A stretch of 64,000 bases of DNA from a phage, in sequence record PZ445498.1. One strand, 5' to 3'. The notes below the pieces were generated by a model that saw nothing but the letters and a program-made list of their open reading frames with translations, was not told the origin of the DNA and searched no databases. The position numbers and the translations under genes are program-made. Below are positions 1 to 64,000 of this stretch, one piece after another. Positions within the stretch are counted from its first letter, which is position 1, and each line of letters opens with the position of its first letter.

Positions 1-384
1 ACGTTCCAGAAGGTCATCAACGTTAGTAGTGAAGTTCTTCACGCTATCCGCACCATAACGCTGGAACCATTCTGCAATTCGCAGATGGGCAATGTTAGGC
101 TCAACAGTCTGTAGTTCCTGACGACGCATGTTGTAGAACTCATGAGTCTTGAGATACAGATCGTTACCATCTTCATCAATGCCAGGGAAACGAGCACTGA
201 AGTAGTTAGGATCATCTTCACCACAGAAGCGACGGAAGCCAGCTTCAAAGTTAGGCAAGCTACATACTTCCTCTAGATCGTACTCATCCCACAAGGATTT
301 CCCACTAGCAGTATCAGTACGGAAAGCACGAACACCACTATCTACACTCAAACCTGCACCACTAACAACGATTAGTCTACGCAT
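1..384 (-). CDS. Sir2-family NAD-dependent deacylase, N-terminal 128 aa; gene runs off the window start
   Basis: Not in ORF track (no stop in window). Minus-strand ATG at 382-384; translation MRRLIVVSGAGLSVDSGVRAFR...PNIAHLRIAEWF...TTNVDDLLER carries the GAGxS..G...FR, N.AH and TxNxDxL.ER sirtuin motifs. Confidence 0.7.
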   Translation of the reverse strand, partial: MRRLIVVSGAGLSVDSGVRAFRTDTASGKSLWDEYDLEEVCSLPNFEAGFRRFCGEDDPNYFSARFPGIDEDGNDLYLKTHEFYNMRRQELQTVEPNIAHLRIAEWFQRYGADSVKNFTTNVDDLLER

Positions 385-536
385 TATACGATTCCTTGCT
401 TGAATCCTTCGATGATATTTTGGAGCAGAATTGCTTCTTCTGGGCGAACCTTCTCTTGCTTAATAAGCATATCCAAACCAGCAATACAGGTAGCTACTCC
501 AGCATTATACCCAGCATTCCACTGCTCCATAAGCAT
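384..536 (-). CDS. hypothetical small protein (trimmed from track ORF 384..662)
   Basis: Track ORF overlaps the upstream 547..750 ORF; internal ATG at 534-536 lies 10 nt after that ORF's stop. Weak RBS. Confidence 0.3.
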   Translation of the reverse strand: MLMEQWNAGYNAGVATCIAGLDMLIKQEKVRPEEAILLQNIIEGFKQGIV

Positions 537-546
537 ATTTTCTAAA

Positions 547-750
547 TTACTTTTTAGATTCTGATTCAAGAAGTCCATAAAGTTTTTCCTCCAATTCCAT
601 AATACGATTTTCGTAAGAAGCACGCAGCTTCTCGATGGACAAAGCACGAACTGTAACTTCATCTGAATTGATCGCTAGCTGAGCTAGATCTTCTGTTTCC
701 ATACGTCCGTTGTAAATTAAGCGATATTTAAGATGTTTTACGTTTTTCAT
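547..750 (-). CDS. hypothetical coiled-coil protein
   Basis: 67-aa ORF with an aaggaa RBS upstream of the ATG. Confidence 0.45.
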   Translation of the reverse strand: MKNVKHLKYRLIYNGRMETEDLAQLAINSDEVTVRALSIEKLRASYENRIMELEEKLYGLLESESKK

Positions 751-759
751 TCTTGTTCC

Positions 760-1041
760 TTAGTTCTGTACTGTAAATTCATTCTTATCACAGTGAGCAT
801 AATAATACCCATACATACGATAAATTTTCACAGCCTTAGTAGACCCCTTCGATTCTTCATAATCAATCCAGAGCCACTTGTCTTTACCTACATAATGTAC
901 CCGAAACTTCTTAACTTTCTTATCATTCCATGTTGCAACAACACGACGATAATCAAATCCGCCCAACCAATCTAGAGCCTTACGTTCTTCACTAGGCTCT
1001 CCAAGATAGGAAACATCTACTTTCGGAAGCAATTCGCTCAT
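760..1041 (-). CDS. hypothetical protein
   Basis: 93-aa ORF in the same minus-strand block as nrdD. Confidence 0.5.
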   Translation of the reverse strand: MSELLPKVDVSYLGEPSEERKALDWLGGFDYRRVVATWNDKKVKKFRVHYVGKDKWLWIDYEESKGSTKAVKIYRMYGYYYAHCDKNEFTVQN

Positions 1042-1139
1042 AGCTTTCTCCTCTCAAATTTATAAATCAATTATACATAAGTTTTAGCTCGAAAGCAAAT
1101 AAAATAAAAGCCAGATCGACTAGCGACCTGGCTGATTCA

Positions 1140-3014
1140 TTATTTAGCTCTTACATCTGCATGCTTGATTCGTCCCATAACCTCATGCTGTTTACCTGGG
1201 TTAAATGGGCGTGCACCTGGATTACCAAGGTACCCACAAACACGACGTGTTACCTCAAGAGTCTCAGGATCATGGTTGCCACAAATTGGGCATTTAAATC
1301 CATCTTCAGAAGCAATTGTTTCGCCTAAGAATCCACACTCACCACAAGAATCAACTGGAGTATTAATACCAAAGTAGTGAACTTTACTTGCAGCATAGTT
1401 AATTACCCATTCTAGGGCATCTGGGAATTTCTTCATGTCAGGTAATTCCACGTAGGAAATGCACCCACCAGAAGCAATAGGAGTAAAGTTAGACTCATAA
1501 TCAAATTTCACATTTGGAGCAACCTTACGTTCTACATCAAGGTGATGGGAGTTAGTGTAATATCCTTTAGCCAGAATATCCTCATGCTCTGGGAAGTACT
1601 CACGGTCTAGACGACAGAAGCGATCACACAGAGATTCAGATGGTGTAGCATACAGACTATAACCTAACTGAGTCTCTTCCTTCTTCTGATCAGCACGATC
1701 ACGCATATATTGTAGCACACGTTGAACGAACTTGATACAAGACTCAGACATTGTATCTACATCTTTACCAAACATGAGCTGCAACATTTCGTGGCAACCA
1801 ATATATCCTAGAGATACGGAAGCACGCTTGTAGAAATGATCAAATACATATTCATCTGGCCCCAGACGTAATCCAAAGGCTCCTGACATATAGAGGATGG
1901 GCGCAGCTTTAGCTTGAATGTATTTTAAGCGATCAACCCTCCACTCCAATGCTTTTAACGCGGTATCCACACGCAGCTCAAGCAGATCGAAGAATAGATC
2001 AATATTTCCTTCCGCTTCGATAGCGATTCGAGGAAGGTTTACGGAAACAACGCCTAAGTTGTTACGACCAGAAGTTTCACCATCTTCCGCAGCAGCCAGG
2101 AATGAACGACAGCCCATAGAGACTTTGTAGTCTCCCGTAACTTCTACAACCTTATCATAACTGATGTAGTCAGGATACATACGTTCAGCAGTACATTTCA
2201 TAGCTAACTTCTTGATATCATAGTTAACATCACCAGGTTTCATGTTTACGCCATCACGCAAAACAAATACCAGTTTAGGGAAGATAGCTGTACGTTTATT
2301 GATACCCAAACCATCCATACGCACTTCTAGGATTGCTTTCTGTACAAGACGTGCTTCCCAAGAAGTTCCTAGACCAAACCCAAAGGTAATAAACGGACTT
2401 TGACCATTAGAGTTGAACATCGTATTGATTTCATACTCCAGGCCCTGACAGGCATCGTAAACTTCTTTCTCAGTCATTTCCGTAGCCATTACAGATGCTT
2501 TGGCTTCATCCTTAGTCCAACGTTTTGCAAACGCATGATTCTTATCATAAGACTTACGAACATAAGGAGCCAGTACTTCATCTAATCGGTCTACAGAAGT
2601 ACCACCATATTGATGGGAGCTAACCTGAGTAATAATCTGAGCTGTAATAGCAGCCGCAGTAGTAATGGAGTTTGGCGTACTGATTTCAGCATTACCAACC
2701 TTCATACCGTTTTTCAACATATCTTCCAAAGCAACCAGGCAACAGTTAGTCATACCTAATGCAGCGTAATCAGCATCATGGAAGTGAATATCACCAATCA
2801 TGTGAGCATTTCGAATCTGGATTGGCATTTCTTCCAGAATCAGATATTTACTCAATTCCCCTGCAAGCATATCCCTTTGTGTAGGGAAACGTTCTGAGGG
2901 CTTATTGGCATTATTAAACAGCAGCTCTTCATCTGCTGAACCTTCGATAATTTCTTTGCAGTTTCGAATTAAGGACTGCATTCCTTTATATTTTAGTTCT
3001 TCATTGCGATTCAT
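1140..3014 (-). CDS. nrdD: anaerobic ribonucleoside-triphosphate reductase (class III, glycyl radical)
   Basis: 624 aa; C-terminal CPICGNHDPETLEVTRRVCGYLGNPGARPFNPGKQHEV shows the Zn-ribbon cysteines and RVCGY glycyl-radical motif. Confidence 0.9.
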   Translation of the reverse strand: MNRNEELKYKGMQSLIRNCKEIIEGSADEELLFNNANKPSERFPTQRDMLAGELSKYLILEEMPIQIRNAHMIGDIHFHDADYAALGMTNCCLVALEDMLKNGMKVGNAEISTPNSITTAAAITAQIITQVSSHQYGGTSVDRLDEVLAPYVRKSYDKNHAFAKRWTKDEAKASVMATEMTEKEVYDACQGLEYEINTMFNSNGQSPFITFGFGLGTSWEARLVQKAILEVRMDGLGINKRTAIFPKLVFVLRDGVNMKPGDVNYDIKKLAMKCTAERMYPDYISYDKVVEVTGDYKVSMGCRSFLAAAEDGETSGRNNLGVVSVNLPRIAIEAEGNIDLFFDLLELRVDTALKALEWRVDRLKYIQAKAAPILYMSGAFGLRLGPDEYVFDHFYKRASVSLGYIGCHEMLQLMFGKDVDTMSESCIKFVQRVLQYMRDRADQKKEETQLGYSLYATPSESLCDRFCRLDREYFPEHEDILAKGYYTNSHHLDVERKVAPNVKFDYESNFTPIASGGCISYVELPDMKKFPDALEWVINYAASKVHYFGINTPVDSCGECGFLGETIASEDGFKCPICGNHDPETLEVTRRVCGYLGNPGARPFNPGKQHEVMGRIKHADVRAK

Positions 3015-3123
3015 TATACCCTCCTTCTCTAACTAAGACTACTATTATAACTCATTAGAAGGCGGATGTCAACAATATTTTACTATAAAGTTCTGTAACA
3101 TGATCTGAGTCAAAAAATTTTAT

Positions 3124-3152
3124 TTGCCAACCTCTATTAAAAATAGTATAAT
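3124..3152 (+). promoter_or_regulatory. sigma70-type promoter (ttgcca-17-tataat)
   Basis: Hexamer spacing read directly. Confidence 0.5.
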
Positions 3153-3264
3153 CACGCGCCCGTGTACGCGATATAAAATGATTATCTAGTACCATACATC
3201 TCCCAATAAAAGCAAGCAAATTTTTTATTTAAATGCAATATCATAGGCTTATTTAAAATTGTAG

Positions 3265-3293
3265 TTGCTTTCTCCCGTATATATTGGTATAAT
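3265..3293 (+). promoter_or_regulatory. early promoter (ttgctt-17-tataat), upstream of phoH
   Basis: Conserved hexamers, 17-bp spacer. Confidence 0.6.
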
Positions 3294-3366
3294 ATATTTG
3301 TAAGTTGATAAACAAGATCTTTTTGTTGATCCTCTGTTAGCGAAGTACACTATAGGAGTGTTATTT

Positions 3367-4119
3367 ATGGGAAAAGCACGTCAAAAAAGAGAGAACCGCA
3401 ATGGTTCAAGAAAGCGTGGCAACAAGTATGAGAGTAACGTAATTCAAGCAGATTTCTCTGGTGATTACGCCAATCCAGTTGCTAAATCCCTAGTTGGTAA
3501 AAACCGTGAGCAAAAATCATATATCAATATGATCAAGAACAACACAGTGACTGTGGGTATTGGTGAACCAGGTACTGGTAAAACCTTTATTCCGTCCGTT
3601 CTTGCAGCTCAGGAACTCGTAGACATTCACTCAGATATTGAGCAAGTGATCCTCGTGCGTCCGAACGAACCTCTAGGTAAATCTCTTGGTATGCTCCCAG
3701 GTGATCTGGCAGAAAAGCTAGAGCCTTGGTTGGAACCAATAGCCGATGGCATGAAATGGTCAATCGGTGATCACGCCTACAAAGGATATGTCGAACGTCA
3801 GAAAATTAAATTCCTGGCTATCGAACATGCCCGTGGCCGAACTTTCAACAACTCCTATGTAATTGTCGATGAAGCTCAGAATATCTCCGTTGAAGCAATG
3901 ATCTGTCTCTTGACTCGTGTAGGACAAGATTGTCGTTTAATTATCTGTGGGGATATAGCTCAGAAAGACATCAAGGGTGATTCAGGTCTAGCACTTCTTA
4001 TGGAAGTCTATGAGAAGTACGAAAACTCTCCTTTCTCTATGATCGAACTGATCGACAACGTTCGCTCACCAGAGTCTAAAGCATTCTACGATATCTTTAA
4101 GGATATGGGGAAGGTGTAA
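3367..4119 (+). CDS. phoH: PhoH-like ATPase
   Basis: Walker A GEPGTGKTF and Walker B VIVDEAQN; start moved to the ATG at 3367, 6 nt after aggag (track start 3358 is GTG). Confidence 0.85.
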   Translation: MGKARQKRENRNGSRKRGNKYESNVIQADFSGDYANPVAKSLVGKNREQKSYINMIKNNTVTVGIGEPGTGKTFIPSVLAAQELVDIHSDIEQVILVRPNEPLGKSLGMLPGDLAEKLEPWLEPIADGMKWSIGDHAYKGYVERQKIKFLAIEHARGRTFNNSYVIVDEAQNISVEAMICLLTRVGQDCRLIICGDIAQKDIKGDSGLALLMEVYEKYENSPFSMIELIDNVRSPESKAFYDIFKDMGKV

Positions 4120-4120
4120 T

Positions 4121-4363
4121 ATGGGAAACGTCGTACATCTGCACCGCAAAACTAAGATCCACCGTACTTCATTGAGTGCTGCTAATATGATTACACGTAA
4201 GGAAGGGGAAGAAAGTCCTAAGACTACCCTAGCGTGGAAAATTGTAGCCTCTAATCCAAATCGGCCTTTCAACTATAATGAACTGAGTACTTCTATAGAC
4301 ATTCTTATGGCTAAGGAAATACGACAGAAACTAACTGATATGACCGATAAACTTAAATGGTAA
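4121..4363 (+). CDS. hypothetical protein
   Basis: 80-aa ORF immediately after phoH, followed by a terminator. Confidence 0.4.
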   Translation: MGNVVHLHRKTKIHRTSLSAANMITRKEGEESPKTTLAWKIVASNPNRPFNYNELSTSIDILMAKEIRQKLTDMTDKLKW

Positions 4364-4370
4364 GACAGAC

Positions 4371-4403
4371 GAGCCTGGGTATGAAAATATCCGGGCTCTT
4401 TTT
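4371..4403 (+). terminator. rho-independent terminator
   Basis: gagcctgg ... ccgggctc stem followed by a T-run. Confidence 0.7.
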
Positions 4404-4419
4404 ATCTGTAAAATTGTAC

Positions 4420-4448
4420 TTGCAAAATGACTCAAAACAAAGTAGAAT
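4420..4448 (+). promoter_or_regulatory. promoter (ttgcaa-17-tagaat), upstream of nrdA
   Basis: Follows terminator 4371-4403. Confidence 0.5.
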
Positions 4449-4486
4449 ATCTCCTAAATCCTGATAACTACAAAAAGGAAAGCCAA

Positions 4487-6820
4487 ATGAGCCATCGTAT
4501 AGAAAAAGTAATTAAACGTGACGGTACTGTTCAGGACTTTGCTCCTGAAAAACTCAATGATTGGGCTGCATGGGCATGTAAAGATACTGACGTAAGTTGG
4601 TCTGCCGTAGTTATGGCTGCCCTGAAAAATCTACCCAAAGGTGTTGTAGACTCCGATACACTCCAAGATGTGTTAATTAAAGCCGCTGAAGGTCTTATAA
4701 AAGACAATCCAGCATATGATACTGTAGCAAAGGAATTACGTCTTGCGCAGATGCGTAAACGCCTATATGATTCCTTCGAACCACCTTCTCTGCGTTTCTT
4801 CCACGATCATATGGTTCGTGTTGGCGCTTGGGAAGACATGAGTGCATGGATTAGCGATGATCAGTTTGATGCTCTGAATCAAGTTATTGATCATGATCGC
4901 GATCGTTTATTCACTAGTGGTGGACTGAAACAGTTCTTCGACAAGTATTCCCGTCGTAATATTGCAACTGGTGAAATTTATGAAACTCCGCAGTTTGCCT
5001 ACATGGGTATGGCAATGGCGATGTTATCTCAACCTAACTGGACAATTCTAGATGCAATCGACCTCTACAATGCAATGTCGCTCCACAAAATCAACGTTCC
5101 TACGCCGCCACTGGTTGGTCTGCGCTCTAGTGACCGTGGATTTGCTAGTTGCTGCCTCGTGGATTCCACTGACACGCTGGATTCAATCGACACAGCCGAG
5201 CACATCGTCTTCAAAATGGTCGCAGCCAGAGCGGGAATCGGGTATCATCTTGAAAGCCGATCAATTGCTGATCCGGTGCGAAATGGGGCATTCCCGCATT
5301 CCGGAAAACTGCCATATTATCGACACATTGACCGATCAGTAAAAGCTAACACTCAGCAAACCCGTGGCGGTTCTGCTACTGTGTCTTATCCATACTTCGA
5401 TCCTGAAATCATTCAGTTGATGCAGGTTAAGCAGCAACGTGCTACAGACGAGAATAAAATCGATAAGATGGATTACTCTCTGAGCTTTAACAACCTTCTA
5501 TTAAAACGTTACCTGAAAAACGAAGATATTACGCTAATGTCCTACTTCTACGCACCAGAAGTTCATGAAGCGTTTTATGGCGAAGATGAGGCTAAGTTTG
5601 AAGAAATCTACGTGGCAGCGGAGAAACGTGTGGCTTCTCTTACAAAGATCGACCACGAAGGAAAAACAATTCCAGCAGCTCCTAGAATCTCTGCAAAAGA
5701 AATCCTAGATACTTGGTTACGTATCCGTATGGAAACAGGGCGTATGTATGCTCATCACATTGGTGAATCTAACCGTCATGGTAACTTCCTTGACCCGATT
5801 CGTATGACCAACCTATGTGTTGAAATTACTCAGCCAACCAGGCCATTCCATCACATTACGGAGCTGTATAAGACCCAAGATCAGTTAGATGATATGCGTC
5901 CAGAAGATATTGGCGAAGTATCTCTGTGTAACTTAGGTGGAGTTGTACTAGGACGCATGGAATCTCTGGCTGAATGGGAAAAAACTTGCTACATTCTTCT
6001 GAAATTCGTTGATACCATCATTGAAATTCAGGACTATCCGTTCCCTACTATGGAATACACGGCTAAGAAGCGTCGTAACGTAGGTATTGGTCTGATGAAC
6101 GCAGCAGGTGCAATGGCAGCAGAAGGTCTGGCTTACGAAGGTGAAGAAGCCCGTAACTGGATTCACCGTGAAGCTGAGAAACTTTCTTACTTCCTGCATA
6201 AAGCCTCTGTACGTCTGGCTAAAGAACAAGGTGCATGTGACTGGTTTAATCGTACTAAACCATCCAAGGGGACTCTGGTAATCGACACGTATAAGAAAAC
6301 TGTTGATGAACTGGTAACTGTAGATCTAGAAATGGATTGGGAATCTCTGCGTGCAGATATTCTGAAATATGGTATGCGTAACTCTGTTCTGACTGCTCAG
6401 ATGCCCGGTGAAAGTTCCTCTGTACTGCTAGGTGTTACTAACTCTATCGAACCGCCTCGTAAGATTGTATCTATCAAGGGTAGTGCAGTGAATAAAGTAA
6501 TTGCAATTGCTCCAGGTGCAACTGATTGGGATACATTAATGAGTTATAAACTGGCTTATGATGTAGATCGTATCGAGTGGGTCAAATGGGTAGCAACCAT
6601 GCAGAAATTCTTCAGTCAGTCTATAAGTACGAATATGTACTATGACTACACCAAGTTTGAGAATGAAATTATTCCTGGCCCAGTAGTAGTTCGTGATTTC
6701 ATGACTGCTGTTAAGTACGGTTGGAAAACTTTCTACTATGCAAACTTTAACACCGAGAATGGTGGTGGTGCAGGGGAAGAAACTGCTGCTGGATGCGCAT
6801 CTGGTGGTTGTCAATTATAA
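4487..6820 (+). CDS. nrdA: ribonucleoside-diphosphate reductase large subunit (class Ia)
   Basis: ATP-cone start MSHRIEKVIKRDG, C-terminal Cys pair; start at the ATG after aaaggaaa RBS, downstream of promoter 4420-4448 (track start 4427 would lie inside the promoter). Confidence 0.9.
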   Translation: MSHRIEKVIKRDGTVQDFAPEKLNDWAAWACKDTDVSWSAVVMAALKNLPKGVVDSDTLQDVLIKAAEGLIKDNPAYDTVAKELRLAQMRKRLYDSFEPPSLRFFHDHMVRVGAWEDMSAWISDDQFDALNQVIDHDRDRLFTSGGLKQFFDKYSRRNIATGEIYETPQFAYMGMAMAMLSQPNWTILDAIDLYNAMSLHKINVPTPPLVGLRSSDRGFASCCLVDSTDTLDSIDTAEHIVFKMVAARAGIGYHLESRSIADPVRNGAFPHSGKLPYYRHIDRSVKANTQQTRGGSATVSYPYFDPEIIQLMQVKQQRATDENKIDKMDYSLSFNNLLLKRYLKNEDITLMSYFYAPEVHEAFYGEDEAKFEEIYVAAEKRVASLTKIDHEGKTIPAAPRISAKEILDTWLRIRMETGRMYAHHIGESNRHGNFLDPIRMTNLCVEITQPTRPFHHITELYKTQDQLDDMRPEDIGEVSLCNLGGVVLGRMESLAEWEKTCYILLKFVDTIIEIQDYPFPTMEYTAKKRRNVGIGLMNAAGAMAAEGLAYEGEEARNWIHREAEKLSYFLHKASVRLAKEQGACDWFNRTKPSKGTLVIDTYKKTVDELVTVDLEMDWESLRADILKYGMRNSVLTAQMPGESSSVLLGVTNSIEPPRKIVSIKGSAVNKVIAIAPGATDWDTLMSYKLAYDVDRIEWVKWVATMQKFFSQSISTNMYYDYTKFENEIIPGPVVVRDFMTAVKYGWKTFYYANFNTENGGGAGEETAAGCASGGCQL

Positions 6821-6829
6821 TAAAAACAA

Positions 6830-6856
6830 GGAGATCTTCGGGTCTCCTTTTTCTTT
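6830..6856 (+). terminator. rho-independent terminator after nrdA
   Basis: ggagatc-ttcg-ggtctcc followed by tttttcttt. Confidence 0.75.
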
Positions 6857-6866
6857 GAAATTTTAC

Positions 6867-6895
6867 TTGCTAATCGCTACCAGATTTGCTATAAT
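6867..6895 (+). promoter_or_regulatory. early promoter (ttgcta-17-tataat)
   Basis: Follows terminator 6830-6856. Confidence 0.6.
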
Positions 6896-6919
6896 ATCTC
6901 TATATTAAGGAGATATACT

Positions 6920-7438
6920 GTGAAACCTCAACTAACAAAAGAATTTCTAGAGAAATATCTAGAACTCAGAGAAGATACTCTCTATTGGAAGCCAAGAGAG
7001 ACTAATAAAGGTGGATTTAATACTAGATTTGCTGGAAAACCTGTAGGAGCCGTCAATGGAAATGGCTACCTATGCTTCCGACTTAACGTGGAAGGTTATA
7101 GATGGGAATTAAGAAATCATGTAGTAATCTTCTGTCTCTATTATGGATATTACCCAACTAAGACAGTAGACCATAAAGATACAAATAAACTTAATAACCA
7201 TCCTTTAAATCTACGAGAATCAACCGATGCTGGTAATGCCCAAAATAGGGGAGCCGGTAAAAACAATACCCATGGACATAAAAACCTAGAGCCTCTTAGT
7301 TCAGGAAACTGGAGGGTTAGGATAACACACAACGGTACTGTTTACAGATCTTCCGCAATGCCTCTAGAAAAAGCTCTAGAACATAGAGATATTAAACTTA
7401 AAGAATTTCATGGCGAATACGCTAATAATGGAGAATAA
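6920..7438 (+). CDS. HNH homing endonuclease
   Basis: 172 aa; VDHKDTNKLNNHPLNLRE HNH core, same family as ORFs 21918 and 40363; inserted between nrdA and nrdB. Confidence 0.7.
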   Translation: MKPQLTKEFLEKYLELREDTLYWKPRETNKGGFNTRFAGKPVGAVNGNGYLCFRLNVEGYRWELRNHVVIFCLYYGYYPTKTVDHKDTNKLNNHPLNLRESTDAGNAQNRGAGKNNTHGHKNLEPLSSGNWRVRITHNGTVYRSSAMPLEKALEHRDIKLKEFHGEYANNGE

Positions 7439-7441
7439 TTA

Positions 7442-8587
7442 ATGACAACCTTACTAAATCTGAACTGGAATCCTGATTCTGAAGAGCTATTTCTCGGAGA
7501 TGCCCTGGGAGTAGCAGACTATGTTCGTGTTGCTCATCCAGAGCTAGAACGACTCGCACTATTACAGAGGAGCCAGTTTTGGACTGAAACTGAAATCAGT
7601 CTAGAAAGTGACAAAAAGCAATGGCCTAATCTTCCAAGAGAAATACAAGAAATCACTCTGCTGAACTTAGCTTGGCAGGTTCAAACAGATTCTTTCATTA
7701 GTCGTGCTCCTGAGGCAGCTATTATGCCACTTGTAAGCCGTCCTGAATTGGAAGGTATGCTCAAGCAGTGGAGCTACTTCGAAGATCTGCATAGCCGTGC
7801 ATATAGTAACATTATTCGTAACGTTCTGACTGATCCAGCAGAATTTATTGATTCTGTAACTAAAAACCAAGAAGCATTTGCACGTATCGCAGATTCTGTT
7901 GAACTGTTTGATGAATTGTATCTGTTAGGCCAGTATTTCCTTGCAGTACGTGATCATCGTGGTGATAATACTTATCCAGAAACTGAGTTCCCTGAAGTTA
8001 AACGTGAAACTCAGGCTAAACTGTTAGACGCTTACTTTGCAATCTACGGTCTGGAAGCAATGCAGTTCTACGCATCCTTTGCATGTACCTTTGCTCTAGC
8101 AGAGAACGATATTCTGCAAGGTATTGCTAAGAACCTGCAATTAATCGCTAAAGATGAAGCTCTACATACTCAAATGTCTAAAGCTATCATCCAGATTATG
8201 TTCCAGCAGTTTGATAAAGATCTGGTAGATGAAGCATTAGCTAAAGCACCAACACAACTCCTAAAAACTCTGAAAACTGAGATTGAATGGGGTCACTTTA
8301 TCTTTAAAGGCCGTAGTCTGATTGGTTTGAACGCAGAACTGCTTGAAGAATACCTTTACTTTGTAGGACGTAACGCATTTATGCACATTGGTGTAGAATG
8401 GCCAAGCCACTTACCTGTAATTACTAAGAACCCTATTCCGTGGATTATGAACTGGCTGGATACTACTTCCTTACAGCCTGCCCCACAAGAAATCCAGATT
8501 GGTGCAGCATATCGTGTGGGTCAGGTAACTGAAACTTCTGCTGATACCCTGAAAGATCTGGGTAACGAATTTGAGGGCATGTTCTAA
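7442..8587 (+). CDS. nrdB: ribonucleoside-diphosphate reductase small subunit
   Basis: 381 aa, directly downstream of nrdA, with the helical di-iron fold sequence pattern. Confidence 0.9.
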   Translation: MTTLLNLNWNPDSEELFLGDALGVADYVRVAHPELERLALLQRSQFWTETEISLESDKKQWPNLPREIQEITLLNLAWQVQTDSFISRAPEAAIMPLVSRPELEGMLKQWSYFEDLHSRAYSNIIRNVLTDPAEFIDSVTKNQEAFARIADSVELFDELYLLGQYFLAVRDHRGDNTYPETEFPEVKRETQAKLLDAYFAIYGLEAMQFYASFACTFALAENDILQGIAKNLQLIAKDEALHTQMSKAIIQIMFQQFDKDLVDEALAKAPTQLLKTLKTEIEWGHFIFKGRSLIGLNAELLEEYLYFVGRNAFMHIGVEWPSHLPVITKNPIPWIMNWLDTTSLQPAPQEIQIGAAYRVGQVTETSADTLKDLGNEFEGMF

Positions 8588-9117
8588 TGATAGCAGCAAT
8601 CTATGCAACTGGGCCGAATGGGGAGTTCGGCCTCAATGGTAAACTCCCTTGGGGTTCTTTCAAAGAAGAACTAAATACTTTCTATGCTACTTTGGATTCT
8701 CTAGCACCTGATAATATTATTGTAGGAGCAGGAACTTGGTTAGCCTTCCCTGAGACTCTGCAAAAAAGAATACTAGGAGATTCTGACCTATTTATTTATG
8801 CAAATAGACCACTACCTAACTCTGTAGGATCAGCTACACGCATAAGCAACATTGGATACCGTCTGCCTGATTTTCTCAAGGAAGAGGTAACTGTAGTATT
8901 AGGGGGAGCAACTCTGCTTCTTGAAATGTATGTCAAAAATCATCTAGATATGGCGTATATCTCTACTATTACTTCAGCCACACCATTATCTGCTGATGTA
9001 CATCTGCATCATCATATTACTTTAACTAATTCAATGGCAACTAGAATGGACTATGTGGCAGGACAGAATGCAGATAAAACGCTTTCATTCTTACAAGAAT
9101 TGGTGATATTTAAATGA
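8587..9117 (+). CDS. frd: dihydrofolate reductase
   Basis: [23 protein letters not shown]-terminal DHFR signature; translationally coupled to nrdB and thyA. Confidence 0.85.
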
Positions 9118-9968
9118 AGCAATATATTGAAACTGGAAAACGTATTCTTGAAGAGGGTGTATGGGTAACGAATCCTAGAACAGGGGTTCGTTGCCTAACC
9201 ATTATTGATGCAGACTTTACCTTTAACGTAGGAGCAGGAGAACTGCCGCTAGTAACTACTCGTAAAGCATTTGCTAAACAAGCAATAATGGAAATGATCG
9301 GATATCTCCGTGGGTACGACTCAGCAGCACAATTCCGCGCTATTGGTGTTAATACATGGAATGCTAATGCAAATGAAAATATTGCCTGGCTAGGTAATCC
9401 ATTCCGTAAAGGCGAGGATGATATGGGACGAGTTTATGGTGTTCAAGGACGTCATTGGACTAATTCTGATGGTATGGTATTTGATCAGTTAGCCAAAGTC
9501 TATCATAATTTGAAAAGAGGGATTGACGATCGTGGAGAAATTTTAACTTTTTGGAACCCTGGGGAATTTCGTAAAGGATGCCTACGTCCATGTATGCATA
9601 CCCATCAATTCTCTATTTTAGGTGATACACTATACCTAAACTCTTTCCAGAGGTCTAATGATTTCTTGCTGGGCCAAGTATTTAATATGGTGCAATGCTA
9701 TGCACTTCTAGCTATTATGGCACAGATTACAGGTCTTAAGCCAGGTATTGCTCGTCAAAAGATTATTAATCTTCATATCTATGAAGATCAGTATAATGTT
9801 CTGATGGAGCACAAGCAATTCGATCGTGAACCTTTTGCACCTCCTACTTTAGAAATCAATCCAAATATTAGAACTTTGGATGATGTATTAACGTGGGTAA
9901 GTAAGGATGATTTTACTGTTCGTGGCTATGAACACCATCCTGCTATTGCATATCCATTTACGGTGTAA
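9114..9968 (+). CDS. thyA: thymidylate synthase
   Basis: 284 aa; ...[42 protein letters not shown]... thymidylate synthase active-site region. Confidence 0.9.
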
Positions 9969-9971
9969 CAT

Positions 9972-10325
9972 ATGTTAATTATACTATTATTTGTCATATT
10001 CTTTCTAAAACATTTTATGGCCGATTATCCACTCCAAACACCATATATGCTAAGAAAGACGCATAAAATAGGGTGGAAACTTCCATTATTAACCCATTCG
10101 CTAGTACATGCTGGATTAACATTTGCAATTCTAATCCTATTCACATCACCAGGAATGTCTATAGCTTTAGCTATTATGGAATTAATTCTACACTTTATTA
10201 TAGATTATTGGAAAGCACAACGCTGTAAATACGCTATAAGCGATGCTAAGTTTTGGATAGCTTTAGGATTTGATCAGTTACTACATTATCTGACATACGC
10301 CCTAATAATCTTGATTATAATCTAA
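9972..10325 (+). CDS. hypothetical membrane protein
   Basis: 117 aa, several hydrophobic helices. Confidence 0.5.
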   Translation: MLIILLFVIFFLKHFMADYPLQTPYMLRKTHKIGWKLPLLTHSLVHAGLTFAILILFTSPGMSIALAIMELILHFIIDYWKAQRCKYAISDAKFWIALGFDQLLHYLTYALIILIII

Positions 10326-10330
10326 TTCAA

Positions 10331-10352
10331 ATAGCCCTTCGGGGCTATTATA
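10331..10352 (+). terminator. hairpin terminator
   Basis: agccc-ttcg-gggct followed by AT-rich tract. Confidence 0.5.
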
Positions 10353-10363
10353 TTTAAATTTCA

Positions 10364-10392
10364 TTTGCTTACTGAGTGAAATTCAAATATAA
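10364..10392 (+). promoter_or_regulatory. early promoter (ttgctt-17-tataat)
   Basis: Follows hairpin 10331-10352. Confidence 0.6.
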
Positions 10393-10423
10393 TATACTTC
10401 TAATTTGACAGAAGGATTTAATA

Positions 10424-11002
10424 ATGACAGCCATAGTAGCATTTAAATATAAAGATAAAGTATACTTAGCTGGTGATCGTATGGGTTCTAATGGCTATAC
10501 GAAACTGCTGGTTAAAAATCCGAAAGTATTCAAAATCTCTGATGATTTGTACTTCGGATACACTAGTTCCTTCTACATGGGACAATTACTAGAGCATAGC
10601 TTTACTGTACCACCACGTTTAGCAGATATTTCTGATGATAAATATTTATACACGGAAATAGTACCTAAATTACGTGATATGTTTAACCAGAAAGATTTTG
10701 GCGAAAAGAAAAATGAAAAATATGCTGAACCTAATCTGGGACAATTTATTATGCTCTACAAAGGAAGAATCTTTATTTTCCAATCTAATGCTTCTATTCT
10801 AGAAGTTGAATATGCCGGTGTAGGCTGTGGAGGAGAAGATGTACTTTCCAGTATTCGTACAGGTTTAGCTATTGCGGATTGTCGAGCCACAGATTTAGAT
10901 GTAGATGATATATTTGAAATCATTGATCTGGCTTTTACGCATTGTGCAGATTATATGTGTGGTGTATCTTCTCAACATGATGTTTTAGTAATTGGAGAAT
11001 AA
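10424..11002 (+). CDS. HslV/proteasome-like Ntn-hydrolase (putative)
   Basis: Begins MTAIVAFKYKDKVYLAGDRMGS, i.e. Thr at position 2 followed by a beta-strand and GD motif as in HslV; assignment by motif only. Confidence 0.4.
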   Translation: MTAIVAFKYKDKVYLAGDRMGSNGYTKLLVKNPKVFKISDDLYFGYTSSFYMGQLLEHSFTVPPRLADISDDKYLYTEIVPKLRDMFNQKDFGEKKNEKYAEPNLGQFIMLYKGRIFIFQSNASILEVEYAGVGCGGEDVLSSIRTGLAIADCRATDLDVDDIFEIIDLAFTHCADYMCGVSSQHDVLVIGE

Positions 11003-11004
11003 AT

Positions 11005-11274
11005 ATGTCTATTCTTTTATCTGCTCTAGAAGCAAAACAAAATACTATTGCTAGCATTAAAAAGGAAGTAATTGACCTAGAATCACTTATTGCCGTAGAG
11101 ATTGACAAAGCTATTAAAGATAAAGAATTTAATTGTCACATCCAGGGATTAACTGAATACTCAGAAAACGCTAGAAATAGCGTCATGCAAAAACTTAGCA
11201 AACTAGGTTATGTTGTGGAAGCTAAGTATGAGCAACGTGAAGGTTTTTGGCTTGAAATTGATTGGAGCAAATAA
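11005..11274 (+). CDS. hypothetical protein
   Basis: 89-aa ORF; stop overlaps the rnh start (TAATG). Confidence 0.5.
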   Translation: MSILLSALEAKQNTIASIKKEVIDLESLIAVEIDKAIKDKEFNCHIQGLTEYSENARNSVMQKLSKLGYVVEAKYEQREGFWLEIDWSK

Positions 11275-11750
11275 TGTCGGTTTTCCACATATATACAGAT
11301 GGTGCATGTAAAGGCAATCCTGGTTTAGGTGCGTGGGGATTCGTTGTCTATAATGATAATGATGATCGTATTGGCTCTAAATCTGGCTTCAGCCCTAAAA
11401 CTACTAATAACGAAATGGAACTTACTGCAATTGTAGAAGTTCTTCGTTGGTCTACTAAGAAAGATAATCGTCCAGTAATTATCTACACTGATTCTGCTTA
11501 CTGCAAAAATGGTATGGAAAGCTGGATGTGGTCTTGGCAGAAGAAAGGCTGGAAGAAGGGAGATGGTGAAACTCCTCTTAATCTAGAACTCTGGCAAGAA
11601 GCATTTAAACTAACTCAACAGTATATTAACTTCCATGATACCAATCCAACCTTTGTTAAGGTTAAAGGTCACTCAGGTATTCGTGGTAATGAAGAAGTTG
11701 ATGCTCTATGCAATACTGTAATTACTGAGCAAGAACTTGCTGAGATGTAA
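11274..11750 (+). CDS. rnhA: ribonuclease H
   Basis: FHIYTDGACKGNPG...ELTAIVEVL...IYTDSAY...HSGIRGNEEVDAL RNase HI catalytic motifs; start at ATG 11274 after ggag. Confidence 0.85.
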   Translation: MSVFHIYTDGACKGNPGLGAWGFVVYNDNDDRIGSKSGFSPKTTNNEMELTAIVEVLRWSTKKDNRPVIIYTDSAYCKNGMESWMWSWQKKGWKKGDGETPLNLELWQEAFKLTQQYINFHDTNPTFVKVKGHSGIRGNEEVDALCNTVITEQELAEM

Positions 11751-11770
11751 TAAATAATTTAAAAATTCAC

Positions 11771-11799
11771 TTGCTTAAAGCCCTCGAATTTAGTATAAT
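11771..11799 (+). promoter_or_regulatory. early promoter (aaaaattcacttgctt...tataat)
   Basis: Member of the repeated promoter family. Confidence 0.65.
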
Positions 11800-11826
11800 A
11801 TTCGTATTGAAAGTGAGGAGGGCTTT

Positions 11827-12105
11827 ATGCGAATTTACAACTCAAATTCATTAGGATTTAAACCTTTGAGAAAACGCGCACAATCTCCGCGTCAGATCAG
11901 AAAGGCAAATATTGGTGAGCCAGAAACTAGGCTTCCACCACCTCCGGAGCAGCGTCTAGTTTATCTAGATGAAGAATTAGCCGAAAGGGAACGCAAAGCT
12001 CAAGAAGAAATTGAGCGCAAGAAACTGTGTACTGCTCCTGCATATAACAAGGGTGGTTATCAGTACGTTTCCAGTGAGGAACAAGCTAAGATGATCGGCA
12101 GATAA
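11827..12105 (+). CDS. hypothetical protein
   Basis: 92 aa, promoter 11771-11799 upstream. Confidence 0.5.
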   Translation: MRIYNSNSLGFKPLRKRAQSPRQIRKANIGEPETRLPPPPEQRLVYLDEELAERERKAQEEIERKKLCTAPAYNKGGYQYVSSEEQAKMIGR

Positions 12106-12121
12106 TTTTTAAAAAATTCAT

Positions 12122-12150
12122 TTGCTAAACGCTTCAAAATTTCGTATAAT
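12122..12150 (+). promoter_or_regulatory. early promoter (aaaaattcatttgcta-17-tataat)
   Basis: Member of the repeated promoter family. Confidence 0.7.
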
Positions 12151-12188
12151 ATATCTCATAAATTGATCAACAAAAAGGAAAACAAATA

Positions 12189-12704
12189 ATGGCTAAGCAG
12201 AAAAACGCAAAAACTCAGGCAGCTCCGGCAGTTAAAACTTTCGCTCAGACCGAAGCCAATCGTAAGGCTCGTCTGGAACGTCATCTGCGTAAGCATCCTA
12301 CTGATGCTCAGGCTCAGACTGCCCTGAAGTCTGCGGCTCCGGTTCGCCAGAAGCCGAAGGCCAAGAACTCTACTCGCGCAACTGCTAAGCAGGTTGTGTT
12401 CATCAAGGGTGAAGGTCATAAGTCTGTACCTGTAACTCTGAGCTTTAACGGCGGTGCTGAGATGTTCGCCCGCAACGGTATGGCTCTGAAAGACTACGAA
12501 AAAGCAGTCAATCAGAAGCGTAAGCCAATGGCTGACGTAATGCGTGAATCCCGTGGACAGTTTGGCTCCGTTAAACCGAATATTTTCGGTGTAGAGTATA
12601 GCCGTGACAACGTTCGCGCTCTGTGCTACGGTATCGGTATTAAGTTTACTGGTGCTTCTGATCGTAAATCCGCTAAACCTACTCGTAAGCGTAAAGCGAA
12701 GTAA
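12189..12704 (+). CDS. highly basic Lys/Arg/Ala-rich protein (possible DNA-binding)
   Basis: 171 aa; host-like high-expression codon usage (CGT/CTG/GCT); followed by a gggggcgaaagcccc hairpin. Confidence 0.6.
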   Translation: MAKQKNAKTQAAPAVKTFAQTEANRKARLERHLRKHPTDAQAQTALKSAAPVRQKPKAKNSTRATAKQVVFIKGEGHKSVPVTLSFNGGAEMFARNGMALKDYEKAVNQKRKPMADVMRESRGQFGSVKPNIFGVEYSRDNVRALCYGIGIKFTGASDRKSAKPTRKRKAK

Positions 12705-12711
12705 TGATTGA

Positions 12712-12726
12712 GGGGGCGAAAGCCCC
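12712..12726 (+). terminator. GNRA-tetraloop hairpin (gggggc-gaaa-gcccc), RNA-stability element or terminator
   Basis: Identical hairpin repeated at 12991-13005; no clear T-run. Confidence 0.4.
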
Positions 12727-12765
12727 ATATACTAACTCTTTCTCTGACTAATCAAGGATATTTTT

Positions 12766-12981
12766 ATGTTCTCTAAGAAACCACGTTCCGTTACTGAAAT
12801 CGTTGCTTCCTTTACCACTATTACTGATGAACTTCAAGCTCGTATTGAAGCTGACCAGAAAACTGCTGCTGATATTCAGAAACAGCAGGAAGAACTCGCT
12901 CTGAAACTGGCTGAAACCAATAAGAGTGAAAAATCTGCTCAAACTATTAAGGAAAATATCCTTAAACTGCTGGGCAAGTAA
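12766..12981 (+). CDS. hypothetical coiled-coil protein
   Basis: 71 aa, flanked by GNRA hairpins. Confidence 0.55.
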   Translation: MFSKKPRSVTEIVASFTTITDELQARIEADQKTAADIQKQQEELALKLAETNKSEKSAQTIKENILKLLGK

Positions 12982-12990
12982 TTTAAATCA

Positions 12991-13005
12991 GGGGGCGAAA
13001 GCCCC
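12991..13005 (+). terminator. GNRA-tetraloop hairpin (second copy)
   Basis: gggggcgaaagcccc. Confidence 0.4.
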
Positions 13006-13022
13006 TCTTATTTGGAGAAACT

Positions 13023-13235
13023 ATGCGTAACTTCGTTGCAAAGAATGATTTTAACCGTGCTAGCACTCACAAGTCTGCTAGAGACTACACTCGTCTTTCT
13101 AAACATGAGCTTCTAGAAGAGATCATGGAAGAAAACTGGGATGTTAACGAAAATGGAACAGACCTGTTTGAAGAAGAGGAACTTCCTCTGAAAGACCCCA
13201 AACAGTGGGAGTCTATTAAAGAGACAGCTCTTTAA
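13023..13235 (+). CDS. hypothetical acidic protein
   Basis: 70-aa ORF. Confidence 0.5.
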   Translation: MRNFVAKNDFNRASTHKSARDYTRLSKHELLEEIMEENWDVNENGTDLFEEEELPLKDPKQWESIKETAL

Positions 13236-13265
13236 TAGTTTTCTACAACAATAAAGGACATAATT

Positions 13266-13967
13266 ATGAAATTCAAGCCCTTTGGTATGCTGGACATTGA
13301 ATCTCTAGGTACTCCAGGAAATTGCGGTACTACTCATATTGCAATGCCTTCTTTCGCTTTTGTAGCTATGCACGGAATTGATAAAGATCCTGATCTGGTA
13401 TTCGTTACTCTAGACGTTCAAGATCAGCTTAATGCGGGTGCTAAGGTAACTGCCTCTACTATTGCATTCTGGATGGATCAAGCTAAAAACAGTCCATCTG
13501 CGCTCCATATTATGGAGGCTCTGAACGGTCGCAATCCAAAACTGATTGCCTTCCGTGATGGTAAGCATCACTGCACTAATGATGTAGGCTCCAATTACGC
13601 TGCCTTCTCTATGGCTCAGAACATTATGGAATTGTCTCTAGGAGATAATGCTCTGTATTACGGCAATGGCCCAGAGTTTGATATGACTATCTACTCTGCA
13701 AATACGTTCCATGCCGGAACCCATGAAGAAATAGTTCCGTGGAAATTCTGGAACTTAGGTAACGTTCGATCTTTCCGTAATCAGTGGATGCAAGCTGGTT
13801 ATACTTATAAAGATCTAGAAGCCGAAGGTGCTAGCTGGGCAAAAGCTAAAATGGAAAAGATGGACACCATTCGTTATGGAATCTATCCTGTGAAGCATGA
13901 TCCAGCATTTGATGCTTTAGTTGAAAGTTATTGTGTAGCCGTCATGATCGAAAAAATCAAAATTTGA
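13266..13967 (+). CDS. DEDDh-type 3'-5' exonuclease-like protein (putative)
   Basis: LDIESLGT (D-x-E) near the N-terminus and H-x4-D (KHDPAFD) near the C-terminus. Confidence 0.4.
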   Translation: MKFKPFGMLDIESLGTPGNCGTTHIAMPSFAFVAMHGIDKDPDLVFVTLDVQDQLNAGAKVTASTIAFWMDQAKNSPSALHIMEALNGRNPKLIAFRDGKHHCTNDVGSNYAAFSMAQNIMELSLGDNALYYGNGPEFDMTIYSANTFHAGTHEEIVPWKFWNLGNVRSFRNQWMQAGYTYKDLEAEGASWAKAKMEKMDTIRYGIYPVKHDPAFDALVESYCVAVMIEKIKI

Positions 13968-13997
13968 TTTGCTTTCAGCTCCAAAATTCTGTATAAT
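13968..13997 (+). promoter_or_regulatory. early promoter
   Basis: ttgctt ... tataat plus shared leader cataaatttgagaga. Confidence 0.65.
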
Positions 13998-14037
13998 ATA
14001 TTCATAAATTTGAGAGAACAACAAAAGGAAAATAATT

Positions 14038-14220
14038 ATGCCAGTATCTAAAAACGTCCGTAAAAATGGTAAAGTAGCAAAACGTAACCTGGGTCTGCGT
14101 CGTATGGCTGAGCGTCAGTCCGGCATCCAGAAAATCTTTAATGTGCTGAATCGCGCCAACCCGAATATTGATAACAGTTCTGATACTGTTCTGCGCACTC
14201 TGCTGGCAATCGGTCTGTAA
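14038..14220 (+). CDS. hypothetical basic protein
   Basis: 60 aa, promoter 13968-13997 and shared leader upstream. Confidence 0.5.
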   Translation: MPVSKNVRKNGKVAKRNLGLRRMAERQSGIQKIFNVLNRANPNIDNSSDTVLRTLLAIGL

Positions 14221-14272
14221 TAGACTGTTTTTTAAAACAAATTCAAATCTCAAACTTCATATAAGGAAGCAA

Positions 14273-14914
14273 ATGATGACTACTCGTATCTCTAAAACTC
14301 GTGCTCTGGCAACTATCAAGTCTCTGGAATCTAAAATCCGTAAAGCTACTGAACAACAGCTTTTGATTGCTGTTGGTGAAGGTAAAGACAAGAATCAAGT
14401 TGTCGTTGGTGCTGCAATCGAAGTAGATGCTCTGTCTACTCGTATTAAAACTGATTTCCAGTCTCTGCTGGATATGATGACCCAGCGTGATCAGCTGAAA
14501 GCAGCGCTGATCAAGAGCAATGCTGAAACTGTTGTAGAGATCGGTTCCCGCTCTATGACTGTTGCGGAAGCAATCGAAGCTAAGCGTTCTATGGAACTCA
14601 AAGCTCAGTTGCTGGCTAACATGCGTAAGCAGTTCCATGCTGCTACTGTTAAGTTTAACACTCAGAAGGCTCAGTTTGATGCCAAGTATGAGCGTTTGCA
14701 GGATACCATGGCTACCCGCGACAAGAAGACTTCCGAGGATGAAGTTAAGATGCAGCTTAACCTGCTGGAACTCAAGAACACTCCATTCCTGATCGATCCG
14801 CTGGAGCTGGAAAAGCTGATCAAGCAACACGACGAAGAATACCAGGACTTTGCAACCAACGTTGACTTTGTTCTGTCTGAGTCCAACGCCTCTACTTTTA
14901 TCGAAGTAGAGTAA
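14273..14914 (+). CDS. hypothetical coiled-coil protein
   Basis: Start moved to the MMTTR ATG pair after aaggaag RBS; host-like codon usage. Confidence 0.6.
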   Translation: MMTTRISKTRALATIKSLESKIRKATEQQLLIAVGEGKDKNQVVVGAAIEVDALSTRIKTDFQSLLDMMTQRDQLKAALIKSNAETVVEIGSRSMTVAEAIEAKRSMELKAQLLANMRKQFHAATVKFNTQKAQFDAKYERLQDTMATRDKKTSEDEVKMQLNLLELKNTPFLIDPLELEKLIKQHDEEYQDFATNVDFVLSESNASTFIEVE

Positions 14915-15300
14915 TAATTTAAAAGACTAGTAAATCGGTAGACGAAAGCCCAAGCATCTTACCTCGCAGCAGCGGTTGAAATACGAGGTTAAATAAGACC
15001 GCTGACCATACTATAAAGTATAATCTATTGGAGATTATGTTTATTACACCAGCCTCTTAAGCTGAACTGTAAAAACGGTCGTTGGTAGTACCAACACAAC
15101 TTCAAAGATCAACGCTCAAGTATGAAAGCTGAAAAGTTAAAAGCACTCAAACTTCTAACCTTCTAAAGCTAAAAGATGCAAAGTATTCGTTGATGATTCA
15201 AACCCTAGATCAAAGGTACATGGCTCATAAGATATGGCCTGTGGCGCCTCTAGGCTGTTTATCGGTTTACTAGTCTCTCAATTTAAAAATGTATTTGCTA
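14915..15300 (+). ncRNA. ORF-free element closed by a 10-bp inverted repeat
   Basis: gactagtaaa near 14918 pairs with tttactagtc near 15281; no ORF; precedes promoter 15295-15323. Confidence 0.25.
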
Positions 15301-15323
15301 ATTAGTTTAGTTTTCTATATAAT
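15295..15323 (+). promoter_or_regulatory. early promoter
   Basis: ttgcta-17-tataat. Confidence 0.65.
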
Positions 15324-15353
15324 ATATTTTTAAATTGATGAGACGAGGCTATT

Positions 15354-15671
15354 ATGATTTTTCATATTCTAATTGATGATGTTCGTGACCTACATGGGAT
15401 GGATATTATCATTCGAACCCCCGAAGCCGCTATTGAGTTTCTGAATACAACCGATACCACCGGACATTTCGTTTATATGGATAACGATCTGGCTGTAGAT
15501 GGTATGGAAGGTTATCAAATTCTTCGTTTACTCCTAAAATTTGGTCAGAGACCCAAGAAAGTGGTACTAGTAACCTCGAACCCAGTAGCTAAAGAGACCA
15601 TGCGTAATGATCTCTTAGACGAAGGGTATCAAGAAAGCCCTAATCGTATTGAGTACGATTGGCCGGAGTAA
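15354..15671 (+). CDS. CheY-like receiver-domain protein (putative)
   Basis: 105 aa; ILIDDV...VYMDNDL...VVLVTSNP pattern resembles a receiver fold; motif-level only. Confidence 0.35.
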   Translation: MIFHILIDDVRDLHGMDIIIRTPEAAIEFLNTTDTTGHFVYMDNDLAVDGMEGYQILRLLLKFGQRPKKVVLVTSNPVAKETMRNDLLDEGYQESPNRIEYDWPE

Positions 15672-15676
15672 ATAAA

Positions 15677-16126
15677 ATGAAGGCAGCTTTGCTTTTAATA
15701 GCTGCCCTAACCTATAGCTTCAATAGTCATGCGACCTACGACTCAAAGCAGATTGATTGCATTGCAAAAAATATCTACTTCGAAGCACGAGGTGAGGGCA
15801 CTAAAGGAATGATCGCAGTTGCACAGGTTACTAAAAACCGTGTTAACTCTGGTACTTTTCCTGATTCTTACTGTAAAGTAGTATATCAGTCTAACCAGTT
15901 CTCTTGGGTGGCCAAGAGACCAAAAGTTGATAAAACCGATGAGGCTTGGCAAGTTGCTAAGAATTTAGCTAGAGTGATATACTACGTTGATTTACCACAA
16001 GATCCAACACATGGAGCGTTATACTTCCATAGTGGTAAAGATAAACCGTACTGGACAAAGAAGTTTAAGAAAACAACGAAGATTCAAGGCCATACGTTTT
16101 ACAAGCCTGTGGTTAAGAAAACTTAA
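15677..16126 (+). CDS. secreted SleB/CwlJ-like cell-wall hydrolase
   Basis: Signal peptide MKAALLLIAALTYSFNSHA then IYFEARGE...AVAQVTKNR...QFSW, typical of the SleB hydrolase family. Confidence 0.6.
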   Translation: MKAALLLIAALTYSFNSHATYDSKQIDCIAKNIYFEARGEGTKGMIAVAQVTKNRVNSGTFPDSYCKVVYQSNQFSWVAKRPKVDKTDEAWQVAKNLARVIYYVDLPQDPTHGALYFHSGKDKPYWTKKFKKTTKIQGHTFYKPVVKKT

Positions 16127-16135
16127 AAAATTCGA

Positions 16136-16164
16136 TTGCTTAAAGCCTTAAATTTCTGTATAAT
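16136..16164 (+). promoter_or_regulatory. early promoter
   Basis: ttgctt-17-tataat plus leader ataaattgatgagagga. Confidence 0.65.
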
Positions 16165-16196
16165 AACTGTATAAATTGATGAGAGGAAAGCGAACA

Positions 16197-16367
16197 ATGA
16201 AAACCTTAGTAATTATTGGTGTTAACACTCACGGTATTCGTACTACGAAAACAGTTAAAACTACTAACGTTGCTGAAATTACTACAAATCCTAAGAAGTT
16301 TGATTTCGCCAAAGTCTCAGCAGTTATGACAGAACAATCTTTTAACCAAGCACTGGGAATTAAATAA
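16197..16367 (+). CDS. hypothetical protein
   Basis: Start at ATG 16197 after gagaggaaag leader RBS. Confidence 0.45.
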   Translation: MKTLVIIGVNTHGIRTTKTVKTTNVAEITTNPKKFDFAKVSAVMTEQSFNQALGIK

Positions 16368-16810
16368 TGGAAGAGAATATTCTAGATGTTTTGCGTAGGG
16401 CTTTGCAGGAATCCAAGTTTAATGGTTCTGATAAAGAAGTAGCTAAAAGCTACCAGACCATAATCGGAGATCTTCAGCGTGTTGATAAAGACTTCATTAC
16501 TTCTGAACAGTTTGTATCTTATCTAAAAGCTCAACTGAAAAGCATTAATCAGACGAAAGCTAAACTTCACGGTCAAGACCTTGATAATTATAGCTTGCAG
16601 TCTGCTCAGTATGAATATATACTGAACAAATGGTTACAGCAGTATCTGCCGCCTCAGTTATCTGATTCTGAGATTCGCAAATACTTTGCAGAATTAGTTA
16701 AGTTGAATCCTGGGATTACAAAAGGTATGCTGATGAAAGCGATTAAGGAAGAGTTTCCTGGTCGTTACGACGGTGGCATTGCTGCTCAGGTTGCTGGCGA
16801 ATTTAATTAA
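16367..16810 (+). CDS. GatB/YqeY-like domain protein (putative)
   Basis: 147 aa; C-terminal ...GMLMKAIKEEFPGRYDGGIAAQVAGEF resembles YqeY domain ends. Confidence 0.4.
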   Translation: MEENILDVLRRALQESKFNGSDKEVAKSYQTIIGDLQRVDKDFITSEQFVSYLKAQLKSINQTKAKLHGQDLDNYSLQSAQYEYILNKWLQQYLPPQLSDSEIRKYFAELVKLNPGITKGMLMKAIKEEFPGRYDGGIAAQVAGEFN

Positions 16811-16818
16811 AAATTGAT

Positions 16819-16847
16819 TTGCTAAACGCCTCAAAATTCTGTATAAT
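16819..16847 (+). promoter_or_regulatory. early promoter driving the 1-kb ORF-free region
   Basis: aaaaattgatttgcta-17-tataat. Confidence 0.65.
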
Positions 16848-16849
16848 AG

Positions 16850-17875
16850 ATTCATAAATTAGAGAACAGCGAGCCGATTACGCTGAGTGAGTTTAGTGAT
16901 TCCTACTAGGATAGCTATTCCACTGAATAGAGTCGGTGAGTTTAGAATGATCACCTGTTAGAGTTCCGAGTCCAGTCCGGTATATCCGGCCAAGTGACTA
17001 GAGTAACGAATATAGGTTCGAGACTTCTTGTAAAACTCGGGAGCTGTCCCGAAACCTCGTAAACTCTTCTCTAATTTATACAAAACGATGGTTCTCAACA
17101 TGAGCTAGGCACAGTGTGAAATACGGTGCGTGTCCCAGAGGTAGAAGACTGAAGGTTGGGCTTGAGAAAACCATGTAACTTTCAACGCTGACCCGTCTAG
17201 GATGCAAGTCAAGACGTATGTATACCACAATGCGGCGATTGTCCATCGAATAGTGGGGTGTCGAACCGACTTATGTGATAACACTGCCAGATGCTCACAG
17301 GCTGACATTGAGCTTCGCTGCTCCTTCTGGAAAGAATCGGATAACTCGGGCTTATACCGGATAAGCATTCGCTGCTGGAGTACATACTATGACGGTTCAG
17401 GAGGTACGCCGCCTGATCAGTATTAGGTTAGAATCGAAACAGCTAAACCACGAAAGGACTGGGATGCTTGCTGAGCTACCCCTACCTGATACATGCCTCA
17501 GCTAACTTCGCATCGAAAATCGGAGGTGCGATTTAACCAGACCGCGTAACTATGAGAGTGGGAAATGGTAAACTGTATAGCTTGACTCTAACTTAGTTAG
17601 GTGGCTACAGAGCCTTAATGGGACAGTCTAGATACTTAGTGAACCGCGGATAACGCTAAGAATACTGTGAAAATACTATGGGAGTCATGACCCGGATGTT
17701 GCCCGATCGCTATAGTGGCGAATAACCACGAAGTCACCTTGACTTAAACTGGAAGATATTGTTCGACGGAAGGGCTGAAGAGCTTAATCTGAGGGGGCTG
17801 ACCCTACCTACCGCCGGGTATCTTTAAGAGTTCTTACGAGAGTTCTTAAACATACCTAAACATTAAGGAATACTA
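16850..17875 (+). ncRNA. candidate large structured non-coding RNA (about 1 kb, promoter-driven, ORF-free)
   Basis: Promoter 16819-16847 reads into about 1 kb with no plausible ORF, GC about 48 % versus about 38 % around it, many short hairpins and T-loop-like GGTTCGA motifs. Confidence 0.3.
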
Positions 17876-18385
17876 ATGAATCTAGGAACTACTTGTATAT
17901 TTGATCACAGAGAAATGTGTTGCCCACATATCCTCTACGTAGTTCACTTTGCAGAGCGTCTTACGCTGGATGAAGCTCGTGAGAAAATGAGTGGAATTAC
18001 TGGATATGACTTCCGTGAAGGTGAATACTTTAGCGTTGCTCTTGATTACATTGACAATACCCGTCTTTATCATCTAGTGCAGCTAGGGGAAGAAACTGAT
18101 GAAGTGAAAATGGCGAAAGATACTTTACGTCGTTATCGTCCTCAGATTCTAGAACGTACACTTCGTGGTGAGTTCAGTGACCCATTCTTTTTGAAGTGTT
18201 ATGATGCAGACGCTAATGAGTACTTGGGGCGACAAAGGTTTTACAAAGAAATCAAAGAGTTTGTGGGTGAAAAATACGAAGCACTACTCGTTGATTCTAG
18301 AGCACGACGTGCAGCTAAAAATGCTGAGAAATCAGCTAAAGCAGCACTAGAAAGTCAAACCAAACTGAACGAAATCGTTAAGTGA
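17876..18385 (+). CDS. hypothetical protein
   Basis: 169-aa ORF, RBS aaggaa upstream. Confidence 0.5.
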   Translation: MNLGTTCIFDHREMCCPHILYVVHFAERLTLDEAREKMSGITGYDFREGEYFSVALDYIDNTRLYHLVQLGEETDEVKMAKDTLRRYRPQILERTLRGEFSDPFFLKCYDADANEYLGRQRFYKEIKEFVGEKYEALLVDSRARRAAKNAEKSAKAALESQTKLNEIVK

Positions 18386-18393
18386 TCTAATTT

Positions 18394-18468
18394 CGGGGTG
18401 TAGTCTAAGGGATAGGCAGGAGTCTTCTAAATTCCTTTATGCAGGTTCGAATCCTGTCACCTCGGCCA
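18394..18468 (+). tRNA. tRNA-Arg (anticodon UCU)
   Basis: Acceptor cggggtg/cacctcg, anticodon loop cttctaa, T-arm gcagg-ttcgaat-cctgt, CCA encoded. Confidence 0.75.
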
Positions 18469-18501
18469 ACTTTAATAACTGTAACTAAACAAAGGAAATA
18501 T

Positions 18502-19446
18502 ATGTTTACTAAAAACACTAAAGAACTAACTTCTGAGCAAAAAGTAATTCGTACTATTAAACGTTGGGGTGTTGGTGCTGCTGTTGGTCTTGGTGCTCTT
18601 ATTCTGGCTCTCAATTCCTATACAGTTGTTCAGGATGGTACTGTTAAGACCCAAACCTTCCTGGGTAAAGTTAGCCCTAATCCTGTATTGCCAGGCTTCC
18701 ATATTGTTAACCCATTTGCTTCTTTTGATACTTTTAGTACGAAAGATATTTCCATGAAACTGGATAAACTTCAGGTGCCTAGCCAGGATAAGTTTAAGTC
18801 TACTGTTGACATTACCGTTATGTTGCAGTTTGATGGTGCTAAAGCTCCTATGAACCGTGTTAACGCAGGTACTCAGGATCAAGCTCTGAACAAGTACGTT
18901 GAAGAGAAGATGCTGTCTACGATTCGTGAGTTTGGTAAGTCTGTACCAAAAGCACAAGATCTGTTCGACGCTAAGATTCAGGCTCAACTGCAAACCGCTA
19001 TTCAGCAAGAAGTAGAAGAGTACGCGCGTCCTTATGGCTACACCGTTAAGCAAGTATTCCTTCAGGATATTACTCTGCCACCGGTAATCATGGAACAGGT
19101 ACAGAACACTAAAGTTCGTGAAGAACAAGTTAACGCTGCAAAAGCTGAACTAGCTCGTGTTGAACAAGAAGCACAGCAGAAAGTTAAGCAAGCTGAAGCT
19201 GATCGTTCTGCTCGTGAAAATATGGCAGTAGCTAACGAACGTGACGCAGATGCTAAACTGTACGCAGCTAAGAAAGAAGCTGAAGCTAACGCCGCTCTGC
19301 AACGTACCATTACTCCTGAAATGATTCGTTGGAAGCAGCTGGAAGTTGAAATGCTTCGTGCTGAAAAATACCAAGGTGGTGTACCGCAGACTGTTGTTGG
19401 TACTGGCTACGATGGTCAAATGATCATGGATATGCGTAACAAGTAA
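18502..19446 (+). CDS. SPFH/band-7 (prohibitin/HflK-like) membrane protein
   Basis: N-terminal TM helix then SPFH-like region and a long Ala/Glu/Lys coiled coil; start at ATG 18502 after aaggaaa. Confidence 0.6.
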   Translation: MFTKNTKELTSEQKVIRTIKRWGVGAAVGLGALILALNSYTVVQDGTVKTQTFLGKVSPNPVLPGFHIVNPFASFDTFSTKDISMKLDKLQVPSQDKFKSTVDITVMLQFDGAKAPMNRVNAGTQDQALNKYVEEKMLSTIREFGKSVPKAQDLFDAKIQAQLQTAIQQEVEEYARPYGYTVKQVFLQDITLPPVIMEQVQNTKVREEQVNAAKAELARVEQEAQQKVKQAEADRSARENMAVANERDADAKLYAAKKEAEANAALQRTITPEMIRWKQLEVEMLRAEKYQGGVPQTVVGTGYDGQMIMDMRNK

Positions 19447-19470
19447 TAGTTACACGTAATCTTCGAACCA

Positions 19471-19508
19471 AGCCCGCGTTCCCTCCGAGAGCGCGGGCTT
19501 TTCTGTAT
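19471..19508 (+). terminator. rho-independent terminator after the SPFH gene
   Basis: agcccgcg ... cgcgggct followed by ttttctg. Confidence 0.75.
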
Positions 19509-19650
19509 TTAAGGCAAAAGAAAAGCCCATAAGTTATTCAACTAAGGTCTTTAGTATTTAATTCTTTAGAATCGCATACTATTGTTGCTGCAACAACGTG
19601 CTACCATTAAATGCCCTGAGATTTTTCCACTAAAAAGTTTAAAAATTCGT

Positions 19651-19679
19651 TTGCTTGAATGCTAAATTCTCTGTATAAT
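19651..19679 (+). promoter_or_regulatory. early promoter upstream of the NadR-like gene
   Basis: ttgctt-17-tataat plus leader. Confidence 0.65.
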
Positions 19680-19709
19680 ATATTTATAAATTTGAGAGAG
19701 GAATCAAAC

Positions 19710-20765
19710 ATGATTAAGACTGGTCTAGTAATTGGTAAGTTCGCACCCTTAACGCGTGGCCATATTAACCTAATAAATACAGCAGCAACTATGTGTGAAC
19801 GAGTTATTATTGTAGTTAGTCATGATAATCGTTGGCTGGATAAGCAGAACACACGTGATCAGGAAGTATTACAGTTAAAGAATCGTCTTCGTTGGTTAGA
19901 ACAAACTTACGCGGATATTGAGCACGTTTCGGTAGAGTATATTATTGAAGATGATATTCCTGAATATCCGAATGGTTGGCCGGAATATGCTAGAATCCTT
20001 AATGAAAATTACGGACATTTACCTGAGATCACCATTTTCTCTAGCGAACTAGACTATGATGCAGAATATAAGAAATATCTGCCGAAGTTTGGTCATTATA
20101 TTGTAGATTCTGATCGGACTCGTGTTCCAATCTCAGCTACAATGATTCGTAATGATCTTATGAAGTATTGGGAGTTTCTTCCTAGCGTAGTTCGTAAAGA
20201 TTACGTGCGTAGGGTTGTAATCATTGGGACTGAAAGCTCAGGAAAGACTACTTTAACAAAATACCTTGCGAAGCTATACAACACTTCGTGGGTAGAAGAA
20301 TATGGTCGAACGTATTGTGAAGTTGATCTAGTTGGTAACGAAAATCTGCTTACCAGCGAAGATTATAGTAAAATTGCGTTCAGACACAAAGAGCTAGAGT
20401 TTGAGGCAGAACGTACTGCAAATAAGATCATGTTTGTGGATACAAATGCTTTTATTACTGAGTTCTACCACAGACTTTATGAACATCGTAAGAACCCTGT
20501 GGTTACAGCAATTGCAAAAGAAGAACATTACGATTTAGTAATTGTTCTAGCGCCCACTGTCAAGTGGGTAGATGATGGTTTACGTATTAACTCCGATCGT
20601 TCAATTACTTCTGAACTGTTCGAGCAGATGAAGAAAGAATTTCCAAATCAGTTCCCTGAAGGGCGTACTGTGTACATCGACTCCCCGGACTACAAAGTTC
20701 GTATGGACGAAGCAGTAAACGCAGTAGACTGGCTGATTCATCACTTTAACGTTGGAGAGTTTTAA
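19710..20765 (+). CDS. NadR-like bifunctional NMN adenylyltransferase / ribosylnicotinamide kinase
   Basis: N-terminal GKFAPLTRGH nucleotidyltransferase motif; C-terminal P-loop VVIIGTESSGKTTLTKYLA; no HTH domain. Confidence 0.7.
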   Translation: MIKTGLVIGKFAPLTRGHINLINTAATMCERVIIVVSHDNRWLDKQNTRDQEVLQLKNRLRWLEQTYADIEHVSVEYIIEDDIPEYPNGWPEYARILNENYGHLPEITIFSSELDYDAEYKKYLPKFGHYIVDSDRTRVPISATMIRNDLMKYWEFLPSVVRKDYVRRVVIIGTESSGKTTLTKYLAKLYNTSWVEEYGRTYCEVDLVGNENLLTSEDYSKIAFRHKELEFEAERTANKIMFVDTNAFITEFYHRLYEHRKNPVVTAIAKEEHYDLVIVLAPTVKWVDDGLRINSDRSITSELFEQMKKEFPNQFPEGRTVYIDSPDYKVRMDEAVNAVDWLIHHFNVGEF

Positions 20766-20766
20766 T

Positions 20767-21444
20767 ATGACTAACTATCTCGTAAATGACTTTAAAAACT
20801 GGAAACCTCTGGAATATCTGTGGCTGTTCATAGCGGTTGCCTTCATTAGTTTAGCTAACTATAATGGTACACCTCTAGATTGGGCTACTGCGATAACCAA
20901 CGTAGTTTGTGTTATTTTGGTTGCTAAAGGACGTGTTTCTAACTATATTTGGGGCTTAGTTGGTGTTCTTACCTATGGTATTACAGCTTTAAACGCAGAT
21001 CTTTATGGTAACGCTGCACTAAACCTGCTATACTACGTTCCTATGCAGTTTTATGGAATGTACTTATGGCATAAAAATAAGCCAAGTAATCTGCCAGATG
21101 TTCCAACTAAGATTCTGACTAAAGTCCAAGCTCTGCTGACTCTAGGGATTCTAGCAGTAGCCACGTTAGGGTATGGTAGTTTCTTAGCTACTACGGCTGA
21201 TCCATTCCCAATGTTGGATGCATTTACTGCGGTAGGTAGTGTGATCGCTATGTGGCTTATGGTTAAGCAGTATGCCGAGCAGTGGCTGATCTGGATTGCT
21301 ATTAACATTGGTACTGTGTACATTTGGCTTGTAACTACTCAATCTACAGGTGCATCTTATGCAATCCTAGCAATGTGGCTAGTATTCTTAGGTAACTCTA
21401 TTATGGGAGCCTATAAAGGATACTTTGTACGCGTTAACAAATAA
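20767..21444 (+). CDS. pnuC: PnuC-like nicotinamide riboside transporter
   Basis: Multi-pass membrane protein with ...YGMYLWHKNK... and ...WLIWIAINIGTVYIWLV; coupled to the NadR-like gene. Confidence 0.7.
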   Translation: MTNYLVNDFKNWKPLEYLWLFIAVAFISLANYNGTPLDWATAITNVVCVILVAKGRVSNYIWGLVGVLTYGITALNADLYGNAALNLLYYVPMQFYGMYLWHKNKPSNLPDVPTKILTKVQALLTLGILAVATLGYGSFLATTADPFPMLDAFTAVGSVIAMWLMVKQYAEQWLIWIAINIGTVYIWLVTTQSTGASYAILAMWLVFLGNSIMGAYKGYFVRVNK

Positions 21445-21491
21445 AGTAGTTATAGCCCTCTAAGCGAGGGCTATTATACAGAAATTTTCAC

Positions 21492-21520
21492 TTGCTTAAT
21501 ATAGAAAATTTCTATATAAT
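21492..21520 (+). promoter_or_regulatory. early promoter
   Basis: ttgctt-17-tataat. Confidence 0.65.
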
Positions 21521-21550
21521 ATATTTATAAATTCGAGAGAGGAATCAAAC

Positions 21551-21847
21551 ATGAAACGCATTGTACTTGCACTGACTCTAGTATCTACTTCTGTATTTGC
21601 TGCTCCGCAACAGGAACTTTGTCAAGTTCAGGTTTGTAATAAGTTAGAACGATTTACTTTGGATATTTGGTCACACATTAAAGATAATATGGGTGAACAG
21701 TGTTTTGATATTGTTCTGCCAAAAGAGCAGGCTGTTCCTGGTGCTATTCTTAGCTCAGAGTCACGTTGGTGGCAGGGTTCTTCTATCAATCCAACTAAGA
21801 AGTCAGTGACACGTATCAAACAAGTATATCAGTGCAAGGTTCAGTAA
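21551..21847 (+). CDS. hypothetical secreted protein
   Basis: Signal peptide MKRIVLALTLVSTSVFAAP. Confidence 0.5.
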   Translation: MKRIVLALTLVSTSVFAAPQQELCQVQVCNKLERFTLDIWSHIKDNMGEQCFDIVLPKEQAVPGAILSSESRWWQGSSINPTKKSVTRIKQVYQCKVQ

Positions 21848-21855
21848 AATTTCAC

Positions 21856-21884
21856 TTGCTTAATGTCGAAATTTTCTGTATAAT
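21856..21884 (+). promoter_or_regulatory. early promoter
   Basis: ttgctt-17-tataat. Confidence 0.65.
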
Positions 21885-21917
21885 ATATTCATAAATTCGG
21901 AAGATTAGGAACTATTT

Positions 21918-22427
21918 ATGCTAGACTATGAGTCTATACTTTATAGATTCCGTTTAGAAGATGGTGTGCTGGTGTGGAATCCGCTCTCCGGAAACTCCAG
22001 AGAGGAGAAGATATTTAATACTAAGTTTGCCAATAAACCTGCGGGATCTTTGCACAAAAGCTCTGGGTATATCAGAGTTAACGTTGATCACCAAGATTAC
22101 TTAGCTCATATCATAGTATTTATACTATATTATGGGTATAGGCCGGAAATGATTGATCATAAAGACTGCAATAAGTTAAACATACATCCTTTAAATTTAA
22201 GAGCAGCGGATAGTACCACTAATACTCATAATGCTAGTAAATCTTCTAGGAATACTAGCGGATTTAAGGGAGTATCCTACCACAAAGCATCTGGTCAGTG
22301 GCAGGGTAGAATAATGTTTAAAGGTAAGTCATACTCCGCAGGGCTGCACAGTACTCCTGAAGCAGCAAATGAAGCTCTAATTCAACTGAGAGAGAAACTT
22401 CATGGGGAATACGCCCGAAATAATTAA
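21918..22427 (+). CDS. HNH homing endonuclease
   Basis: IDHKDCNKLNIHPLNLRAA HNH core; stop abuts tRNA-Ser. Confidence 0.7.
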   Translation: MLDYESILYRFRLEDGVLVWNPLSGNSREEKIFNTKFANKPAGSLHKSSGYIRVNVDHQDYLAHIIVFILYYGYRPEMIDHKDCNKLNIHPLNLRAADSTTNTHNASKSSRNTSGFKGVSYHKASGQWQGRIMFKGKSYSAGLHSTPEAANEALIQLREKLHGEYARNN

Positions 22428-22516
22428 GGAAGAATAGCATAACGGTATTGCAGCAGATTGCTAATCTGTCGGTTTGAAACATAGCCTTGTGGGTTCGAAT
22501 CCCACTTCTTCCTCCA
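22428..22516 (+). tRNA. tRNA-Ser (anticodon GCU)
   Basis: Acceptor ggaagaa/ttcttcc, loop ttgctaa, long variable arm, T-arm gtggg-ttcgaat-cccac, CCA. Confidence 0.75.
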
Positions 22517-22521
22517 AATTT

Positions 22522-22599
22522 GGTTCTCAAGCTCATTTGGTATGAGCCGTCGCCTCATAAGCGAAAGGTAGGTAGGTTCGAATCCTCCGGGAGCCACCA
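22522..22599 (+). tRNA. tRNA with CAU anticodon (Met, fMet or Ile2)
   Basis: Acceptor ggttctc/gggagcc with G-U pairs, loop ctcataa, T-loop ttcgaat, CCA. Confidence 0.65.
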
Positions 22600-22616
22600 A
22601 TTAACTAGGAGACTAT

Positions 22617-22802
22617 ATGTCTAAGTTTCAAGAGCTTAAACAAGAACTAGAAGAGTGCATGTGTACTCACTGCCAAGGAACAGGTACTATTAATGATGCT
22701 GAACCTGGCGATATGCGTTTTGAAGAGTGGGAATGCGCAGCATGTAATGGTTCTGGTATTAATCCAGAATTTGGAATTTCTCTAGATATTGATCGAGGTT
22801 AA
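22617..22802 (+). CDS. small Cys-rich zinc-finger protein (DnaJ-like CxxCxGxG repeats)
   Basis: CTHCQGTG ... CAACNGSG. Confidence 0.5.
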   Translation: MSKFQELKQELEECMCTHCQGTGTINDAEPGDMRFEEWECAACNGSGINPEFGISLDIDRG

Positions 22803-23136
22803 CATGGATATTTACACTACTCCAGCAGTAAATCTGATTGGCTCTTGCCTTGTGCATTTCCGCTTCTTCCAAACGGATGATAGCAAAGAGGAATATACTT
22901 ATCCTCTGATGGATTTTCAGATTGAGGATTTCTTTCGTGAAGTTCGTAATATTTCTGGAAACTTCTTCTATGGTATGGATAAGGAAGATTTTGACATTGA
23001 GTTCCCTATAATCTCTCGTTATTTCCTAGAACAGTCTGACGCTCATTTTAGTAAGATTGAGCATATGGAAGTAGCATGGGCAATTCAGTTCGAGATTACT
23101 GGTTTTGCTCGATATATTCAGGGTTACGAACTCTAA
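22789..23136 (+). CDS. hypothetical protein
   Basis: 115-aa ORF. Confidence 0.5.
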   Translation: MIEVNMDIYTTPAVNLIGSCLVHFRFFQTDDSKEEYTYPLMDFQIEDFFREVRNISGNFFYGMDKEDFDIEFPIISRYFLEQSDAHFSKIEHMEVAWAIQFEITGFARYIQGYEL

Positions 23137-23145
23137 AGATTACAT

Positions 23146-23222
23146 GGGGGTGTAATCGAATTGGCATAGGTACTGGACTTAAAATTCAGGTTTTGTGGGT
23201 TCGAATCCCACCACCCCTACCA
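23146..23222 (+). tRNA. tRNA, anticodon UAA predicted (Leu?), atypically short variable arm
   Basis: Acceptor gggggtg/cacccct, anticodon stem ctgga/ttcag with loop cttaaaa, T-arm gtggg-ttcgaat-cccac, CCA. Confidence 0.55.
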
Positions 23223-23373
23223 AATTAAGGAAATAAAATGAAAGCTATTAAGAAAGCACTACGTAAATTTATGTACTGTCGTTTTCATAGCATCAAGACT
23301 TCAACTAATGGTACGACTTATGATCGCTATGATCCTAAGTTTGGCTTACATTCTAAATAACTGGAGAAAACAA

Positions 23374-23580
23374 ATGGCTAATCCTGAAATTACGGCACAA
23401 CGCTTTATGCTGAAAGGAATTATTGCTGAAGCAGGCATGACAGAAGAAGTTACAGATTTTCAAAAGCAATTCCTCAATATTCTCACTCAAGCTAAAGAGC
23501 TAGGAGAGAAGGAACATGGCGCGGCTATTATGGCAATCACGTTGGTTGGGCTTGATCTGGCTGAAGAATCAGGAGTTTAA
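23374..23580 (+). CDS. hypothetical protein
   Basis: Start at MANPEIT after ggagaaaacaa. Confidence 0.45.
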   Translation: MANPEITAQRFMLKGIIAEAGMTEEVTDFQKQFLNILTQAKELGEKEHGAAIMAITLVGLDLAEESGV

Positions 23581-23610
23581 CTCCTCCAAGCAGAAATTTT
23601 AAAAATGTAC

Positions 23611-23640
23611 TTGCTTTTTACTTAAGATTTCTGTTATAAT
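23611..23640 (+). promoter_or_regulatory. early promoter
   Basis: ttgctt-18-tataat. Confidence 0.6.
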
Positions 23641-23670
23641 AGTTATATAAATTGATGAAGGAGTTAACGA

Positions 23671-23946
23671 ATGCAAAATCGTGTTATAACAACTGGTATT
23701 GAAAGTGCAATCTGTAAATCCTGGGAAGGCTGGGAAGGTGAGATTGAATGGCTTTATTTCTATGATGTAGAACTTCTGCCGGAAATTAAAGCTAAATGTG
23801 TTGAAGCTGGCATGGCTCCAGATGCTACGGCTGATGTTGAGATTAGCATGAATAAGTTAGAGGGTCGGGTAATCACTGTTAGTGATGAGGGTGAAGAAGT
23901 TTTTGAACTTCCGTTCTCCTTAACTGTCACTCCTAAGTTCGACTAA
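23671..23946 (+). CDS. hypothetical acidic protein
   Basis: 91 aa, promoter 23611-23640 upstream. Confidence 0.5.
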   Translation: MQNRVITTGIESAICKSWEGWEGEIEWLYFYDVELLPEIKAKCVEAGMAPDATADVEISMNKLEGRVITVSDEGEEVFELPFSLTVTPKFD

Positions 23947-23982
23947 CTGATACAGCACTGAGCAAGTTCTTTAAAGTTTGAC

Positions 23983-24012
23983 TTGCTCAAGTGCCTTAAA
24001 ACTTGATATAAT
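23983..24012 (+). promoter_or_regulatory. early promoter upstream of a tRNA block
   Basis: ttgctc-18-tataat. Confidence 0.55.
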
Positions 24013-24136
24013 ATTTATCTAATTTGGAAACATATCTGAATGAGAAGTAATTAAGCGAGTTGCTTTTAGGGGTAAAGTCAGGAAATCCTGAAATATTCCA
24101 CCTTGAGTTTAACCGACTTACTTTTCATTCAAATAT

Positions 24137-24217
24137 GGGGGATTGGCTCAGTGGCGACGGCGCCTGGCTGTAGACCGGGTATATCACGCGGAGGTTCGAG
24201 TCCTCCATCCCCCACCA
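24137..24217 (+). tRNA. tRNA-Tyr (anticodon GUA) probable
   Basis: Acceptor gggggat/atccccc, stem cctgg/ccggg with loop ctgtaga, extended variable region, T-arm ggagg-ttcgagt-cctcc, CCA. Confidence 0.55.
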
Positions 24218-24225
24218 AATTTAAT

Positions 24226-24300
24226 GCACCTATCGTCTAATGGTTAGGACATCAGGATTTCAATCTGAGAATCGGAGTTCAATTCTCCGTGGGTGTGCCA
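24226..24300 (+). tRNA. tRNA-Glu (anticodon UUC)
   Basis: Acceptor gcaccta/tgggtgt, D-arm gtctaatggttaggac, loop atttcaa, T-arm cggag-ttcaatt-ctccg, CCA. Confidence 0.7.
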
Positions 24301-24309
24301 ATTAATAAT

Positions 24310-24380
24310 TGGGGTACGCATAGGTTGCTAGTGGGCCTCCAAAACCCATGAAAAGGTTTCGAATACCTTTACCCCTGCCA
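24310..24380 (+). tRNA. tRNA, anticodon CCA (Trp) possible
   Basis: T-arm aaggt-ttcgaat-acctt, acceptor 3' tacccct, CCA; short D-arm, 1-72 mismatch; anticodon assignment uncertain. Confidence 0.45.
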
Positions 24381-24386
24381 ATATTT

Positions 24387-24461
24387 GCACCTTTAGCTGA
24401 GATGGATTAGCGCTTGCCTGAAGAGCTTGAGAGGTTCGTTCAATTCGAACAGGGTGCACCA
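24387..24461 (+). tRNA. tRNA-Phe (anticodon GAA)
   Basis: Acceptor gcacctt/agggtgc, D-stem gctg/tagc, loop ctgaaga, T-arm gttcg-ttcaatt-cgaac, CCA. Confidence 0.65.
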
Positions 24462-24478
24462 ATTTGAAGGAGATGCTG

Positions 24479-24751
24479 ATGCATCCTGAAAACTTCTTTA
24501 TATACTGTACTAGTCTTTTGCTTAAACGCCGGATTAATAAAGTATATCACTACAGAGCTAGTCAACAGCCTTATGTTTATGATTCTAGTGGAGATCATAT
24601 TCCACTTGAGCAACTAGGGACTGATTATATGGTTTTGAAGCACTTTAATGAGGCGAATATCTCTAGCGTTCATAACCGACAAAACTCTAAAACGTGGTGG
24701 CATAAGAAGCGTAAGAAAGGCATCAAATTTCTTAAAAATGTAGTTGCTTAA
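24479..24751 (+). CDS. hypothetical protein
   Basis: Start moved to the ATG after aaggag (track TTG start overlaps the tRNA-Phe 3' end). Confidence 0.45.
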   Translation: MHPENFFIYCTSLLLKRRINKVYHYRASQQPYVYDSSGDHIPLEQLGTDYMVLKHFNEANISSVHNRQNSKTWWHKKRKKGIKFLKNVVA

Positions 24752-24772
24752 ATCCTTAAAGTTCTGTATAAT
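24744..24772 (+). promoter_or_regulatory. early promoter
   Basis: ttgctt-17-tataat. Confidence 0.6.
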
Positions 24773-24800
24773 TATTACATAAATTGAACTGGAGAACTAG

Positions 24801-24989
24801 ATGAAAGCACCTAAACCGAAATTAGTTAAGTTCGACTGCTGTGATACTGAAATCTTATTTACTAAGTTTGGTGAATTTAAGATGTGTGAATGTGGAACAT
24901 GTGGTTACGATCATGGTGATGGATATTATTGCAGAACCCTAGGGCCTTCTGAACTAATCCACTTCTCATGGCCGGAAAGTAAAGAATAA
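24801..24989 (+). CDS. small Cys-rich zinc-ribbon protein
   Basis: CCDTE...CECGTCGYDHGDGYYC. Confidence 0.5.
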   Translation: MKAPKPKLVKFDCCDTEILFTKFGEFKMCECGTCGYDHGDGYYCRTLGPSELIHFSWPESKE

Positions 24990-24991
24990 TA

Positions 24992-25067
24992 CGACCGTTG
25001 GCTGAATGGCTTAGGCGGAGGCCTGCAAAACCTCCTTATGTGAGTTCGAATCTCATGCGGTCGTCCA
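24992..25067 (+). tRNA. tRNA-Cys (anticodon GCA)
   Basis: Acceptor cgaccgt/gcggtcg, loop ctgcaaa, T-arm gtgag-ttcgaat-ctcat, CCA. Confidence 0.7.
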
Positions 25068-25074
25068 AATTTTA

Positions 25075-25157
25075 GGGTCGTTAGCCAAGCGGTTTGGCGG
25101 GGGACTGTTAATCCATGTCGAAAGACAACGTAGGTTCGAATCCTACACGGCCCGCCA
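25075..25157 (+). tRNA. tRNA, anticodon GUU (Asn) possible, enlarged variable region
   Basis: Acceptor gggtcgt/acggccc, D-arm gcc-aagcggttt-ggc, T-arm gtagg-ttcgaat-cctac, CCA; anticodon stem poorly paired. Confidence 0.5.
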
Positions 25158-25184
25158 ATTTCATTAACAACTGAGGAAATAGAT

Positions 25185-25370
25185 ATGACAACTCGTGCAA
25201 TTGCTCGACTAGAAGCTGATCGTGATAATCTGATTAATAATATTAAGGTTCGTGATAATATTATTAAGGCTCTGAAAGCTGAACTTCTTGAAGAACTTCA
25301 AGGTCAAGTAGAGCGTCGTGAAGCTCTAAAAGAGGTTGAGGAAGCTATCGAAAAACTCAAGGCTGAATAA
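25185..25370 (+). CDS. hypothetical coiled-coil protein
   Basis: 61 aa. Confidence 0.45.
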   Translation: MTTRAIARLEADRDNLINNIKVRDNIIKALKAELLEELQGQVERREALKEVEEAIEKLKAE

Positions 25371-25373
25371 ATT

Positions 25374-25955
25374 ATGCACGGAATATCCTTACCCATTCCA
25401 GGGTTTGAGGAGTACTTAGTAAGTTTGGATGGGTTAGTATTTAGTATCAAATCAAACAAAATACTAACCCCAATAACCAGTAATTACGGATACTTATCTA
25501 TACGTCTCCATAAAAATGGTCAACAGAGAAATACCGGTGTACATAGGATTTTAGCATGTGCATTTAAGAAATTACCAAGTCTAGACTCTGAACTAGAAGT
25601 TGACCATATTAACACAGACATTACTTATTGGGGTCTTAATAACTTACAAGTGCTCACAAAAGAGCAGCATCTAGAAAAGACTTTAAAAGACAAAGGATTT
25701 AGTAAACTAAACCATGATAATTGTTGTAAGGATTGTGGTAAAGCTATTTCTTTAAAAGCTGAAAAATGTCAGGAGTGCTCTTCATATAAACCAAAAGATA
25801 TCTCTATAACTAAAGAAATAATCGAGGTTACAGTAAGAGAGCTAGGCTGGTCAGGTGCAGGGAGAAAGTTAAGTTATTCAGATAATGGGTTGCGTAAAAG
25901 ATACACTTCTTTAGGAGGCAATCCTAAAGAACTTAAAAAGTTAAAGGTACTATAG
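25374..25955 (+). CDS. HNH homing endonuclease with C-terminal Cys-rich region
   Basis: ELEVDHINTD..NLQVLTKEQH HNH core and CCKDCGK...CQECSS; its 3' end overlaps the first 10 nt of tRNA-Asp. Confidence 0.7.
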   Translation: MHGISLPIPGFEEYLVSLDGLVFSIKSNKILTPITSNYGYLSIRLHKNGQQRNTGVHRILACAFKKLPSLDSELEVDHINTDITYWGLNNLQVLTKEQHLEKTLKDKGFSKLNHDNCCKDCGKAISLKAEKCQECSSYKPKDISITKEIIEVTVRELGWSGAGRKLSYSDNGLRKRYTSLGGNPKELKKLKVL

Positions 25956-26020
25956 TCTAACGGTTAGGATACTCCCCTGTCACGGGAGAGGTAGGGTTTC
26001 GATTACCCTTAGTACCGCCA
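25946..26020 (+). tRNA. tRNA-Asp (anticodon GUC)
   Basis: Acceptor ggtacta/tagtacc, anticodon stem ctccc/gggag with loop ctgtcac, T-arm agggt-ttcgatt-accct, CCA. Confidence 0.85.
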
Positions 26021-26026
26021 AATTAT

Positions 26027-26103
26027 ACATCCATAGCTCAATTGGTTAGAGCTACCGCCTCTTAAGCGGTAGGTTCTAGGTTCAAGTCCTAGTGGGTGTA
26101 CCA
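26027..26103 (+). tRNA. tRNA-Lys (anticodon CUU)
   Basis: Acceptor acatcca/tgggtgt, D-arm gctcaattggttagagc, stem accgc/gcggt with loop ctcttaa, CCA. Confidence 0.75.
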
Positions 26104-26316
26104 AACATCAGAGCAGCGTGATGTACTGCAAAGACCCAAAGTCCGGGGTGGACTTCTTGATTCAAAGGAGCAGGCATTAATTATCATTCTAGCGTGGTGG
26201 AGAGGGGACACCAGCTTGCCGAGGGTAGAAGCTCGTTCGATTCGAGTGAAAGAATGGTTCTCGTAAATCCGCACAAGTGATAGTAGGTTCAAGTCCTACC
26301 TAGATTGACTCATTAT

Positions 26317-26390
26317 GCGTTCGTAGTTAAAAGGTATAATTTTTGGTTGCCAACCAGAAGTTGAGGGTTCGATTCCCTCCGACCGCACCA
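26317..26390 (+). tRNA. tRNA-Gly (anticodon GCC)
   Basis: Acceptor gcgttcg/cgaccgc, loop ttgccaa, T-arm gaggg-ttcgatt-ccctc, CCA. Confidence 0.7.
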
Positions 26391-26645
26391 AATCTTTGTA
26401 GGTCGCGTCACTTATAATGGGACTACAGGGTAAACAAGGCGATGAGTTTCCGGCCGGTTCTAGTCGCTGAAAATCCTCCCGACCAGGTAGGTGTAGGTAA
26501 ACGAAAGTTTACTTATTGAGTAGGTTCCGATAGATCGGCGAGTCTATTCTGGCATTTAAGAGAAGTCTCGCAAACTTCTTTGTCAGCCGTGGGGCTTGAA
26601 CCCTCCAGGTGGCCTACGCAATAAGTAAATTTATTAAAAATTCAT

Positions 26646-26674
26646 TTGCTATTTTGCTTAATTCTCTGTATAAT
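26646..26674 (+). promoter_or_regulatory. early promoter
   Basis: ttgcta-17-tataat. Confidence 0.65.
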
Positions 26675-26706
26675 ATATCTTATAAAGTGTTGAGAAGGAA
26701 AGCAAA

Positions 26707-26904
26707 ATGAAAAAAGTTATGTTACTATCTGTATTCTTACTCACTGGTTGCTTTAAATTTGATTCAACCATTAACAAGGAGTATGAATTTGCAAAAAATT
26801 TCTGTGGTGGAGAGAGTAAAATACAAAACTTCAGTATACACTCTACAATTCCTAGTACCATTTACTGCGTAGATGGACGGAATATTAATATTCCACCACA
26901 ATAA
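26707..26904 (+). CDS. small lipoprotein
   Basis: MKKVMLLSVFLLTGC lipobox. Confidence 0.5.
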   Translation: MKKVMLLSVFLLTGCFKFDSTINKEYEFAKNFCGGESKIQNFSIHSTIPSTIYCVDGRNINIPPQ

Positions 26905-26913
26905 AAGAATATT

Positions 26914-26990
26914 CTCCGATTAGCTCAATTGGCTAGAGTACACCGTTTGGGGCGGTGGGGTTGAAGGTTCGAGTCCTTCATTGGAGACCA
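26914..26990 (+). tRNA. tRNA-Pro (anticodon UGG)
   Basis: Acceptor ctccgat/attggag, stem caccg/cggtg with loop tttgggg, T-arm gaagg-ttcgagt-ccttc, CCA. Confidence 0.85.
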
Positions 26991-26996
26991 AACAAT

Positions 26997-27074
26997 TGCG
27001 GGTTAGATCTTTGGTAGAGATCGCTAGTCTCATAAGCTAGAAAGAGGTAGGTTCGATTCCTACACCCGCTTCCA
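26997..27074 (+). tRNA. tRNA with CAU anticodon (Met, fMet or Ile2); 1-72 mismatch
   Basis: D-stem gatc/gatc, stem ctagt/gctag with loop ctcataa, T-arm gtagg-ttcgatt-cctac, CCA. Confidence 0.65.
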
Positions 27075-27095
27075 ATTTAATAGAAGGATTTCGAA

Positions 27096-27260
27096 ATGAA
27101 ATTATTTCGTTTAAAGGTAAGTGATCTACGATCTAGCAAAGATCGTAAGAAGTATCCACTAGCCCATTACGGTAAAGATAAAAACGAAGTGATGGCGGAA
27201 TTAGGAATCAATCATCCTTACTTGAAAGTCTACTCTATTAAGGAAGTCTATGCTAATTAA
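27096..27260 (+). CDS. hypothetical small protein (54 aa, below the ORF-track cutoff)
   Basis: ATG at 27096 after aagga; MKLFRLKVSDLRSSKDRKKYPLAHYGKDKNEVMAELGINHPYLKVYSIKEVYAN. Confidence 0.4.
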   Translation: MKLFRLKVSDLRSSKDRKKYPLAHYGKDKNEVMAELGINHPYLKVYSIKEVYAN

Positions 27261-27723
27261 TAAAGTTTTAGCTGCCTTAAACCTTCCTGATAACTTCATT
27301 ATAGATGATAAGCTCATAAGAGCTTATATGAGCAAATATAACGAAATTTCGGGTAAAGAAGGTAAGTTAAAAACTTCAGAGTTTAGATTCTGTTATCGAA
27401 TGGCAGCCTTAAATCTCTTAAAGTATAAAAGGGAGCATAAAATACCTATAACGGAAGGTTTTGTATATGTAATTGGTAATCCAGCATGGCCAGGCATGTA
27501 TAAAATAGGTATGACTATAGATGTGAATGAGAGGTTAGCAAGTTATCAAACTTATTCACCTAATAGAGACTACAAGCTATACCATTTCAGATTTTCGTCG
27601 GATAAAAGACGTACAGAGAAAGAATTACATAATCTTCTTAAAGATTATAGAGTATCTGGAGAGTGGTTTGAAGTACCTGTACTAGATGCTTTTAAATTAT
27701 TAGTAGAAAAATTGGATTGCTAG
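27250..27723 (+). CDS. T5orf172 / GIY-YIG-like domain protein
   Basis: GFVYVIGNPAWPGMYKIGMTIDVNERL...GEWF matches the pattern I recall for the T5orf172 family; 3' end overlaps the following tRNA by about 10 nt. Confidence 0.55.
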   Translation: MLINKVLAALNLPDNFIIDDKLIRAYMSKYNEISGKEGKLKTSEFRFCYRMAALNLLKYKREHKIPITEGFVYVIGNPAWPGMYKIGMTIDVNERLASYQTYSPNRDYKLYHFRFSSDKRRTEKELHNLLKDYRVSGEWFEVPVLDAFKLLVEKLDC

Positions 27724-27791
27724 CTCAACTGGATAAGAGTAGCGGACCTTTAATCCGTCAGTTCTGGGTTCGAATCCCAGGCAATCCACCA
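27714..27791 (+). tRNA. tRNA-Lys (anticodon UUU) probable; C at position 33
   Basis: Acceptor ggattgc/gcaatcc, stem gcgga/tccgt with loop cctttaa, T-arm ctggg-ttcgaat-cccag, CCA. Confidence 0.6.
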
Positions 27792-27795
27792 AATT

Positions 27796-27869
27796 GCTCG
27801 GTTAGTTTAATGGTAGAACCCCGTCTTTACACGGCGGTTGCGATAGTTCGATTCTATCACCGAGTACCA
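27796..27869 (+). tRNA. tRNA-Val (anticodon UAC)
   Basis: Acceptor gctcggt/accgagt, stem ccgtc/ggcgg with loop tttacac, T-arm gatag-ttcgatt-ctatc, CCA. Confidence 0.75.
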
Positions 27870-27894
27870 ATTAACTCAAAATAAGGAATTGCAA

Positions 27895-28249
27895 ATGCAA
27901 TTATCAAGCAAGGTTCAAGGCTATTTCGGTCATGTAACAATGGAGTTCGCTATCTCTTAAAGGTTGGGACTTCGAACAAGATCTAGCTGAATTCTACAAA
28001 GATATTGATCTGAACGTACCATACATAGGACTCTCCACTGGTCAAGAGATTACAGAAGCCGATGTATTCAAGGCAAGTCAAGGTGAGGTAACACCTAGTT
28101 TTGCCGAGTTCTGGTTAGGTATCACACTGAAAGAAGATGCACCGGATGGTGGTGTGGTTATGCAGAGTATGCACTCTGGAAGCTCTGATTACCTTTTCGT
28201 TAGCGACGTTAAGGAACTACAAGAAATCGCTAAAAATGTACTTGCTTGA
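27895..28249 (+). pseudogene. frameshift-interrupted gene (21-codon ATG frame then 95-codon +1 frame)
   Basis: RBS taaggaa and ATG 27895 open a frame that stops at 27958-27960; the +1 frame is open from 27938 to 28249 and has no start codon of its own. Confidence 0.35.
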
Positions 28250-28270
28250 TGCTTAATTTCTTGTTATAAT
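28242..28270 (+). promoter_or_regulatory. early promoter
   Basis: ttgctt-17-tataat; overlaps the 3' end of the frameshifted gene. Confidence 0.6.
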
Positions 28271-28625
28271 ATTTATATAAATTGATGTGAAAATAGCTGC
28301 CTAGATATCAGGTGTATGACGTCTACACTAGCAGAGCTACCGAAAAAGAGATCCTCAGGATAAACGCCGTAGCAAAATTAGTCTGATATCCATCAATTTA
28401 GTTCACTAAGGTATTAGCTCGACCTAGGACTGGCTGCCAAAAAGCACAGTTGCAATTAGACCCCCTAATGGCGGGGGATGCTTTGCAATAAGTTCTAGAT
28501 TAGTCCACTAGATTCAGCGGCTACTGAATAGTGTATTGGGTTTGCGAGATGACGCGGTTCCTTCCGCTCGAAGCGAAGGTGCTGTAGTTACGCCGAGCTA
28601 ATAGCCTTAGTAAACTAAAGAATTT

Positions 28626-28700
28626 GGGCGGTTAGTTTATCTGGGAAAATACCTGACTTGCACTCAGGAGTGAGGAGTTCGACTCTCCTACTGTCCACCA
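28626..28700 (+). tRNA. tRNA-Ala (anticodon UGC)
   Basis: Acceptor gggcggt/actgtcc with G-U pairs, stem cctga/tcagg with loop cttgcac, T-arm aggag-ttcgact-ctcct, CCA. Confidence 0.75.
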
Positions 28701-28705
28701 AATTC

Positions 28706-28790
28706 GGGGCTATGCTGGAACTGGTAGACAATACGGCCTTAGATTCCGTAGCTTAAATGCGTGGGAGTTCGAGTCTCCCTAGCCCCACCA
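28706..28790 (+). tRNA. tRNA-Leu (anticodon UAG), type II
   Basis: Acceptor ggggcta/tagcccc, loop cttagat, long variable arm, T-arm gggag-ttcgagt-ctccc, CCA. Confidence 0.75.
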
Positions 28791-28806
28791 ACTTATAGGA
28801 TAATGT

Positions 28807-29391
28807 ATGCAGTTTGTACCAATAAAAGATGCACCAGGGTATTTAGTAAATGAAACAGGGGATGTGTTATCTACATTTACTAATAAAATTTTATCAAGAT
28901 ATATAGTTGATGGATACCCTGCTGTAAAATTACAGATAAATGGTAAGCAAACTTCGGTACTTATACACCGAATTATTTCCCATGTATTTGGGGACTTATA
29001 TAATCTATTTGATCCTGAATTAGAAGTAGATCACAAGGATAGAGATAGGCTGAATCTATCTAAAGATAATCTTCAAGTTTTATCAAAAATAGAACATCAG
29101 AAGAAAACTAATAAAGATAATGGATGGTCTGATAGTAGAGTACCTTGCCCCTTATGTGGAAATCTAATGCTTCAGAGATCAGTAACATGTACAAATTGTA
29201 AGCCAAAACCTACAGGAAAGTTAATAAAACCAGAATTGTCCTTAGAAGACATAACTGAAAAGGTTTTATTAATGGGGTGGGTTAAGGCAGCTAAAGATCT
29301 AGAAGTATCAGAGTCCACTTTACGTAGACGATATACTAAACTAACCGGATTAAGCCCAAAAGTATTAACAGAACAACGGAAAAGCAAATAG
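28807..29391 (+). CDS. HNH homing endonuclease with C-terminal Cys-rich region
   Basis: Paralogue of ORF 25374 (ELEVDHKDRD..NLQVLSKIEH; CPLCGN...CTNC); 3' end overlaps tRNA-Ser by 14 nt. Confidence 0.7.
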   Translation: MQFVPIKDAPGYLVNETGDVLSTFTNKILSRYIVDGYPAVKLQINGKQTSVLIHRIISHVFGDLYNLFDPELEVDHKDRDRLNLSKDNLQVLSKIEHQKKTNKDNGWSDSRVPCPLCGNLMLQRSVTCTNCKPKPTGKLIKPELSLEDITEKVLLMGWVKAAKDLEVSESTLRRRYTKLTGLSPKVLTEQRKSK

Positions 29392-29471
29392 ACTGGTGAC
29401 TAAACCCGATTGGAAATCGGTTGAGGGGTAGCAATACCGCCTTATGGGTTCAACTCCCATCTTTTCCGCCA
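29378..29471 (+). tRNA. tRNA-Ser (anticodon GGA), type II
   Basis: Acceptor ggaaaag/cttttcc, loop ttggaaa, long variable arm, T-arm atggg-ttcaact-cccat, CCA. Confidence 0.6.
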
Positions 29472-29483
29472 AACAATTTATAT

Positions 29484-29578
29484 GGTAGGTCAATCCAATG
29501 GCTGGCGCTGGACTCCGACTTGAAATCGGTTGATCGTAGTGATACGGTGTAAGGGTTCGATCCCCTTACCTACCTCCA
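29484..29578 (+). tRNA. tRNA-Ser (anticodon UGA), type II
   Basis: Acceptor ggtaggt/acctacc, loop cttgaaa, long variable arm, T-arm aaggg-ttcgatc-ccctt, CCA. Confidence 0.65.
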
Positions 29579-29959
29579 AATCTTGAAGTATGCCGGAATC
29601 GGTAGACGGGGCTTCCTAAAGGGCGTAAGGGGAACATCCACTCCTCATAAGATACCCGAAAATGAGGCTGAGATAAATGGTCTATCTCATGAAGGTTCAA
29701 GTCCTTCTGCTTCTTGATACATTAATGGCTCAAAGTGTAACGGTGCTATTTGATGTTCTTAGTAAGACTTTCCCGACATGCGTTCGGGAGTAAGCTGCTA
29801 AGGCTAGAGTAGAAGAGTTTCGGAGAGCCGCCACAATTGAGTATTATTAGAGAGCATTCGCAAGAAAGAATCAGGAGAAAAACCTGTGCGCAGAATGACT
29901 AACTTTGGTACCTTAGACGGCCAAATGGAGGACTGATCATCCCCTAATAGTATTCAATT

Positions 29960-30036
29960 GTGGCTATATCATAATTGGTTAATGATCCTGATTGTGAATC
30001 AGGCCTATGTGGATTCGAATTCTACTAGCCACCCCC
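29960..30036 (+). tRNA. tRNA-His (anticodon GUG)
   Basis: Acceptor gtggcta/tagccac, stem cctga/tcagg with loop ttgtgaa, T-arm gtgga-ttcgaat-tctac; 3' end reads cccca. Confidence 0.75.
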
Positions 30037-30043
30037 AAATATA

Positions 30044-30118
30044 GCGTCCTTATTTCAACGGAAAGAATGTAAAGCTACGAACTTTACGATCGGGGTTCGA
30101 TTCCCTGAGGATGCACCA
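30044..30118 (+). tRNA. tRNA-Arg (anticodon ACG)
   Basis: Acceptor gcgtcct/aggatgc, stem taaag/cttta with loop ctacgaa, T-arm cgggg-ttcgatt-ccctg, CCA. Confidence 0.75.
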
Positions 30119-30142
30119 ATTAACTTAAACAGGAAATAAAAT

Positions 30143-30343
30143 ATGGCTGATTTCTGCAAAGAATGCTCTATTGATATGTGGGGAAGAGATACTGGTGATC
30201 TTTCTGGTCTGATTACAGAAGCCGAAGTTAAAGAAGGCTATGGTGCTGTTGTAATCTGTGAAGGTTGTGGCATTATCCGTGTTGATCATAATGGTAAACG
30301 TCTAGAAGAACCTGATCCAATCGCCACGGTTCCTGTAGAATAA
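30143..30343 (+). CDS. small Cys-rich protein
   Basis: CKEC...CEGCG. Confidence 0.5.
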   Translation: MADFCKECSIDMWGRDTGDLSGLITEAEVKEGYGAVVICEGCGIIRVDHNGKRLEEPDPIATVPVE

Positions 30344-30351
30344 AAAATTAT

Positions 30352-30427
30352 TGGAGTGTAGCTCAACTGGCAGAGCGACGGTTTCTGACACCGTAGGTTT
30401 CTAGTTCGATCCTAGACATTCCAGCCA
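30352..30427 (+). tRNA. tRNA-Gln (anticodon CUG)
   Basis: U1-A72 acceptor tggagtg/cattcca, D-arm gctcaactggcagagc, stem acggt/accgt with loop ttctgac, CCA. Confidence 0.8.
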
Positions 30428-30433
30428 AACAAT

Positions 30434-30511
30434 TGGGGATTAGCTTAGCTTGGCCTAAAGCTTCGGCCTTTGAAGTCGAGATCATTGGTTCAAATCCAAT
30501 ATCCCCTGCCA
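30434..30511 (+). tRNA. tRNA-Gln (anticodon UUG) probable
   Basis: D-stem gctt/aagc, stem tcggc/gtcga with loop ctttgaa, T-arm attgg-ttcaaat-ccaat, CCA; 1-72 mismatch. Confidence 0.6.
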
Positions 30512-30519
30512 AACAATAA

Positions 30520-30595
30520 GCGGTTAAGCACACGGGTTGTGCCGCAGGCCTTCCAAGCCCCGCTGAGTAGGGTTCGATTCCCTCTAGCCGCTCCA
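30520..30595 (+). tRNA. tRNA, anticodon UCC (Gly) possible
   Basis: Acceptor gcggtta/tagccgc, D-arm gcac-acgggtt-gtgc, T-loop ttcgatt, CCA; anticodon stem weak. Confidence 0.5.
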
Positions 30596-30612
30596 ACTTT
30601 AAGGAAACATTT

Positions 30613-30834
30613 ATGCACGTTTTTGAGTTTCGTGATAAAAGTAACAATAAACGAGTTATTGTTATTGGAGAAACATACCTAGCATACGAACAAACTGACG
30701 GCTCTGTTATCTTGAATGATGAGAAAGCAAATTTTAGCTTTTATCCAGAAGAACCTTATGAAGAGTTTCGTACTAAGTTTCTTTTACCAGACTGGCTAGC
30801 AGTAGCCGAGCAACTAGAATCCGAAGATGGCTGA
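30613..30834 (+). CDS. hypothetical protein
   Basis: 73 aa, aaggaaa RBS. Confidence 0.5.
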   Translation: MHVFEFRDKSNNKRVIVIGETYLAYEQTDGSVILNDEKANFSFYPEEPYEEFRTKFLLPDWLAVAEQLESEDG

Positions 30835-30985
30835 TAACCTGAGACTAAAGGTTGACAAACAAAAGAAACGTGTAGAGATTGAGCTTGGTGACGAACGCCT
30901 AGCACTATCCTTCGAGTTTCTTCAGCAGTTGGCGATGACAGTAATGTCTGATAAGTCTCCTGTATTTGAAAAAGAAATCCCGTTG
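30827..30985 (+). CDS. hypothetical small protein (52 aa, below the ORF-track cutoff)
   Basis: ATG overlaps the preceding stop (ATGGCTGA); MADNLRLKVDKQKKRVEIELGDERLALSFEFLQQLAMTVMSDKSPVFEKEIPLK. Confidence 0.35.
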
Positions 30986-31001
30986 AAATGACGGGTTTAT
31001 T

Positions 31002-31076
31002 GCTCCTAAAGCATTGCTGGCGATGCAGTTGCCTTGTAAGCATCTGAACTGGGTTCGACTCCTGGTGGGAGCACCA
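31002..31076 (+). tRNA. tRNA-Thr (anticodon UGU)
   Basis: Acceptor gctccta/tgggagc, loop cttgtaa, T-arm ctggg-ttcgact-cctgg, CCA. Confidence 0.7.
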
Positions 31077-31091
31077 AATTTAAAAATTCAT

Positions 31092-31120
31092 TTGCCTTCT
31101 CTCTTATTTCTTGTTATAAT
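31092..31120 (+). promoter_or_regulatory. early promoter
   Basis: ttgcct-17-tataat. Confidence 0.6.
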
Positions 31121-31150
31121 ATTTATATAAATTAATGAGAGGGAAACCAA

Positions 31151-31444
31151 ATGAAACGTTATCTTTCTGTCGTGTTCCAAACTGGTGGTCAACGCTACAC
31201 TTATGAATTTCCTGAGTCCTGGAAAATTAAAGAAGGTGATCAAGTTGTTGTATTAACACCTCGTGAAGGCTTCAAAGTAGTAACGGTTAAACAAGTCTTT
31301 CCAAAAGATCACGAACCATCTAAGTCTATTCAGTACAAGATGATTCACGGTCTGGTACGAAAAGTACCTAGAACAGAAGTCGAAGTAGATAAAACTGGGG
31401 AAGCTAAATACCAGTATACTTCTTACTTGGATGAAATGATGTAA
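31151..31444 (+). CDS. hypothetical protein
   Basis: 97 aa, promoter 31092-31120 and shared leader. Confidence 0.5.
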   Translation: MKRYLSVVFQTGGQRYTYEFPESWKIKEGDQVVVLTPREGFKVVTVKQVFPKDHEPSKSIQYKMIHGLVRKVPRTEVEVDKTGEAKYQYTSYLDEMM

Positions 31445-31445
31445 T

Positions 31446-31521
31446 GCTCTGATAGTTCAACAGGTTAGAACAGGCGACCGATAATCGTCAAATCTTGGTT
31501 CGATCCCAAGTCGGAGTACCA
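31446..31521 (+). tRNA. tRNA-Ile (anticodon GAU); C at position 33
   Basis: Acceptor gctctga/tcggagt, D-arm gttcaacaggttagaac, stem ggcga/tcgtc with loop ccgataa, T-arm cttgg-ttcgatc-ccaag, CCA. Confidence 0.7.
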
Positions 31522-31527
31522 AATTAT

Positions 31528-31603
31528 AGTTAGTTGGCAGAGTGGTTATGCACCTCCTTCATACGGAGCGACTACAGTGGTTCAACTCCACTACTAACTA
31601 CCA
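31528..31603 (+). tRNA. tRNA with CAU anticodon (Met, fMet or Ile2)
   Basis: Acceptor agttagt/actaact, loop ttcatac, T-arm agtgg-ttcaact-ccact, CCA. Confidence 0.65.
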
Positions 31604-31786
31604 AAGATAAGATCAGGCCTTTGTGCCAGATCTCTGTGTTTATTAAACTGAATGGGACTATCAATCCACAAGCCGGACTACGAGCGATTATCGGGTATTC
31701 ACTTAATAAACAGCCTGCCTCCCAGTTTTTATCTTGCTTCTGGGTTAACAAAAAGCTGAGCCAAATTCTAACATCAGGGAGATCTA

Positions 31787-32155
31787 ATGAAAGCATATCA
31801 AAGTCTTAAGTCTGGCGTAATTAACCTTGTTCATGATAACCAGATCATTCAGCTATATTCTAAAGATGGTGAACTTAAACAAAAGGTTCTAGTTGAAGAT
31901 CTAGAGGGTATCACACCTCATTTTGACCCTGAGGCCTTCCGCATTGTAGATGTAGAAGTGGTTCCTCAAGTCGAGGGTGGTCAGCACCTAAATGTCAATG
32001 TGTTAAGCCGTGATCAGCTTTTGGATGCACAGAAACATCTTGAAAAATATCCTCAGTTGACCATCCGTGTCTCTGGCTATGCTGTTCGATTTAACGCATT
32101 GACGCGTGAACAACAGAACGACGTTATTAGTCGTACATTTACTCAGGCGATATAA
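31787..32155 (+). CDS. hypothetical protein
   Basis: 122-aa ORF. Confidence 0.5.
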
Positions 32156-32236
32156 TGGGGTTTGGATACGATTTCTCCCAACTACGCAAGGTAGTCGAGC
32201 AAACTCCATTTATCTCCCAAGTTTTAGGAGAAATGT

Positions 32237-32536
32237 GTGGATCGAGCAGTAAGACGCCATCACCGGCAACGTGTGAAAAACAATCGCAAGAAGTATTGGA
32301 CAGTCTTCCCACATGAAGAAAGCCCTAAGAGGTTAGGCATTATCACTACCACTCCTTGCATCTGTTCTTGTTGGATGTGTGGGAATCCTCGCAAATACTA
32401 TAAGAATAGTAAAGCAGGCATGAAAATTTCGGAGATTAAAAAGATGGATGCAATGATTATGGGCATCACCTTTACAGGTGGTATCTCTGATGAATTCGAC
32501 GGTTTTGTAACTCAGGATATTGTCGAAATTATCTAA
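32237..32536 (+). CDS. hypothetical Cys-rich protein
   Basis: 99 aa, PCICSCWMCGNP; start codon uncertain (GTG). Confidence 0.4.
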   Translation: MDRAVRRHHRQRVKNNRKKYWTVFPHEESPKRLGIITTTPCICSCWMCGNPRKYYKNSKAGMKISEIKKMDAMIMGITFTGGISDEFDGFVTQDIVEII

Positions 32537-32545
32537 TTAATAATA

Positions 32546-32582
32546 AACCCCAGCTATTGAATACGTAGTCTGGGGTTTTCTT
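32546..32582 (+). terminator. rho-independent terminator
   Basis: aaccccag ... ctggggtt followed by ttcttg. Confidence 0.6.
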
Positions 32583-32600
32583 GTATATAGGATTTTCGAA

Positions 32601-32786
32601 ATGAAAATTTTTAAAGTGAACTATAGCGGCCTGTGGTTAGGTGGTACAGCTATTGTTGTTGCGGAAACTGCGGAAGAAGCAATCGAACTGGCTAGAAATC
32701 ATAGAAGTTCTATAGAATTCGAGAATGTGACAGCAGAAGAACTCCCTAGCAGTGGGGTAGTATACAACGATAACGGAGACTACTAA
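32601..32786 (+). CDS. hypothetical protein
   Basis: 61 aa, follows terminator 32546-32582. Confidence 0.45.
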   Translation: MKIFKVNYSGLWLGGTAIVVAETAEEAIELARNHRSSIEFENVTAEELPSSGVVYNDNGDY

Positions 32787-32845
32787 ATGTTATATTTTGA
32801 AGTTAGACCACATTAAGTTACTTTAACAGACTTAATGGAGGTATT

Positions 32846-33199
32846 ATGAGCCGTACATATCGTAAACAATCGGGAAATCGTCACTGGCGTGATGCACATC
32901 GTTCTAAATTCAACTTTACTCTTGGGTACAATCGTCGTTTCTTTGCTTTGAAGGAGCCAGCAGTCCCGTATACTAGAGAAGAAGTTGAAAAGGAATTACA
33001 AGACCATATCATTAAATATGAGAAGAAGGATGGTTACAACTGGGATTCTATCAGCCAAGCCGTCAAGTGGCACTCTAACAAAATGGTTCGTCAAGGAAAC
33101 CGTATGGAACTGCATCGTGTTATGCAAGATCCGGAAAATTACGACTACAACTGCGATCATGACCTACGTAAGCGTGGGTTATGGTGGTGCTACGACTAA
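32846..33199 (+). CDS. hypothetical protein
   Basis: 117 aa. Confidence 0.5.
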   Translation: MSRTYRKQSGNRHWRDAHRSKFNFTLGYNRRFFALKEPAVPYTREEVEKELQDHIIKYEKKDGYNWDSISQAVKWHSNKMVRQGNRMELHRVMQDPENYDYNCDHDLRKRGLWWCYD

Positions 33200-33216
33200 T
33201 TTCGTAAATAATTCAT

Positions 33217-33245
33217 TTGCTAAAACCCTCTCCTTTTGATATAAT
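33217..33245 (+). promoter_or_regulatory. early promoter
   Basis: ttgcta-17-tataat. Confidence 0.65.
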
Positions 33246-33275
33246 ATTTATATAAATTGATGAGAGGGCTTTGAA

Positions 33276-33557
33276 ATGAAAACTCGCCTAGACTGTGCTG
33301 TTCACGTACTTGAGCATGATGTTGTTGGGACTTGTATGTCTTATCATGAAGCAGGTAAAATGATTGTTAAACGTGTTGCTGATGTTTGTAGTTTGAAAAT
33401 CACCGAAGATGAAGCAGACGAACTGCTTGGACAGGCAATAGAGAAAACAGAAATTTTCTTGTGCGATTCTTGTTCTTGGTGGTGTGAAGCTCACGAACAT
33501 TCTTTCAATGATTATGATGTATGCCGTGACTGTAAAGAGGACGATGAAGATGAATAA
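33276..33557 (+). CDS. Cys-rich zinc-binding protein
   Basis: CDSCSWWCEAH...CRDC. Confidence 0.5.
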   Translation: MKTRLDCAVHVLEHDVVGTCMSYHEAGKMIVKRVADVCSLKITEDEADELLGQAIEKTEIFLCDSCSWWCEAHEHSFNDYDVCRDCKEDDEDE

Positions 33558-33849
33558 GTTTATTATTGCTCTGGTAATTTCAGCAGTCAGTTTCGGTTCT
33601 CTGGCATCTACCAAAGTTTCTATGAAGAATGGTAATGTTAAAGTTCAGCAGAATGGCATTACCACCGAATATGGTAAAGTACGTGGTGTAAAAGAACGTA
33701 ATGGCAAAGTAGAAATATATACTAATAAAAACTTCTCTACTCCGGCTGTTACTGTTAGTAAACGTGGTGAAATCACTACTCAACGTACTAATAGTTCTGA
33801 TTCTTTTACTTGCCGTTATGACTGCGGCTTTGAAGGTGAAGATGAGTAA
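33544..33849 (+). CDS. hypothetical secreted protein
   Basis: Signal peptide MKMNKFIIALVISAVSFGSLAS; start overlaps the previous stop. Confidence 0.5.
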   Translation: MKMNKFIIALVISAVSFGSLASTKVSMKNGNVKVQQNGITTEYGKVRGVKERNGKVEIYTNKNFSTPAVTVSKRGEITTQRTNSSDSFTCRYDCGFEGEDE

Positions 33850-34261
33850 TTTAGACCCTAGAATTAAACATGCAGTTGAAGAAATCCAAGATCAAATCGA
33901 TGAGGATTTCACTGTTTGGTCAAGATTTGGTAATGGTGAAGGTTGTCAGCTTTATAGCATGAAAATGGGTATCTCGATTGAACTTAGTATCAATCCCGAG
34001 GGTAACGTAGAAGCCCAACCCCTGTTCAGTGTTCCAGGCTTCTCTGGATTTGTTATGGGCATGAAACTATGTCTACCAAATAAACATCTTTACCGTGTTA
34101 TCTGTCAGCTAGAAACAATTAAACATTTCTTGCCAGAAGATAACATTAATGACTACTATCATGAAGTTGTAGCAGCTTACATGATGAAAGAACGCAAACG
34201 TCGGAGAGCAGAACGTGAAAGAGCTAAATCTCAACAGTCTAGTACAGATTCCAGCAACTGA
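33842..34261 (+). CDS. hypothetical protein
   Basis: Start at ATG overlapping the previous stop (ATGAGTAA). Confidence 0.5.
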   Translation: MSNLDPRIKHAVEEIQDQIDEDFTVWSRFGNGEGCQLYSMKMGISIELSINPEGNVEAQPLFSVPGFSGFVMGMKLCLPNKHLYRVICQLETIKHFLPEDNINDYYHEVVAAYMMKERKRRRAERERAKSQQSSTDSSN

Positions 34262-34508
34262 TGCTGTACTAGAATATCTTAGAAAGGATCATGTTAAATT
34301 CTGGACTGATTATAGCTACGATCATAACTCAGATTTAGCTACTGATTTTGCAAATAAACGAATAGCTGAGTATAAAGATCCTAGAGTTAAAAATGGTATG
34401 ATTACCTTACCACTTTGGGATGTAATGGAAAAGTTTGGTAAAGATTTGTGCCCAGGTTGTATACCATTGTTTGTTACTATTCTAATTGACGAAAAGGATC
34501 TTAAATGA
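34215..34508 (+). CDS. hypothetical protein (start uncertain)
   Basis: Track ORF with GTG start overlapping the previous gene by 47 nt. Confidence 0.35.
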   Translation: MKELNLNSLVQIPATDAVLEYLRKDHVKFWTDYSYDHNSDLATDFANKRIAEYKDPRVKNGMITLPLWDVMEKFGKDLCPGCIPLFVTILIDEKDLK

Positions 34509-34789
34509 TTATCTCTCCATTTGCTTTGTGGTTTGTTATTGGTGCAGTTGTCGCGATTTATAGCCTGATTGATGATCTGTATATCTCTAAAAATAAAGAT
34601 GTTATTCTTTATGTTATAAACAAATATCGTACACCAGAATTAGCAGAATTTGACGATGAAAAGATGTTCAAATTCATTATGTCAGGTATGCTTATTATGG
34701 ACACCTTGTTCGGGCCAGTAGCTACTTATTTCTTCTTTCGTAAAACTCGTAAGATGAAAAAATTCCGTGCTGAAATGCAGAGCAAGTAA
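34505..34789 (+). CDS. hypothetical membrane protein
   Basis: 94 aa, hydrophobic N-terminus. Confidence 0.5.
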   Translation: MIISPFALWFVIGAVVAIYSLIDDLYISKNKDVILYVINKYRTPELAEFDDEKMFKFIMSGMLIMDTLFGPVATYFFFRKTRKMKKFRAEMQSK

Positions 34790-34905
34790 AGAACTCGCGT
34801 AGGACCGAGTTGCGTCACCTGCAACTGTTACGGATAAGGGAGTCGTGCCCCTTAGTGCGGTAAGTGGTGAGTTGGTCGCGGACCTCAACTTTAACTGGAG
34901 ATATC

Positions 34906-35253
34906 ATGAGCTTTATTTTATTCATTGTAGCAGCATGGTTTATTATTGGTTTAGGCTATGCTATTGCAGTTATTCGTCATCTGGATGAATATTCTGCTGA
35001 ATGGTTTATTAAGTACCTACGTTTAGACGATCAAGAATATGAGTTCGACAGTGATGAGGAAAGGCAGGCTGTCCAGTCAATGACTCCCAAAGAATGCTTG
35101 CTCTACATGCGTGTAATTGGTTTCTTTGGACTGTTGGTAGCAGGACCGCTAGGTCTTACTATTGCTCCTTACAAAGACGTTATTGACGACATTAAACTAT
35201 GGAGAACCGCTGGATCGCTACGTCGTGCTAGAGAATTAAGTAAACAAGAGTGA
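34906..35253 (+). CDS. hypothetical membrane protein
   Basis: Start at MSFILFIVAAWF. Confidence 0.5.
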   Translation: MSFILFIVAAWFIIGLGYAIAVIRHLDEYSAEWFIKYLRLDDQEYEFDSDEERQAVQSMTPKECLLYMRVIGFFGLLVAGPLGLTIAPYKDVIDDIKLWRTAGSLRRARELSKQE

Positions 35254-35288
35254 TGATAATCACCTCCTAGCAAGAATAATAATGACAA

Positions 35289-35326
35289 AGCCCAGTCGCA
35301 AAATTGCAGGCTGGGCTATTTTTTGT
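35289..35326 (+). terminator. rho-independent terminator
   Basis: agcccag ... ctgggct followed by attttttg. Confidence 0.7.
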
Positions 35327-35339
35327 AATAAAATTTCAG

Positions 35340-35368
35340 TTGCTCAGATGCCACAAGTATTATATAAT
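35340..35368 (+). promoter_or_regulatory. early promoter
   Basis: ttgctc-17-tataat, follows terminator 35289-35326. Confidence 0.6.
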
Positions 35369-35399
35369 ATGTTTATAGATTGAGGCAAGAGGATTAAAT

Positions 35400-36080
35400 A
35401 TGAGAATTATTAGTAAATGGGCAGATGTATACGATTTGCAGAACAGCTTGTTTGACCCCGATCGTGCTTGGGAGCGTAAAACTGAAGAGCTAACAATAAA
35501 GGCTCCAGATGATGGCAACTACATGATTATGCAAGAACGTATGATTGCTCGTGTTGGTGAAAAGAAAGGCTATTTTAAAATTCTACCGTTTTTCCTAGCA
35601 GGAGAGATTTATTGGATGTACCATATTGATGTATTGGATACTCAAGTAAAAACTTTCAATCTAGACAAAGCATTAGAAGTTTTGAAAGAGAATGGATGGT
35701 CAACGGGATTTTCTCTACTAGATATAAATAGAGGAAAGCCAAAAGAATCTATTCTATCCTGGCAAGAGGAAGTTACCTCTAAAGCTGAAGAGGCCTTAGC
35801 TGAGTTAAGAGTACCTTTAGCGGTTCTAGACTCAGTAGTTCCAAATGATAAAGATAGTAATAAGTATTTCAAGGTTATAACTAACCCACGCCTACATCTA
35901 TCAGGTATTCCGTGGCAGGAAGTTGAAAGCAACTTATACCGATTACACCAGAGAATTGAACAATATATCTGGGGCGTACTTGGAACAGGAGAACCAGATA
36001 TTATTACCATTTCTGATAAAGACCGCCTAGCAGCACATGGATTTGATACGGTTACGTCATTCAGGAATATGAAAAGATGA
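35400..36080 (+). CDS. hypothetical protein
   Basis: 226 aa, promoter 35340-35368 upstream. Confidence 0.55.
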   Translation: MRIISKWADVYDLQNSLFDPDRAWERKTEELTIKAPDDGNYMIMQERMIARVGEKKGYFKILPFFLAGEIYWMYHIDVLDTQVKTFNLDKALEVLKENGWSTGFSLLDINRGKPKESILSWQEEVTSKAEEALAELRVPLAVLDSVVPNDKDSNKYFKVITNPRLHLSGIPWQEVESNLYRLHQRIEQYIWGVLGTGEPDIITISDKDRLAAHGFDTVTSFRNMKR

Positions 36081-36520
36081 TAAAAAACTTTATTAGTTCT
36101 CTATGGCAAGGTAAGTGGTATATCCTGGGAGCTGGTCTTGCGATAGGTATCGGATTCGGTGCTTATCATTTAGTAAATAAGGTCGAAACTTTAGCGGGAG
36201 ATCTTGCAGTTGCGACTAAAAAGATCTCCACTCTAGAGACTTCTCTTAATAAAGTGAAAACTGAGAGTGAACTTCGTGAGACTCGAATGAACCAGTATTT
36301 TACAATGAATAATATTTCGCAAGCAGATCTAGACAAAAAGATTAAGCAGTTAGATAAAGCTCTTAGTCGTCAAGATGTTATTGCTGCAAAGCCTGGATTG
36401 GTAACATTAATTGCTAAAAAGCAGAATAAAGAGTTCGAGGAAAGATTAGCATGTTTAACTGGAAACTTGGAGTACTGCTCGCAGCCGCAATCACAATCAC
36501 AGGCTGTGCAGAAGAAATAA
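36077..36520 (+). CDS. membrane-anchored coiled-coil protein
   Basis: N-terminal TM helix then coiled coil. Confidence 0.5.
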   Translation: MIKNFISSLWQGKWYILGAGLAIGIGFGAYHLVNKVETLAGDLAVATKKISTLETSLNKVKTESELRETRMNQYFTMNNISQADLDKKIKQLDKALSRQDVIAAKPGLVTLIAKKQNKEFEERLACLTGNLEYCSQPQSQSQAVQKK

Positions 36521-36804
36521 AACCGGAGCCATCCCATGAGTTAAAGCAAGCTCATGTAGATTGGCCTAAAGTACTTCAGCCGTGTAGCTTTGATTTCAAA
36601 TTCGAAAAGAAATTAGCTACAAATGGTGAAGATGGCGTAGTAGTTGTTGTACCTTACAAAGATTGGAATGCAAAAGCAAAATGCGAGGAAGCAGTTTACT
36701 CTTACATTTCACGACTGACCGGTATGGTTTGCTTCTATCGTCAAGATTTACAAGAAAAACGTTGCTTAGTTTATTATCCACCCATTACAAATAGGAAAGA
36801 TTAA
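36451..36804 (+). CDS. lipoprotein
   Basis: MFNWKLGVLLAAAITITGC lipobox; overlaps the previous ORF. Confidence 0.45.
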   Translation: MFNWKLGVLLAAAITITGCAEEIKPEPSHELKQAHVDWPKVLQPCSFDFKFEKKLATNGEDGVVVVVPYKDWNAKAKCEEAVYSYISRLTGMVCFYRQDLQEKRCLVYYPPITNRKD

Positions 36805-37556
36805 TGTCAGTATTAGTCGGTTTACATGGTGAGGCTGGTGCGGGAAAAGATACCGTTGCAGAATTAATGATTGACTGGTGTAATGACACGTTCCCAACGT
36901 GTTCATCCCGTCGTTATAGTTTTGCTAAACCCGTTTACGAACTTGCATCCGTAATCCTTGGGGTAACTCCAGAGTTTCTGGGAGAGCGCAGGGGAAAAGA
37001 GATTGACCAATGGTTTACAGTCACACAATCTCAATTGGAGCGAGCTAGAGACGTATGGTTTAAGTATGGTATCGATAAGTTTGAGGACTTCTCGTACGTT
37101 TGGCCGATATTTGAAGGAAAATACCTTGATCCTCAGCAGTTAATTGGGCAAGCTGATGATGCGCTGTATAGCGTATTTATCTCCCCAAGAAAAATGCTAC
37201 AGCTTGTAGGTACTGAGTTAGGAAGGCAGCTGGTGCATGAACGCATTTGGCTCATAATTCTGGAGCAATCCATCGATAAAGACGACCCAGACGTCGCAAT
37301 AGTTACCGATGTGCGTTTCCCCAATGAGGGAGAACTAATCATGGAAACCAATACTCTAGATATGGATTCCATGCTTATTAAGGTTGAATCTGGTATTACT
37401 AATAAGTATCGCATCGAGACAGATCATCCGTCTGAAAGCGGTATTCCTGAAAAATACATTTCTCATAAATTTGAGAATACCTTCAACGGACTTGATGCAC
37501 TTCGTACCGATGTGTACCACTTCTGTGACTTAGAGCTAGAACCACTAGTTGGATAA
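36804..37556 (+). CDS. dnk: deoxynucleoside monophosphate kinase
   Basis: N-terminal P-loop LVGLHGEAGAGKDT as in phage dNMP kinases. Confidence 0.65.
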   Translation: MSVLVGLHGEAGAGKDTVAELMIDWCNDTFPTCSSRRYSFAKPVYELASVILGVTPEFLGERRGKEIDQWFTVTQSQLERARDVWFKYGIDKFEDFSYVWPIFEGKYLDPQQLIGQADDALYSVFISPRKMLQLVGTELGRQLVHERIWLIILEQSIDKDDPDVAIVTDVRFPNEGELIMETNTLDMDSMLIKVESGITNKYRIETDHPSESGIPEKYISHKFENTFNGLDALRTDVYHFCDLELEPLVG

Positions 37557-37568
37557 TTAAGGATCACT

Positions 37569-38168
37569 ATGACTAACAAGAAAGAAGAAAAGACTAACCT
37601 GTTTCACACTGTTCGCCAATCTAATGAGTATACCTTTTTCTTTGACGAAGAGTTAGGCTCACCGGATGAGTATCGTGATCTATCAATGATACTTATGCAG
37701 GCTGGTGAAGATGATGAAATTAATCTGATGATTAATGGGCCTGGTGGTTATGTTGATACTGCTGCACAGCTATCTAACCTAATCGCTAACTGTCGTGGAA
37801 CGGTTATTGGACACCTGCTCGGTCCTAGTGCTTCTGCTTACTGCACAATCTTCCTATCTTGCCACGGTTGGGTTGTACATCCACATGCTACGCTTATGGG
37901 GCATACGTTCTCTGGCGGATTCTGTGAGAAAGGTCAAGAAATCAAGAAAGCCTATGAATCCTACAACCAGTTTGTAGAAGATATGATGCTAGATATTTAC
38001 TTTCCGTTCTTCTCTGTAGACGAAATCGAGGACATGGTAAAAGAGAATAAGAATATCTATCTCAACAGCAAAGAAATCAATAAGCGTATTGAAATTTTGG
38101 CGAATTATCGTAAAGAGCAGTGTAGTAAAGCTCAAGCCCCGCATCCAGAAGAACATGGAGAAGTGTAA
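37569..38168 (+). CDS. ClpP-like serine protease family protein
   Basis: ...INLMINGPGGYVDTAAQ...GPSASAYCTIF...HPHATLMGHTFSGG ClpP-like pattern. Confidence 0.55.
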   Translation: MTNKKEEKTNLFHTVRQSNEYTFFFDEELGSPDEYRDLSMILMQAGEDDEINLMINGPGGYVDTAAQLSNLIANCRGTVIGHLLGPSASAYCTIFLSCHGWVVHPHATLMGHTFSGGFCEKGQEIKKAYESYNQFVEDMMLDIYFPFFSVDEIEDMVKENKNIYLNSKEINKRIEILANYRKEQCSKAQAPHPEEHGEV

Positions 38169-38177
38169 GTAGTTTTA

Positions 38178-38210
38178 AGCCAGAGTTTAACGACTCTGGC
38201 TTTTCTTTTG
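38178..38210 (+). terminator. rho-independent terminator after the ClpP-like gene
   Basis: agccagag ... ctctggct followed by tttctttt. Confidence 0.7.
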
Positions 38211-38271
38211 CCTAAAATTCTTCTTGACAACGACAAAAAATTGTGCTCCAGAAGTGATCTTAAAAAACACA

Positions 38272-38298
38272 TTGTAATTTTACTCTAGAATTAGTATA
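38272..38298 (+). promoter_or_regulatory. promoter upstream of the holin-endolysin cassette
   Basis: ttgtaa-17-tataat. Confidence 0.45.
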
Positions 38299-38324
38299 AT
38301 GGTAGTGGTTAGAGGAGGTTACAA

Positions 38325-38981
38325 GTGGAAAAGTTTATACAACTATTAACGATACTGCTACAAGAAGCGAAAGATCCAGCTTCGCTACTAAAACGTCTGC
38401 TAACTATCTTAGTTGCTGTCATTATTTTCTTGTTTGTAAGTAACACTAGCGAGGTGATGTCATTTTTAAAGACTTTCTCCACGTCTTCGGTTTTACAGGA
38501 TGTTCAAACCCAAAGGATAGATAACTTTCCTAATGTAGCACGAGAAAAGAGTATGATTCTTTTCTCCCAGACTGGTGCGGATGCCGTTTTTGTAGTAAAA
38601 TATAAACCAGATGCTATAAATGATTATTCAAACATTATTGCATGGGAAAGCAATGCGCAATTGGATAGGGCTGACTTGGCCGATAAAGCAGTAAATAAGA
38701 CGTCTGAACTTTATAGACGTCACCTGGAAGGCTTTAACTACGCTGCGGATTTAAGTGTAAAAGTAAATAAATATACTGGGTCAAATATACCAGCATTTAA
38801 GAACATTACTTTTAATTACGTCTACACTTGTCCATATTTCAACCTAAATAATATCTATGCTGGATACATAGGTATTGCATGGAAGGATAAACCCGTAGAT
38901 ACAGCTGATTCGGAACAATTTAATGAGTACTTAGCAAAGCTCTGTTCCCCACAACGGAGATCATTAGGTAGATCTATATGA
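38325..38981 (+). CDS. holin (putative)
   Basis: 218 aa with an N-terminal TM helix, immediately upstream of and overlapping the endolysin gene. Confidence 0.55.
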   Translation: MEKFIQLLTILLQEAKDPASLLKRLLTILVAVIIFLFVSNTSEVMSFLKTFSTSSVLQDVQTQRIDNFPNVAREKSMILFSQTGADAVFVVKYKPDAINDYSNIIAWESNAQLDRADLADKAVNKTSELYRRHLEGFNYAADLSVKVNKYTGSNIPAFKNITFNYVYTCPYFNLNNIYAGYIGIAWKDKPVDTADSEQFNEYLAKLCSPQRRSLGRSI

Positions 38982-39391
38982 GTTTTAAATTTGGTAAAAA
39001 TAGCGAAAAACAATTAGCAACTGTTAAGCCCGAGCTACAAAAGGTAGCTCGTAGGGCTTTAGAATTATCTCCATATGATTTCACAATCGTACAGGGTATT
39101 CGTACAGTAGCACAAAGTGCCCAAAACATTGCTAATGGTACTTCATTTTTGAAAGACCCTAGCAAGAGTAAGCATGTAACTGGAGACGCTATCGATTTTG
39201 CACCATATATTAATGGAAAGATTGATTGGAAAGATCTGGAAGCATTTTGGGCTGTTAAGAAGGCTTTTGAACAAGCTGGTAAGGAACTTGGTATCAAACT
39301 TCGTTTTGGTGCCGACTGGAATAGTTCTGGTGATTATCATGATGAGATCGATCGTGGTACTTACGACGGTGGTCACGTAGAATTAGCCTGA
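38978..39391 (+). CDS. endolysin, L-alanyl-D-glutamate peptidase (M15 family)
   Basis: 137 aa; SKHVTGDAIDF and DGGHVEL Zn-ligand motifs; N-terminus MSFKFGKNSEKQL matches my recollection of the T5 endolysin. Confidence 0.8.
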   Translation: MSFKFGKNSEKQLATVKPELQKVARRALELSPYDFTIVQGIRTVAQSAQNIANGTSFLKDPSKSKHVTGDAIDFAPYINGKIDWKDLEAFWAVKKAFEQAGKELGIKLRFGADWNSSGDYHDEIDRGTYDGGHVELA

Positions 39392-39402
39392 TAATAAATC
39401 AA

Positions 39403-39424
39403 GGCGGGAGTTACCCCGCCTTTT
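39403..39424 (+). terminator. rho-independent terminator after the endolysin gene
   Basis: ggcggg-agtta-cccgcc followed by tttt. Confidence 0.7.
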
Positions 39425-39466
39425 AAAGCAAAGGGGGCTTTAAAAACTTAATGATAGGAGAAAGCC

Positions 39467-39883
39467 ATGTTTGCAGAACTATTCACCATGATGTTACTAG
39501 GAATATGGAAGATAAGCCTAGTAGTTTTCATTTTAATGATAATTCTTACGGTTGTCGCACTAGTTACCCAAAATGACACATTAAAGAAAGTCGTTCATGG
39601 GCTAGAGTATATAATTATGGGCACATTCGGCGTTTGCAAATGCAACTGCCAGAGAAATACGAAATATTGTTGGCTTTGGATGGAGTTAGAGAACTGCATC
39701 ACAGTAGCCCTGGCTGTCTCATTCGGTATGATTCTTATGGCCCTTACTCTAGCATTGATACCACTGATGTTAGCTGGGGGAGTCACGGCTTATTTCACCC
39801 TTTTCTCCCCTATACTTATGTATTCAATATATCCAATAACAATGTACTTAGTTAGGAAGAGATTCCCACATCAAGCACATTAA
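39467..39883 (+). CDS. hypothetical multi-pass membrane protein
   Basis: 138 aa, several TM helices, follows the lysis genes. Confidence 0.5.
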   Translation: MFAELFTMMLLGIWKISLVVFILMIILTVVALVTQNDTLKKVVHGLEYIIMGTFGVCKCNCQRNTKYCWLWMELENCITVALAVSFGMILMALTLALIPLMLAGGVTAYFTLFSPILMYSIYPITMYLVRKRFPHQAH

Positions 39884-39896
39884 TATAAAAAAGTGT

Positions 39897-39925
39897 TTGA
39901 CTTTCCGCTGAAATTTTTATATAAT
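39897..39925 (+). promoter_or_regulatory. early promoter
   Basis: ttgact-17-tataat. Confidence 0.6.
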
Positions 39926-39958
39926 ATTTGTATAAATTGAATCAGAGGAGTTTCACAA

Positions 39959-40366
39959 ATGTCAGATCGTTACTATACTCAGATGGCTAACCATTACAAT
40001 ATGGCTCCGTATGAATTGAACATCGCATTACGTGACCTCGATTCACCAGAGCGTGCAAAACTTGATAAAAAGGCGGGAATTCGTATGTCTAGCAAGGGCA
40101 AGAAACTTACTCGTATTGACTTAAATACCATGCTAATGGAAGAGCTTGGCGTGAATATTGAAGGTCAGAAGTTGCCTCTCAATGTTCTTGAAACGATGCT
40201 GGATAAAGTCAAAAAGAAAACCTATAAGAAAGTACAAGTACCGGAAGGCAGGCTAAAAGCCCCTTATCAGGCTGCTGTATCTGAGTGCTTAGGTGCTACC
40301 TTAGATCTTAGCACTGCAACTGTTAAAGTGATGCGTGCGTTTTTAGAGGCAGTTAATAAATTGTGA
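39959..40366 (+). CDS. hypothetical protein
   Basis: 135 aa, promoter 39897-39925. Confidence 0.5.
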   Translation: MSDRYYTQMANHYNMAPYELNIALRDLDSPERAKLDKKAGIRMSSKGKKLTRIDLNTMLMEELGVNIEGQKLPLNVLETMLDKVKKKTYKKVQVPEGRLKAPYQAAVSECLGATLDLSTATVKVMRAFLEAVNKL

Positions 40367-40890
40367 TTACCCAAGAAAGATTGAAGGAGCTTCTAGAGTA
40401 CAATCCAGATACAGGGATATTTATATGGAAGAGCCGAAAGATAGATAGAAGTGGTTTTAACAAGCAATTCGCAGGAAAAGTTGCTGGCAATCCTCAAAAT
40501 AACGGTTATATCAATATTACTGTTGATTCCGAAGTTCATGGGGCACATAGATTAGCTTTTCTTTACATGGAAGGCTATATGCCTGCAAGGGTAGACCACG
40601 AAAACATGGTTAGGTCTGATAACAAATGGCTTAACCTACGAGAAGCTACAGTCTCTCAAAATGGTGCTAATGCGTTAAAGTATTCGAATAATAGTTCTGG
40701 ATATAAGAACGTATACTGGACAAAGAAAACGTGTAAATGGCAAGTACAGGTTATGAAAGATGGTAAATCCTACTCGGGAGGATACTTCACAAACCTCAAA
40801 GATGCTGTAGAAACTGCCAATGAGTTAAGATTTGAATTATTTGGGGAATTTGCCCTATATGAACCATTTAAAGGAGATAAACATGAGTAA
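40363..40890 (+). CDS. HNH homing endonuclease
   Basis: VDHENMVRSDNKWLNLREA HNH core, same family as ORFs 6920 and 21918. Confidence 0.7.
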   Translation: MITQERLKELLEYNPDTGIFIWKSRKIDRSGFNKQFAGKVAGNPQNNGYINITVDSEVHGAHRLAFLYMEGYMPARVDHENMVRSDNKWLNLREATVSQNGANALKYSNNSSGYKNVYWTKKTCKWQVQVMKDGKSYSGGYFTNLKDAVETANELRFELFGEFALYEPFKGDKHE

Positions 40891-41173
40891 ATTAGTATAT
40901 CTATTAAAGGGATCTACCTGCAATCCTTGTAAACTTTTCGAGCCTGTATTCGATAAAGTAGTACAGGACTACAGTCTAGAAGTTCATAAAGAGACTGATA
41001 ATACAGAACTTATGCAGAAATTTGGCGTTCGTCAGGTTCCTGTAGTAGTTTTAGCAGATCGTCTCCCGAATGGTCGTGTGGAAGCCAACCACATTCTGAT
41101 TGGTCGTCAACTTCGTAAAGAAACTATGCATGACGCAATCAAAAACTTCCTGGAAGATAATCCAGAAGATTAA
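40883..41173 (+). CDS. thioredoxin/glutaredoxin-like protein
   Basis: CNPC (CxxC) active-site motif near the N-terminus; start at ATG after aaggag. Confidence 0.55.
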   Translation: MSKLVYLLKGSTCNPCKLFEPVFDKVVQDYSLEVHKETDNTELMQKFGVRQVPVVVLADRLPNGRVEANHILIGRQLRKETMHDAIKNFLEDNPED

Positions 41174-41181
41174 TAAATCTA

Positions 41182-41212
41182 ACCCAGATCTTAGCTGATC
41201 TGGGTTTTTCTT
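41182..41212 (+). terminator. rho-independent terminator
   Basis: cccagatc ... gatctggg followed by tttttc. Confidence 0.7.
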
Positions 41213-41215
41213 TAT

Positions 41216-41244
41216 TTGCCAAACGCCTAAAATTTTGATATAAT
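41216..41244 (+). promoter_or_regulatory. early promoter
   Basis: ttgcca-17-tataat, follows terminator 41182-41212. Confidence 0.6.
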
Positions 41245-41275
41245 ATATTTATAAATTGATGAGAGGAGTATCACA

Positions 41276-41656
41276 TTGAATTACGCATATCTTATAATAC
41301 ATAATAACGTGGTCTGTGGTACTCGTGCTGTAGAAATGGGAATCACAGAAGAAAAATATAAGTCACTGCCTGAAAAGGAGCAAGAATATTATGTTGAGCA
41401 AGCTGCTTGGGAATATGCTGAGGCTTATCCCGAAGAACGTGAAGGCCGTGTTACTATTGTTGTTACTTTGGGGCTGGTGGGCTGTGATACCGAAGTTGAT
41501 ACAGATATAGAAACACTTGAAGAATGGGAAGAGTTGGATATTGCAGAACAAAATGCTATCATCCATCAATCTTTCTGGGAAGCAGTAGACTGTCACGTTG
41601 TCTTTGAGCCAAACGATACAGAAGCTGAAAAACACACTAATTGGATGACTCGATAA
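41276..41656 (+). CDS. hypothetical acidic protein
   Basis: 126 aa; start codon TTG per track. Confidence 0.45.
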   Translation: MNYAYLIIHNNVVCGTRAVEMGITEEKYKSLPEKEQEYYVEQAAWEYAEAYPEEREGRVTIVVTLGLVGCDTEVDTDIETLEEWEELDIAEQNAIIHQSFWEAVDCHVVFEPNDTEAEKHTNWMTR

Positions 41657-42519
41657 TGAAAAAAGAATTTAACCTGCACGAAATGTTAGTAGTACCAGAC
41701 GATGTTAACCTGTTCTTCGTAGGAGATATTCACGGCTGTAATGATATGCTGGAAGATGCTCTTAAACTAGCAGGATATAAAGAAAAGCGTGACTATGTTG
41801 TCTGTGTTGGCGACTTAATTGACCGTGGCCCGCAGAACTTACAGGTTCTAGCCAAATTCTTATATAACCCACGCTTCCGTAGCGTTCGTGGCAATCATGA
41901 TCAGTTTATGATTGCCGGGGATTATGCCAACTGGATGTATAATGGTGGAATGTGGGCAATGAATGATCTGGATACCAATACAATTAAAGGTATCGCAGAA
42001 GATATGGCAGTTAAAATGCCAGTATTCATGACTGTACTCCATCGTGGCATGAAATACGGTGTTGTTCATGGTGGAATACCCTTCCAGTATAAAGATGCGG
42101 GATTCGATGTACATACACCTAATTGGGACGATATTATCGATCATATCGCTGCAAGTGAAAATGATCCTAATGATCATCCTAGTTATTACATTGAGCCATA
42201 TCTATTGGATCGTGATGTAATTCAGGAAATTGGTTTTCATCTGTCTAAGCAAGGTGCAGAGCACCCCTATTTCCAGCGTTATGCAGGATTTAAAGATGAA
42301 TTGACTGTGGAAGTACCAGAAGTTGAGAGTGTGGATTTCGTATTCCACGGACACACTGGTGTTCCTTACCCAATTCTGTACAAGAACCGTGTTTATCTCG
42401 ATACTGGCGGTGTTTTCAACGGGCAGTTGACGGTTGCGCAAGTTAATGATGAAGCCGGTAAGATCATGACATTTACCACAGATAAAAATGATAGCTGTGG
42501 TGTACAGAGGATTCTGTAA
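41656..42519 (+). CDS. Ser/Thr protein phosphatase (calcineurin-like metallophosphatase)
   Basis: GDIHGC, GDLIDRG and RGNHD motifs. Confidence 0.75.
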   Translation: MKKEFNLHEMLVVPDDVNLFFVGDIHGCNDMLEDALKLAGYKEKRDYVVCVGDLIDRGPQNLQVLAKFLYNPRFRSVRGNHDQFMIAGDYANWMYNGGMWAMNDLDTNTIKGIAEDMAVKMPVFMTVLHRGMKYGVVHGGIPFQYKDAGFDVHTPNWDDIIDHIAASENDPNDHPSYYIEPYLLDRDVIQEIGFHLSKQGAEHPYFQRYAGFKDELTVEVPEVESVDFVFHGHTGVPYPILYKNRVYLDTGGVFNGQLTVAQVNDEAGKIMTFTTDKNDSCGVQRIL

Positions 42520-42803
42520 TGGAAAAACCTATTATACCAACAATTACTAAGTATTGTAACTTTGAGTCTCTAGGCTGGGCTGGCTTTATTGATGTTGAGG
42601 GGATACGATCTATATCCCCCGCATTTGAAGAAGATAATAGGCTCTTTATTATTATCTCGTATGAGAAGGGAGAACCAGTAAAACTTTACGCTAAAACACT
42701 AGAGAATGCTAACGATTTAGCCAAACATATCTTTAATCATATGAATGAATTTAAAGATAAGTGGAATCGCTATCAATATGAGCACCATATGTATTGGTTA
42801 TAA
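42519..42803 (+). CDS. hypothetical protein
   Basis: 94 aa. Confidence 0.5.
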   Translation: MEKPIIPTITKYCNFESLGWAGFIDVEGIRSISPAFEEDNRLFIIISYEKGEPVKLYAKTLENANDLAKHIFNHMNEFKDKWNRYQYEHHMYWL

Positions 42804-42819
42804 CTAAAAAGAGGTATTA

Positions 42820-43026
42820 ATGAAAAAGCTGGTATTCTTATCTACATTGCTGTTAGCTGGATGTGATTCCTACGACGATAATATGAGATTTACTGCAGAA
42901 GATACAAAACACTTATGTGATGTAGCTGGAGGTGAGCTAGATTATTCCAGTATTCAAATTGGACTCACAAAAGGTATATTCTACGATAGTTATACTATTA
43001 CATCCACATGTGTAAGGGATAAATAA
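42820..43026 (+). CDS. small lipoprotein
   Basis: MKKLVFLSTLLLAGC lipobox. Confidence 0.5.
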   Translation: MKKLVFLSTLLLAGCDSYDDNMRFTAEDTKHLCDVAGGELDYSSIQIGLTKGIFYDSYTITSTCVRDK

Positions 43027-43616
43027 TGAAAGTTAAATTCTGGTCGGATTTGCACTTAGACCACCCTGGAACTCTTCGCTTCCGTCCGTGGTTTAAGAAT
43101 ATGAAAGAACATGATGAATATATCCTAGATACTTTGTCCAAGCACATTGGCAAGCGTATTAAGCTCGTCTTGCTAGGGGATATTGCCGTGGGGCGTGAAG
43201 GGTTGGCTAAATTAAAGTCGGTTATCCACAATGTGCCTAACCAGTTAATCATGGGCAACCACGATGCTGAACGTCAGGGTCTGCGTATTAAAGATCTTGT
43301 AGACGTTTATGATGATATTCAGGCTCTAGGTAAGCAAACAGGTGGTGGCAAGAAGTTTTGGCTGTCACATTGTCCATTGCACGAAGCAGAACTTCGTGGT
43401 AGGCTAAACATTCACGGACATGTGCACACTAATTCTGTGCGTGACCCACGTTATATCAACGTCTCTTTTGAGATGAGCAAGACTCCTATTCCTCTAGAGG
43501 ATATTGTGTCTGGCAAATTCACAAGCTATGATAAAGTGGTTAACTGCACTACTGGTGAAGTACTCCAAATCGATGAAGATGTGGCAGCGGTATTGAGTGG
43601 AGATATCAATGTTTGA
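43026..43616 (+). CDS. calcineurin-like metallophosphoesterase
   Basis: DLHLDH, LGDIAVG, MGNHD and HGHVH motifs. Confidence 0.6.
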   Translation: MKVKFWSDLHLDHPGTLRFRPWFKNMKEHDEYILDTLSKHIGKRIKLVLLGDIAVGREGLAKLKSVIHNVPNQLIMGNHDAERQGLRIKDLVDVYDDIQALGKQTGGGKKFWLSHCPLHEAELRGRLNIHGHVHTNSVRDPRYINVSFEMSKTPIPLEDIVSGKFTSYDKVVNCTTGEVLQIDEDVAAVLSGDINV

Positions 43617-43683
43617 TTTTGATGGAATGACTCGTGATATAGTTATAACAGCAGCAATAATTGTTGTTGTTTCTTTCTTACTT

Positions 43684-43708
43684 GGCCTAGGCTTAGGCCT
43701 TTTATTTT
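43684..43708 (+). terminator. rho-independent terminator
   Basis: ggcctag ... taggcc followed by ttttatttt. Confidence 0.65.
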
Positions 43709-43718
43709 AAAACTTCAT

Positions 43719-43747
43719 TTGCTAAAACTCTTAGTTTTCTGTATAAT
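43719..43747 (+). promoter_or_regulatory. early promoter
   Basis: ttgcta-17-tataat, follows terminator 43684-43708. Confidence 0.65.
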
Positions 43748-43777
43748 TACTTTATAAATTGATGAGAAGGAATCAAA

Positions 43778-44209
43778 ATGCAAAAGATTGATAAAGCACT
43801 CTTAATCGCAACAGCTGATAAGTTTGAGCAAGTTAAAGCTACTTTTAAGGCAGTCTTTCAGTCCTATGTTCAAGACAAATCGAACCCTATTTCTGAGCGT
43901 TTGATGATGTGGGAATGTTTTGCTTGCAATGCTCTGCTAATTTCCGATTATAAGGGAGAAGTATCTGAGGAATTGCATGAGATCTTTATTAATGAGGATA
44001 CTCCACGCTATCAGTTAGTGAACTTCCAAGATTTAGCTGAGCAAGTTATTCCTGATGATCTTTGGGACAAGTATTACGGTGATCCTGAAGAAGATGGTAT
44101 GGAACCTGAGAAGTGCATCGAACTGATCTGTAAGGATCATCCTGAAATTGCTGAGAAATTTGAGTTAGTATTTGCTTCTGAGTTCTCAGGTTTCGTTAAC
44201 GATTGGTAA
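43778..44209 (+). CDS. hypothetical acidic protein
   Basis: 143 aa. Confidence 0.5.
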   Translation: MQKIDKALLIATADKFEQVKATFKAVFQSYVQDKSNPISERLMMWECFACNALLISDYKGEVSEELHEIFINEDTPRYQLVNFQDLAEQVIPDDLWDKYYGDPEEDGMEPEKCIELICKDHPEIAEKFELVFASEFSGFVNDW

Positions 44210-44226
44210 GTAAATAAAAAATTCAG

Positions 44227-44255
44227 TTGCTTTTAGCTTTAAAATTCTGTATAAT
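44227..44255 (+). promoter_or_regulatory. early promoter
   Basis: ttgctt-17-tataat. Confidence 0.65.
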
Positions 44256-44269
44256 AAGTTCATAAATTA

Positions 44270-44539
44270 ATGAGAGAGGAAATTCTAATGGAAAACATGA
44301 CTAAAACTGAAATGGCTAACGTTCTGGCAATTCTCCTCGATATGCAGGGTTTTGAAGGTCAGCTCATGAAGATGTCTATTCCGGCAATGAAAAAGATGTA
44401 CGATTCTCTGAATAAGAATGCTATGGCATTCAACCTCGCAAAACAGGAAGCACGTTTTGCGAAAGAGCATCAAGCAACTGCCGAACGTCGTGCAGCATCT
44501 TTTGAGCGTGAAGTTAAGCAACTAAAAGGTAAGAAATAA
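44270..44539 (+). CDS. hypothetical protein
   Basis: Start is either the leader ATG (44270) or ATG 44288. Confidence 0.5.
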   Translation: MREEILMENMTKTEMANVLAILLDMQGFEGQLMKMSIPAMKKMYDSLNKNAMAFNLAKQEARFAKEHQATAERRAASFEREVKQLKGKK

Positions 44540-44958
44540 TGACTAACGGAAAATTCTTACTTGTACTAGGGCTGAATGCCCTAGTTTCCCTGGCTATCAC
44601 GCTTGGTGTTACCGATTTCACGCTCAACCAGCGTGATAAAGTTGACGAAGACGCACCAGTATCAATTTCAGTAACTGAATATATCTATCCAGAAGTTAAA
44701 GAAAGGGCAGAACGTAATAAAGTGCTCGCAGAAGCAGAAGTTATACGCCAACAAGCTAATCTAGACGAAGCTCTTTCAAAATATTCCGGCGTAGAGGTTT
44801 TTGATGCGTATAAGCTAAATGATATTATTGAAGCAAAACTTCAAATTGAAGAAGGTAAACGCTTTTGTAACGCAAGTGGTGCATCCCTAGTAAAGATTAA
44901 ATTTTACCAAATGACAAGCCCCTACATTAAATGTAGTAATGGAGTAATAGATAAATGA
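44539..44958 (+). CDS. hypothetical secreted/membrane protein
   Basis: 139 aa, hydrophobic N-terminus. Confidence 0.5.
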   Translation: MTNGKFLLVLGLNALVSLAITLGVTDFTLNQRDKVDEDAPVSISVTEYIYPEVKERAERNKVLAEAEVIRQQANLDEALSKYSGVEVFDAYKLNDIIEAKLQIEEGKRFCNASGASLVKIKFYQMTSPYIKCSNGVIDK

Positions 44959-45236
44959 TAACGGAAATTCTAATTGGATTGCTAGTAATTACAACAATAG
45001 CAGCAATCGGTGGTATAATTGGCATCATTAATGCTAGTAAAAATATGGAAGCTATGAAGCTTACCAACGAAGGCTTACACAAACGTCTGGTCGAGCAAGA
45101 AGAAGCTATTGAAATGGCTCAACGTAGATCAGATATTCTTAAAGATAAACTGACAACTATCGAATCAATAGCAGGGAATACGAAATTGCCTCCTAAAATC
45201 CTTCGTTCCCAGATAATTACGGAGATTAAGAAATGA
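44955..45236 (+). CDS. hypothetical membrane protein
   Basis: 93 aa, N-terminal TM helix. Confidence 0.5.
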   Translation: MITEILIGLLVITTIAAIGGIIGIINASKNMEAMKLTNEGLHKRLVEQEEAIEMAQRRSDILKDKLTTIESIAGNTKLPPKILRSQIITEIKK

Positions 45237-45478
45237 TCATGTTTCTCTTAGCGATGTACATTGTAGTTATTGCAGTTTTGGTTCAAAAATATCATACTTG
45301 GTCAATTAAGAATGTTGCAAAAGTAGCACTATTCATTATTCCGGTTCCAGTTCTTATTATTGCTCTAGCCTTGACAATGATCGCAGGCAAGATCACTAAG
45401 ACCAATGTTAAACGAATTATCGACGAAATCCAGCAATCTTCTGACCTAATTGAGGATATCCTGAAAGATGAAGCTTAA
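45233..45478 (+). CDS. hypothetical membrane protein
   Basis: 81 aa, two TM helices. Confidence 0.5.
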   Translation: MIMFLLAMYIVVIAVLVQKYHTWSIKNVAKVALFIIPVPVLIIALALTMIAGKITKTNVKRIIDEIQQSSDLIEDILKDEA

Positions 45479-45797
45479 TCATTTAGAAGCAACTTTACTG
45501 CACGAGTTCTTGGGTTTTGTTACAGATGGTTTCATTCAAACAGATACTCAAACTACTGAAGTTTTAACTCGGATTCGTGGAAAGCTAGAAGGCACATTGG
45601 AAGATTTCTGGAGACCACTGTCTGAACTGCCTCCACTTCATCTGAAAGTTATTGTTAAAGATATTGAGACTGGCGAAGAACGTGAAATGATCCGCAAAGA
45701 ATATGCGGATAGTTATTCTCCAGCTTCTATGGTTATGCATCATGATGATGAAGCAGAAACTCTTTGGACAGCCCATTACAAATGGCGCCTCCCGTGA
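45468..45797 (+). CDS. hypothetical protein
   Basis: 109 aa. Confidence 0.5.
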   Translation: MKLNHLEATLLHEFLGFVTDGFIQTDTQTTEVLTRIRGKLEGTLEDFWRPLSELPPLHLKVIVKDIETGEEREMIRKEYADSYSPASMVMHHDDEAETLWTAHYKWRLP

Positions 45798-45897
45798 TTG
45801 AATTATCAACTGTTACGGCAATCCTAGTCTTCGGCTTAGTGGTTGCCGTTTTCATCATCGTGGAGCAAGCCAAAGTAATAAGGAGACTTAAAAATAA

Positions 45898-46095
45898 ATG
45901 TTAAGGTTATACACTCAGTTTCCCCAGCTATTGACCGAATACTTTGAGCTACTACCTCAAATTATGTTTTTAGCTAGTTTAGTGAATATCACGTTCAGAC
46001 AACTAGGATTTGATGTTCCACCATTCAATATTACCGAAGTTCTTCCAGTTATGTACGAAGGCATTATAGTAGCGTTTAACGGAGTTCGCAAATGA
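45898..46095 (+). CDS. hypothetical protein
   Basis: 65 aa. Confidence 0.45.
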   Translation: MLRLYTQFPQLLTEYFELLPQIMFLASLVNITFRQLGFDVPPFNITEVLPVMYEGIIVAFNGVRK

Positions 46096-46559
46096 CAGCA
46101 CTGCAAAGATTACAGAATTACTGGTTTGATGGACAATTTAATGATTTATTCATTCAGTTGTTTGTCGAAACAAATGGACGCTTCAATTATCGCTTCTTCA
46201 ATACATTCCATGAGTCGAAATACTCCCACACAGAAATTAATGCAGCGATTCAAGACCTCACAGGTTCTAAGGTAATTCCTTATCGTGATGTAGATTTCGC
46301 ACCTGACTGTTTTGGTTTTGAATTGTTTAAGAAGGCATATAAATTCGGTAAGTTCGAAGATGCACGACATTGGGTTCATGACTTCTGGTATAATACTGAT
46401 ATCGTTCCTAGCCGTGTACTGATCCTCAACTGGATTGCAAAACAACATCCGCCGAAGGCACAATCGGCATTCCTTCCAACTGATACAGGAAATCTTTACC
46501 ATGACACAAAAGAAAAATCCAGTGCTAGAGCAGATGAAGCAGTTGGAGAAGCGGATTGA
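46092..46559 (+). CDS. hypothetical protein
   Basis: 155 aa. Confidence 0.5.
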   Translation: MTALQRLQNYWFDGQFNDLFIQLFVETNGRFNYRFFNTFHESKYSHTEINAAIQDLTGSKVIPYRDVDFAPDCFGFELFKKAYKFGKFEDARHWVHDFWYNTDIVPSRVLILNWIAKQHPPKAQSAFLPTDTGNLYHDTKEKSSARADEAVGEAD

Positions 46560-46884
46560 GGAAGGTACTCTAGAAGGTCGAGATATTGTTAATCATGCCT
46601 TCGATCTTACTACAGACCATGCTGACCCAATCGTTGCAGGTGAAACAGCAGATCTTATTGGTCTCTTAATGGCAGTTGGCCAGTTAATGGACATTACTCA
46701 GGAAGAGATTGATAATGGTGAAGAAGTTACTGTTCAAGATGTTCTTGGTGCTGTAGATCTGGTTGTTAATGCCTATGCTTATAAACGTCGCCATGCAATT
46801 AATGAGTATTCAGTATCTCGTGAGATTACTGAATCTCTTCTAGAAACTGCTGATATGGCCTTAAACGGCAAGAAACTTCACTAA
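46501..46884 (+). CDS. hypothetical acidic protein (start uncertain)
   Basis: Starts at MTQKKNPV; overlaps the previous ORF by 58 nt. Confidence 0.4.
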   Translation: MTQKKNPVLEQMKQLEKRIEEGTLEGRDIVNHAFDLTTDHADPIVAGETADLIGLLMAVGQLMDITQEEIDNGEEVTVQDVLGAVDLVVNAYAYKRRHAINEYSVSREITESLLETADMALNGKKLH

Positions 46885-46894
46885 GGAAATAATT

Positions 46895-47317
46895 ATGCAA
46901 TTTAACGTTATATCTGCTTTTCCAGGGTGTGGTAAGACTTACTTTACTAAGTGTTTTCCACGTGTACTAGATTCAGATTCTTCTAAGTTCCCGAAGGATA
47001 ACTTTCCAGCGAACTATATTGAGCACATTTCACAAGCTATAGAAGAAGGTAAACTGATCTTAGTTTCTAGCCATAAAGAAGTACGGGATGCTCTTCATGC
47101 TGCTGGAATAAATTTTATTCTGCTTTATCCAGAACGAGAGCTAAAAGAAGAATATTTAGCTAGGTATAAAGAAAGAGGAAGTCCTGATAGCTTTATCTCT
47201 TTACTTGATAGTAAATGGGATGAATGGATAACCTCCTGTGAATGTGACCCTGCGATCTCTATTCCTATGGAATCAGGTGAATTTATAACGGATTTAGTGA
47301 GCATTGATGCTACCTAA
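46895..47317 (+). CDS. P-loop NTPase-like protein
   Basis: ISAFPGCGKTYF Walker A motif. Confidence 0.5.
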   Translation: MQFNVISAFPGCGKTYFTKCFPRVLDSDSSKFPKDNFPANYIEHISQAIEEGKLILVSSHKEVRDALHAAGINFILLYPERELKEEYLARYKERGSPDSFISLLDSKWDEWITSCECDPAISIPMESGEFITDLVSIDAT

Positions 47318-47325
47318 TTTCTAGA

Positions 47326-47352
47326 GGCCAGGACTTAATTGTTCTGGCCTTT
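47326..47352 (+). terminator. hairpin terminator
   Basis: aggccagga ... tctggcct followed by ttcg. Confidence 0.5.
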
Positions 47353-47362
47353 CGTGTATATT

Positions 47363-47881
47363 ATGAGAGATAAAATAAACGAATTACTTTATGAGGAAGC
47401 ACTACAATTCCCCCTAAATAGGTTCACTAAATCAGATGGATCTATTAATAGAACTAAGCTCAAACAACTTCATCCAGACTTCCAGCAAGATGCACTTAAT
47501 CTTATCTTTATTAGAAGAGCTGTTGAAGCACATGGTAAGTTCTTTGGGTATGAAAGAGTTAAATATAGAACGATGCAACAGCAGGTTGAGATATATTGTC
47601 CAGATCACGATGGTTACTTCTTGCAAACTGCACGGTCTCACTTAGAAGGACATGGTTGCCGATTATGTGCTCATAAAGTTGTGACACGCTTAACAGAATA
47701 TGGAGTGTACACCGTACCAGCACCTTTCCACAAATTTGTAGTTGACGGTGAGCACATAATTTGGTATAATAAAGATCAAAAGTTAAAACAGGAGTTAAAG
47801 AAAGATGGAGTACGTAGTCTGGTCAAACCCCTTAGCTCTACTCTCCCACAAACTATTCAAGACGACGTGGGGGAGGCATGA
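47363..47881 (+). CDS. Cys/His-rich zinc-binding protein
   Basis: CPDHDG...HLEGHGCRLCAH; start moved downstream of terminator 47326-47352. Confidence 0.45.
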   Translation: MRDKINELLYEEALQFPLNRFTKSDGSINRTKLKQLHPDFQQDALNLIFIRRAVEAHGKFFGYERVKYRTMQQQVEIYCPDHDGYFLQTARSHLEGHGCRLCAHKVVTRLTEYGVYTVPAPFHKFVVDGEHIIWYNKDQKLKQELKKDGVRSLVKPLSSTLPQTIQDDVGEA

Positions 47882-48092
47882 GATAACTGTTAATGAGAAT
47901 CCACTTAATCATCAACATCCTTTAGTCCCAACTCTCTATAAGATTATTATAAATGATACAGAATACTTATTAGATGATTTTGGTAAAGAGTTTGTACAAA
48001 AAGCCATAGACGACAATAATGTTTCTATGGGCGAATTAATTAATAGAGCATCTAATTTTGATAAGAGTTGGATGTTAATTTGGAGTAACTAA
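47805..48092 (+). CDS. hypothetical protein (start uncertain)
   Basis: Track ORF overlapping the previous gene by 76 nt. Confidence 0.3.
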   Translation: MEYVVWSNPLALLSHKLFKTTWGRHEITVNENPLNHQHPLVPTLYKIIINDTEYLLDDFGKEFVQKAIDDNNVSMGELINRASNFDKSWMLIWSN

Positions 48093-48325
48093 TGGAAATT
48101 GTAGCAAGCGTCTTAGTAGTTATGTTATTCATAGTAATACTCGTATCTTTCGTTATTATGCGTAGAGCCAGAGAATTAGCAGAGGATCTAACAAAGTTAC
48201 GTGGAGAGGTGGCTACTCTTAAATTACAACGTGAATCTCTCAAGCTATTCGTGGCCCAAGGTAGCCTAGAACATACAGCAGAAGACTTCATAGTATATCT
48301 TAAACGTTACATGGGAATCAAATAA
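48092..48325 (+). CDS. hypothetical membrane protein
   Basis: 77 aa, N-terminal TM helix. Confidence 0.5.
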   Translation: MEIVASVLVVMLFIVILVSFVIMRRARELAEDLTKLRGEVATLKLQRESLKLFVAQGSLEHTAEDFIVYLKRYMGIK

Positions 48326-48510
48326 TGGAAACATTACTTCTTGTACTACTAGGCGGCTCACTCTTAACTATTCTAGGCTTGATAATTGTATGTAGTCGCC
48401 TCAATGTTAAGAATCTAGAATTAGATAGTGAGAATCAGATTCTTAACCGAGAAATTAAACAACATAATATCGCAGCTCGTAAGCTGTTAGATAAACTGGA
48501 GAATAGATAA
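48325..48510 (+). CDS. hypothetical membrane protein
   Basis: 61 aa, N-terminal TM helix. Confidence 0.5.
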   Translation: METLLLVLLGGSLLTILGLIIVCSRLNVKNLELDSENQILNREIKQHNIAARKLLDKLENR

Positions 48511-49121
48511 TGTTTACACAACAAACCATTAAAGTAGTTGCAGATCATGAACTCGACACATGGGATTATAGCTTTAAAGATCTGACTGCTACAGTACAGT
48601 TTAAATCTATGCAACTGTCGTTTTTGCACATTGATCTTCAGGCTTGCAAAGAGTTTCAGGCTAAGCTCATGAATGCTCGTAAGATCTTTGGCACAGCTCG
48701 CATCCCGGCTGATAATCTGATTAATGCACTAATCGATGCAGGATACAAACTCGTGAAGACTGAGGTGAATCGCCCTAGTACTCCAGTGACTATTCGAGAT
48801 CCGTGGCAGTCTGGACCAATCACGATGTTAAATAATTCTGATAAAAGATTAATGTCGGATATGCACAATGTTCCTTGTGGTGGCGTGGTAAGCAATACGC
48901 AATCATATAAGTTTGGGGAGGATTGCAGTCCTTCTGTACAATTGAAACATACTCAAGAAGCTCTTGAATCTGATATGCGAAGCGTAGCACCAGCGGATGC
49001 TGGAGTTTCTAGGAACTCATACACCATTCATCTGAGTACACCATCTAGTAGAAATGAGAGCTTTGCTGATGCAGTTATGGAAGCTCTTGTTGATCTGACT
49101 AATAGTAAGGGTTTTAATTAA
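48510..49121 (+). CDS. hypothetical protein
   Basis: 203 aa. Confidence 0.55.
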   Translation: MFTQQTIKVVADHELDTWDYSFKDLTATVQFKSMQLSFLHIDLQACKEFQAKLMNARKIFGTARIPADNLINALIDAGYKLVKTEVNRPSTPVTIRDPWQSGPITMLNNSDKRLMSDMHNVPCGGVVSNTQSYKFGEDCSPSVQLKHTQEALESDMRSVAPADAGVSRNSYTIHLSTPSSRNESFADAVMEALVDLTNSKGFN

Positions 49122-49471
49122 TGGAACTAGTTACTGAATTTACTATAGGCCACTGCAAGGTGGCTTTTCTCAATGAAAAGTCTTTTAATAACGAAGAAAC
49201 TATTGGGATCTTTGAAATTAAGGAGGATGAATATGAACGTGTGGAAAGGCTAGCGTATTTATTCTTTGCTGATGGTCATTTAATGAATGATCTCAAAGAG
49301 CTAGTATTTAGGTTGCCAAAAGATATACCTTTCACAGCTAGAAACATGTCTCATATTGTTGCTCAACTAAATCTAATATGGATTAAATTAGATCCCGCTA
49401 TAGATAGAGTCATAACATTAAAAGAAAGACCAGTTAAAAAATTTACAGGTGATCAAGCCTGTGATATCTAG
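49121..49471 (+). CDS. hypothetical protein
   Basis: 116 aa. Confidence 0.5.
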   Translation: MELVTEFTIGHCKVAFLNEKSFNNEETIGIFEIKEDEYERVERLAYLFFADGHLMNDLKELVFRLPKDIPFTARNMSHIVAQLNLIWIKLDPAIDRVITLKERPVKKFTGDQACDI

Positions 49472-49548
49472 TAATAAAAGCACGAGCCTCTACGGAGGCT
49501 CTAAAATAAAAAGAAGGTCACAATGACCTTAAAAACGAGAGATAAATA

Positions 49549-50430
49549 ATGTATAACTTTAAAGATAAACTAAGACAAAATGCTGGCAAAGGAAAAGCTA
49601 AGGAAACAAATAATATTCCTAATGCTAAAATATTACCTTTCCCTGAACTAACCCAAGAAGAAAAAGATAAACTAGCATTTATGTTCGATGCACTTCTAGG
49701 ACTGAATGGACGTTTATACTCTACGCTCTCGTTAAATGAGAAGCGTTTAGTAGAGTTCTTCGGAAAACGTTATCAAGTTACATCTAAGGGTAACGCTCTT
49801 AAAGAAGGAGAAAAACCTTACACAGTTATTAAGATTAGTGCATATGCACATCGTTTCTTAATTCGTGCGCTAGAGACAGAATACTTCACATTACCATCAT
49901 TTAGTGCATTCCACATCTTCGAAGATGAACGAATGAATATTGATGATTTATATGGAGATCGTTATCAATATTCAGGAAGTCCTTTCCATGATGCACTGAG
50001 AAGCTACCCAAATTGTTATCTTCCAATTAGAGCATCACAAGGCAAGGCAAGTGTCTTTGCAGTGTACTCAGGATCTAAAGCATCGGATCTAGAAACTTAT
50101 ATTTATAAAGAACGTAGATCTGCTATTCCAGAAGAAGCACGTTATGAAAATCCAATTCTACCAACTAAAGAAGTCAAGGAAACCAAAACTTCTACTACTC
50201 AAACAGAATCTCCTTATCTGAAGTTTGAGAAACAAGTTGGATGGGTTCTAGAAATGGGTATAGCTTCACCGCTTGCTGCAGCATTTATCAATAGGTATCT
50301 AGAAATTCCTGACGAGTTCCACACACGTTATAACACGAATATTCAGATCACAGATGAATTAATAGCTATTGCAAAAGATACACCTACTAACACTGAGGCG
50401 TATCAAAAAGCATACCAAGAGTTACTATAA
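49549..50430 (+). CDS. hypothetical protein
   Basis: 293 aa; last gene before the repeat region. Confidence 0.55.
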   Translation: MYNFKDKLRQNAGKGKAKETNNIPNAKILPFPELTQEEKDKLAFMFDALLGLNGRLYSTLSLNEKRLVEFFGKRYQVTSKGNALKEGEKPYTVIKISAYAHRFLIRALETEYFTLPSFSAFHIFEDERMNIDDLYGDRYQYSGSPFHDALRSYPNCYLPIRASQGKASVFAVYSGSKASDLETYIYKERRSAIPEEARYENPILPTKEVKETKTSTTQTESPYLKFEKQVGWVLEMGIASPLAAAFINRYLEIPDEFHTRYNTNIQITDELIAIAKDTPTNTEAYQKAYQELL

Positions 50431-50882
50431 GATCCTGCAAGTCTCGGTGCACAATACCTGTACCGAGACTCAAATACAAACTCTCGTTGACAGATAACTA
50501 AATGTATGTTATCATAACTCTATGAGTTAATAGAATTAACCATTTAGAGTTGCCACACAGAAGGTGTGGTGGTTCAGGAATCTTAAATTACTGACTTGTA
50601 GCGTAGGTTACGGAGCGACAGGACAAGTCAACAGGTAATTTAATAAAGATTACTAGAAACATCACGAGACCTTCTGGCGGGGGCAAAGCTCTATATGAGA
50701 ACCCTGGGGGATCTTATACTTATATAAAAACTGATACTGTTGAATAGATAAATTAACGTTCAAGATGATACACCGGTTGCCGCTCATCTGCTAGGATGGC
50801 ACAACACTTTCTAGTAGACTCCTAAGTTTCTAGGAAAACTCACGCATTCTAGGGCAGTTTCTCTCCAACGTTACATATCCTA

Positions 50883-50941
50883 GGGCGGTTTCCTATACAG
50901 GGCGGTTATAGGGAGGGCGGTTATAGGGAGGGCGGTTATTT
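50883..50941. repeat. short tandem repeat (gggcggttataggga units)
   Basis: Four gggcggtt cores within 60 bp. Confidence 0.8.
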
Positions 50942-50982
50942 CTAGAAGACATTTTTCCAAAACACATTTCTGGAAATTGCTA

Positions 50983-51582
50983 TCGGATTTGCACATTATG
51001 TTTCTAGAAATTTATGGTCGGATTTGCACATTGATAGGAGTCTCCAAAGTTTTTAGGAACACTGAAAATAGCAGCATTATTTCGGGCCGAAGGCCCATAT
51101 TTGCCTGAGTTTTTAGAGCCACAGGAATTTTCACTTGTCAAGCTGTTTTGCCCCCTTTTGCTAATAAAATTTCGTATAATCTCCCCGAATCTCACTTCTA
51201 GCCAAAACATCCCACATTATCCCCAAAAACGCAGCAAACCGGTGCTAAAGCACCATCACCGCTGCTCCTCCCGTAGTTCCTCCCAAAATCTCATCGGATT
51301 CGCACTTCTCCCCAAACCCACACAATCACACACCCTCCCATCAAAGTCACAAAAATCTTGTCGGATTTGCACATCTCAACACATGTCGGATTTGCACATA
51401 CTCTAGTAAATCCAGCTGGATTGCATTGCAGTTGCGGATTGCTGGAGTTTTTAGGAAAATTCATTGTCGGATTCGCACACTATAAAAATATTTCCCATCG
51501 GATTTGCACACTACCAAAAATTGTCGGATTCGCACATACACGCCCACACGTAACACCCGTGGAGCAATGTCGGATTTGCACA
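50983..51582. repeat. dispersed direct 13-mer TCGGATT(T/C)GCACA, 9 copies
   Basis: Copies at about 50983, 51018, 51294, 51361, 51386, 51467, 51498, 51524 and 51570, all on the plus strand; degenerate copies near 51413 and 51433. Confidence 0.8.
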
Positions 51583-51617
51583 AAAGCGCAGGGCAAAATG
51601 AAAATGCCCTGCCTGCC

Positions 51618-51775
51618 GAAATGCGAATGATAATGAGATTGATTCTCATTTGAAAAGTTGAATGCGAATGATAATGATTCGCGTTTAGAAAGTGGAATGA
51701 GAATGGTTATCATTTACAGAATTGAATGCGAATGAGTTGCATAATGATAATGATTCGCATTTAGAAAGGGAAGTG
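51618..51775. repeat. AT-rich repeats and palindromes built on AATGCGAATGATAATGA
   Basis: Three direct copies of gaatgcgaatga plus inverted partners (aatgcgaat ... attcgcatt). Confidence 0.75.
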
Positions 51776-51794
51776 AGAAACACTGCTATTTAAG

Positions 51795-51803
51795 TTATCC
51801 ACA
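51795..51803. promoter_or_regulatory. DnaA-box consensus TTATCCACA
   Basis: Exact 9-mer match. Confidence 0.45.
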
Positions 51804-51884
51804 GGTTTATTAACAGCACGATTTGACTTGACAAAATCCTAGCGATTTTGAGGCGTTATCAACAGACTTATTAACAGGTTATTC

Positions 51885-51904
51885 TACTGTATAAATATAC
51901 AGTA
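51885..51904. promoter_or_regulatory. LexA (SOS) box-like palindrome TACTGTATAAATATACAGTA
   Basis: Fits TACTG-N10-CAGTA exactly. Confidence 0.5.
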
Positions 51905-52274
51905 TATTCCAGCAGGAGAATAATCTAATATAGCCTTTAAACGCTCTGTAACGCAGTCTAACGCGTTTATTTTTGGAGGAGGTATTTTAATAAGGGGAAG
52001 TTTGAGGAAGACCAGAAAAAGCGGGGCCGGTAGTTGCGCCCCGTTATTATTAGCGGTAGATGTATTGTTGCCAGTAGCGGCGGATATTGTCGCCACCGTC
52101 GGGATCATTAGCAGACCTAATATTACCTATAAAAATATATAGTTTCATAACGCCATCGCTCCTAGAATGAGAATGATTATTATTAACATTGTGAAGCCAT
52201 TACCAAATCGTAAACGCTGGGAATGTTTCCCAGCGGTATTATTAGATTTATGGCTTTGTGTTTTTCGCCACCAG

Positions 52275-52623
52275 CTATTCATAAGCTGATTTCCGAAACG
52301 TTGTTTCAATACTATCCGCAGTGGATTGAATATACGCGCCTTTCATAATCAGGCGCTCTGTACACACTTTGCGGAAAATGTCAATAAATTCATTTTCATT
52401 TTCCGCTATTAACGCTTCCCCCATAACCTGAACGTCACAAGACCCAAAAGTTAAAAATTGAAACGCTAGTTCACGGGCGACAACGGCAGAAATTTTATAA
52501 TGTGCTTTGCCCTCATAGATATTAACCACGCCTTTATAAACTGGTGAAAGCTGATTTAAATAGTTTGCTAATAATGCCGGACGGCAATTAGTTACAAATC
52601 GGTTGCCCTCGTAAATTACCATT
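52275..52623 (-). CDS. hypothetical pre-early protein
   Basis: Start reassigned to the internal ATG (MVIYEGN) coupled to the upstream stop (TAAAATG). Confidence 0.45.
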
Positions 52624-52836
52624 TTATAACACTCCCCGAAACGCAGCGTAAAAGGTGGCAAAGTGTTTAACCGTTTCGGATACCAAATTGCCGCGCTTGT
52701 CAAATTTCTTTTCTGTAACACGAAAGGCGTTTTTATTGCGTGGTACATATTCAATTTTACAGTCTAGACGCTCGAACGTGTTAACATCCACCAGCTTAAA
52801 ACCTTTGGAACGGGCAAGGGAAACATTCTTTAACAT
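52624..52836 (-). CDS. hypothetical pre-early protein
   Basis: 70 aa, aaagggga RBS. Confidence 0.45.
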   Translation of the reverse strand: MLKNVSLARSKGFKLVDVNTFERLDCKIEYVPRNKNAFRVTEKKFDKRGNLVSETVKHFATFYAAFRGVL

Positions 52837-52838
52837 TT

Positions 52839-52988
52839 TTATTCCCCTTTACCAGTCATACAGCCTAACAAGTAAGAAAAACCCGCGATACCTGCTCCAA
52901 TAATAACCACGTGAACGCCGAAAGCTATTGCAAACAGTGATAAAATAGCGCCCAAGATACCTGCTAGAACTGATCGAAAAATAACCAT
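52839..52988 (-). CDS. small hydrophobic peptide (49 aa, below the ORF-track cutoff)
   Basis: aggag RBS; MVIFRSVLAGILGAILSLFAIAFGVHVVIIGAGIAGFSYLLGCMTGKGE. Confidence 0.35.
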   Translation of the reverse strand: MVIFRSVLAGILGAILSLFAIAFGVHVVIIGAGIAGFSYLLGCMTGKGE

Positions 52989-53036
52989 TTTATTAGCTCC
53001 TAGAAATTAGGGGCGAAAGTAACGCCCCGTTATTAA

Positions 53037-53264
53037 TTACATTAAAACAATTTTTGCCGCTTGCTTTTTGGTGCAGTGGTTAGCTTTCAATTCATCCAGC
53101 AAAAATCCGGCTGTTTGCTGATCAATCTTGTCATTGTCGTAAAGCCCCTGAATGGTAACATAAGTTTTACCAATCCCAAATTCAGAAACCATAACGCTGA
53201 CAATAGCGGGAACGGATACCCATTCCATACCGTTAAAAATTGCAGAAGATGATGAATATACCAT
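53037..53264 (-). CDS. hypothetical pre-early protein
   Basis: 75-aa ORF downstream of the 333-aa gene on the same strand. Confidence 0.4.
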   Translation of the reverse strand: MVYSSSSAIFNGMEWVSVPAIVSVMVSEFGIGKTYVTIQGLYDNDKIDQQTAGFLLDELKANHCTKKQAAKIVLM

Positions 53265-53384
53265 TTTAACGCCTCCTAGAAATCAGGGAAAAATTTTCAA
53301 TCCACCGTTTCGGTGTAAAGGCATTATAACAAAAAAGGCCGCCATAATAGGCGACCTTTACAAAACTTTACATTAGACTAATTA

Positions 53385-54386
53385 TTATTCGCTTTCAGCG
53401 TTTTGGGTAAAGGTGGAAATGTCAATACCTTTTACCATTTCGTCGATCATTTCAGCGATGTTAAAAGATTGTACCATTTCTAGCATTGCCGCTTCCATTG
53501 CCGCGCCTGCTACCGCTTTTGCTTTCGCGTTATTCGGGGCGTACTGGTCAACTGCTACACTCAGCAGGTTAGCAATAACTACCCGACCGATAGGCGTATC
53601 AATATAACCCTTGATAATAAACGGCGCTTTTTTCGCCGCTACTTTTGTGATTTGAGTCAGTGCAATTTTACCTGCTTCCAGTTTAGCAGCGTTTACAACG
53701 GCGGATTTATTAGCGGCAACGATAGAAGATACTTTAGACATAATATTTCCTTTATTTTCAGTAGTTTGCGCATTTGCGCTTGAAGTTTGAGATTGTACAG
53801 CCTGTTTTGTTACAATGTCAAGCGGTAAAAGTGTAAATCCAGCATTTGCAACGTTTGATTCATTCCCATACTCTAAATAATCGTTAGGAATCAACATGTT
53901 ACCGCTAGCGCGTTCAAAACACAATACGCCAGTTGTTTCGATTGCGTCACTATCCGCACCTTTATAACTGGATGATAATTCACGCCAGATACTATTTAAT
54001 AACGATCCGACACTATCCAGCCGGATATTATTTACTTTTGTTGCTGTTACCTGCTCCTTTTCTTGCACGTTATATAATCGCGCAATGTAACCACTATGAG
54101 ACTCATTATAGCCAACAATGATAAAATCAATATCAGTTCCACGACTATTACGGAAAATATGATAATCACGGTTGAAAATTACTAGCGCCCTTGTCTGGTC
54201 TAGTAATAGCGTGAAATCATCGACTGAATAATGAGTATCATTATTATCTAAAATATCCTCGTGAATCTTTTCGATAATAGTAGCCGTATGTTGTAGGCTT
54301 GCCGCGCTACTACCATCTAGCAGGTTGCGCAAACTACCTTTTAAAATAGTGGCGTTTGCTGGTACTGCAATTCTTACAGTAGACAT
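53385..54386 (-). CDS. hypothetical pre-early protein (333 aa), function unknown
   Basis: Largest leftward ORF of the higher-GC block; no motif I recognise. Confidence 0.6.
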   Translation of the reverse strand: MSTVRIAVPANATILKGSLRNLLDGSSAASLQHTATIIEKIHEDILDNNDTHYSVDDFTLLLDQTRALVIFNRDYHIFRNSRGTDIDFIIVGYNESHSGYIARLYNVQEKEQVTATKVNNIRLDSVGSLLNSIWRELSSSYKGADSDAIETTGVLCFERASGNMLIPNDYLEYGNESNVANAGFTLLPLDIVTKQAVQSQTSSANAQTTENKGNIMSKVSSIVAANKSAVVNAAKLEAGKIALTQITKVAAKKAPFIIKGYIDTPIGRVVIANLLSVAVDQYAPNNAKAKAVAGAAMEAAMLEMVQSFNIAEMIDEMVKGIDISTFTQNAESE

Positions 54387-54644
54387 TTCTTTACCTCCCT
54401 CGTTAATCGGTGAGTGAATGATATAGATATTTGTTCATTAGGGGCAAGAAAAAAGAAAAGGTTTTTTATTCCTTGCCTACTGCCTGTTTTTATGATATCC
54501 GCGCGTTTTCTATTTCTAGCACTCTGTAAGTGTACACAAGGCTTTATTATAATAAGGGCAGCAGTGAGAAAACGCCGTGTAGCGCGTTCTAGGCCGCTTA
54601 AATTTGATTGCGGTTGTTACTGCTACCATTCTACCCTGTATATT

Positions 54645-54664
54645 TATACAGTAGGATAACCTGT
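54645..54664. promoter_or_regulatory. LexA box-like palindrome CTGT-N8-ACAG
   Basis: cctgtatatttatacagtag in the divergent intergenic region. Confidence 0.45.
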
Positions 54665-54673
54665 ATATAAGTC

Positions 54674-54682
54674 TGTGGATAA
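54674..54682. promoter_or_regulatory. DnaA box (TGTGGATAA, reverse complement of TTATCCACA)
   Basis: Exact 9-mer; 8/9 matches also at 54723-54731 and 55008-55016. Confidence 0.45.
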
Positions 54683-55494
54683 GTCGCCAAAACGTCGCCT
54701 ATTGCGTCAAGTTATTTTGTGCTGTGGATAGCTTTGTGCATAACCTAAATGATAGTGGTTCTCACTTAGCCCGATAGTTTCTCATAGTTATTATTTCTCA
54801 TTAATTTATGTGTATATTATATATTATGAAATAGTTAGTTGGCTAATAGATTTTTAGAGTATTAATAGTCTGCTAACTGTTTCGGCTGTTACAATCCACC
54901 AGCGTGATTATCATCCTAGCGATTATTAGTCTGCTAATGCTCTGATGCACGTCCAGACTTATTTGTCAATGAAAAATAACAGCAGAAAATACTTTTTTGA
55001 AAAATCAAGTGGATAACTCATTAAATTTCATTTTTGCTTTTTGTATAAGTTATTAACAGGGTCTAAAACGCTCTGTAACGCATTCTAAGCGCCTCAAAGG
55101 AAAAGATAGGCAATCATAAGGGGTACACCGAGAAAACCTCACCACGAGGATTTTAGATTTTGTCAAGTACCCTAGAGCAGATATAAATGAAAAAATTACT
55201 TGCTAAAATGGTTGTTTTGGTGTTATTCGCGCGCCCGTTTCATTAAATTTAATGCGCCGCTGGACGTTTGCGAGTAGTGGTTTTCTTTACGTTTCTTTAC
55301 AAAAATACGCTTGCGCCCTTCTCGGTATTCTCCTATTATTTATCACGTAGGGCGGCAATGACGAACTACACGGCGGGGATAACAGCGATTGACAGTCTGT
55401 TTGACCTTTCAAAACCCTGCCATGCTCTTTAAAAATTAGGGAACATCTTAAAGCCTATCGGCGGTAAACTTAGATATTATAAGGAATCGACGAT

Positions 55495-55704
55495 ATGAAA
55501 CAAACGCTTTTGATCACTGGCAAGCCTATCAAGTCGCTTGATAGCAGAACAAAAAATTTGTTGACAGTAGCGCAACGATCTGTAAAATACAGATTCAAGC
55601 AATACAAGAAAGGCAAGCAACAAGGGCTGGAAATGGTGTGGCGTAATATAATGATTGATTTATATAACTCCCATCAAATCGAAAAAAGTTTAAAAAACGA
55701 TTGA
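55495..55704 (+). CDS. hypothetical pre-early protein
   Basis: 69 aa, basic. Confidence 0.45.
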   Translation: MKQTLLITGKPIKSLDSRTKNLLTVAQRSVKYRFKQYKKGKQQGLEMVWRNIMIDLYNSHQIEKSLKND

Positions 55705-55870
55705 CACGCTAGCCGATAGGTTTTAAGATGTTCCCCGTAGTAACTGCTCTTTAACAATTTGGAAAAACGGTAATGTTTAGGCTAACTCCTAGCGGATTAT
55801 AATCTAATAGCGTTTCAAAGTATCGAGGCGCTATTGTGGAATAATCCCCCAATAAACCGGAGTATTAAAA

Positions 55871-56122
55871 ATGCAAAACGTTATCACCGCACCGAAAGTA
55901 GGTCAATCCGTTTTTATTCCTTTCGTTACTAAAACGGATGAATTAACTGGAAAAGCTGAACGTATTAAAGGTGCGGCGCTTGATCCCTTTGATAAAATTG
56001 AAGCGGTCTATGCGGAAACGGAACGCAGTAATCACGGCAAGCCGATTTATAACGTCCGTGTTAAATCTGGCGACGTTGTAAAGATCATTCAGAAGGATGA
56101 TAAATGGCAAGCCATAGCATAA
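55871..56122 (+). CDS. hypothetical pre-early protein
   Basis: 83 aa, ggagta RBS. Confidence 0.5.
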   Translation: MQNVITAPKVGQSVFIPFVTKTDELTGKAERIKGAALDPFDKIEAVYAETERSNHGKPIYNVRVKSGDVVKIIQKDDKWQAIA

Positions 56123-56222
56123 ATTAGTGTTACTTTTATATTCCCCTGAAATATGGGGAATATATGGATTAACATTAGTTAATCATAATCCCTTAATTAA
56201 TAATTGAATGGAGTATTAAATT

Positions 56223-56639
56223 ATGTCTAACGTTAAAACCGAAAAAACCGCAAAATTTTCTTGGAACGAAGAAAACACCGAAAAGGCTGTTTCTATGTAT
56301 TCTGAAATGGTCGCTAAAAGCGGAATTGAATTTGCTAACACTGACGGCTTAAAAGAAATCGCCGCCGCCGTTGGCGCGGCGTCCCCTGTCTCTGTACGTT
56401 CTAAACTGACCAGCGCAAAAGCATACCAGAAAAGCGACAAGCCGCGCAAAGTTGGCGGCGGTAGCTCAATCCGTAAAGCTCACTATGTGCGCGTTATCGC
56501 TAAACACGCCATTGATTCAGGCATTATCAAAGACGCCGATGATCTGGCAAGTTTGGAAAGTGCAAAACTGGAAACGCTGGAAGCCGTGGCGCAATTGTTA
56601 GGCGTTGCCGATGAAGTAAAACAGGCCGCAGGCGAATAA
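56223..56639 (+). CDS. hypothetical pre-early protein (about 15 kDa; possible A2-like)
   Basis: 138 aa; host-like codon usage; size and position next to the A1-like gene are the only basis for the A2 suggestion. Confidence 0.5.
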   Translation: MSNVKTEKTAKFSWNEENTEKAVSMYSEMVAKSGIEFANTDGLKEIAAAVGAASPVSVRSKLTSAKAYQKSDKPRKVGGGSSIRKAHYVRVIAKHAIDSGIIKDADDLASLESAKLETLEAVAQLLGVADEVKQAAGE

Positions 56640-56672
56640 ATTTAATCAGCGGGGAATATTCCCCGCTATAAT
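56640..56672 (+). terminator. hairpin after the pre-early 138-aa gene
   Basis: cagcgggg-aatatt-ccccgctat. Confidence 0.45.
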
Positions 56673-56678
56673 TTCCCT

Positions 56679-56894
56679 TTGACCGGAGTTATTAAAATGA
56701 TCTTCTTTCCTAGTGAATCCCTCATTCTAGGCTTGTTTATTATGGCGGCCTCATTATTATTCGCTTATTTTCAAAATGATTTAGATTCATATTATTTTAA
56801 GCGTAAATCTAAATTCGCAAAGAGTTTAGGTCTTATTTGTTTTATTGCCGCCGTTGCTCTTGGTGTAAGTTCTAGCCTAATGCCGATTAGTTAA
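56679..56894 (+). CDS. small membrane protein
   Basis: 71 aa, two TM helices. Confidence 0.45.
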   Translation: MTGVIKMIFFPSESLILGLFIMAASLLFAYFQNDLDSYYFKRKSKFAKSLGLICFIAAVALGVSSSLMPIS

Positions 56895-56991
56895 ATGTTG
56901 CAAATTATAACGCTGTAAATAAACGGCGTTATATTTGGCAATATTGCCAGCTTTAAAATGTTTTAAATCCCTTTAATGGAGTTAAATTAAT

Positions 56992-58656
56992 ATGAATATT
57001 TCCGCAGAAAAACAGTCTCAGATCACTAAACTTGCCGCTGATTTTAATTTCTACGGTAAGCGTTTACGCGCTACCAAACTTGAAGTTTGCGACGATATTT
57101 CAAAAGCTGTTTATGTTACGCCGAAACATTCAACGTCAATTTGTGACTGGCTGGAAGCAAATAAACCAGCGAAACCGAAAGCGGCAAAAGCCGAAAAGGC
57201 GATTAAAAACGATGATCGCCCAGAGGCGGCGGGAATTGTTTCTAGCACCGTTGAGCAATGGGAAGTTAAATCCGGTAAACGCTTTATTATTACCTCGATT
57301 CAGAATAATACTTTCCCGCATAAAAACTTTTTAGCAAGTCTGGAAAAATTCGCTGAATATATCGGCGCTGAATTGCTAATCAGTAAATTCATTTATAATA
57401 AAAATGGATTCCAGAATGGGGAAGGCGGCGAAAAAATCAAATATGATCCCGCATTTGACAAATATATTTGCGAGAAAAACGTATTTTTAAATAACCGCCG
57501 CTTTGCTTTCATGGCTGAAATTAACGTTTTGCCAACGGCTGATTATCCGCTTTCAGGATTCGCAGAAACCGCCACCGCTTTAAATATCGAAGGTCTGGCA
57601 ATTGGTCACGCAAAAATTACCGCTGAAAGTGTGCCAGCGTTAAAAGGTGAAGTAGTACGCCGTATGTACTCCACCGGAACGGCTACACTTAAAAACTATA
57701 TTCAGCAGAAAGCAGGTCAAAAAGCTGAGGCGCTGCATAATTTCGGCGCTTTGCTGGTAGAATTTGACGACGACGGCGAATTTTTTGTTCGCCAGCTTGA
57801 AACAATGGACGAAAGCGGAATGTTCTATGATTTGAATGTTTGCGCTATACCAACCGGATGTTTCAAAACATCTGATCATGTTTTAGGCTTGCAATATGGC
57901 GATATTCACGCCGAAAAATTAGATGATGATTGTGCCGTTGCGTCATGGGTGGGCGAAAATAGCTTGCTTGATATTCTTAAACCAAAATATCAGTTTATCC
58001 ATGATGTGCATGATTTTACATCGCGCAATCATCATAATCGCGCCTCTGGTGTATTCCTAGCTAAACAGTATGCCGCCGGACGTGACAAAGTTATTGACGA
58101 TCTCATTGATACCGGTCGCGTGTTGGAGTCAATGGAGCGCGATTTTTCTCAAACAATCATCGTGGAATCCAATCATGATCTAGCGTTATCCCGTTGGCTT
58201 GATGATCGTAATGCTAACATTAAAGACGATCCAGCCAACGCGGAACTATATCACAGCCTAAACGCTGCGATTTATGCGGCTATTGCAAAACAAGATGATA
58301 CCTTTAACGTATTGGATTATGCGCTTAGAAACGTTGCAGGTTGCGAATTTAACGCTATTTTCCTGACTACTGACCAATCGTTTAAAATTGCAGGAATTGA
58401 ATGCGGTGTGCATGGTCACAACGGCATTAACGGCAGTCGGGGCAATCCTAAACAGTTTAAGAAGTTGGGACGCCTCAACACTGGCCATACTCACACGGCG
58501 AGCATTTATGGCGGCGTGTATACCGCTGGCGTTGCTGGTAGTCTCGATATGGGTTACAACGTTGGCGCTAGTAGCTGGACGCAAACGCATTTAATTACCT
58601 ATGCAAACGGGCAACGTACTTTGATTGATTTCAAAAACGGTAAATTCTTTGCATAA
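56992..58656 (+). CDS. A1: A1-like pre-early protein with C-terminal metallophosphoesterase (Mre11/SbcD-like) domain
   Basis: 554 aa; GDIHAE, ESNHD, GVHGHNG and GHTH motifs in the C-terminal half; size matches my recollection of T5 A1. Confidence 0.65.
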   Translation: MNISAEKQSQITKLAADFNFYGKRLRATKLEVCDDISKAVYVTPKHSTSICDWLEANKPAKPKAAKAEKAIKNDDRPEAAGIVSSTVEQWEVKSGKRFIITSIQNNTFPHKNFLASLEKFAEYIGAELLISKFIYNKNGFQNGEGGEKIKYDPAFDKYICEKNVFLNNRRFAFMAEINVLPTADYPLSGFAETATALNIEGLAIGHAKITAESVPALKGEVVRRMYSTGTATLKNYIQQKAGQKAEALHNFGALLVEFDDDGEFFVRQLETMDESGMFYDLNVCAIPTGCFKTSDHVLGLQYGDIHAEKLDDDCAVASWVGENSLLDILKPKYQFIHDVHDFTSRNHHNRASGVFLAKQYAAGRDKVIDDLIDTGRVLESMERDFSQTIIVESNHDLALSRWLDDRNANIKDDPANAELYHSLNAAIYAAIAKQDDTFNVLDYALRNVAGCEFNAIFLTTDQSFKIAGIECGVHGHNGINGSRGNPKQFKKLGRLNTGHTHTASIYGGVYTAGVAGSLDMGYNVGASSWTQTHLITYANGQRTLIDFKNGKFFA

Positions 58657-58708
58657 TTAAATTTAATCGGCGGTTGAAATATGCCGCCATTAATAAAAGG
58701 ATAATTAA

Positions 58709-58987
58709 ATGACGATTAAAATTAATCTTCCATCTAGTAAAAATATGTCTGATACATATGCCATTGATAATATCGGGCATGGCACTGTATACCGTAATAT
58801 AAAAGATGGTGACTGTTATATTTATCAAAATCCGATAAATGGTCATTCTTATATAATTGAATCAGGGGATTTTTATTCCTTTGAAACTGATTATGAGGCG
58901 AGGGATTATTTGCAGGAACAAGATATTCCCGATGTGTGGAAAGAAACAAATTTAAACTTTGTTGTAAGTTTAGAAGTCAATAAATAA
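58709..58987 (+). CDS. hypothetical pre-early protein
   Basis: 92 aa. Confidence 0.5.
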   Translation: MTIKINLPSSKNMSDTYAIDNIGHGTVYRNIKDGDCYIYQNPINGHSYIIESGDFYSFETDYEARDYLQEQDIPDVWKETNLNFVVSLEVNK

Positions 58988-59023
58988 ATTAATCCCGTAA
59001 TTAAATAATCTGGAGTCATAAAC

Positions 59024-59416
59024 ATGAAAAACCAAAACATTCCTTTTGATCGCGCTACTTCTTCCATCGTTCTAGTTTACTCTAATGGCGAACGTTATCA
59101 CGTCGAAGCGGGGCAAGTTAATTTTGATTTGCTGAATTATAACGCCGCTTTGCAGGTTACTACCTTTGCTTATGATACCGGCAAAGTGGCAAGCCATACG
59201 AAAGCAAAAGGCGTTTACGCTGATACTTTGACAGTGCAAACAATTATTATTGACGCTGTAAAATCAGGTCTAGCGTTTGCAGTTGTCGCGCCATGCCCCG
59301 CTTGCCTTGATAATGCTCTTATGTCTGCAAAGGTCTACACTTGCGCGGGGATTCGTTCCAGCGTATCAGGTGAGGATATTAGTTTTATCGCTGATGCGTT
59401 GGCGTATGGTCTTTAA
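59024..59416 (+). CDS. hypothetical pre-early protein
   Basis: 130 aa, followed by a hairpin at 59437-59462. Confidence 0.5.
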   Translation: MKNQNIPFDRATSSIVLVYSNGERYHVEAGQVNFDLLNYNAALQVTTFAYDTGKVASHTKAKGVYADTLTVQTIIIDAVKSGLAFAVVAPCPACLDNALMSAKVYTCAGIRSSVSGEDISFIADALAYGL

Positions 59417-59436
59417 TAGTTAATTTATTATTACCC

Positions 59437-59462
59437 GCTTATAAATAGCGGGTAATGCTGAA
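59437..59462 (+). terminator. hairpin in the pre-early region
   Basis: acccgcta-taaa-tagcgggt. Confidence 0.45.
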
Positions 59463-59492
59463 TTAACTACCCTTAAATGGAGAATGTAACAA

Positions 59493-60197
59493 ATGAATCA
59501 AGTCAACATGAATATTACCCGCGCTTTCCCGCATATTTCCCGCGTTATGATTTGGGATTTAGACGGAACGATTATAAATTCTTTCCATCGTGTAGCGCCT
59601 TGTTTTGATGGCAACGGTAATTTAGATTTAGCTAAATATTCCCGTGAAGCCTGCAAACATGATTTAATTATGCAGGATTCTTTATTGCCGTTGGTTGAAT
59701 ATATGCGCCAATGTATGAATGATGCAAATACTTTAAATATTATTTGTACCGCGCGCCTTATGTCTAAAAGCGCTTACTTTTATTTGCGTAAACAAGGCTT
59801 GCGAGGGCGCGGAAATAGCAATATCCGCGTATTCTCCCGCGATACATTACACAAATACTTTGAAGCGGATAAGGTTAGCGAAATATATCATAGTAAAGAC
59901 GCTGTATACAAAAGCTATTACTTTGAACTATTTAAACAGCTATATCCGAACGCTGATTTTACGATGATTGATGATCATAAAGGCGTATTATCGGCGGCGG
60001 CAAGTGCTGGATTCAAAACACTGGACGCCCAAGCCGTTAACGATATCCTATCAATCGGCGTAGCATTGATCGGTGAAACCTTTATTGATGAATCGTTAGA
60101 TGATGATAACGATTATCAATTCCTAGCCGAACGTTTAAAAATGTGTTGGGAAGGTATGACCGAGGAAGAACGCGCGGAATATAGTACCACACCGTAA
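59493..60197 (+). CDS. dmp: HAD-family 5'-deoxyribonucleotidase (dmp-like)
   Basis: HAD motif I VMIWDLDGTIINS; position in the pre-early block as for T5 dmp. Confidence 0.6.
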   Translation: MNQVNMNITRAFPHISRVMIWDLDGTIINSFHRVAPCFDGNGNLDLAKYSREACKHDLIMQDSLLPLVEYMRQCMNDANTLNIICTARLMSKSAYFYLRKQGLRGRGNSNIRVFSRDTLHKYFEADKVSEIYHSKDAVYKSYYFELFKQLYPNADFTMIDDHKGVLSAAASAGFKTLDAQAVNDILSIGVALIGETFIDESLDDDNDYQFLAERLKMCWEGMTEEERAEYSTTP

Positions 60198-60390
60198 CAA
60201 TTCATTGATAAATTAAAAGTTGCCTAACAATTAAAAATAAAATAGTCACACTGTGTAATGATAACATGGTGTGACTATTAGCTTGCTAAGTACCGGGGCG
60301 GTAATGAGACTCATTCTCATCTAGGGAACCTCTGGGCCCACCTTCATGTGTAATCTTATGAGATTTCGAGAATTGGTAATTAGCGCTAAC

Positions 60391-60636
60391 TTAGGAGGAA
60401 CACCGGTCTACCGGCTTGTCTCCTGATTCTGACATACGAAATCTCCTCCGCGACGCCCGAGATCCATCCGACCACTCTCGCTCAAACTCCGCACGTTTCT
60501 CCGCAAACCTCCGCTCTCTTTCCGAAAGCTCCCGCGATACTCCCGCAACATATTCACGATGTTTGTTAATCGCCCCGAGTGTTCCGAAGATTCCAGCAAG
60601 CACCCCGATAATGAAGATAGCTACAAAGCTAAACAT
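60391..60636 (-). CDS. small membrane protein
   Basis: 81 aa; N-terminal TM helix then charged tail. Confidence 0.4.
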   Translation of the reverse strand: MFSFVAIFIIGVLAGIFGTLGAINKHREYVAGVSRELSERERRFAEKRAEFEREWSDGSRASRRRFRMSESGDKPVDRCSS

Positions 60637-60823
60637 CTAATTCCCTCTCAAGTTGGTGAATACGTGCCCGATCATTACGTTGGGAGTCCAGTAATTTATC
60701 CATATTAATATTCAGCTGGGTGACTTTATCCTCTAGCCGCTGTATGCGATTACGGTGTGACGTCATATATCCAACAATCCAGACAAGCCATACTACAAGT
60801 GTAATAAGTCCTAACCAATCCAT
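60629..60823 (-). CDS. small membrane protein with coiled coil
   Basis: 64 aa; TM helix then coiled coil. Confidence 0.4.
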   Translation of the reverse strand: MDWLGLITLVVWLVWIVGYMTSHRNRIQRLEDKVTQLNINMDKLLDSQRNDRARIHQLERELDV

Positions 60824-61032
60824 TATTTATCTCCCCGCAGCTTACGTTCTATACGAGCTAAATGGTTATCTAAGATGCACTGCCCGATAATTACCACAAC
60901 TAGTAATGCAATAATCACTACTTCCATTATAACCACCCCGCCATAGCCGCTAACCAAAAGAGTACAAAGATAAAGAATAACACAGTTCCGAATCCGAAAC
61001 TATTTATCCAACTTTCGTACACTTCCCCACGT

Positions 61033-61311
61033 CTATTCTTTCTTCTGTCGTCTGACATCTCTTTGCTTCTCCTGTAGTCCTGGTATTTGGAATATCCTAG
61101 CAATTGCACGAACCATTATGACTGTCCCGATAAGATCCATTACTTCATCGAAGCAGGCTTCTTCTAGTAAGAAGGATGTTCCCATCACGTCTTCTATTGT
61201 ATCTTCTATGACGTCTTGAATGATTTCGTTAATTGCATCATGTATTGCTTTAGTCCTGGGATCTATTTCAAAGTTAACAGGTTCCTGAAAGGACTTTTCT
61301 TCATCTTGCAT
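61033..61311 (-). CDS. hypothetical acidic protein
   Basis: 92-aa ORF. Confidence 0.4.
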   Translation of the reverse strand: MQDEEKSFQEPVNFEIDPRTKAIHDAINEIIQDVIEDTIEDVMGTSFLLEEACFDEVMDLIGTVIMVRAIARIFQIPGLQEKQRDVRRQKKE

Positions 61312-61385
61312 TGTGTTTGCTACCTGTACCTCATCCCAGAAATAAAAATTTTTGTTTACTTCGAGATCTTTTTAATTTATACTAA

Positions 61386-61652
61386 TTACAAGTATCCAGA
61401 TTGTTCAAGATTAAATTTACAATCACCGTATTTTAAGTCGAATTGTGATAAGTCCCACCAACCGAATTTAGTACGCATCTGTACTTTAGGGAAACGATAT
61501 CCTACTTCACGAACATCTCGGATTGTTAAGCTATAGTGCTGTGCTCCGGTAGCCCATGAAGTTTTTACATAGGCTACACAAAATGGTTTAGGTTGTGGTG
61601 CACATCCAGACAACATCGTTACAGCAGCTAAAGCGATTAGTAATTTTTTCAT
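61386..61652 (-). CDS. llp: Llp-like lipoprotein (receptor-blocking superinfection-exclusion candidate)
   Basis: MKKLLIALAAVTMLSGC lipobox; small protein divergently transcribed from the receptor-binding protein gene, as described for T5 llp/oad. Confidence 0.6.
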   Translation of the reverse strand: MKKLLIALAAVTMLSGCAPQPKPFCVAYVKTSWATGAQHYSLTIRDVREVGYRFPKVQMRTKFGWWDLSQFDLKYGDCKFNLEQSGYL

Positions 61653-61735
61653 TTTAGTTCTCCAGTTCAATTTATAAATATATTATAACAAAATAATAGG
61701 AACAGAGCAACTACATTTTTAACTTAGGAGATTAT

Positions 61736-63508
61736 ATGGGTTTTTTCGCAGGAAAGTTTAGTGATGGTAAAACAGTGTTATCACTAACAAATAATAATGG
61801 TGGAGACACCAATGAGCATTACAGTCCTGGGGGTAACACAATATTTCACTCTGATATGCCCTTCGTTCTAGTAGATGGAACATATGAGGCTGCTCTAGGT
61901 AACGCTGGTAATGGATATTTTGTTTGTGCGATGCCCCCTGATATCATTAATATGAAGTCTAATGATCCTGGTAGAGTAATCCTTACTGCTATTGAGATTA
62001 ATGGTACACATAGGGGATTTCTAAACGGTACACAATCGCAGGTAGGTCAGTATCTTACTTTTGCAGAAGAGCCCTCACGAGCATTTGCTGCTGTAGGACT
62101 AAGTTCCGCCTTTGCTATTGGGGATAGTTTAGCTAGTGGTACTTATATATACAATAGTTCAATAGGTCATGAAGAATCTATAGCACGTCAAGGTACAGGG
62201 GGTACACTAATTCAGGGTTCTGATTTTGGTATAGTAAGGCCAGGTGGCTTTGTACCTGCAGGCGAAGCTATTGCGGGAGCTTATGACTTACTAGGCTTCC
62301 CTAAAGGGTCTAGTACTGTACCTTTGGATGGCGGAAATGCTAAATACTGGGATCCTAACTGGTATAACCCTATTGGGTCTGCCGGTAGGGGGCATAATCA
62401 TTTTTATGTATGTAGCTCTAACATTCGTAGCTACATCGGAAAGAAAAGAGAAGTTCCTGCGAATACCAACGTATTCTACAATCCCAGTAAACTAGTTTAC
62501 GCATGTAGAGGGTCCGCTAGTAACATGGCTAGTCAGTCTGTTAAGACCGTTTATGTTCAGGATTGGTATAATATCACTCCGACTAAAGTTATTTGGTATG
62601 TACTGAATCTACGTTACTCAAATGGTAATATAAGTGTTTCTGGAACCCCATTTACTGGCTCTGATATTCTTATATCTCCTTCAAACTTTACTATTAAAGG
62701 AGTTAGTCTCCCTAACACTGGATATAAGTTCATTAACCAGAATGCTTTTGGAAACTTGGGTTATCGTCCCGATATGGAGTATGTGGGTAATAATGCCGCG
62801 TATACTGGAGTTTTTGGCGATACAACCGCCAGATGTGAGTTCATTGGGTCTAATAATGGTAGTCTATGGTCCCCTGTAAACTATGGTGGTGCTGCCTCCC
62901 AGATTAGTATCTACAAATTTAACGCAGGTAAGCAGTGGTACGTAGATACTAATACTAACTCTATTGGTAATGAACATGGGGCTGTGTGGAGTCCAAGTAC
63001 AGTTCCTCTCCGATTATTTCCAAATAACGTGGCTAGTACATATGTTGGAGATGATATTACTCCTTCATACCCCGGTACTGGAGATTACTATCTTCCTCTA
63101 TCAACTGTTTGGTTAGGGTTACCTAACGCCCATTCTACTATCATCCTAACTAGCGAAGTTATCATGGGTAACATTAATACTGCCGGACAACCAATTCGTA
63201 CGTATGCAGGTATTGCATGGCAGGTACAGGGTAGACGTCAGCAGAGTTATACTGCAGGTGACGGAGTATTCCACCAAATATTGACTTTACCACCCGGACA
63301 TCTAGTACCCTATCATGGGACTTCTTCTTATAGCTATTGGCAAGTATGGGCTAGTAGTTCAGATATGGAGTTTCGTAGAAATGGATATATCTACACAGTA
63401 AAGAACCTTGGTAATGGTAACGTTGAGTTTGGTGTTATTATACATGCTGGATCTCAGGCAGCTGTTTTCTTACCAAGACTACGTGTAACAGTTCAACGCC
63501 TAACCTAA
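61736..63508 (+). CDS. oad: receptor-binding tail protein, pb5-like
   Basis: 590 aa; N-terminus [41 protein letters not shown] resembles the T5 pb5 N-terminus as I recall it; the rest is divergent. Confidence 0.7.
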
Positions 63509-63518
63509 AGGAGGATAT

Positions 63519-64000
63519 ATGGCAAATGATGTATTAGTTCCCGATCTAATGTCTCCCGAAGGCATGGATGTTATTGAAGCCTATTTACAGTGCGGTAGTG
63601 ATGTTCCTGCCGCCGCTCGTAGTCTTGGAATGTCCGAGATTGTATTCCGTGATATAATGAATCGTGGGGAAGTTAAAAACTATCTCAACGATATCTTTAT
63701 GGAAAGTGGCTTCCGTAATCGTGACCGCTTATTCGGAGTTCTTGATGAAGTTATCAAGCGCAAGTTGGAAGAACTCGAAGAAACTGGCATGGGTTCTGAC
63801 CAGGATATCATGGATATTCTCTGGAAGGCGCATAAGATGAAGATGGAAGAAATGAAAATGATGGTAGAACTGGAGAAAGTGAAGGCAGCAGCCCGTACTC
63901 CGGCTAACCAGACTAACATTCAGAATAATATTATTGCTGGAAGTGGTGACGAAAACTATATGAATCTTATTACCGCTCTAGCAGGAGGAGGTAAGAGATA
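63519..64000 (+). CDS. hypothetical HTH-containing protein (possible terminase small subunit), 3' partial
   Basis: ORF runs off the window end; [16 protein letters not shown] looks like a helix-turn-helix. Confidence 0.35.

What the first reader, a model, noticed from the sequence alone, without database searches (positions are those of the whole stretch)
14915..15300. 385-bp ORF-free element closed by a 10-bp inverted repeat
gactagtaaa near 14918 and tttactagtc near 15281 can form a closing helix or terminal inverted repeat around about 350 bp with no ORF, located between a gene stop and the next promoter. It could be a structured RNA or a miniature inverted-repeat element.
Basis: seen in the sequence. 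Interest (0 to 1): 0.45.

Follow-up and report, generated by a model that had tools for sequence, protein, structure and literature searches.

The report
New structured phage RNA with partner protein
The "empty" 350 bases closed by an inverted repeat are a gene for an elaborately folded non-coding RNA that always sits just after one particular protein gene in thousands of phages (including model phage T5) and some bacteria, and that matches no RNA family in the Rfam library.

Summary
The inverted repeat is real: AGACTAGTAAA at 14924-14934 pairs with TTTACTAGTCT at 15266-15276. It is the outer end of a 19-bp helix (P1) whose three G-U pairs form only on the + strand. It closes a 353-nt, single-copy, ORF-free element (14924-15276) in a T5-like Salmonella phage.

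The same architecture follows every homologue of the upstream gene (T5.085, phrog_1491) in 99 of 99 loci examined. These include distant phages and a Paenibacillus chromosome.

From 5' to 3' the element contains:
- P1 5' strand and a CGAAAAC-type junction
- an H-type pseudoknot
- variable hairpins, some of them tRNA-derived
- 9-14 heptad repeats (U-Y-A-A-A-R-N)
- AAAUCC, helix Py enclosing a hairpin, GGCUG, and the P1 3' strand

The helices covary strongly: 27 of 30 pairs have changes on both sides. A model built only from distant lineages hits the window once, at 15194-15267 on the + strand. Rfam and ARAGORN find nothing there.

It is not a MITE. I read it as a previously undescribed structured RNA class that most likely forms a ribonucleoprotein with its co-encoded helical protein. 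Its function is unknown.

The parts
14276..14914 (+). Partner protein gene (T5.085 family, phrog_1491; 212 aa). GenBank labels it 'tail fiber protein', which is probably wrong.
14924..14942 (+). P1 5' strand (AGACUAGUAAAUCGGUAGA).
   Evidence: Pairs with 15258-15276. All 10 tested pairs covary in 26 lineages. Cognate strands pair at 9.88 of 10 positions against 4.76 for non-cognate strands.
14943..14949 (+). Junction motif CGAAAGC (family consensus YGAAAAC), directly 3' of P1.
   Evidence: Present directly after the P1 5' strand in nearly all lineages. Invariant among 30 T5-like sequences.
14956..14961 (+). AUCUUA: proposed 5' strand of a long-range tertiary pairing (PK-L) with the loop at 15228-15233.
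   Evidence: Covaries across lineages: ATCTTG/CAAGAT in Av-05, also TTACGC/GCGTAA, TAAACA/TGTTTA, TTAAATCA/TGATTTAA. Statistical support is modest (5.88 vs 4.62), so this pairing is inferred.
14961..15004 (+). H-type pseudoknot. H1 is ACCUCG 14961-14966 with CGAGGU 14984-14989. H2 is CAGCGGUU 14970-14977 with GACCGCUG 14997-15004. Loop 3 is A-rich (UAAAUAA, 14990-14996).
   Evidence: Found at the same place, with unrelated sequences, in all 24 + 32 lineages examined. 14 of the 15 H1/H2 pairs show changes on both sides.
15005..15008 (+). ACCA directly after H2 (a discriminator-plus-CCA-like tail).
   Evidence: NCCA is present in about one third of lineages, despite complete turnover of the stem sequences. 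Its presence correlates with encoded CCA in neighbouring phage tRNA genes. Invariant in T5-likes.
15009..15097 (+). Variable region with three hairpins: 15020-15038; 15050-15064 (CAGC-CUCUUAA-GCUG, resembling the anticodon arm of tRNA-Lys(CUU)); and 15081-15095.
   Evidence: Least conserved part of the element (20% polymorphic sites). There is a compensatory change in the 15050-15064 stem between the window and T5. The same position holds a whole tRNA in L036 and T-arm-like hairpins in L048/L060/L061.
15098..15203 (+). Array of about 12 heptad repeats, consensus U-Y-A-A-A-R-N (UCAAAGA, UCAACGC, UGAAAGC, UUAAAAG and so on), ending in UUCAAACC.
   Evidence: Motif spacing is exactly 7 nt in 114 of 192 intervals, with 9-14 A-runs per element (the proxy used for repeat number) in 24 lineages. 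Only 9% of sites are polymorphic among T5-likes, against 59% at third codon positions of the flanking gene.
15204..15257 (+). 3' domain. Helix Py is CCUAGA 15204-15209 with UCUAGG 15249-15254. It encloses hairpin Pz (GGCU 15222-15225 with GGCC 15236-15239; loop CAUAAGAUAU). The invariant CUG follows at 15255-15257.
   Evidence: RNAalifold recovers Py with covariation from a structure-blind MAFFT alignment. Model R1, built without any T5-like sequence, hits 15194-15267 on the + strand (E 0.006) as the only hit in the window.
15258..15276 (+). P1 3' strand (UUUAUCGGUUUACUAGUCU).
   Evidence: Followed by the promoter of the next gene at 15295-15323.

Best explanation
The region 14924-15276 is a gene for a roughly 350-nt structured non-coding RNA transcribed from the + strand, co-transcribed with and immediately downstream of the T5.085-family gene.

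Fold. The RNA forms a compact pseudoknotted core. P1 joins the two ends. An H-type pseudoknot sits next to the 5' junction, and a Py/Pz domain sits next to the 3' junction. These two domains are probably tied together by a loop-to-junction pairing. The core presents a single-stranded array of about 100 nt made of 9-14 heptad repeats (U-Y-A-A-A-R-N).

Most likely mechanism (inferred, about 0.4). The heptad array is a multivalent binding platform for the co-encoded elongated helical protein, so the pair works as a ribonucleoprotein. The structured core nucleates or caps the complex and protects the RNA.

Processing (inferred, about 0.4). In phages the RNA is matured by the tRNA-processing machinery. 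RNase P would cut at an abutting downstream tRNA. The pseudoknot plus NCCA would act as an acceptor-arm-like 3'-processing site. A break in the variable region would be tolerated, giving two pieces held together by P1.

What is shown: the existence of the RNA family, its strand, its helices, its heptad array and its linkage to the protein (about 0.95). What the particle does is not known.
For: Family and structure:
- The same architecture follows phrog_1491 homologues in T5-likes, My1, DU_PP_V, Vibrio JSF10, Av-05 and about 50 IMG/VR lineages.
- On alignment A4, 98.9% of cells are paired against 52% after shuffling and 34-45% when the partner is slid. 27 of 30 pairs have changes on both sides, in 318 cells.
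- P1 pairs at 9.88 of 10 positions with its cognate strand against 4.76 for non-cognate strands.
- Py is recovered by RNAalifold on a structure-blind alignment.
- A covariance model built from distant lineages finds only 15194-15267 on the + strand in the 64-kb window, and finds the expected place in held-out loci.

Strand: 35 G-U against 1 A-C in P1.

Selection: 0-11% polymorphic sites in the core and heptads, against 59% at third codon positions of the neighbouring gene.

Linkage to the protein:
- The protein is present in 99 of 99 loci.
- In an RNA-first pattern scan, every structure-validated hit with enough upstream sequence has the protein gene.
- The protein family has 3,602 clusters at 50% identity.

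Co-transcription: in Paenibacillus L210 there is no terminator between the gene and the RNA, and a 15-bp intrinsic terminator directly follows P1.

Heptad periodicity.

tRNA-type processing:
- A tRNA starts 3 nt after P1 in Av-05, and 17-33 nt after it in several other lineages.
- A functional-looking tRNA is embedded in the variable region of L036.
- Where the pseudoknot is followed by NCCA, 50 of 52 neighbouring tRNA genes encode CCA. Where it is not, 15 of 37 do, and 13 of 73 do in a second set.
Against: - No transcript data were available, so expression, RNA ends and processing are all inferred.
- No direct evidence shows that the protein binds the RNA. The protein has no recognisable RNA-binding domain.
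- NCCA is absent in most lineages and the tRNA-CCA correlation has exceptions (L034, L105, L167/L177). It is also confounded with phylogeny.
- H1 and H2 lengths do not compensate each other (r = 0.01).
- H1, H2 and Py were located by a complementarity search, so their percentage paired is partly true by construction. P1 and Py have independent controls; H1 and H2 do not.
- In My1 and DU_PP_V a terminator-like hairpin lies between the gene and the RNA, which complicates simple co-transcription.
- The family may already be listed, unnamed, among the 10,006 candidate viral structured RNAs of PMC10690425. I could not check this.
Confidence: 0.5

Rival explanations
1. A tRNA- or translation-directed RNA that resembles tmRNA in logic. 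The pseudoknot plus NCCA is an acceptor-arm mimic that is matured, and perhaps CCA-repaired or charged. The A-rich heptads (U-[Y/G]AA-A, that is Gln/Glu/Lys/ochre-like codons flanked by the complement of U33 and A37) engage anticodon loops or the ribosome. The RNA would then sponge, deliver or protect tRNAs, for example against anticodon nucleases. This reading overlaps with the best explanation rather than excluding it.
For: - The module sits inside phage tRNA clusters.
- NCCA follows H2 in independent lineages and correlates with encoded CCA in neighbouring tRNA genes.
- H1 plus H2 total about 11.5 bp, with a mode of 12, which is the acceptor/T-arm length.
- tRNA-derived inserts occur in the variable region: a whole tRNA in L036, T-arm-like GGUUCGAAUCC hairpins in L048/60/61, and an anticodon-arm look-alike of tRNA-Lys(CUU) at 15050-15064.
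Against: - ARAGORN and the Rfam tmRNA, tRNA and RNase P models do not hit the element.
- No G3:U70 or any other conserved identity pair is present in H2; this comes from reading the stems.
- There is no conserved tag ORF, and stop codons occur in all frames.
- NCCA is missing in most lineages.
- The module also occurs in a Paenibacillus chromosome with no tRNA nearby.
- The heptad composition drifts with GC content (UCAGGAC in L047), so no single codon is conserved.
Confidence: 0.2
2. A decoy or sponge RNA. The heptad array titrates a host single-strand RNA-binding factor or a defence nuclease, and the co-encoded protein is only an accessory.
For: - 9-14 conserved, unpaired short repeats presented from a stable scaffold resemble the logic of CsrB/RsmZ-type sponges.
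- The unpaired array is under strong purifying selection.
- The element lies in the early/tRNA region of virulent phages.
Against: - The hosts span Gram-negative and Gram-positive bacteria, so the target would have to be nearly universal.
- The strict two-way linkage to one phage- or cell-encoded protein is better explained by that protein being the ligand.
- Neither protein matches the PADLOC anti-phage defence-system library. This library does not cover phage counter-defence genes.
- The presence of the module in a bacterial chromosome argues against a purely anti-host role.
Confidence: 0.15
3. A cis-acting 3' UTR of the T5.085 mRNA. The structure would stabilise the message, or would be an autoregulatory operator for its own product, and would have no function in trans.
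For: - The element always lies 5-110 nt after the stop codon, on the same strand.
- In L210 the gene and the RNA share one terminator.
Against: - 300-400 nt with at least four covarying helices, pseudoknots and a 100-nt repeat array is far more than any known 3' stabiliser needs.
- Terminator-like hairpins often separate the gene and the RNA.
- Embedded and abutting tRNAs imply that the RNA is cut away from the mRNA.
Confidence: 0.1
4. A miniature inverted-repeat transposable element or other mobile DNA bounded by terminal inverted repeats.
For: An 11-bp perfect inverted repeat encloses an ORF-free segment. AATTTAAAA occurs on both flanks.
Against: - Single copy in the window.
- No presence/absence polymorphism. 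It is present in 437 of 450 T5-like records and is syntenic in all lineages.
- The repeat sequence changes while its pairing is kept, with G-U asymmetry.
- The flanking A/T-rich 9-mer on the right is part of the recurrent promoter consensus.
Confidence: 0.01
5. A DNA-level element: a cruciform, a replication or packaging signal, or simply an intergenic spacer with a chance palindrome.
For: Both strands fold better than shuffled sequence (z = -4.55 and -5.16), as expected for any set of inverted repeats.
Against: - The pairing rules are RNA-like and strand-specific (35 G-U against 1 A-C).
- The pseudoknots and the conserved unpaired heptads are not expected of a cruciform.
- Orientation relative to the upstream gene is fixed in 99 of 99 loci.
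Confidence: 0.02

Closest known systems
tmRNA (SsrA), especially two-piece (permuted) tmRNAs, with SmpB
   Same: - 300-400 nt long.
- The 5' and 3' regions are joined by a long helix that closes the body.
- An H-type pseudoknot with an A-rich loop 3 lies shortly after a GCGAAAC-like junction.
- An unpaired A-rich segment is displayed from the scaffold.
- A CCA-ending tRNA-like feature is present in some lineages.
- It may exist as two base-paired pieces.
- It works with a dedicated small protein, and tmRNAs are sometimes phage-encoded.
   Different: - Not detected by ARAGORN or by the Rfam tmRNA models.
- No canonical acceptor/T-arm domain at the ends.
- No G3:U70 pair.
- No tag reading frame.
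- The partner protein is a helical bundle, not the SmpB fold.
- A heptad repeat array stands where tmRNA has pseudoknots PK2-PK4.
tRNA-like structures of plant RNA viruses (TYMV type)
   Same: The acceptor arm is built from a pseudoknot of about 12 stacked base pairs, followed by a discriminator base and CCA.
   Different: - Here the motif is internal in the DNA-encoded transcript and is followed by 270 more nt of the same element.
- CCA is present in only about one third of lineages.
- There are no anticodon or T-arm mimics in a fixed position.
- Aminoacylation was not tested.
Small stable RNAs of phage tRNA clusters (T4 species 1/2 RNAs; T5 rna2, RNAIV and RNA2H, annotated in AY692264)
   Same: Non-coding RNAs of unknown function encoded among phage tRNA genes, co-oriented with them, and presumably released by tRNA-processing enzymes (the T4 information is from my own background knowledge).
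   Different: - Those RNAs are about 100-170 nt and lineage-specific.
- This one is 250-410 nt, shared across many phage families and some bacteria, and tied to a protein gene.
- It is not annotated in any of the three T5 records.
Large ornate phage-associated RNAs GOLLD and ROOL
   Same: Large, highly structured RNAs that are often prophage- or phage-borne, lie next to tRNA genes, and sometimes have a tRNA embedded. Their function is unknown.
   Different: - No Rfam match.
- This RNA is smaller.
- The conserved motifs are different.
- It has a heptad array and an obligatory partner protein gene. GOLLD and ROOL are RNA-only assemblies (bioRxiv 10.1101/2024.12.08.627333, abstract).
Protein-sponge RNAs (CsrB/RsmZ) and repeat-recognising ring proteins (TRAP with its 5-nt period, HutP with its 7-nt period)
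   Same: Many copies of a short purine-rich motif at a fixed spacing, which suggests multivalent protein binding.
   Different: - The motif here is UYAAARN in an unpaired stretch, not GGA in hairpin loops.
- The array is clamped by a pseudoknotted scaffold.
- The candidate ligand is a helical-bundle protein of unknown function.

Membership tests
MITE / terminal-inverted-repeat mobile element | Several dispersed copies in the genome | tested here: not met
   blastn of 14900-15360 against the window finds only the promoter part (15271-15348) elsewhere. The element itself is single copy.
MITE / terminal-inverted-repeat mobile element | Presence/absence polymorphism at the site among relatives; the terminal repeats are conserved in sequence | tested here: not met
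   437 of 450 records carry it at the same site. It follows the same gene in all 99 loci. The repeat sequence changes while its pairing is preserved.
tmRNA | tRNA-like domain (acceptor stem plus T arm, 3' CCA) detectable by ARAGORN or the Rfam models | tested here: not met
   ARAGORN reports 26 tRNAs and no tmRNA. cmscan up to E = 10 on 14700-15500 gives only two spurious microRNA matches.
tmRNA | G3:U70 alanine identity pair and a tag reading frame with a resume codon | tested here: not met
   The third pair of H2 is G-C, G-C, A-U, U-A or C-G in different lineages, read from the stems. There is no conserved ORF.
tmRNA | Closing helix plus a pseudoknot upstream of an unpaired A-rich segment | tested here: met
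   P1, the H1/H2 pseudoknot and the heptad array. This is a resemblance of layout only.
RNase P RNA / other Rfam families (4,227 models, including GOLLD, ROOL, Y RNA/YrlA, 6S and self-cleaving ribozymes) | Score against the family covariance model | tested here: not met
   No match at gathering thresholds in the window or in 20 related loci, apart from tRNAs. Nothing relevant at E up to 10.
Viral tRNA-like structure (pseudoknotted acceptor arm) | Pseudoknot of about 12 stacked bp followed by NCCA | tested here: inconclusive
   Met in the window (ACCA 15005-15008) and in about one third of lineages, but absent in the rest. The stacked length is 11.5 +/- 1.5 bp, with no compensation between H1 and H2.
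Viral tRNA-like structure (pseudoknotted acceptor arm) | The CCA is the physical 3' end and is a substrate for the CCA-adding enzyme or an aminoacyl-tRNA synthetase | not testable with these tools
   Needs 3' end mapping and enzymology.
The RNA family defined here (RNA downstream of phrog_1491) | P1 abutting YGAAAAC on the 5' side and GGCUG on the 3' side; H-type pseudoknot; heptad array; AAAUCC-Py-Pz domain; position directly after a phrog_1491 gene on the same strand | tested here: met
   All features are located in the window. Model R1, built without T5-like sequences, hits 15194-15267 on the + strand, E 0.006, as the only hit.
Type III toxin-antitoxin antitoxin RNA | Tandem repeats of about 30-40 nt upstream of an endoribonuclease toxin gene | tested here: not met
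   The repeats are 7 nt and lie downstream of the gene. The protein is a helical bundle, not a Kid/ToxN-like fold, and has no PADLOC hit.

The most novel reading that the evidence does not exclude
The element is the RNA subunit of a widespread, previously unrecognised ribonucleoprotein of phages and some bacteria. The RNA would be two pieces clamped by pseudoknots. Its acceptor-arm-like pseudoknot would be matured by the tRNA machinery. Its heptad array, coated by the T5.085-family protein, would act on the translation or tRNA system, for example by capturing or shielding s2U34-type tRNAs (Lys/Gln/Glu) or ribosomes during infection. On this reading model phage T5 has carried an uncharacterised tmRNA-scale RNA machine unnoticed.
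Probability: 0.2. Interest if true: 0.92.

Novelty: categorically new. Interest (0 to 1): 0.8.

Why it matters
Large, intricately folded bacterial and phage RNAs are rare. tmRNA, RNase P RNA, 6S, OLE, GOLLD, ROOL and raiA are the main examples, and each has opened a new area of study or remains a prominent puzzle.

This one is present in the classical model phage T5, so genetics is immediately possible. The region borders the deletable tRNA segment.

Its partner protein family has 3,602 clusters at 50% identity. The pairing of RNA and protein spans Gram-negative and Gram-positive phages and at least one bacterial chromosome. Its repeat array suggests a defined biochemical activity, namely multivalent binding.

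The finding also corrects database annotation. The 'tail fiber protein' label of the partner gene is probably wrong. Spurious ORFs are called over the RNA: a 61-aa gene in Paenibacillus, and an opposite-strand ORF in T5 record AY692264.

If the tRNA-type processing is real, it adds a DNA-phage example of acceptor-arm mimicry by a pseudoknot.

Tried and rejected
- **Rfam.** Searched at gathering and at permissive thresholds on the window and on 20 related loci. Only tRNAs were found.
- **ARAGORN.** No tmRNA.
- **MITE idea.** Rejected by copy number and synteny.
- **Minus-strand small RNA.** The T5 record has a putative - strand promoter, and a terminator-like hairpin lies at 15096-15080 on the - strand. 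Rejected because of the G-U/A-C asymmetry and the fixed orientation.
- **Small ORFs.** Only unconserved 22-27-aa ORFs.
- **Universal NCCA.** Not universal.
- **Length compensation between H1 and H2.** Absent, r = 0.01.
- **Alanine identity pair.** Absent.
- **Alternative partner for the junction (first 14 nt inside Py, 'option B').** No better than non-cognate controls. The loop partner ('option A') has only modest support.
- **Further possible pairings.** UUCG with CGAA, and the U-rich interruption with AAAGG, were seen by eye but are not consistent across lineages, so I do not claim them.
- **Function of the protein.** No Pfam, NCBIfam or PADLOC family. Only PDB 3kdq, itself of unknown function. 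The AlphaFold-database fold library was unavailable.
- **Conserved neighbours other than the partner gene.** None. PhoH is present in 13 of 99 loci.
- **Downstream cREC_REC gene.** Not linked to the RNA outside T5-likes; in My1 it lies elsewhere.
- **Literature.** Seven searches and one paper gave no description of this RNA.
Full report
**What the window is.** The window is a T5-like phage of genus Epseptimavirus. Segment 14900-15360 is 100% identical to Salmonella phage HMD-P2 and 93% identical to T5. The finding lies between two genes. Upstream is a 212-aa gene ending at 14914, which is T5.085 (phrog_1491) and is labelled 'tail fiber protein' in GenBank. Downstream is a 105-aa cREC_REC gene at 15354-15671, with a T5-type promoter at 15295-15323. 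None of the three T5 records annotates anything in the corresponding 363 bp.

**Checking the observation.** The repeat is real. AGACTAGTAAA lies at 14924-14934 and its reverse complement lies at 15266-15276. These positions are a few bases away from the coordinates given. With G-U pairs allowed it extends to 19 contiguous pairs (14924-14942 with 15258-15276), and the three wobble pairs are G-U only on the + strand. The + strand folds at -100.8 kcal/mol, z = -4.55. There is no ORF of 30 aa or more and no conserved small ORF. The element is single copy in the window. Only the promoter part to its right (15271-15348) recurs, about 20 times, as the T5 promoter consensus.

**How the family came into view.** Pectobacterium phages My1 and DU_PP_V belong to a different subfamily. 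They have an alignable but divergent copy after the same gene, although the downstream gene differs. Their closing helix has a different sequence (AAGGUAGUUCUGU/AUAGAGCUACCUU), and an internal helix changes from CAGCGGU/ACCGCUG to UAGCCAC/GUGGCUA. That helix is half of an H-type pseudoknot.

Searching viral contigs with the upstream protein gave 79 loci. In every divergent one, a 250-410-nt ORF-poor stretch with the same layout follows the gene. From 5' to 3' the layout is:
- P1 5' strand
- a YGAAAAC junction
- about 10-20 nt
- an H-type pseudoknot with an A-rich third loop
- a variable segment of hairpins
- a run of purine-rich repeats
- (GAU)AAAAUCC
- helix Py enclosing a hairpin (Pz)
- GGCUG
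- P1 3' strand

**Covariation.** I made a hand-built block alignment of P1 (10 bp next to the junctions), H1, H2 and Py from 26 lineages (A4). The results:
- 98.9% of cells were paired, against 52.4% after shuffling and 34-45% with the 3' partner slid by 1-3 columns.
- 27 of 30 pairs had changes on both sides, in 318 cells.
- The covariation score was 1.04 against 0.21 for shuffles, and 0 of 500 shuffles reached it.

H1, H2 and Py were located by complementarity, so their percentage paired is partly true by construction. Three controls do not depend on that:
- P1 strands, defined only by their position next to the conserved junction motifs, pair at 9.88 of 10 positions with their own partner, against 4.76 +/- 2.06 with the partner from another lineage.
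- RNAalifold recovers Py, with covariation, from a plain MAFFT alignment of 3' domains.
- A covariance model (R1) was built from 20 distant lineages with all T5-like, My1, DU_PP_V and Av-05 sequences left out. It finds exactly one hit in the 64-kb window on either strand up to E = 10, at 15194-15267 on the + strand (22.8 bits, E 0.006). It also hits held-out loci at the expected position.

**Strand and selection.** In P1 there are 35 G-U cells and 1 A-C cell, so the RNA is read from the + strand, like the flanking genes and the 26 tRNA genes of the window. I compared the fraction of polymorphic sites among 30 distinct T5-like sequences:

| Region | Polymorphic sites |
|---|---|
| Junction | 0% |
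| P1 | 5% |
| Heptad array | 9% |
| Pseudoknot | 11% |
| 3' domain | 11% |
| Variable hairpins | 20% |
| Upstream gene, all sites | 27% |
| Upstream gene, third codon positions | 59% |
| Downstream gene | 69% |

The non-coding element, including its unpaired repeat array, is therefore under stronger constraint than the neighbouring coding sequence.

**The repeat array.** Across 24 lineages I examined the last 105 nt before Py. It contains 9-14 A-runs, my proxy for repeat number. The spacing between successive U[CUG]A[AG] motifs is exactly 7 nt in 114 of 192 intervals, and the consensus is U-Y-A-A-A-R-N. In a high-GC lineage the units read UCAGGAC/UGAGGAC. In the window the array spans about 15098-15203.

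**A probable tertiary contact.** The 6-9 nt just 5' of H1 (window AUCUUA, 14956-14961) are complementary to the loop of hairpin Pz (UAAGAU, 15228-15233). This complementarity changes in step across lineages: AUCUUG/CAAGAU, UUACGC/GCGUAA, UAAACA/UGUUUA, UUAAAUCA/UGAUUUAA, UAUUAUUGU/ACAAUAAUG. The cognate versus non-cognate contrast is modest (5.88 against 4.62 +/- 1.13), so I treat this pairing as inferred.

**Link to the protein.**
- The T5.085-family gene is the only gene shared by all 99 loci.
- In the reverse test I scanned viral contigs for an RNA motif (TCGATAAAATCC, 38-54 nt, GGCTG) and got 120 loci. Of these, 42 have the protein gene upstream. Of the other 78, only two pass the structure test (P1 10/10 and Py 5/5), and both are cut off upstream. 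The rest fail the test and are consistent with chance matches to the sequence pattern.
- The protein family is large: 3,602 clusters at 50% identity, of which 1,723 have E below 1e-30.
- The AlphaFold2 model (pLDDT 91) is an elongated helical bundle with a small beta sheet, which carries the conserved residues (SN..T.V, MTVAEAI, NVDFVLSESNA).
- There is no Pfam, NCBIfam or PADLOC family. The 'tail fiber' label has no support.

**The module is not confined to phages or to tRNA clusters.**
- A Clostridium botulinum prophage-like region has it (R1 hit, E 9e-10).
- A Paenibacillus xylaniclasticus chromosome has it among ordinary cellular genes (R1 hit, E 1e-4; P1 is GAUGCCAAUACUC|CGAAAUC ... GGCUG|GAGUGUUGGCAUC). 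There is no terminator between the gene and the RNA, and a 15-bp intrinsic terminator directly follows P1. A 61-aa 'gene' has been called over the RNA. This is the best evidence here that gene and RNA form one + strand transcription unit.

**Relation to tRNA processing (inferred).**
- In phages the module sits among co-oriented tRNA genes.
- A tRNA starts 3 nt after P1 in Av-05, and 17-33 nt after it in several lineages. RNase P would therefore set the 3' end.
- In L036 a high-scoring tRNA (65 bits) lies inside the variable region. The RNA of that lineage must therefore be cut into pieces, and these can stay together only through P1 and the tertiary pairing.
- L048/L060/L061 carry an anticodon-like hairpin and a GGUUCGAAUCC T-arm-like hairpin at the same place.
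- In the window, the hairpin at 15050-15064 (CAGC-CUCUUAA-GCUG) shares its loop and 11 nt with the anticodon arm of the phage's own tRNA-Lys(CUU).
- In about one third of lineages, with unrelated stem sequences, H2 is followed by a purine plus CCA.
- Where NCCA follows H2, 50 of 52 neighbouring tRNA genes encode CCA. Where it does not, 15 of 37 do (11 of these in one locus), and 13 of 73 do in a second set. There are exceptions, and the association is confounded with phylogeny.
- H1 plus H2 average 11.5 +/- 1.5 bp (mode 12), close to the 12 bp of an acceptor/T arm. The two lengths do not compensate each other (r = 0.01).
- No conserved synthetase identity pair is present.

I therefore read the pseudoknot as an acceptor-arm-like processing or 3'-end-defining module, with a probability of about 0.4. 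I do not read it as evidence for aminoacylation.

**What it most likely is and does.**
- Shown: a new, widespread family of structured + strand RNAs, obligatorily encoded just after a conserved helical protein gene. The RNA has a pseudoknotted core and a conserved unpaired heptad array.
- Inferred: the array is the binding platform for multiple copies of the co-encoded protein, making a ribonucleoprotein. The core protects and organises it. In phages it is released by tRNA-processing enzymes and may function as two pieces.
- Unknown: the cellular target.

Rivals are a translation- or tRNA-directed role (which overlaps with the above), a sponge for a host factor, and a purely cis-acting 3' UTR. 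The MITE and DNA-level readings are rejected.

**Comparison with known systems.** The layout recalls tmRNA: a closing helix, a GCGAAAC-like junction, a pseudoknot with an A-rich loop, a displayed A-rich strand, a dedicated protein and possibly two pieces. Every defining test for tmRNA failed, however (no G3:U70). The pseudoknot plus ACCA recalls the TYMV-type tRNA-like structure. The genomic setting recalls the orphan stable RNAs of T4 and T5 tRNA clusters, and also GOLLD and ROOL. None of the 4,227 Rfam 15 models matches. Seven literature searches and one paper read gave no description. I could not exclude that part of the family is listed, unnamed, among the 10,006 candidate viral structured RNAs of PMC10690425.

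**Verdict.** The 'structured RNA' reading is right and the 'MITE' reading is wrong. The existence and architecture of the family are well supported (about 0.95). The mechanism is a reasoned guess (about 0.4).

Noticed in passing
window 15050-15064, compared with window 26027-26103: The hairpin CAGC-CUCUUAA-GCUG inside the element has the same 7-nt loop, and 11 identical nt (GCCTCTTAAGC), as the anticodon arm of the phage's own tRNA-Lys(CUU). T5 has CAGA-CAUUUAA-UCUG at the same place. This could be a tRNA-Lys anticodon-arm mimic or a remnant of a tRNA. By my estimate the chance of such an 11-mer match is about 0.2.
   Followed up: partly
L036 3229-3302; L048, L060 and L061 about 3200-3240: The variable region of the RNA holds a complete tRNA-Thr-like gene in one lineage. 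In others it holds an anticodon-like hairpin plus a GGUUCGAAUCC T-arm-like hairpin. This part of the RNA seems to collect tRNA-derived modules.
   Followed up: partly
window 14276-14914 (and T5.085, My1_080, and others): The GenBank and PHROG label 'tail fiber protein' for this family is very likely a propagated mis-annotation. The protein is a 212-aa helical bundle related to PDB 3kdq and is encoded in the early/tRNA region. T5 record AY692264 instead annotates an opposite-strand ORF (T5p083) over it.
   Followed up: yes
window 15354-15671: The downstream gene is a stand-alone cREC_REC domain (PF20274, cyclic-phosphate-processing receiver), a domain typical of RtcB RNA-repair neighbourhoods. 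In vB_EcoS_Ace the protein is only 57% identical although the upstream RNA is 95% identical, which suggests mosaicism. In RN29 and R2 it is the C-terminal part of a 273-aa ORF labelled HNH endonuclease.
   Followed up: partly
window 15271-15348 and about 20 other sites (e.g. 26634-26695, 43706-43767, 23598-23658): A recurrent promoter module of about 60-75 nt: an A-rich upstream part, then TTGCTA, 17 nt, TATAAT, then TTTTTAAATTGA. At 15278-15338 its two A/T-rich halves form an 18-bp inverted repeat around the promoter.
   Followed up: no
L003 5735-5760; L085 3140-3165; L060 3107-3122; L058, L066 and L082 just after the stop codon: Many lineages have a short GC-rich hairpin followed by U residues between the protein gene and P1. 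It looks like a terminator. It might instead be an attenuator that sets the protein-to-RNA ratio, or a processing or stability element.
   Followed up: no
L210 4663-4848 (Paenibacillus xylaniclasticus BLWM01000013.1): A 61-aa 'gene' is called entirely within the RNA element, so it is probably a false gene call. The host context (GntR, DUF5808, GyrI-like, lipase) does not look like a prophage.
   Followed up: partly
window 18394-31603: There are 26 tRNA genes on the + strand, and 25 of them have an encoded 3' CCA. In related loci whose RNA lacks the CCA after the pseudoknot, most phage tRNA genes lack encoded CCA.
   Followed up: yes
window 15108-15114 with 15188-15194: AUCAACG and CGUUGAU could form a 7-bp helix bracketing most of the heptad array. 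A weaker equivalent exists in My1, and it is not evident in distant lineages. Several other candidate long-range pairings (UUCG with CGAA; a U-rich break in the array with AAAGG) were seen but are not consistent across lineages.
   Followed up: partly

What the first reader, a model, noticed from the sequence alone, without database searches (positions are those of the whole stretch)
16850..17875. About 1 kb promoter-driven ORF-free region: candidate large structured RNA
A canonical early promoter (16819-16847) reads into about 1 kb in which no frame holds a credible ORF (the longest are 74 and 87 codons with no RBS and cross each other). GC is about 48 % against about 38 % for the flanking genes. 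The segment is dense in short hairpins (e.g. ccggtatatccgg, ctcgggagctgtcccgaaacctcg) and T-loop-like GGTTCGA motifs, and ends just before gene 17876 and tRNA-Arg. In a tightly packed phage early region, 1 kb of transcribed non-coding sequence is unlikely to be filler. It could be a large ornate RNA of the kind found near tRNA genes in phages, a self-splicing intron remnant, or a decayed tRNA array.
Basis: seen in the sequence. Interest (0 to 1): 0.7.

Follow-up and report, generated by a model that had tools for sequence, protein, structure and literature searches.

The report
Phage T5 "RNAX" stable RNA homologue
This 1-kb gene-free stretch is this phage's copy of "RNAX", a long folded non-coding RNA listed in the phage T5 reference genome as a stable RNA of unknown function, so it is real and conserved but not a new discovery.

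Summary
A T5-type early promoter (16819-16847) reads into about 1 kb (16854-17862, + strand) with no conserved ORF and raised GC (46 %).

The locus is syntenic and colinear with the T5 feature misc_RNA rnaX, "RNAX, stable RNA with unknown functions". That feature lies between the YqeY-like gene and tRNA-Arg(UCU), behind promoter P16-17. No Rfam family matches (E<=10), including GOLLD, ROOL and the intron models.

Comparison with about 45 T5-like loci from three genera shows conserved blocks separated by swappable domains. Several helices show compensatory base changes:
- a 12-bp helix, P1 (17266-17279 with 17336-17349), 100 % paired, 6 pairs changed on both sides;
- a 5' terminal stem;
- a hairpin with a conserved loop;
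- a 3' three-way junction;
- a 16-bp terminal hairpin whose changes are all G-U compatible on the + strand.

In most relatives P1 carries a tRNA-like domain (Rfam tRNA 33-38 bits). In this window a 45-nt non-tRNA element replaces it.

Only about a third of the RNA has direct comparative support, and global folding energy is unremarkable. Function remains unknown. Verdict: a new member of a known but uncharacterised phage RNA. It resembles GOLLD and ROOL in setting and organisation but is not a member of either.

The parts
16819..16847 (+). Sigma-70-type early promoter (TTGCTA, 17-nt spacer, TATAAT). It is the homologue of T5 promoter 'P 16-17'. The predicted transcription start is near 16854.
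   Evidence: Consensus scan; alignment to the T5 promoter region at 89 % over 55 nt; T5 annotation; repeated promoter family in the window.
16854..17862 (+). Body of the RNAX-like non-coding RNA. The ends annotated for T5 rnaX correspond to window 16861 and 17860.
   Evidence: Colinear blocks A, C1, C2, D2 and E found in all 45 loci examined; T5 misc_RNA rnaX; ORFs not conserved; no Rfam match.
16856..16866 (+). P0, 5' strand (AAATTAGAGAA) of the 5'-terminal stem.
   Evidence: Pairs with 17067-17077. In T5 the same stem is a simple 13-bp hairpin at the 5' end. RNAalifold keeps it, with G-U changes and an insertion matched on both strands. A compensated variant, AGATG/CATCT, occurs in L031.
16867..17066 (+). 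Domain B1, inserted in the loop of P0. It is absent from T5. It contains the conserved junctions AACAGCGAGCCGATTACGCTGA and TGAATAGAGTCGGTGAGTT, with variable hairpins between them.
   Evidence: The closing stem of the variable V1 hairpin has 3 pairs changed on both sides.
17067..17077 (+). P0, 3' strand (TTCTCTAATTT).
17078..17250 (+). Domain B2, an accessory domain found only in some Epseptimavirus and Sugarlandvirus genomes and absent from T5. Its structure was not resolved.
   Evidence: Block map.
17251..17265 (+). Conserved block TAGTGGGGTGTCGAA just 5' of P1. It is nearly invariant across three genera. CGAA (17262-17265) may pair with TTCG (17368-17371).
   Evidence: Alignments. T5 has GGAA with TTCC, a compensated change seen by eye; its register differs by one column, so it was not formally tested.
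17266..17279 (+). P1, 5' strand (CCGA C TTAT G TGAT).
   Evidence: the count of structure pairs on the MAFFT alignment A1: 12 pairs, 100 % paired, 6 with changes on both sides. The C.C and G.G mismatches are conserved. The single-sequence minimum-free-energy fold gives the same helix.
17286..17330 (+). Apical domain on P1. This 45-nt two-hairpin element takes the place of the 74-nt tRNA-like domain of most relatives. Its closing helix, CCAGA (17287-17291) with TCTGG (17326-17330), is in register with the tRNA-like acceptor stem.
   Evidence: Alignments; fold. The tRNA-like domain in relatives scores 33-38 bits against Rfam tRNA, above the gathering score of 29, and ARAGORN draws it as a cloverleaf.
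17336..17349 (+). P1, 3' strand (ATCG G ATAA C TCGG).
17350..17366 (+). Hairpin H2 (GCTTAT ACCGG ATAAGC).
   Evidence: 6 pairs, 2 with changes on both sides; three pair types (A-U, U-A, C-G) at one position.
17367..17680 (+). Domain D, a mosaic region whose pieces are shared with different phages. Apart from D2, its structure is unresolved.
17508..17531 (+). D2 hairpin: stem TCGCA/TGCGA and a conserved 14-nt loop, TCGAAAATCGGAGG. It is followed by the conserved sequence ATTyTAmCAGACCGCGT.
   Evidence: The stem changes G-C to A-U in Sugarlandvirus and becomes TACATA/TATGTA in L072 and L074, while the loop motif is kept.
17681..17692 (+). Almost invariant GGAGTCATGACC, which contains the self-complementary 8-mer GTCATGAC (17684-17691). 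Its partner is unresolved.
   Evidence: Alignment A2: 11 of 12 columns invariant. RNAalifold pairs it with 17733-17745, but every column is invariant, so there is no covariation test.
17707..17721 (+). Variable hairpin (TCGC TATAGTG GCGA).
   Evidence: 5 covarying pairs, the top-scoring helix in the whole-alignment scan.
17732..17744 (+). Hairpin Ha (AGTCA CCT TGACT), followed by the conserved sequence TTAAACTGGAAGATA.
   Evidence: 99 % paired; one A-U to G-U change.
17763..17817 (+). Three-way junction. Outer helix 17763-17769 with 17811-17817, continued by 17771-17773 with 17807-17809. Hairpin A is 17774-17783. The linker CTTAAT (17783-17788) is invariant. Hairpin B is 17792-17805.
   Evidence: Four unrelated sequence types fold to the same architecture. 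Covariance model R1 finds it in all 33 loci searched. On the model-fitted alignment, pairs changed on both sides number 4 of 10 (outer helix), 2 of 3 (hairpin A) and 3 of 4 (hairpin B).
17818..17855 (+). 3'-terminal hairpin: 16 bp, one internal mismatch, loop TACG, and no U-tract after it.
   Evidence: 100 % paired in 29 distinct sequences. Six pairs vary on one side only, always between G-U and G-C or A-U, which fits only the + strand.
17876..18385 (+). Context: a 169-codon accessory ORF with ribosome-binding site AAGGA at 17866-17870. It sits between the RNA and tRNA-Arg and is absent from T5 and SH9.
   Evidence: No Pfam or PHROG match.
18394..18468 (+). Context: tRNA-Arg(UCU), which in T5 directly abuts the 3' end of RNAX.
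   Evidence: 99 % identical to the T5 tRNA-Arg.

Best explanation
Window 16854-17862 (+ strand) is the orthologue of rnaX of phage T5, which the T5 reference record annotates as 'RNAX, stable RNA with unknown functions'. It is a non-coding, multi-domain structured RNA.

Shown here:
- Homology and synteny with T5 rnaX.
- The promoter.
- Absence of a conserved reading frame.
- Strand-specific, covariation-supported helices: P0, P1, H2, D2, a variable hairpin, a 3' three-way junction and the terminal hairpin.
- A build of conserved junction sequences with swappable apical domains. One such domain is a tRNA-like element in most relatives; in this phage a 45-nt two-hairpin element replaces it.

Inferred biogenesis: host RNA polymerase starts at the early promoter and makes one transcript that also carries tRNA-Arg(UCU), plus ORF169 in this phage. 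The 5' end is locked within two or three nucleotides into the long stem P0. The 3' end finishes in a 16-bp hairpin. In T5, RNase P cutting at the 5' end of the abutting tRNA-Arg would release the RNA 6-7 nt after that hairpin. These terminal helices would shield the RNA from 5'-end-dependent RNase E attack and from 3' exonucleases, which would explain why it is stable. How the 3' end forms in this phage, where ORF169 intervenes, is not known.

Speculative function: the RNA acts in trans as a scaffold or decoy. It would present conserved loops, and in most relatives a tRNA-shaped acceptor and T-arm elbow on a long stem, to tRNA-handling, RNA-decay or anti-phage factors during early infection.
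For: T5 annotation of rnaX, promoter P16-17 and the abutting tRNA-Arg.

Colinear conserved blocks in 45 loci from Tequintavirus, Epseptimavirus and Sugarlandvirus. 509 phage records hold at least 80 % of the 3' domain.

ORFs are not conserved.

Helix evidence:
- P1, the acceptor-like stem and H2: 93.8 % of cells paired against 32-45 % when the partners are slid; 14 pairs changed on both sides; 0 of 500 shuffles reach the observed value on four of the five measures (all but the count of further pair types).
- 3' domain: model R1 matches all loci at E<1e-12, with 96.5 % paired against 31-54 % slid.
- D2 shows compensatory changes.
- P0 is conserved as a hairpin in T5 and as the closing stem of an inserted domain here.
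- One-sided changes are all G-U compatible on the + strand only.

The tRNA-like domain exceeds the Rfam tRNA gathering score in T5 and five other loci.
Against: - No transcript data were available. 'Stable RNA' rests on the T5 GenBank annotation alone, and I found no paper describing it.
- Whole-region folding energy is unremarkable.
- In an unbiased scan of the full alignment, antiparallel helices were no more numerous than the parallel-diagonal null (471 against 473). Only helices with 3 or more covarying pairs were enriched (7 against 2).
- Only about a third of the RNA has direct comparative support.
- The conserved blocks are 84-91 % identical between window and T5, no better than the neighbouring SPFH gene at 85 %.
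- In L010 and rutana an HNH endonuclease gene replaces the 5' third. The tRNA-like domain is replaced here. So large parts are dispensable.
- In this phage ORF169 follows the RNA, so the region could stay attached as a 5' untranslated region.
- The proposed function has no direct support.
Confidence: 0.7

Rival explanations
1. It is a long, structured, cis-acting 5' leader rather than a free RNA. Its role would be to direct processing, stability or timing of the downstream early genes (ORF169, tRNA-Arg, the SPFH protein). It would have no function once cut off.
For: It always lies between an early promoter and tRNA-Arg on the same strand, with no terminator between them. In this window the 3' hairpin ends 10 nt before the ribosome-binding site of ORF169. 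In L010 and rutana an HNH gene takes the place of the 5' domain, so the remainder is then internal to an mRNA.
Against: T5 annotates it as a stable RNA species. 0.6-1.4 kb of conserved helices, conserved loop sequences and a tRNA-like domain is far more than leaders normally need. Both ends are built like those of stable RNAs.
Confidence: 0.2
2. It is evolutionary debris of the tRNA island: decayed tRNA genes and scars of homing-endonuclease traffic. It would be transcribed only because it lies behind a promoter, with no function of its own.
For: Most relatives carry one degenerate tRNA-like element whose anticodon reads ACU, UCA or CGA in different phages. A metagenomic variant has lost its D arm. 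The region is highly mosaic. In some phages an HNH gene sits in it. T5 carries other 'tRNA-like stable RNAs'.
Against: Compensatory changes keep helices unrelated to tRNA in P1, D2 and the three-way junction. Blocks are near-invariant across three genera. No other tRNA remnant is detectable at E<=10. When the tRNA-like domain is replaced, the new element keeps a closing helix in the same register.
Confidence: 0.06
3. It is a divergent member of a described family: GOLLD, ROOL, a group I or II intron, or a Y-RNA-like tRNA mimic.
For: Shared setting and organisation with GOLLD and ROOL: phage-borne, at a tRNA island, conserved 3' region, variable 5' region, and tRNAs sometimes embedded (bioRxiv 10.1101/2024.12.08.627333). 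A GNCGAA-like motif (GTCGAA) sits next to a stem that bears a tRNA-like domain, as in YrlA (PMC4201824).
Against: No Rfam family matches at E<=10 in the window, or at E<=1 in seven relatives apart from tRNA. T5 has GTGGAA with a compensating change in its likely partner, so that motif looks conserved for pairing, not as a protein-binding site. In YrlA, by my recollection, the stem continues from the anticodon side, whereas here it continues from the acceptor stem.
Confidence: 0.02
4. It is a protein-coding gene hidden by frameshifts or unusual decoding.
For: ORFs of 74 and 87 codons exist.
Against: They overlap on opposite strands and are broken by frameshifts and stops in relatives at 96 % identity. 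Insertions and deletions are not in multiples of three. The CDSs other annotators placed here have no PHROG family.
Confidence: 0.01

Closest known systems
Phage T5 rnaX ('RNAX, stable RNA with unknown functions'; misc_RNA 40848..41566 of AY543070 / NC_005859)
   Same: Same locus: after the YqeY-like gene T5.081, behind promoter P16-17 and upstream of tRNA-Arg(UCU). Shared features are the 5' stem P0, the C1 block, helix P1, hairpin H2, the GGAGTCATGACC block, hairpin Ha with the AACTGGAA block, the three-way-junction architecture and the terminal hairpin.
   Different: The window RNA is about 1000 nt against 719 nt in T5. It has two extra 5' domains: B1 inside the P0 loop, and B2. Its tRNA-like domain is replaced by a 45-nt element. 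Domain D is largely unrelated in sequence. The three-way junction is of a different sequence type. T5 has a tandem duplication of the Ha block. Here a 169-codon ORF separates the RNA from tRNA-Arg.
GOLLD and ROOL large ornate RNAs of phages and prophages
   Same: Large (over 500 nt) non-coding RNAs of unknown function, phage-encoded and often next to tRNA islands. [quoted passage not shown] RNAX shows the same setting and the same three organisational traits.
   Different: No sequence or structure match to either Rfam model. Self-assembly is untested. Comparative support here covers separate modules, not one ornate global fold or pseudoknots.
Other T5 tRNA-region stable RNAs (RNAI, RNAIII, RNAIV, RNA1, RNA2, RNA2H, RNA3). 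From my own knowledge only, also the small stable RNAs rnaC and rnaD of the phage T4 tRNA cluster.
   Same: Phage-encoded stable RNAs of unknown function that are co-transcribed with tRNA genes. Some are tRNA-like.
   Different: Those are 70-170 nt. RNAX is 4-10 times longer and multi-domain. No sequence similarity to RNAX was found within the T5 tRNA region, apart from promoter sequences and T-arm words.
Bacterial Y RNA YrlA (a tRNA-mimicking module on a protein-binding stem)
   Same: A tRNA-like module with acceptor, T and D features carried on a conserved stem, with a GNCGAA-like motif beside it (PMC4201824).
   Different: No Rfam hit. The topology differs: here P1 extends the acceptor stem. 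The motif is not conserved in T5. No Ro60/Rsr gene was seen in the neighbourhood, though I did not search the whole genome.

Membership tests
T5 RNAX (rnaX) orthologue group | Position between the YqeY-like gene and tRNA-Arg(UCU), on the same strand, behind the P16-17-type early promoter | tested here: met
   In Sugarlandvirus the upstream gene is an endolysin instead.
T5 RNAX (rnaX) orthologue group | Colinear sequence homology to T5 rnaX | tested here: met
   Blocks at window gap positions 1-55, 440-478, 912-948 and 1008-1050 match T5 at 85-97 % in the same order. Model R1, built without T5, finds T5 at 67 bits, E = 7e-13.
T5 RNAX (rnaX) orthologue group | Non-coding | tested here: met
   ORFs are broken in close relatives.
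T5 RNAX (rnaX) orthologue group | Accumulates as a stable RNA in infected cells | not testable with these tools
   Rests only on the T5 GenBank annotation. No expression data or paper found.
GOLLD RNA | Match to the Rfam covariance model (conserved 3' domain) | tested here: not met
   No Rfam match at E<=10 in 16780-17900, and none in seven relatives at E<=1.
ROOL RNA | Match to the Rfam covariance model | tested here: not met
GOLLD / ROOL | Self-assembly into multimeric RNA-only cages | not testable with these tools
   The only hint is an invariant self-complementary GUCAUGAC at 17684-17691.
Group I / group II introns | Match to the intron covariance models; flanking exons of one interrupted gene | tested here: not met
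   No Rfam match. The flanks are separate complete genes.
tRNA gene array (decayed) | tRNA-model matches inside the region | tested here: not met
   None in the window. A low-threshold ARAGORN run gives only a dubious 'tRNA-???' with a two-base anticodon. Relatives have exactly one tRNA-like domain, at 33-38 bits.
Bacterial Y RNA (YrlA) | Covariance-model match; a Ro60/Rsr gene nearby; the GNCGAAN0-1G motif in the Ro-binding strand | tested here: not met
   No Rfam match. The motif is only partly present (GTCGAACC) and is GTGGAA in T5. No Rsr gene among the neighbouring genes.

The most novel reading that the evidence does not exclude
RNAX is a further, undescribed class of large phage RNA that works like GOLLD and ROOL. 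It would be a tRNA-island-associated RNA with a conserved 3' core, a swappable 5' half and an embedded tRNA mimic. It would either self-assemble, perhaps through the invariant self-complementary GUCAUGAC, or act as a decoy or scaffold against tRNA-targeting host defences or RNA-decay enzymes in enterobacteria.
Probability: 0.2. Interest if true: 0.8.

Novelty: new member of a known kind. Interest (0 to 1): 0.5.

Why it matters
T5-like phages are model viruses and widely used therapy candidates. More than 500 sequenced genomes carry this locus, yet nearly all records leave it blank or fill it with spurious small ORFs or 'tRNA-Sec' and 'tRNA-OTHER' calls.

Recognising it as RNAX gives annotators a name for the gap. 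It also gives RNA biologists a tractable E. coli and Salmonella system for a large phage RNA of unknown function that has no Rfam family.

The map produced here (terminal stems, helix P1 with a replaceable tRNA-like tip, the D2 loop, the 3' junction) tells an experimenter where to mutate, where to probe and what to pull down. If the RNA proves to be a decoy or an assembly like GOLLD or ROOL, it would connect those enigmatic RNAs to a genetically accessible phage.

Tried and rejected
- Rfam at permissive thresholds, on the window and on seven relatives: only tRNA hits.
- Whole-region folding-energy z-score: uninformative, since a coding control scored lower.
- Unbiased helix scan of the 44-sequence full-length alignment against a parallel-diagonal null: no overall excess, only a few strongly covarying helices. 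I therefore do not claim long-range pairings. These include GTGG (17254-17257) with CCAC (17726-17729), and GGAGTCATGAC with hairpin Ha; all the columns involved are invariant.
- z-scores of the three-way junction by sequence type: -0.2 to -2.4, weak on their own.
- Protein-coding reading: rejected.
- Host origin: no match in 5,426 E. coli genomes.
- Wider distribution: an IMG/VR pattern scan found only T5-like genomes. A metagenome scan gave 70 hits, of which about 12 are genuine and all are T5-like.
- The Shine-Dalgarno-like GGAGG in the D2 loop: not universal (GGTGG in L072 and L074), and no conserved start codon follows.
- YrlA-like Ro-binding motif: partial, and lost in T5.
- Link between the adjacent YqeY-like gene and the tRNA-like domain: no correlation. 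The window keeps YqeY but lacks the domain. Sugarlandvirus has the domain but no adjacent YqeY.
- Literature: nine full-text searches found no paper on RNAX. The known viable T5 deletions (29191-32442 and 30661-38625) do not cover rnaX (PMC11464382). The 2018 paper on T5 deletion mutants is not held in the library.
Full report
**1. The observation**

The window comes from a T5-like phage (family Demerecviridae). Over this region the closest records are Salmonella phage SH9 (97.6 % identity over 79 % of the query) and, for the 3' half, vB_SalS_KFSSM (98.7-99.3 %).

A sigma-70-type promoter, TTGCTA-17-TATAAT, lies at 16819-16847. The 50 nt around it belong to a repeated promoter family with at least ten other copies in the window. 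From the stop of the upstream gene (16810) to the ATG at 17876 no ORF reaches 90 codons. The longest, 87 and 74 codons, overlap on opposite strands. GC is 46 %, against 38-42 % in flanking stretches.

The description is therefore correct, with three corrections:
- tRNA-Arg(UCU) (18394-18468) follows the 169-codon ORF, not the region itself.
- The GGTTCGA words are not detectable tRNA remnants.
- The folding energy of the whole stretch is ordinary: z = -1.64, while one coding control reached -3.73.

**2. What it is**

The gap is conserved in position in every T5-like genome examined. These comprise 9 annotated records, 26 IMG/VR loci and 10 further records, from Epseptimavirus, Tequintavirus and Sugarlandvirus. 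Most records leave it unannotated, or fill it with small ORFs or with 'tRNA-Sec' or 'tRNA-OTHER' calls.

The T5 reference record is the exception. Between T5.081 (the YqeY-like protein) and tRNA-Arg, it annotates misc_RNA rnaX, 'RNAX, stable RNA with unknown functions' (40848-41566, 719 nt). Promoter 'P 16-17' precedes it and tRNA-Arg abuts it. The other T5 record (AY587007) marks a tRNA pseudogene inside it.

Window and T5 share colinear blocks. These are the promoter and 5' end (89 %), a 39-nt block (85 %), and pieces of the 3' domain (91-97 %). All 45 loci hold the same ordered blocks. The T5 rnaX ends correspond to window 16861 and 17860.

**3. Non-coding**

The window's ORFs are intact only in SH9, which is 99-100 % identical over them. 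In Eps7, at 96 % identity, they already carry frameshifts and several stops. A 110-codon CDS that others annotated inside the Sugarlandvirus copy has no PHROG family, whereas the gene just after the RNA does.

**4. Architecture**

RNA length ranges from 617 to 1429 nt. This is because conserved junction sequences are separated by domains that come and go.

*(a) 5' end.* In T5 the RNA begins with a 13-bp hairpin, AAATTAGAGAG...TTCTCTAATTT. In the window the same two strands (16856-16866 and 17067-17077) close a roughly 200-nt inserted domain, B1. A second accessory domain, B2 (17078-17250), follows. In L010 and phage rutana the whole 5' part is replaced by a 160-codon HNH endonuclease gene (Pfam HNH_3, 1.2e-11).

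*(b) Core.* The block TAGTGGGGTGTCGAA is followed by helix P1, 17266-17279 (CCGA-C-TTAT-G-TGAT) pairing with 17336-17349 (ATCG-G-ATAA-C-TCGG).
- On a plain MAFFT alignment of 19 distinct sequences, P1 is 100 % paired, with 6 of its 12 pairs changed on both sides. The C.C and G.G mismatches are conserved.
- The whole tested structure is P1, the acceptor-like stem, the T arm and hairpin H2. It is 93.8 % paired, against 32-45 % when partners are slid. None of 500 shuffles reaches the observed covariation.
- P1 is capped in most phages by a 74-nt tRNA-like domain. It has a good acceptor stem and T arm (GGTTCGAATCC) but degenerate D and anticodon arms. The 'anticodon' reads ACU, UCA or CGA in different phages. 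It scores 33-38 bits against Rfam tRNA, whose gathering score is 29.
- In the window, SH9, Eps7 and STG2, a 45-nt two-hairpin element (17286-17330) replaces this domain. Its closing helix, CCAGA/TCTGG, sits exactly in the register of the acceptor stem.

*(c) Domain D (17367-17680).* This domain is a mosaic of pieces shared with different phages. It contains the D2 hairpin (17508-17531), whose stem shows compensatory changes. TCGCA/TGCGA becomes TCACA/TGTGA in Sugarlandvirus and TACATA/TATGTA in two Epseptimaviruses. Its 14-nt loop, TCGAAAAnCGGnGG, is kept.

*(d) 3' domain (17681-17862).* Its elements, in order:
- the almost invariant GGAGTCATGACC;
- a variable hairpin with five covarying pairs;
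- hairpin Ha, followed by TTAAACTGGAAGATA;
- a three-way junction built around an invariant CTTAAT, which exists in four unrelated sequence versions;
- a 16-bp terminal hairpin.

A covariance model built from eight window-type sequences found the domain in all 33 loci searched (67-164 bits). On the model-fitted alignment 96.5 % of cells pair, against 31-54 % when slid. Both-side changes occur in the outer helix (4 of 10 pairs), hairpin A (2 of 3) and hairpin B (3 of 4). The terminal hairpin is 100 % paired, with six pairs that vary only between G-U and Watson-Crick. That alignment leans towards the model, so these counts are supportive rather than independent.

The G-U pattern in P1, P0 and the terminal hairpin fits only the + strand.

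**5. Limits of the structural claim**

I scanned the full-length alignment without assuming any structure. Antiparallel helices were no more frequent than parallel 'helices' (471 against 473). Only those with three or more covarying pairs were enriched (7 against 2). About a third of the window RNA has direct comparative support. B2, most of D, and all long-range contacts remain unresolved. Between window and T5 the conserved blocks are 84-91 % identical, comparable with the neighbouring SPFH gene (85 %) and above the YqeY gene (66-73 %).

**6. How it probably works**

*Shown:*
- a strong early promoter;
- one strand, with no terminator before tRNA-Arg;
- a 5' end that enters a long stem within two or three nucleotides of the predicted start;
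- a 3' end that is a long hairpin without a U-tract, lying 6-7 nt before tRNA-Arg in T5.

*Inferred:* the RNA is made as the first part of an early transcript. In T5, RNase P cleavage at tRNA-Arg releases it. Its terminal helices protect it from RNase E and 3' exonucleases, which would account for the 'stable RNA' label. P1 extends the acceptor stem of the tRNA-like domain through an internal loop. This should disfavour RNase P cleavage there and keep the mimic embedded.

In this window ORF169, with its ribosome-binding site 10 nt after the hairpin, intervenes. The 3' end must therefore form in another way, or the RNA stays a 5' untranslated region.

*Speculative:* the RNA acts in trans as a scaffold or decoy. 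No result here speaks to function. The known viable T5 deletions do not cover rnaX (PMC11464382).

**7. Comparison with what is known**

It is a member of the T5 RNAX orthologue group; synteny, homology and non-coding nature were all tested and met. It is not a member of GOLLD, ROOL, the intron families or any other Rfam family.

It does resemble GOLLD and ROOL in setting and organisation. The cryo-EM paper describes both as phage and prophage RNAs, often found near tRNA islands. It describes GOLLD as having a conserved 3' region, a less conserved 5' region and sometimes tRNAs in its linker. A partial likeness to the bacterial Y RNA YrlA, a tRNA mimic on a stem beside a GNCGAA-like word, does not hold up.

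The family seems confined to T5-like phages of enterobacteria:
- 509 phage records hold at least 80 % of the 3' domain.
- IMG/VR and metagenome scans found only T5-like contigs.
- No E. coli genome carries it.

**8. Verdict**

However, the RNA has been annotated in T5 for some twenty years. It is a new member of a known but uncharacterised kind.

What is new here is the comparative anatomy: covariation-supported helices, swappable domains, and the loss of the tRNA-like tip in this phage. Interest is moderate (0.5). A large, conserved, Rfam-absent phage RNA in a tractable system is worth an experiment, but nothing here reveals its function.

Noticed in passing
window 29484-29578 and 30520-30595: Two further tRNA genes that default ARAGORN missed: tRNA-Ser(UGA) and tRNA-Gly(UCC). 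They appear only at a lowered threshold, and as sub-threshold Rfam tRNA-Sec hits (37.6 and 28.5 bits). They lie where T5 has tRNA-Ser1 and tRNA-Gly1. The window would then hold 28 tRNA genes rather than 26.
   Followed up: partly
window 17876-18385: A 169-codon ORF with a good ribosome-binding site and no Pfam or PHROG family. It sits between the RNA's 3' hairpin and tRNA-Arg in some Epseptimaviruses (S126, HMD-P2, oselot, STG2, rutana, 1-23). It is absent from T5, SH9 and TrudiGerster, so it is an accessory-gene insertion site.
   Followed up: partly
L010 3488-3970 and L071 (Salmonella phage rutana) about 440-920: In these phages a 160-codon HNH homing-endonuclease gene replaces the whole 5' third of RNAX (P0, B1, B2), directly behind the same promoter. 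Homing-endonuclease traffic may drive the mosaicism of this locus.
   Followed up: partly
window 54387-56222: A second ORF-poor stretch of 1.8 kb, with nothing of 90 or more codons. It is conserved in over 500 T5-like genomes and overlaps an annotated repeat_region in vB_SenS-3. It probably corresponds to the long non-coding region at the border of the first-step-transfer segment described for T5 and BF23 (PMC10644984).
   Followed up: partly
window 17684-17691: A self-complementary 8-mer, GTCATGAC, inside the almost invariant GGAGTCATGACC. It could pair with hairpin Ha (17733-17745) or with a second RNA molecule. All columns are invariant, so covariation cannot decide.
   Followed up: no
L034 (T5) 3970-4093 (gap positions 535-658): T5 itself carries a tandem duplication, roughly 90 nt apart, of the Ha hairpin plus the AACTGGAA block of RNAX. 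Its close relatives (L030, L013, L017) lack it.
   Followed up: no
L141 and L099 (metagenome contigs): Further domain swaps at the tip of P1. L141 combines a T5-type stem with a Sugarlandvirus-type long-armed tRNA-like domain. In L099 the tRNA-like domain is about 10 nt shorter in its D-arm region than in its closest relatives.
   Followed up: no
window 18439-19446: The 335-codon ORF listed mechanically overlaps tRNA-Arg. The real SPFH / Band 7 gene probably starts at about 18502, matching the 315-codon T5.080.
   Followed up: partly
window 12114, 13961, 16128, 21848, 24736, 41211, 43711, 44219 (each about 50 nt): Copies of the same roughly 50-nt early-promoter sequence that drives RNAX, at 74-88 % identity. 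They would serve as a promoter map of the window.
   Followed up: no
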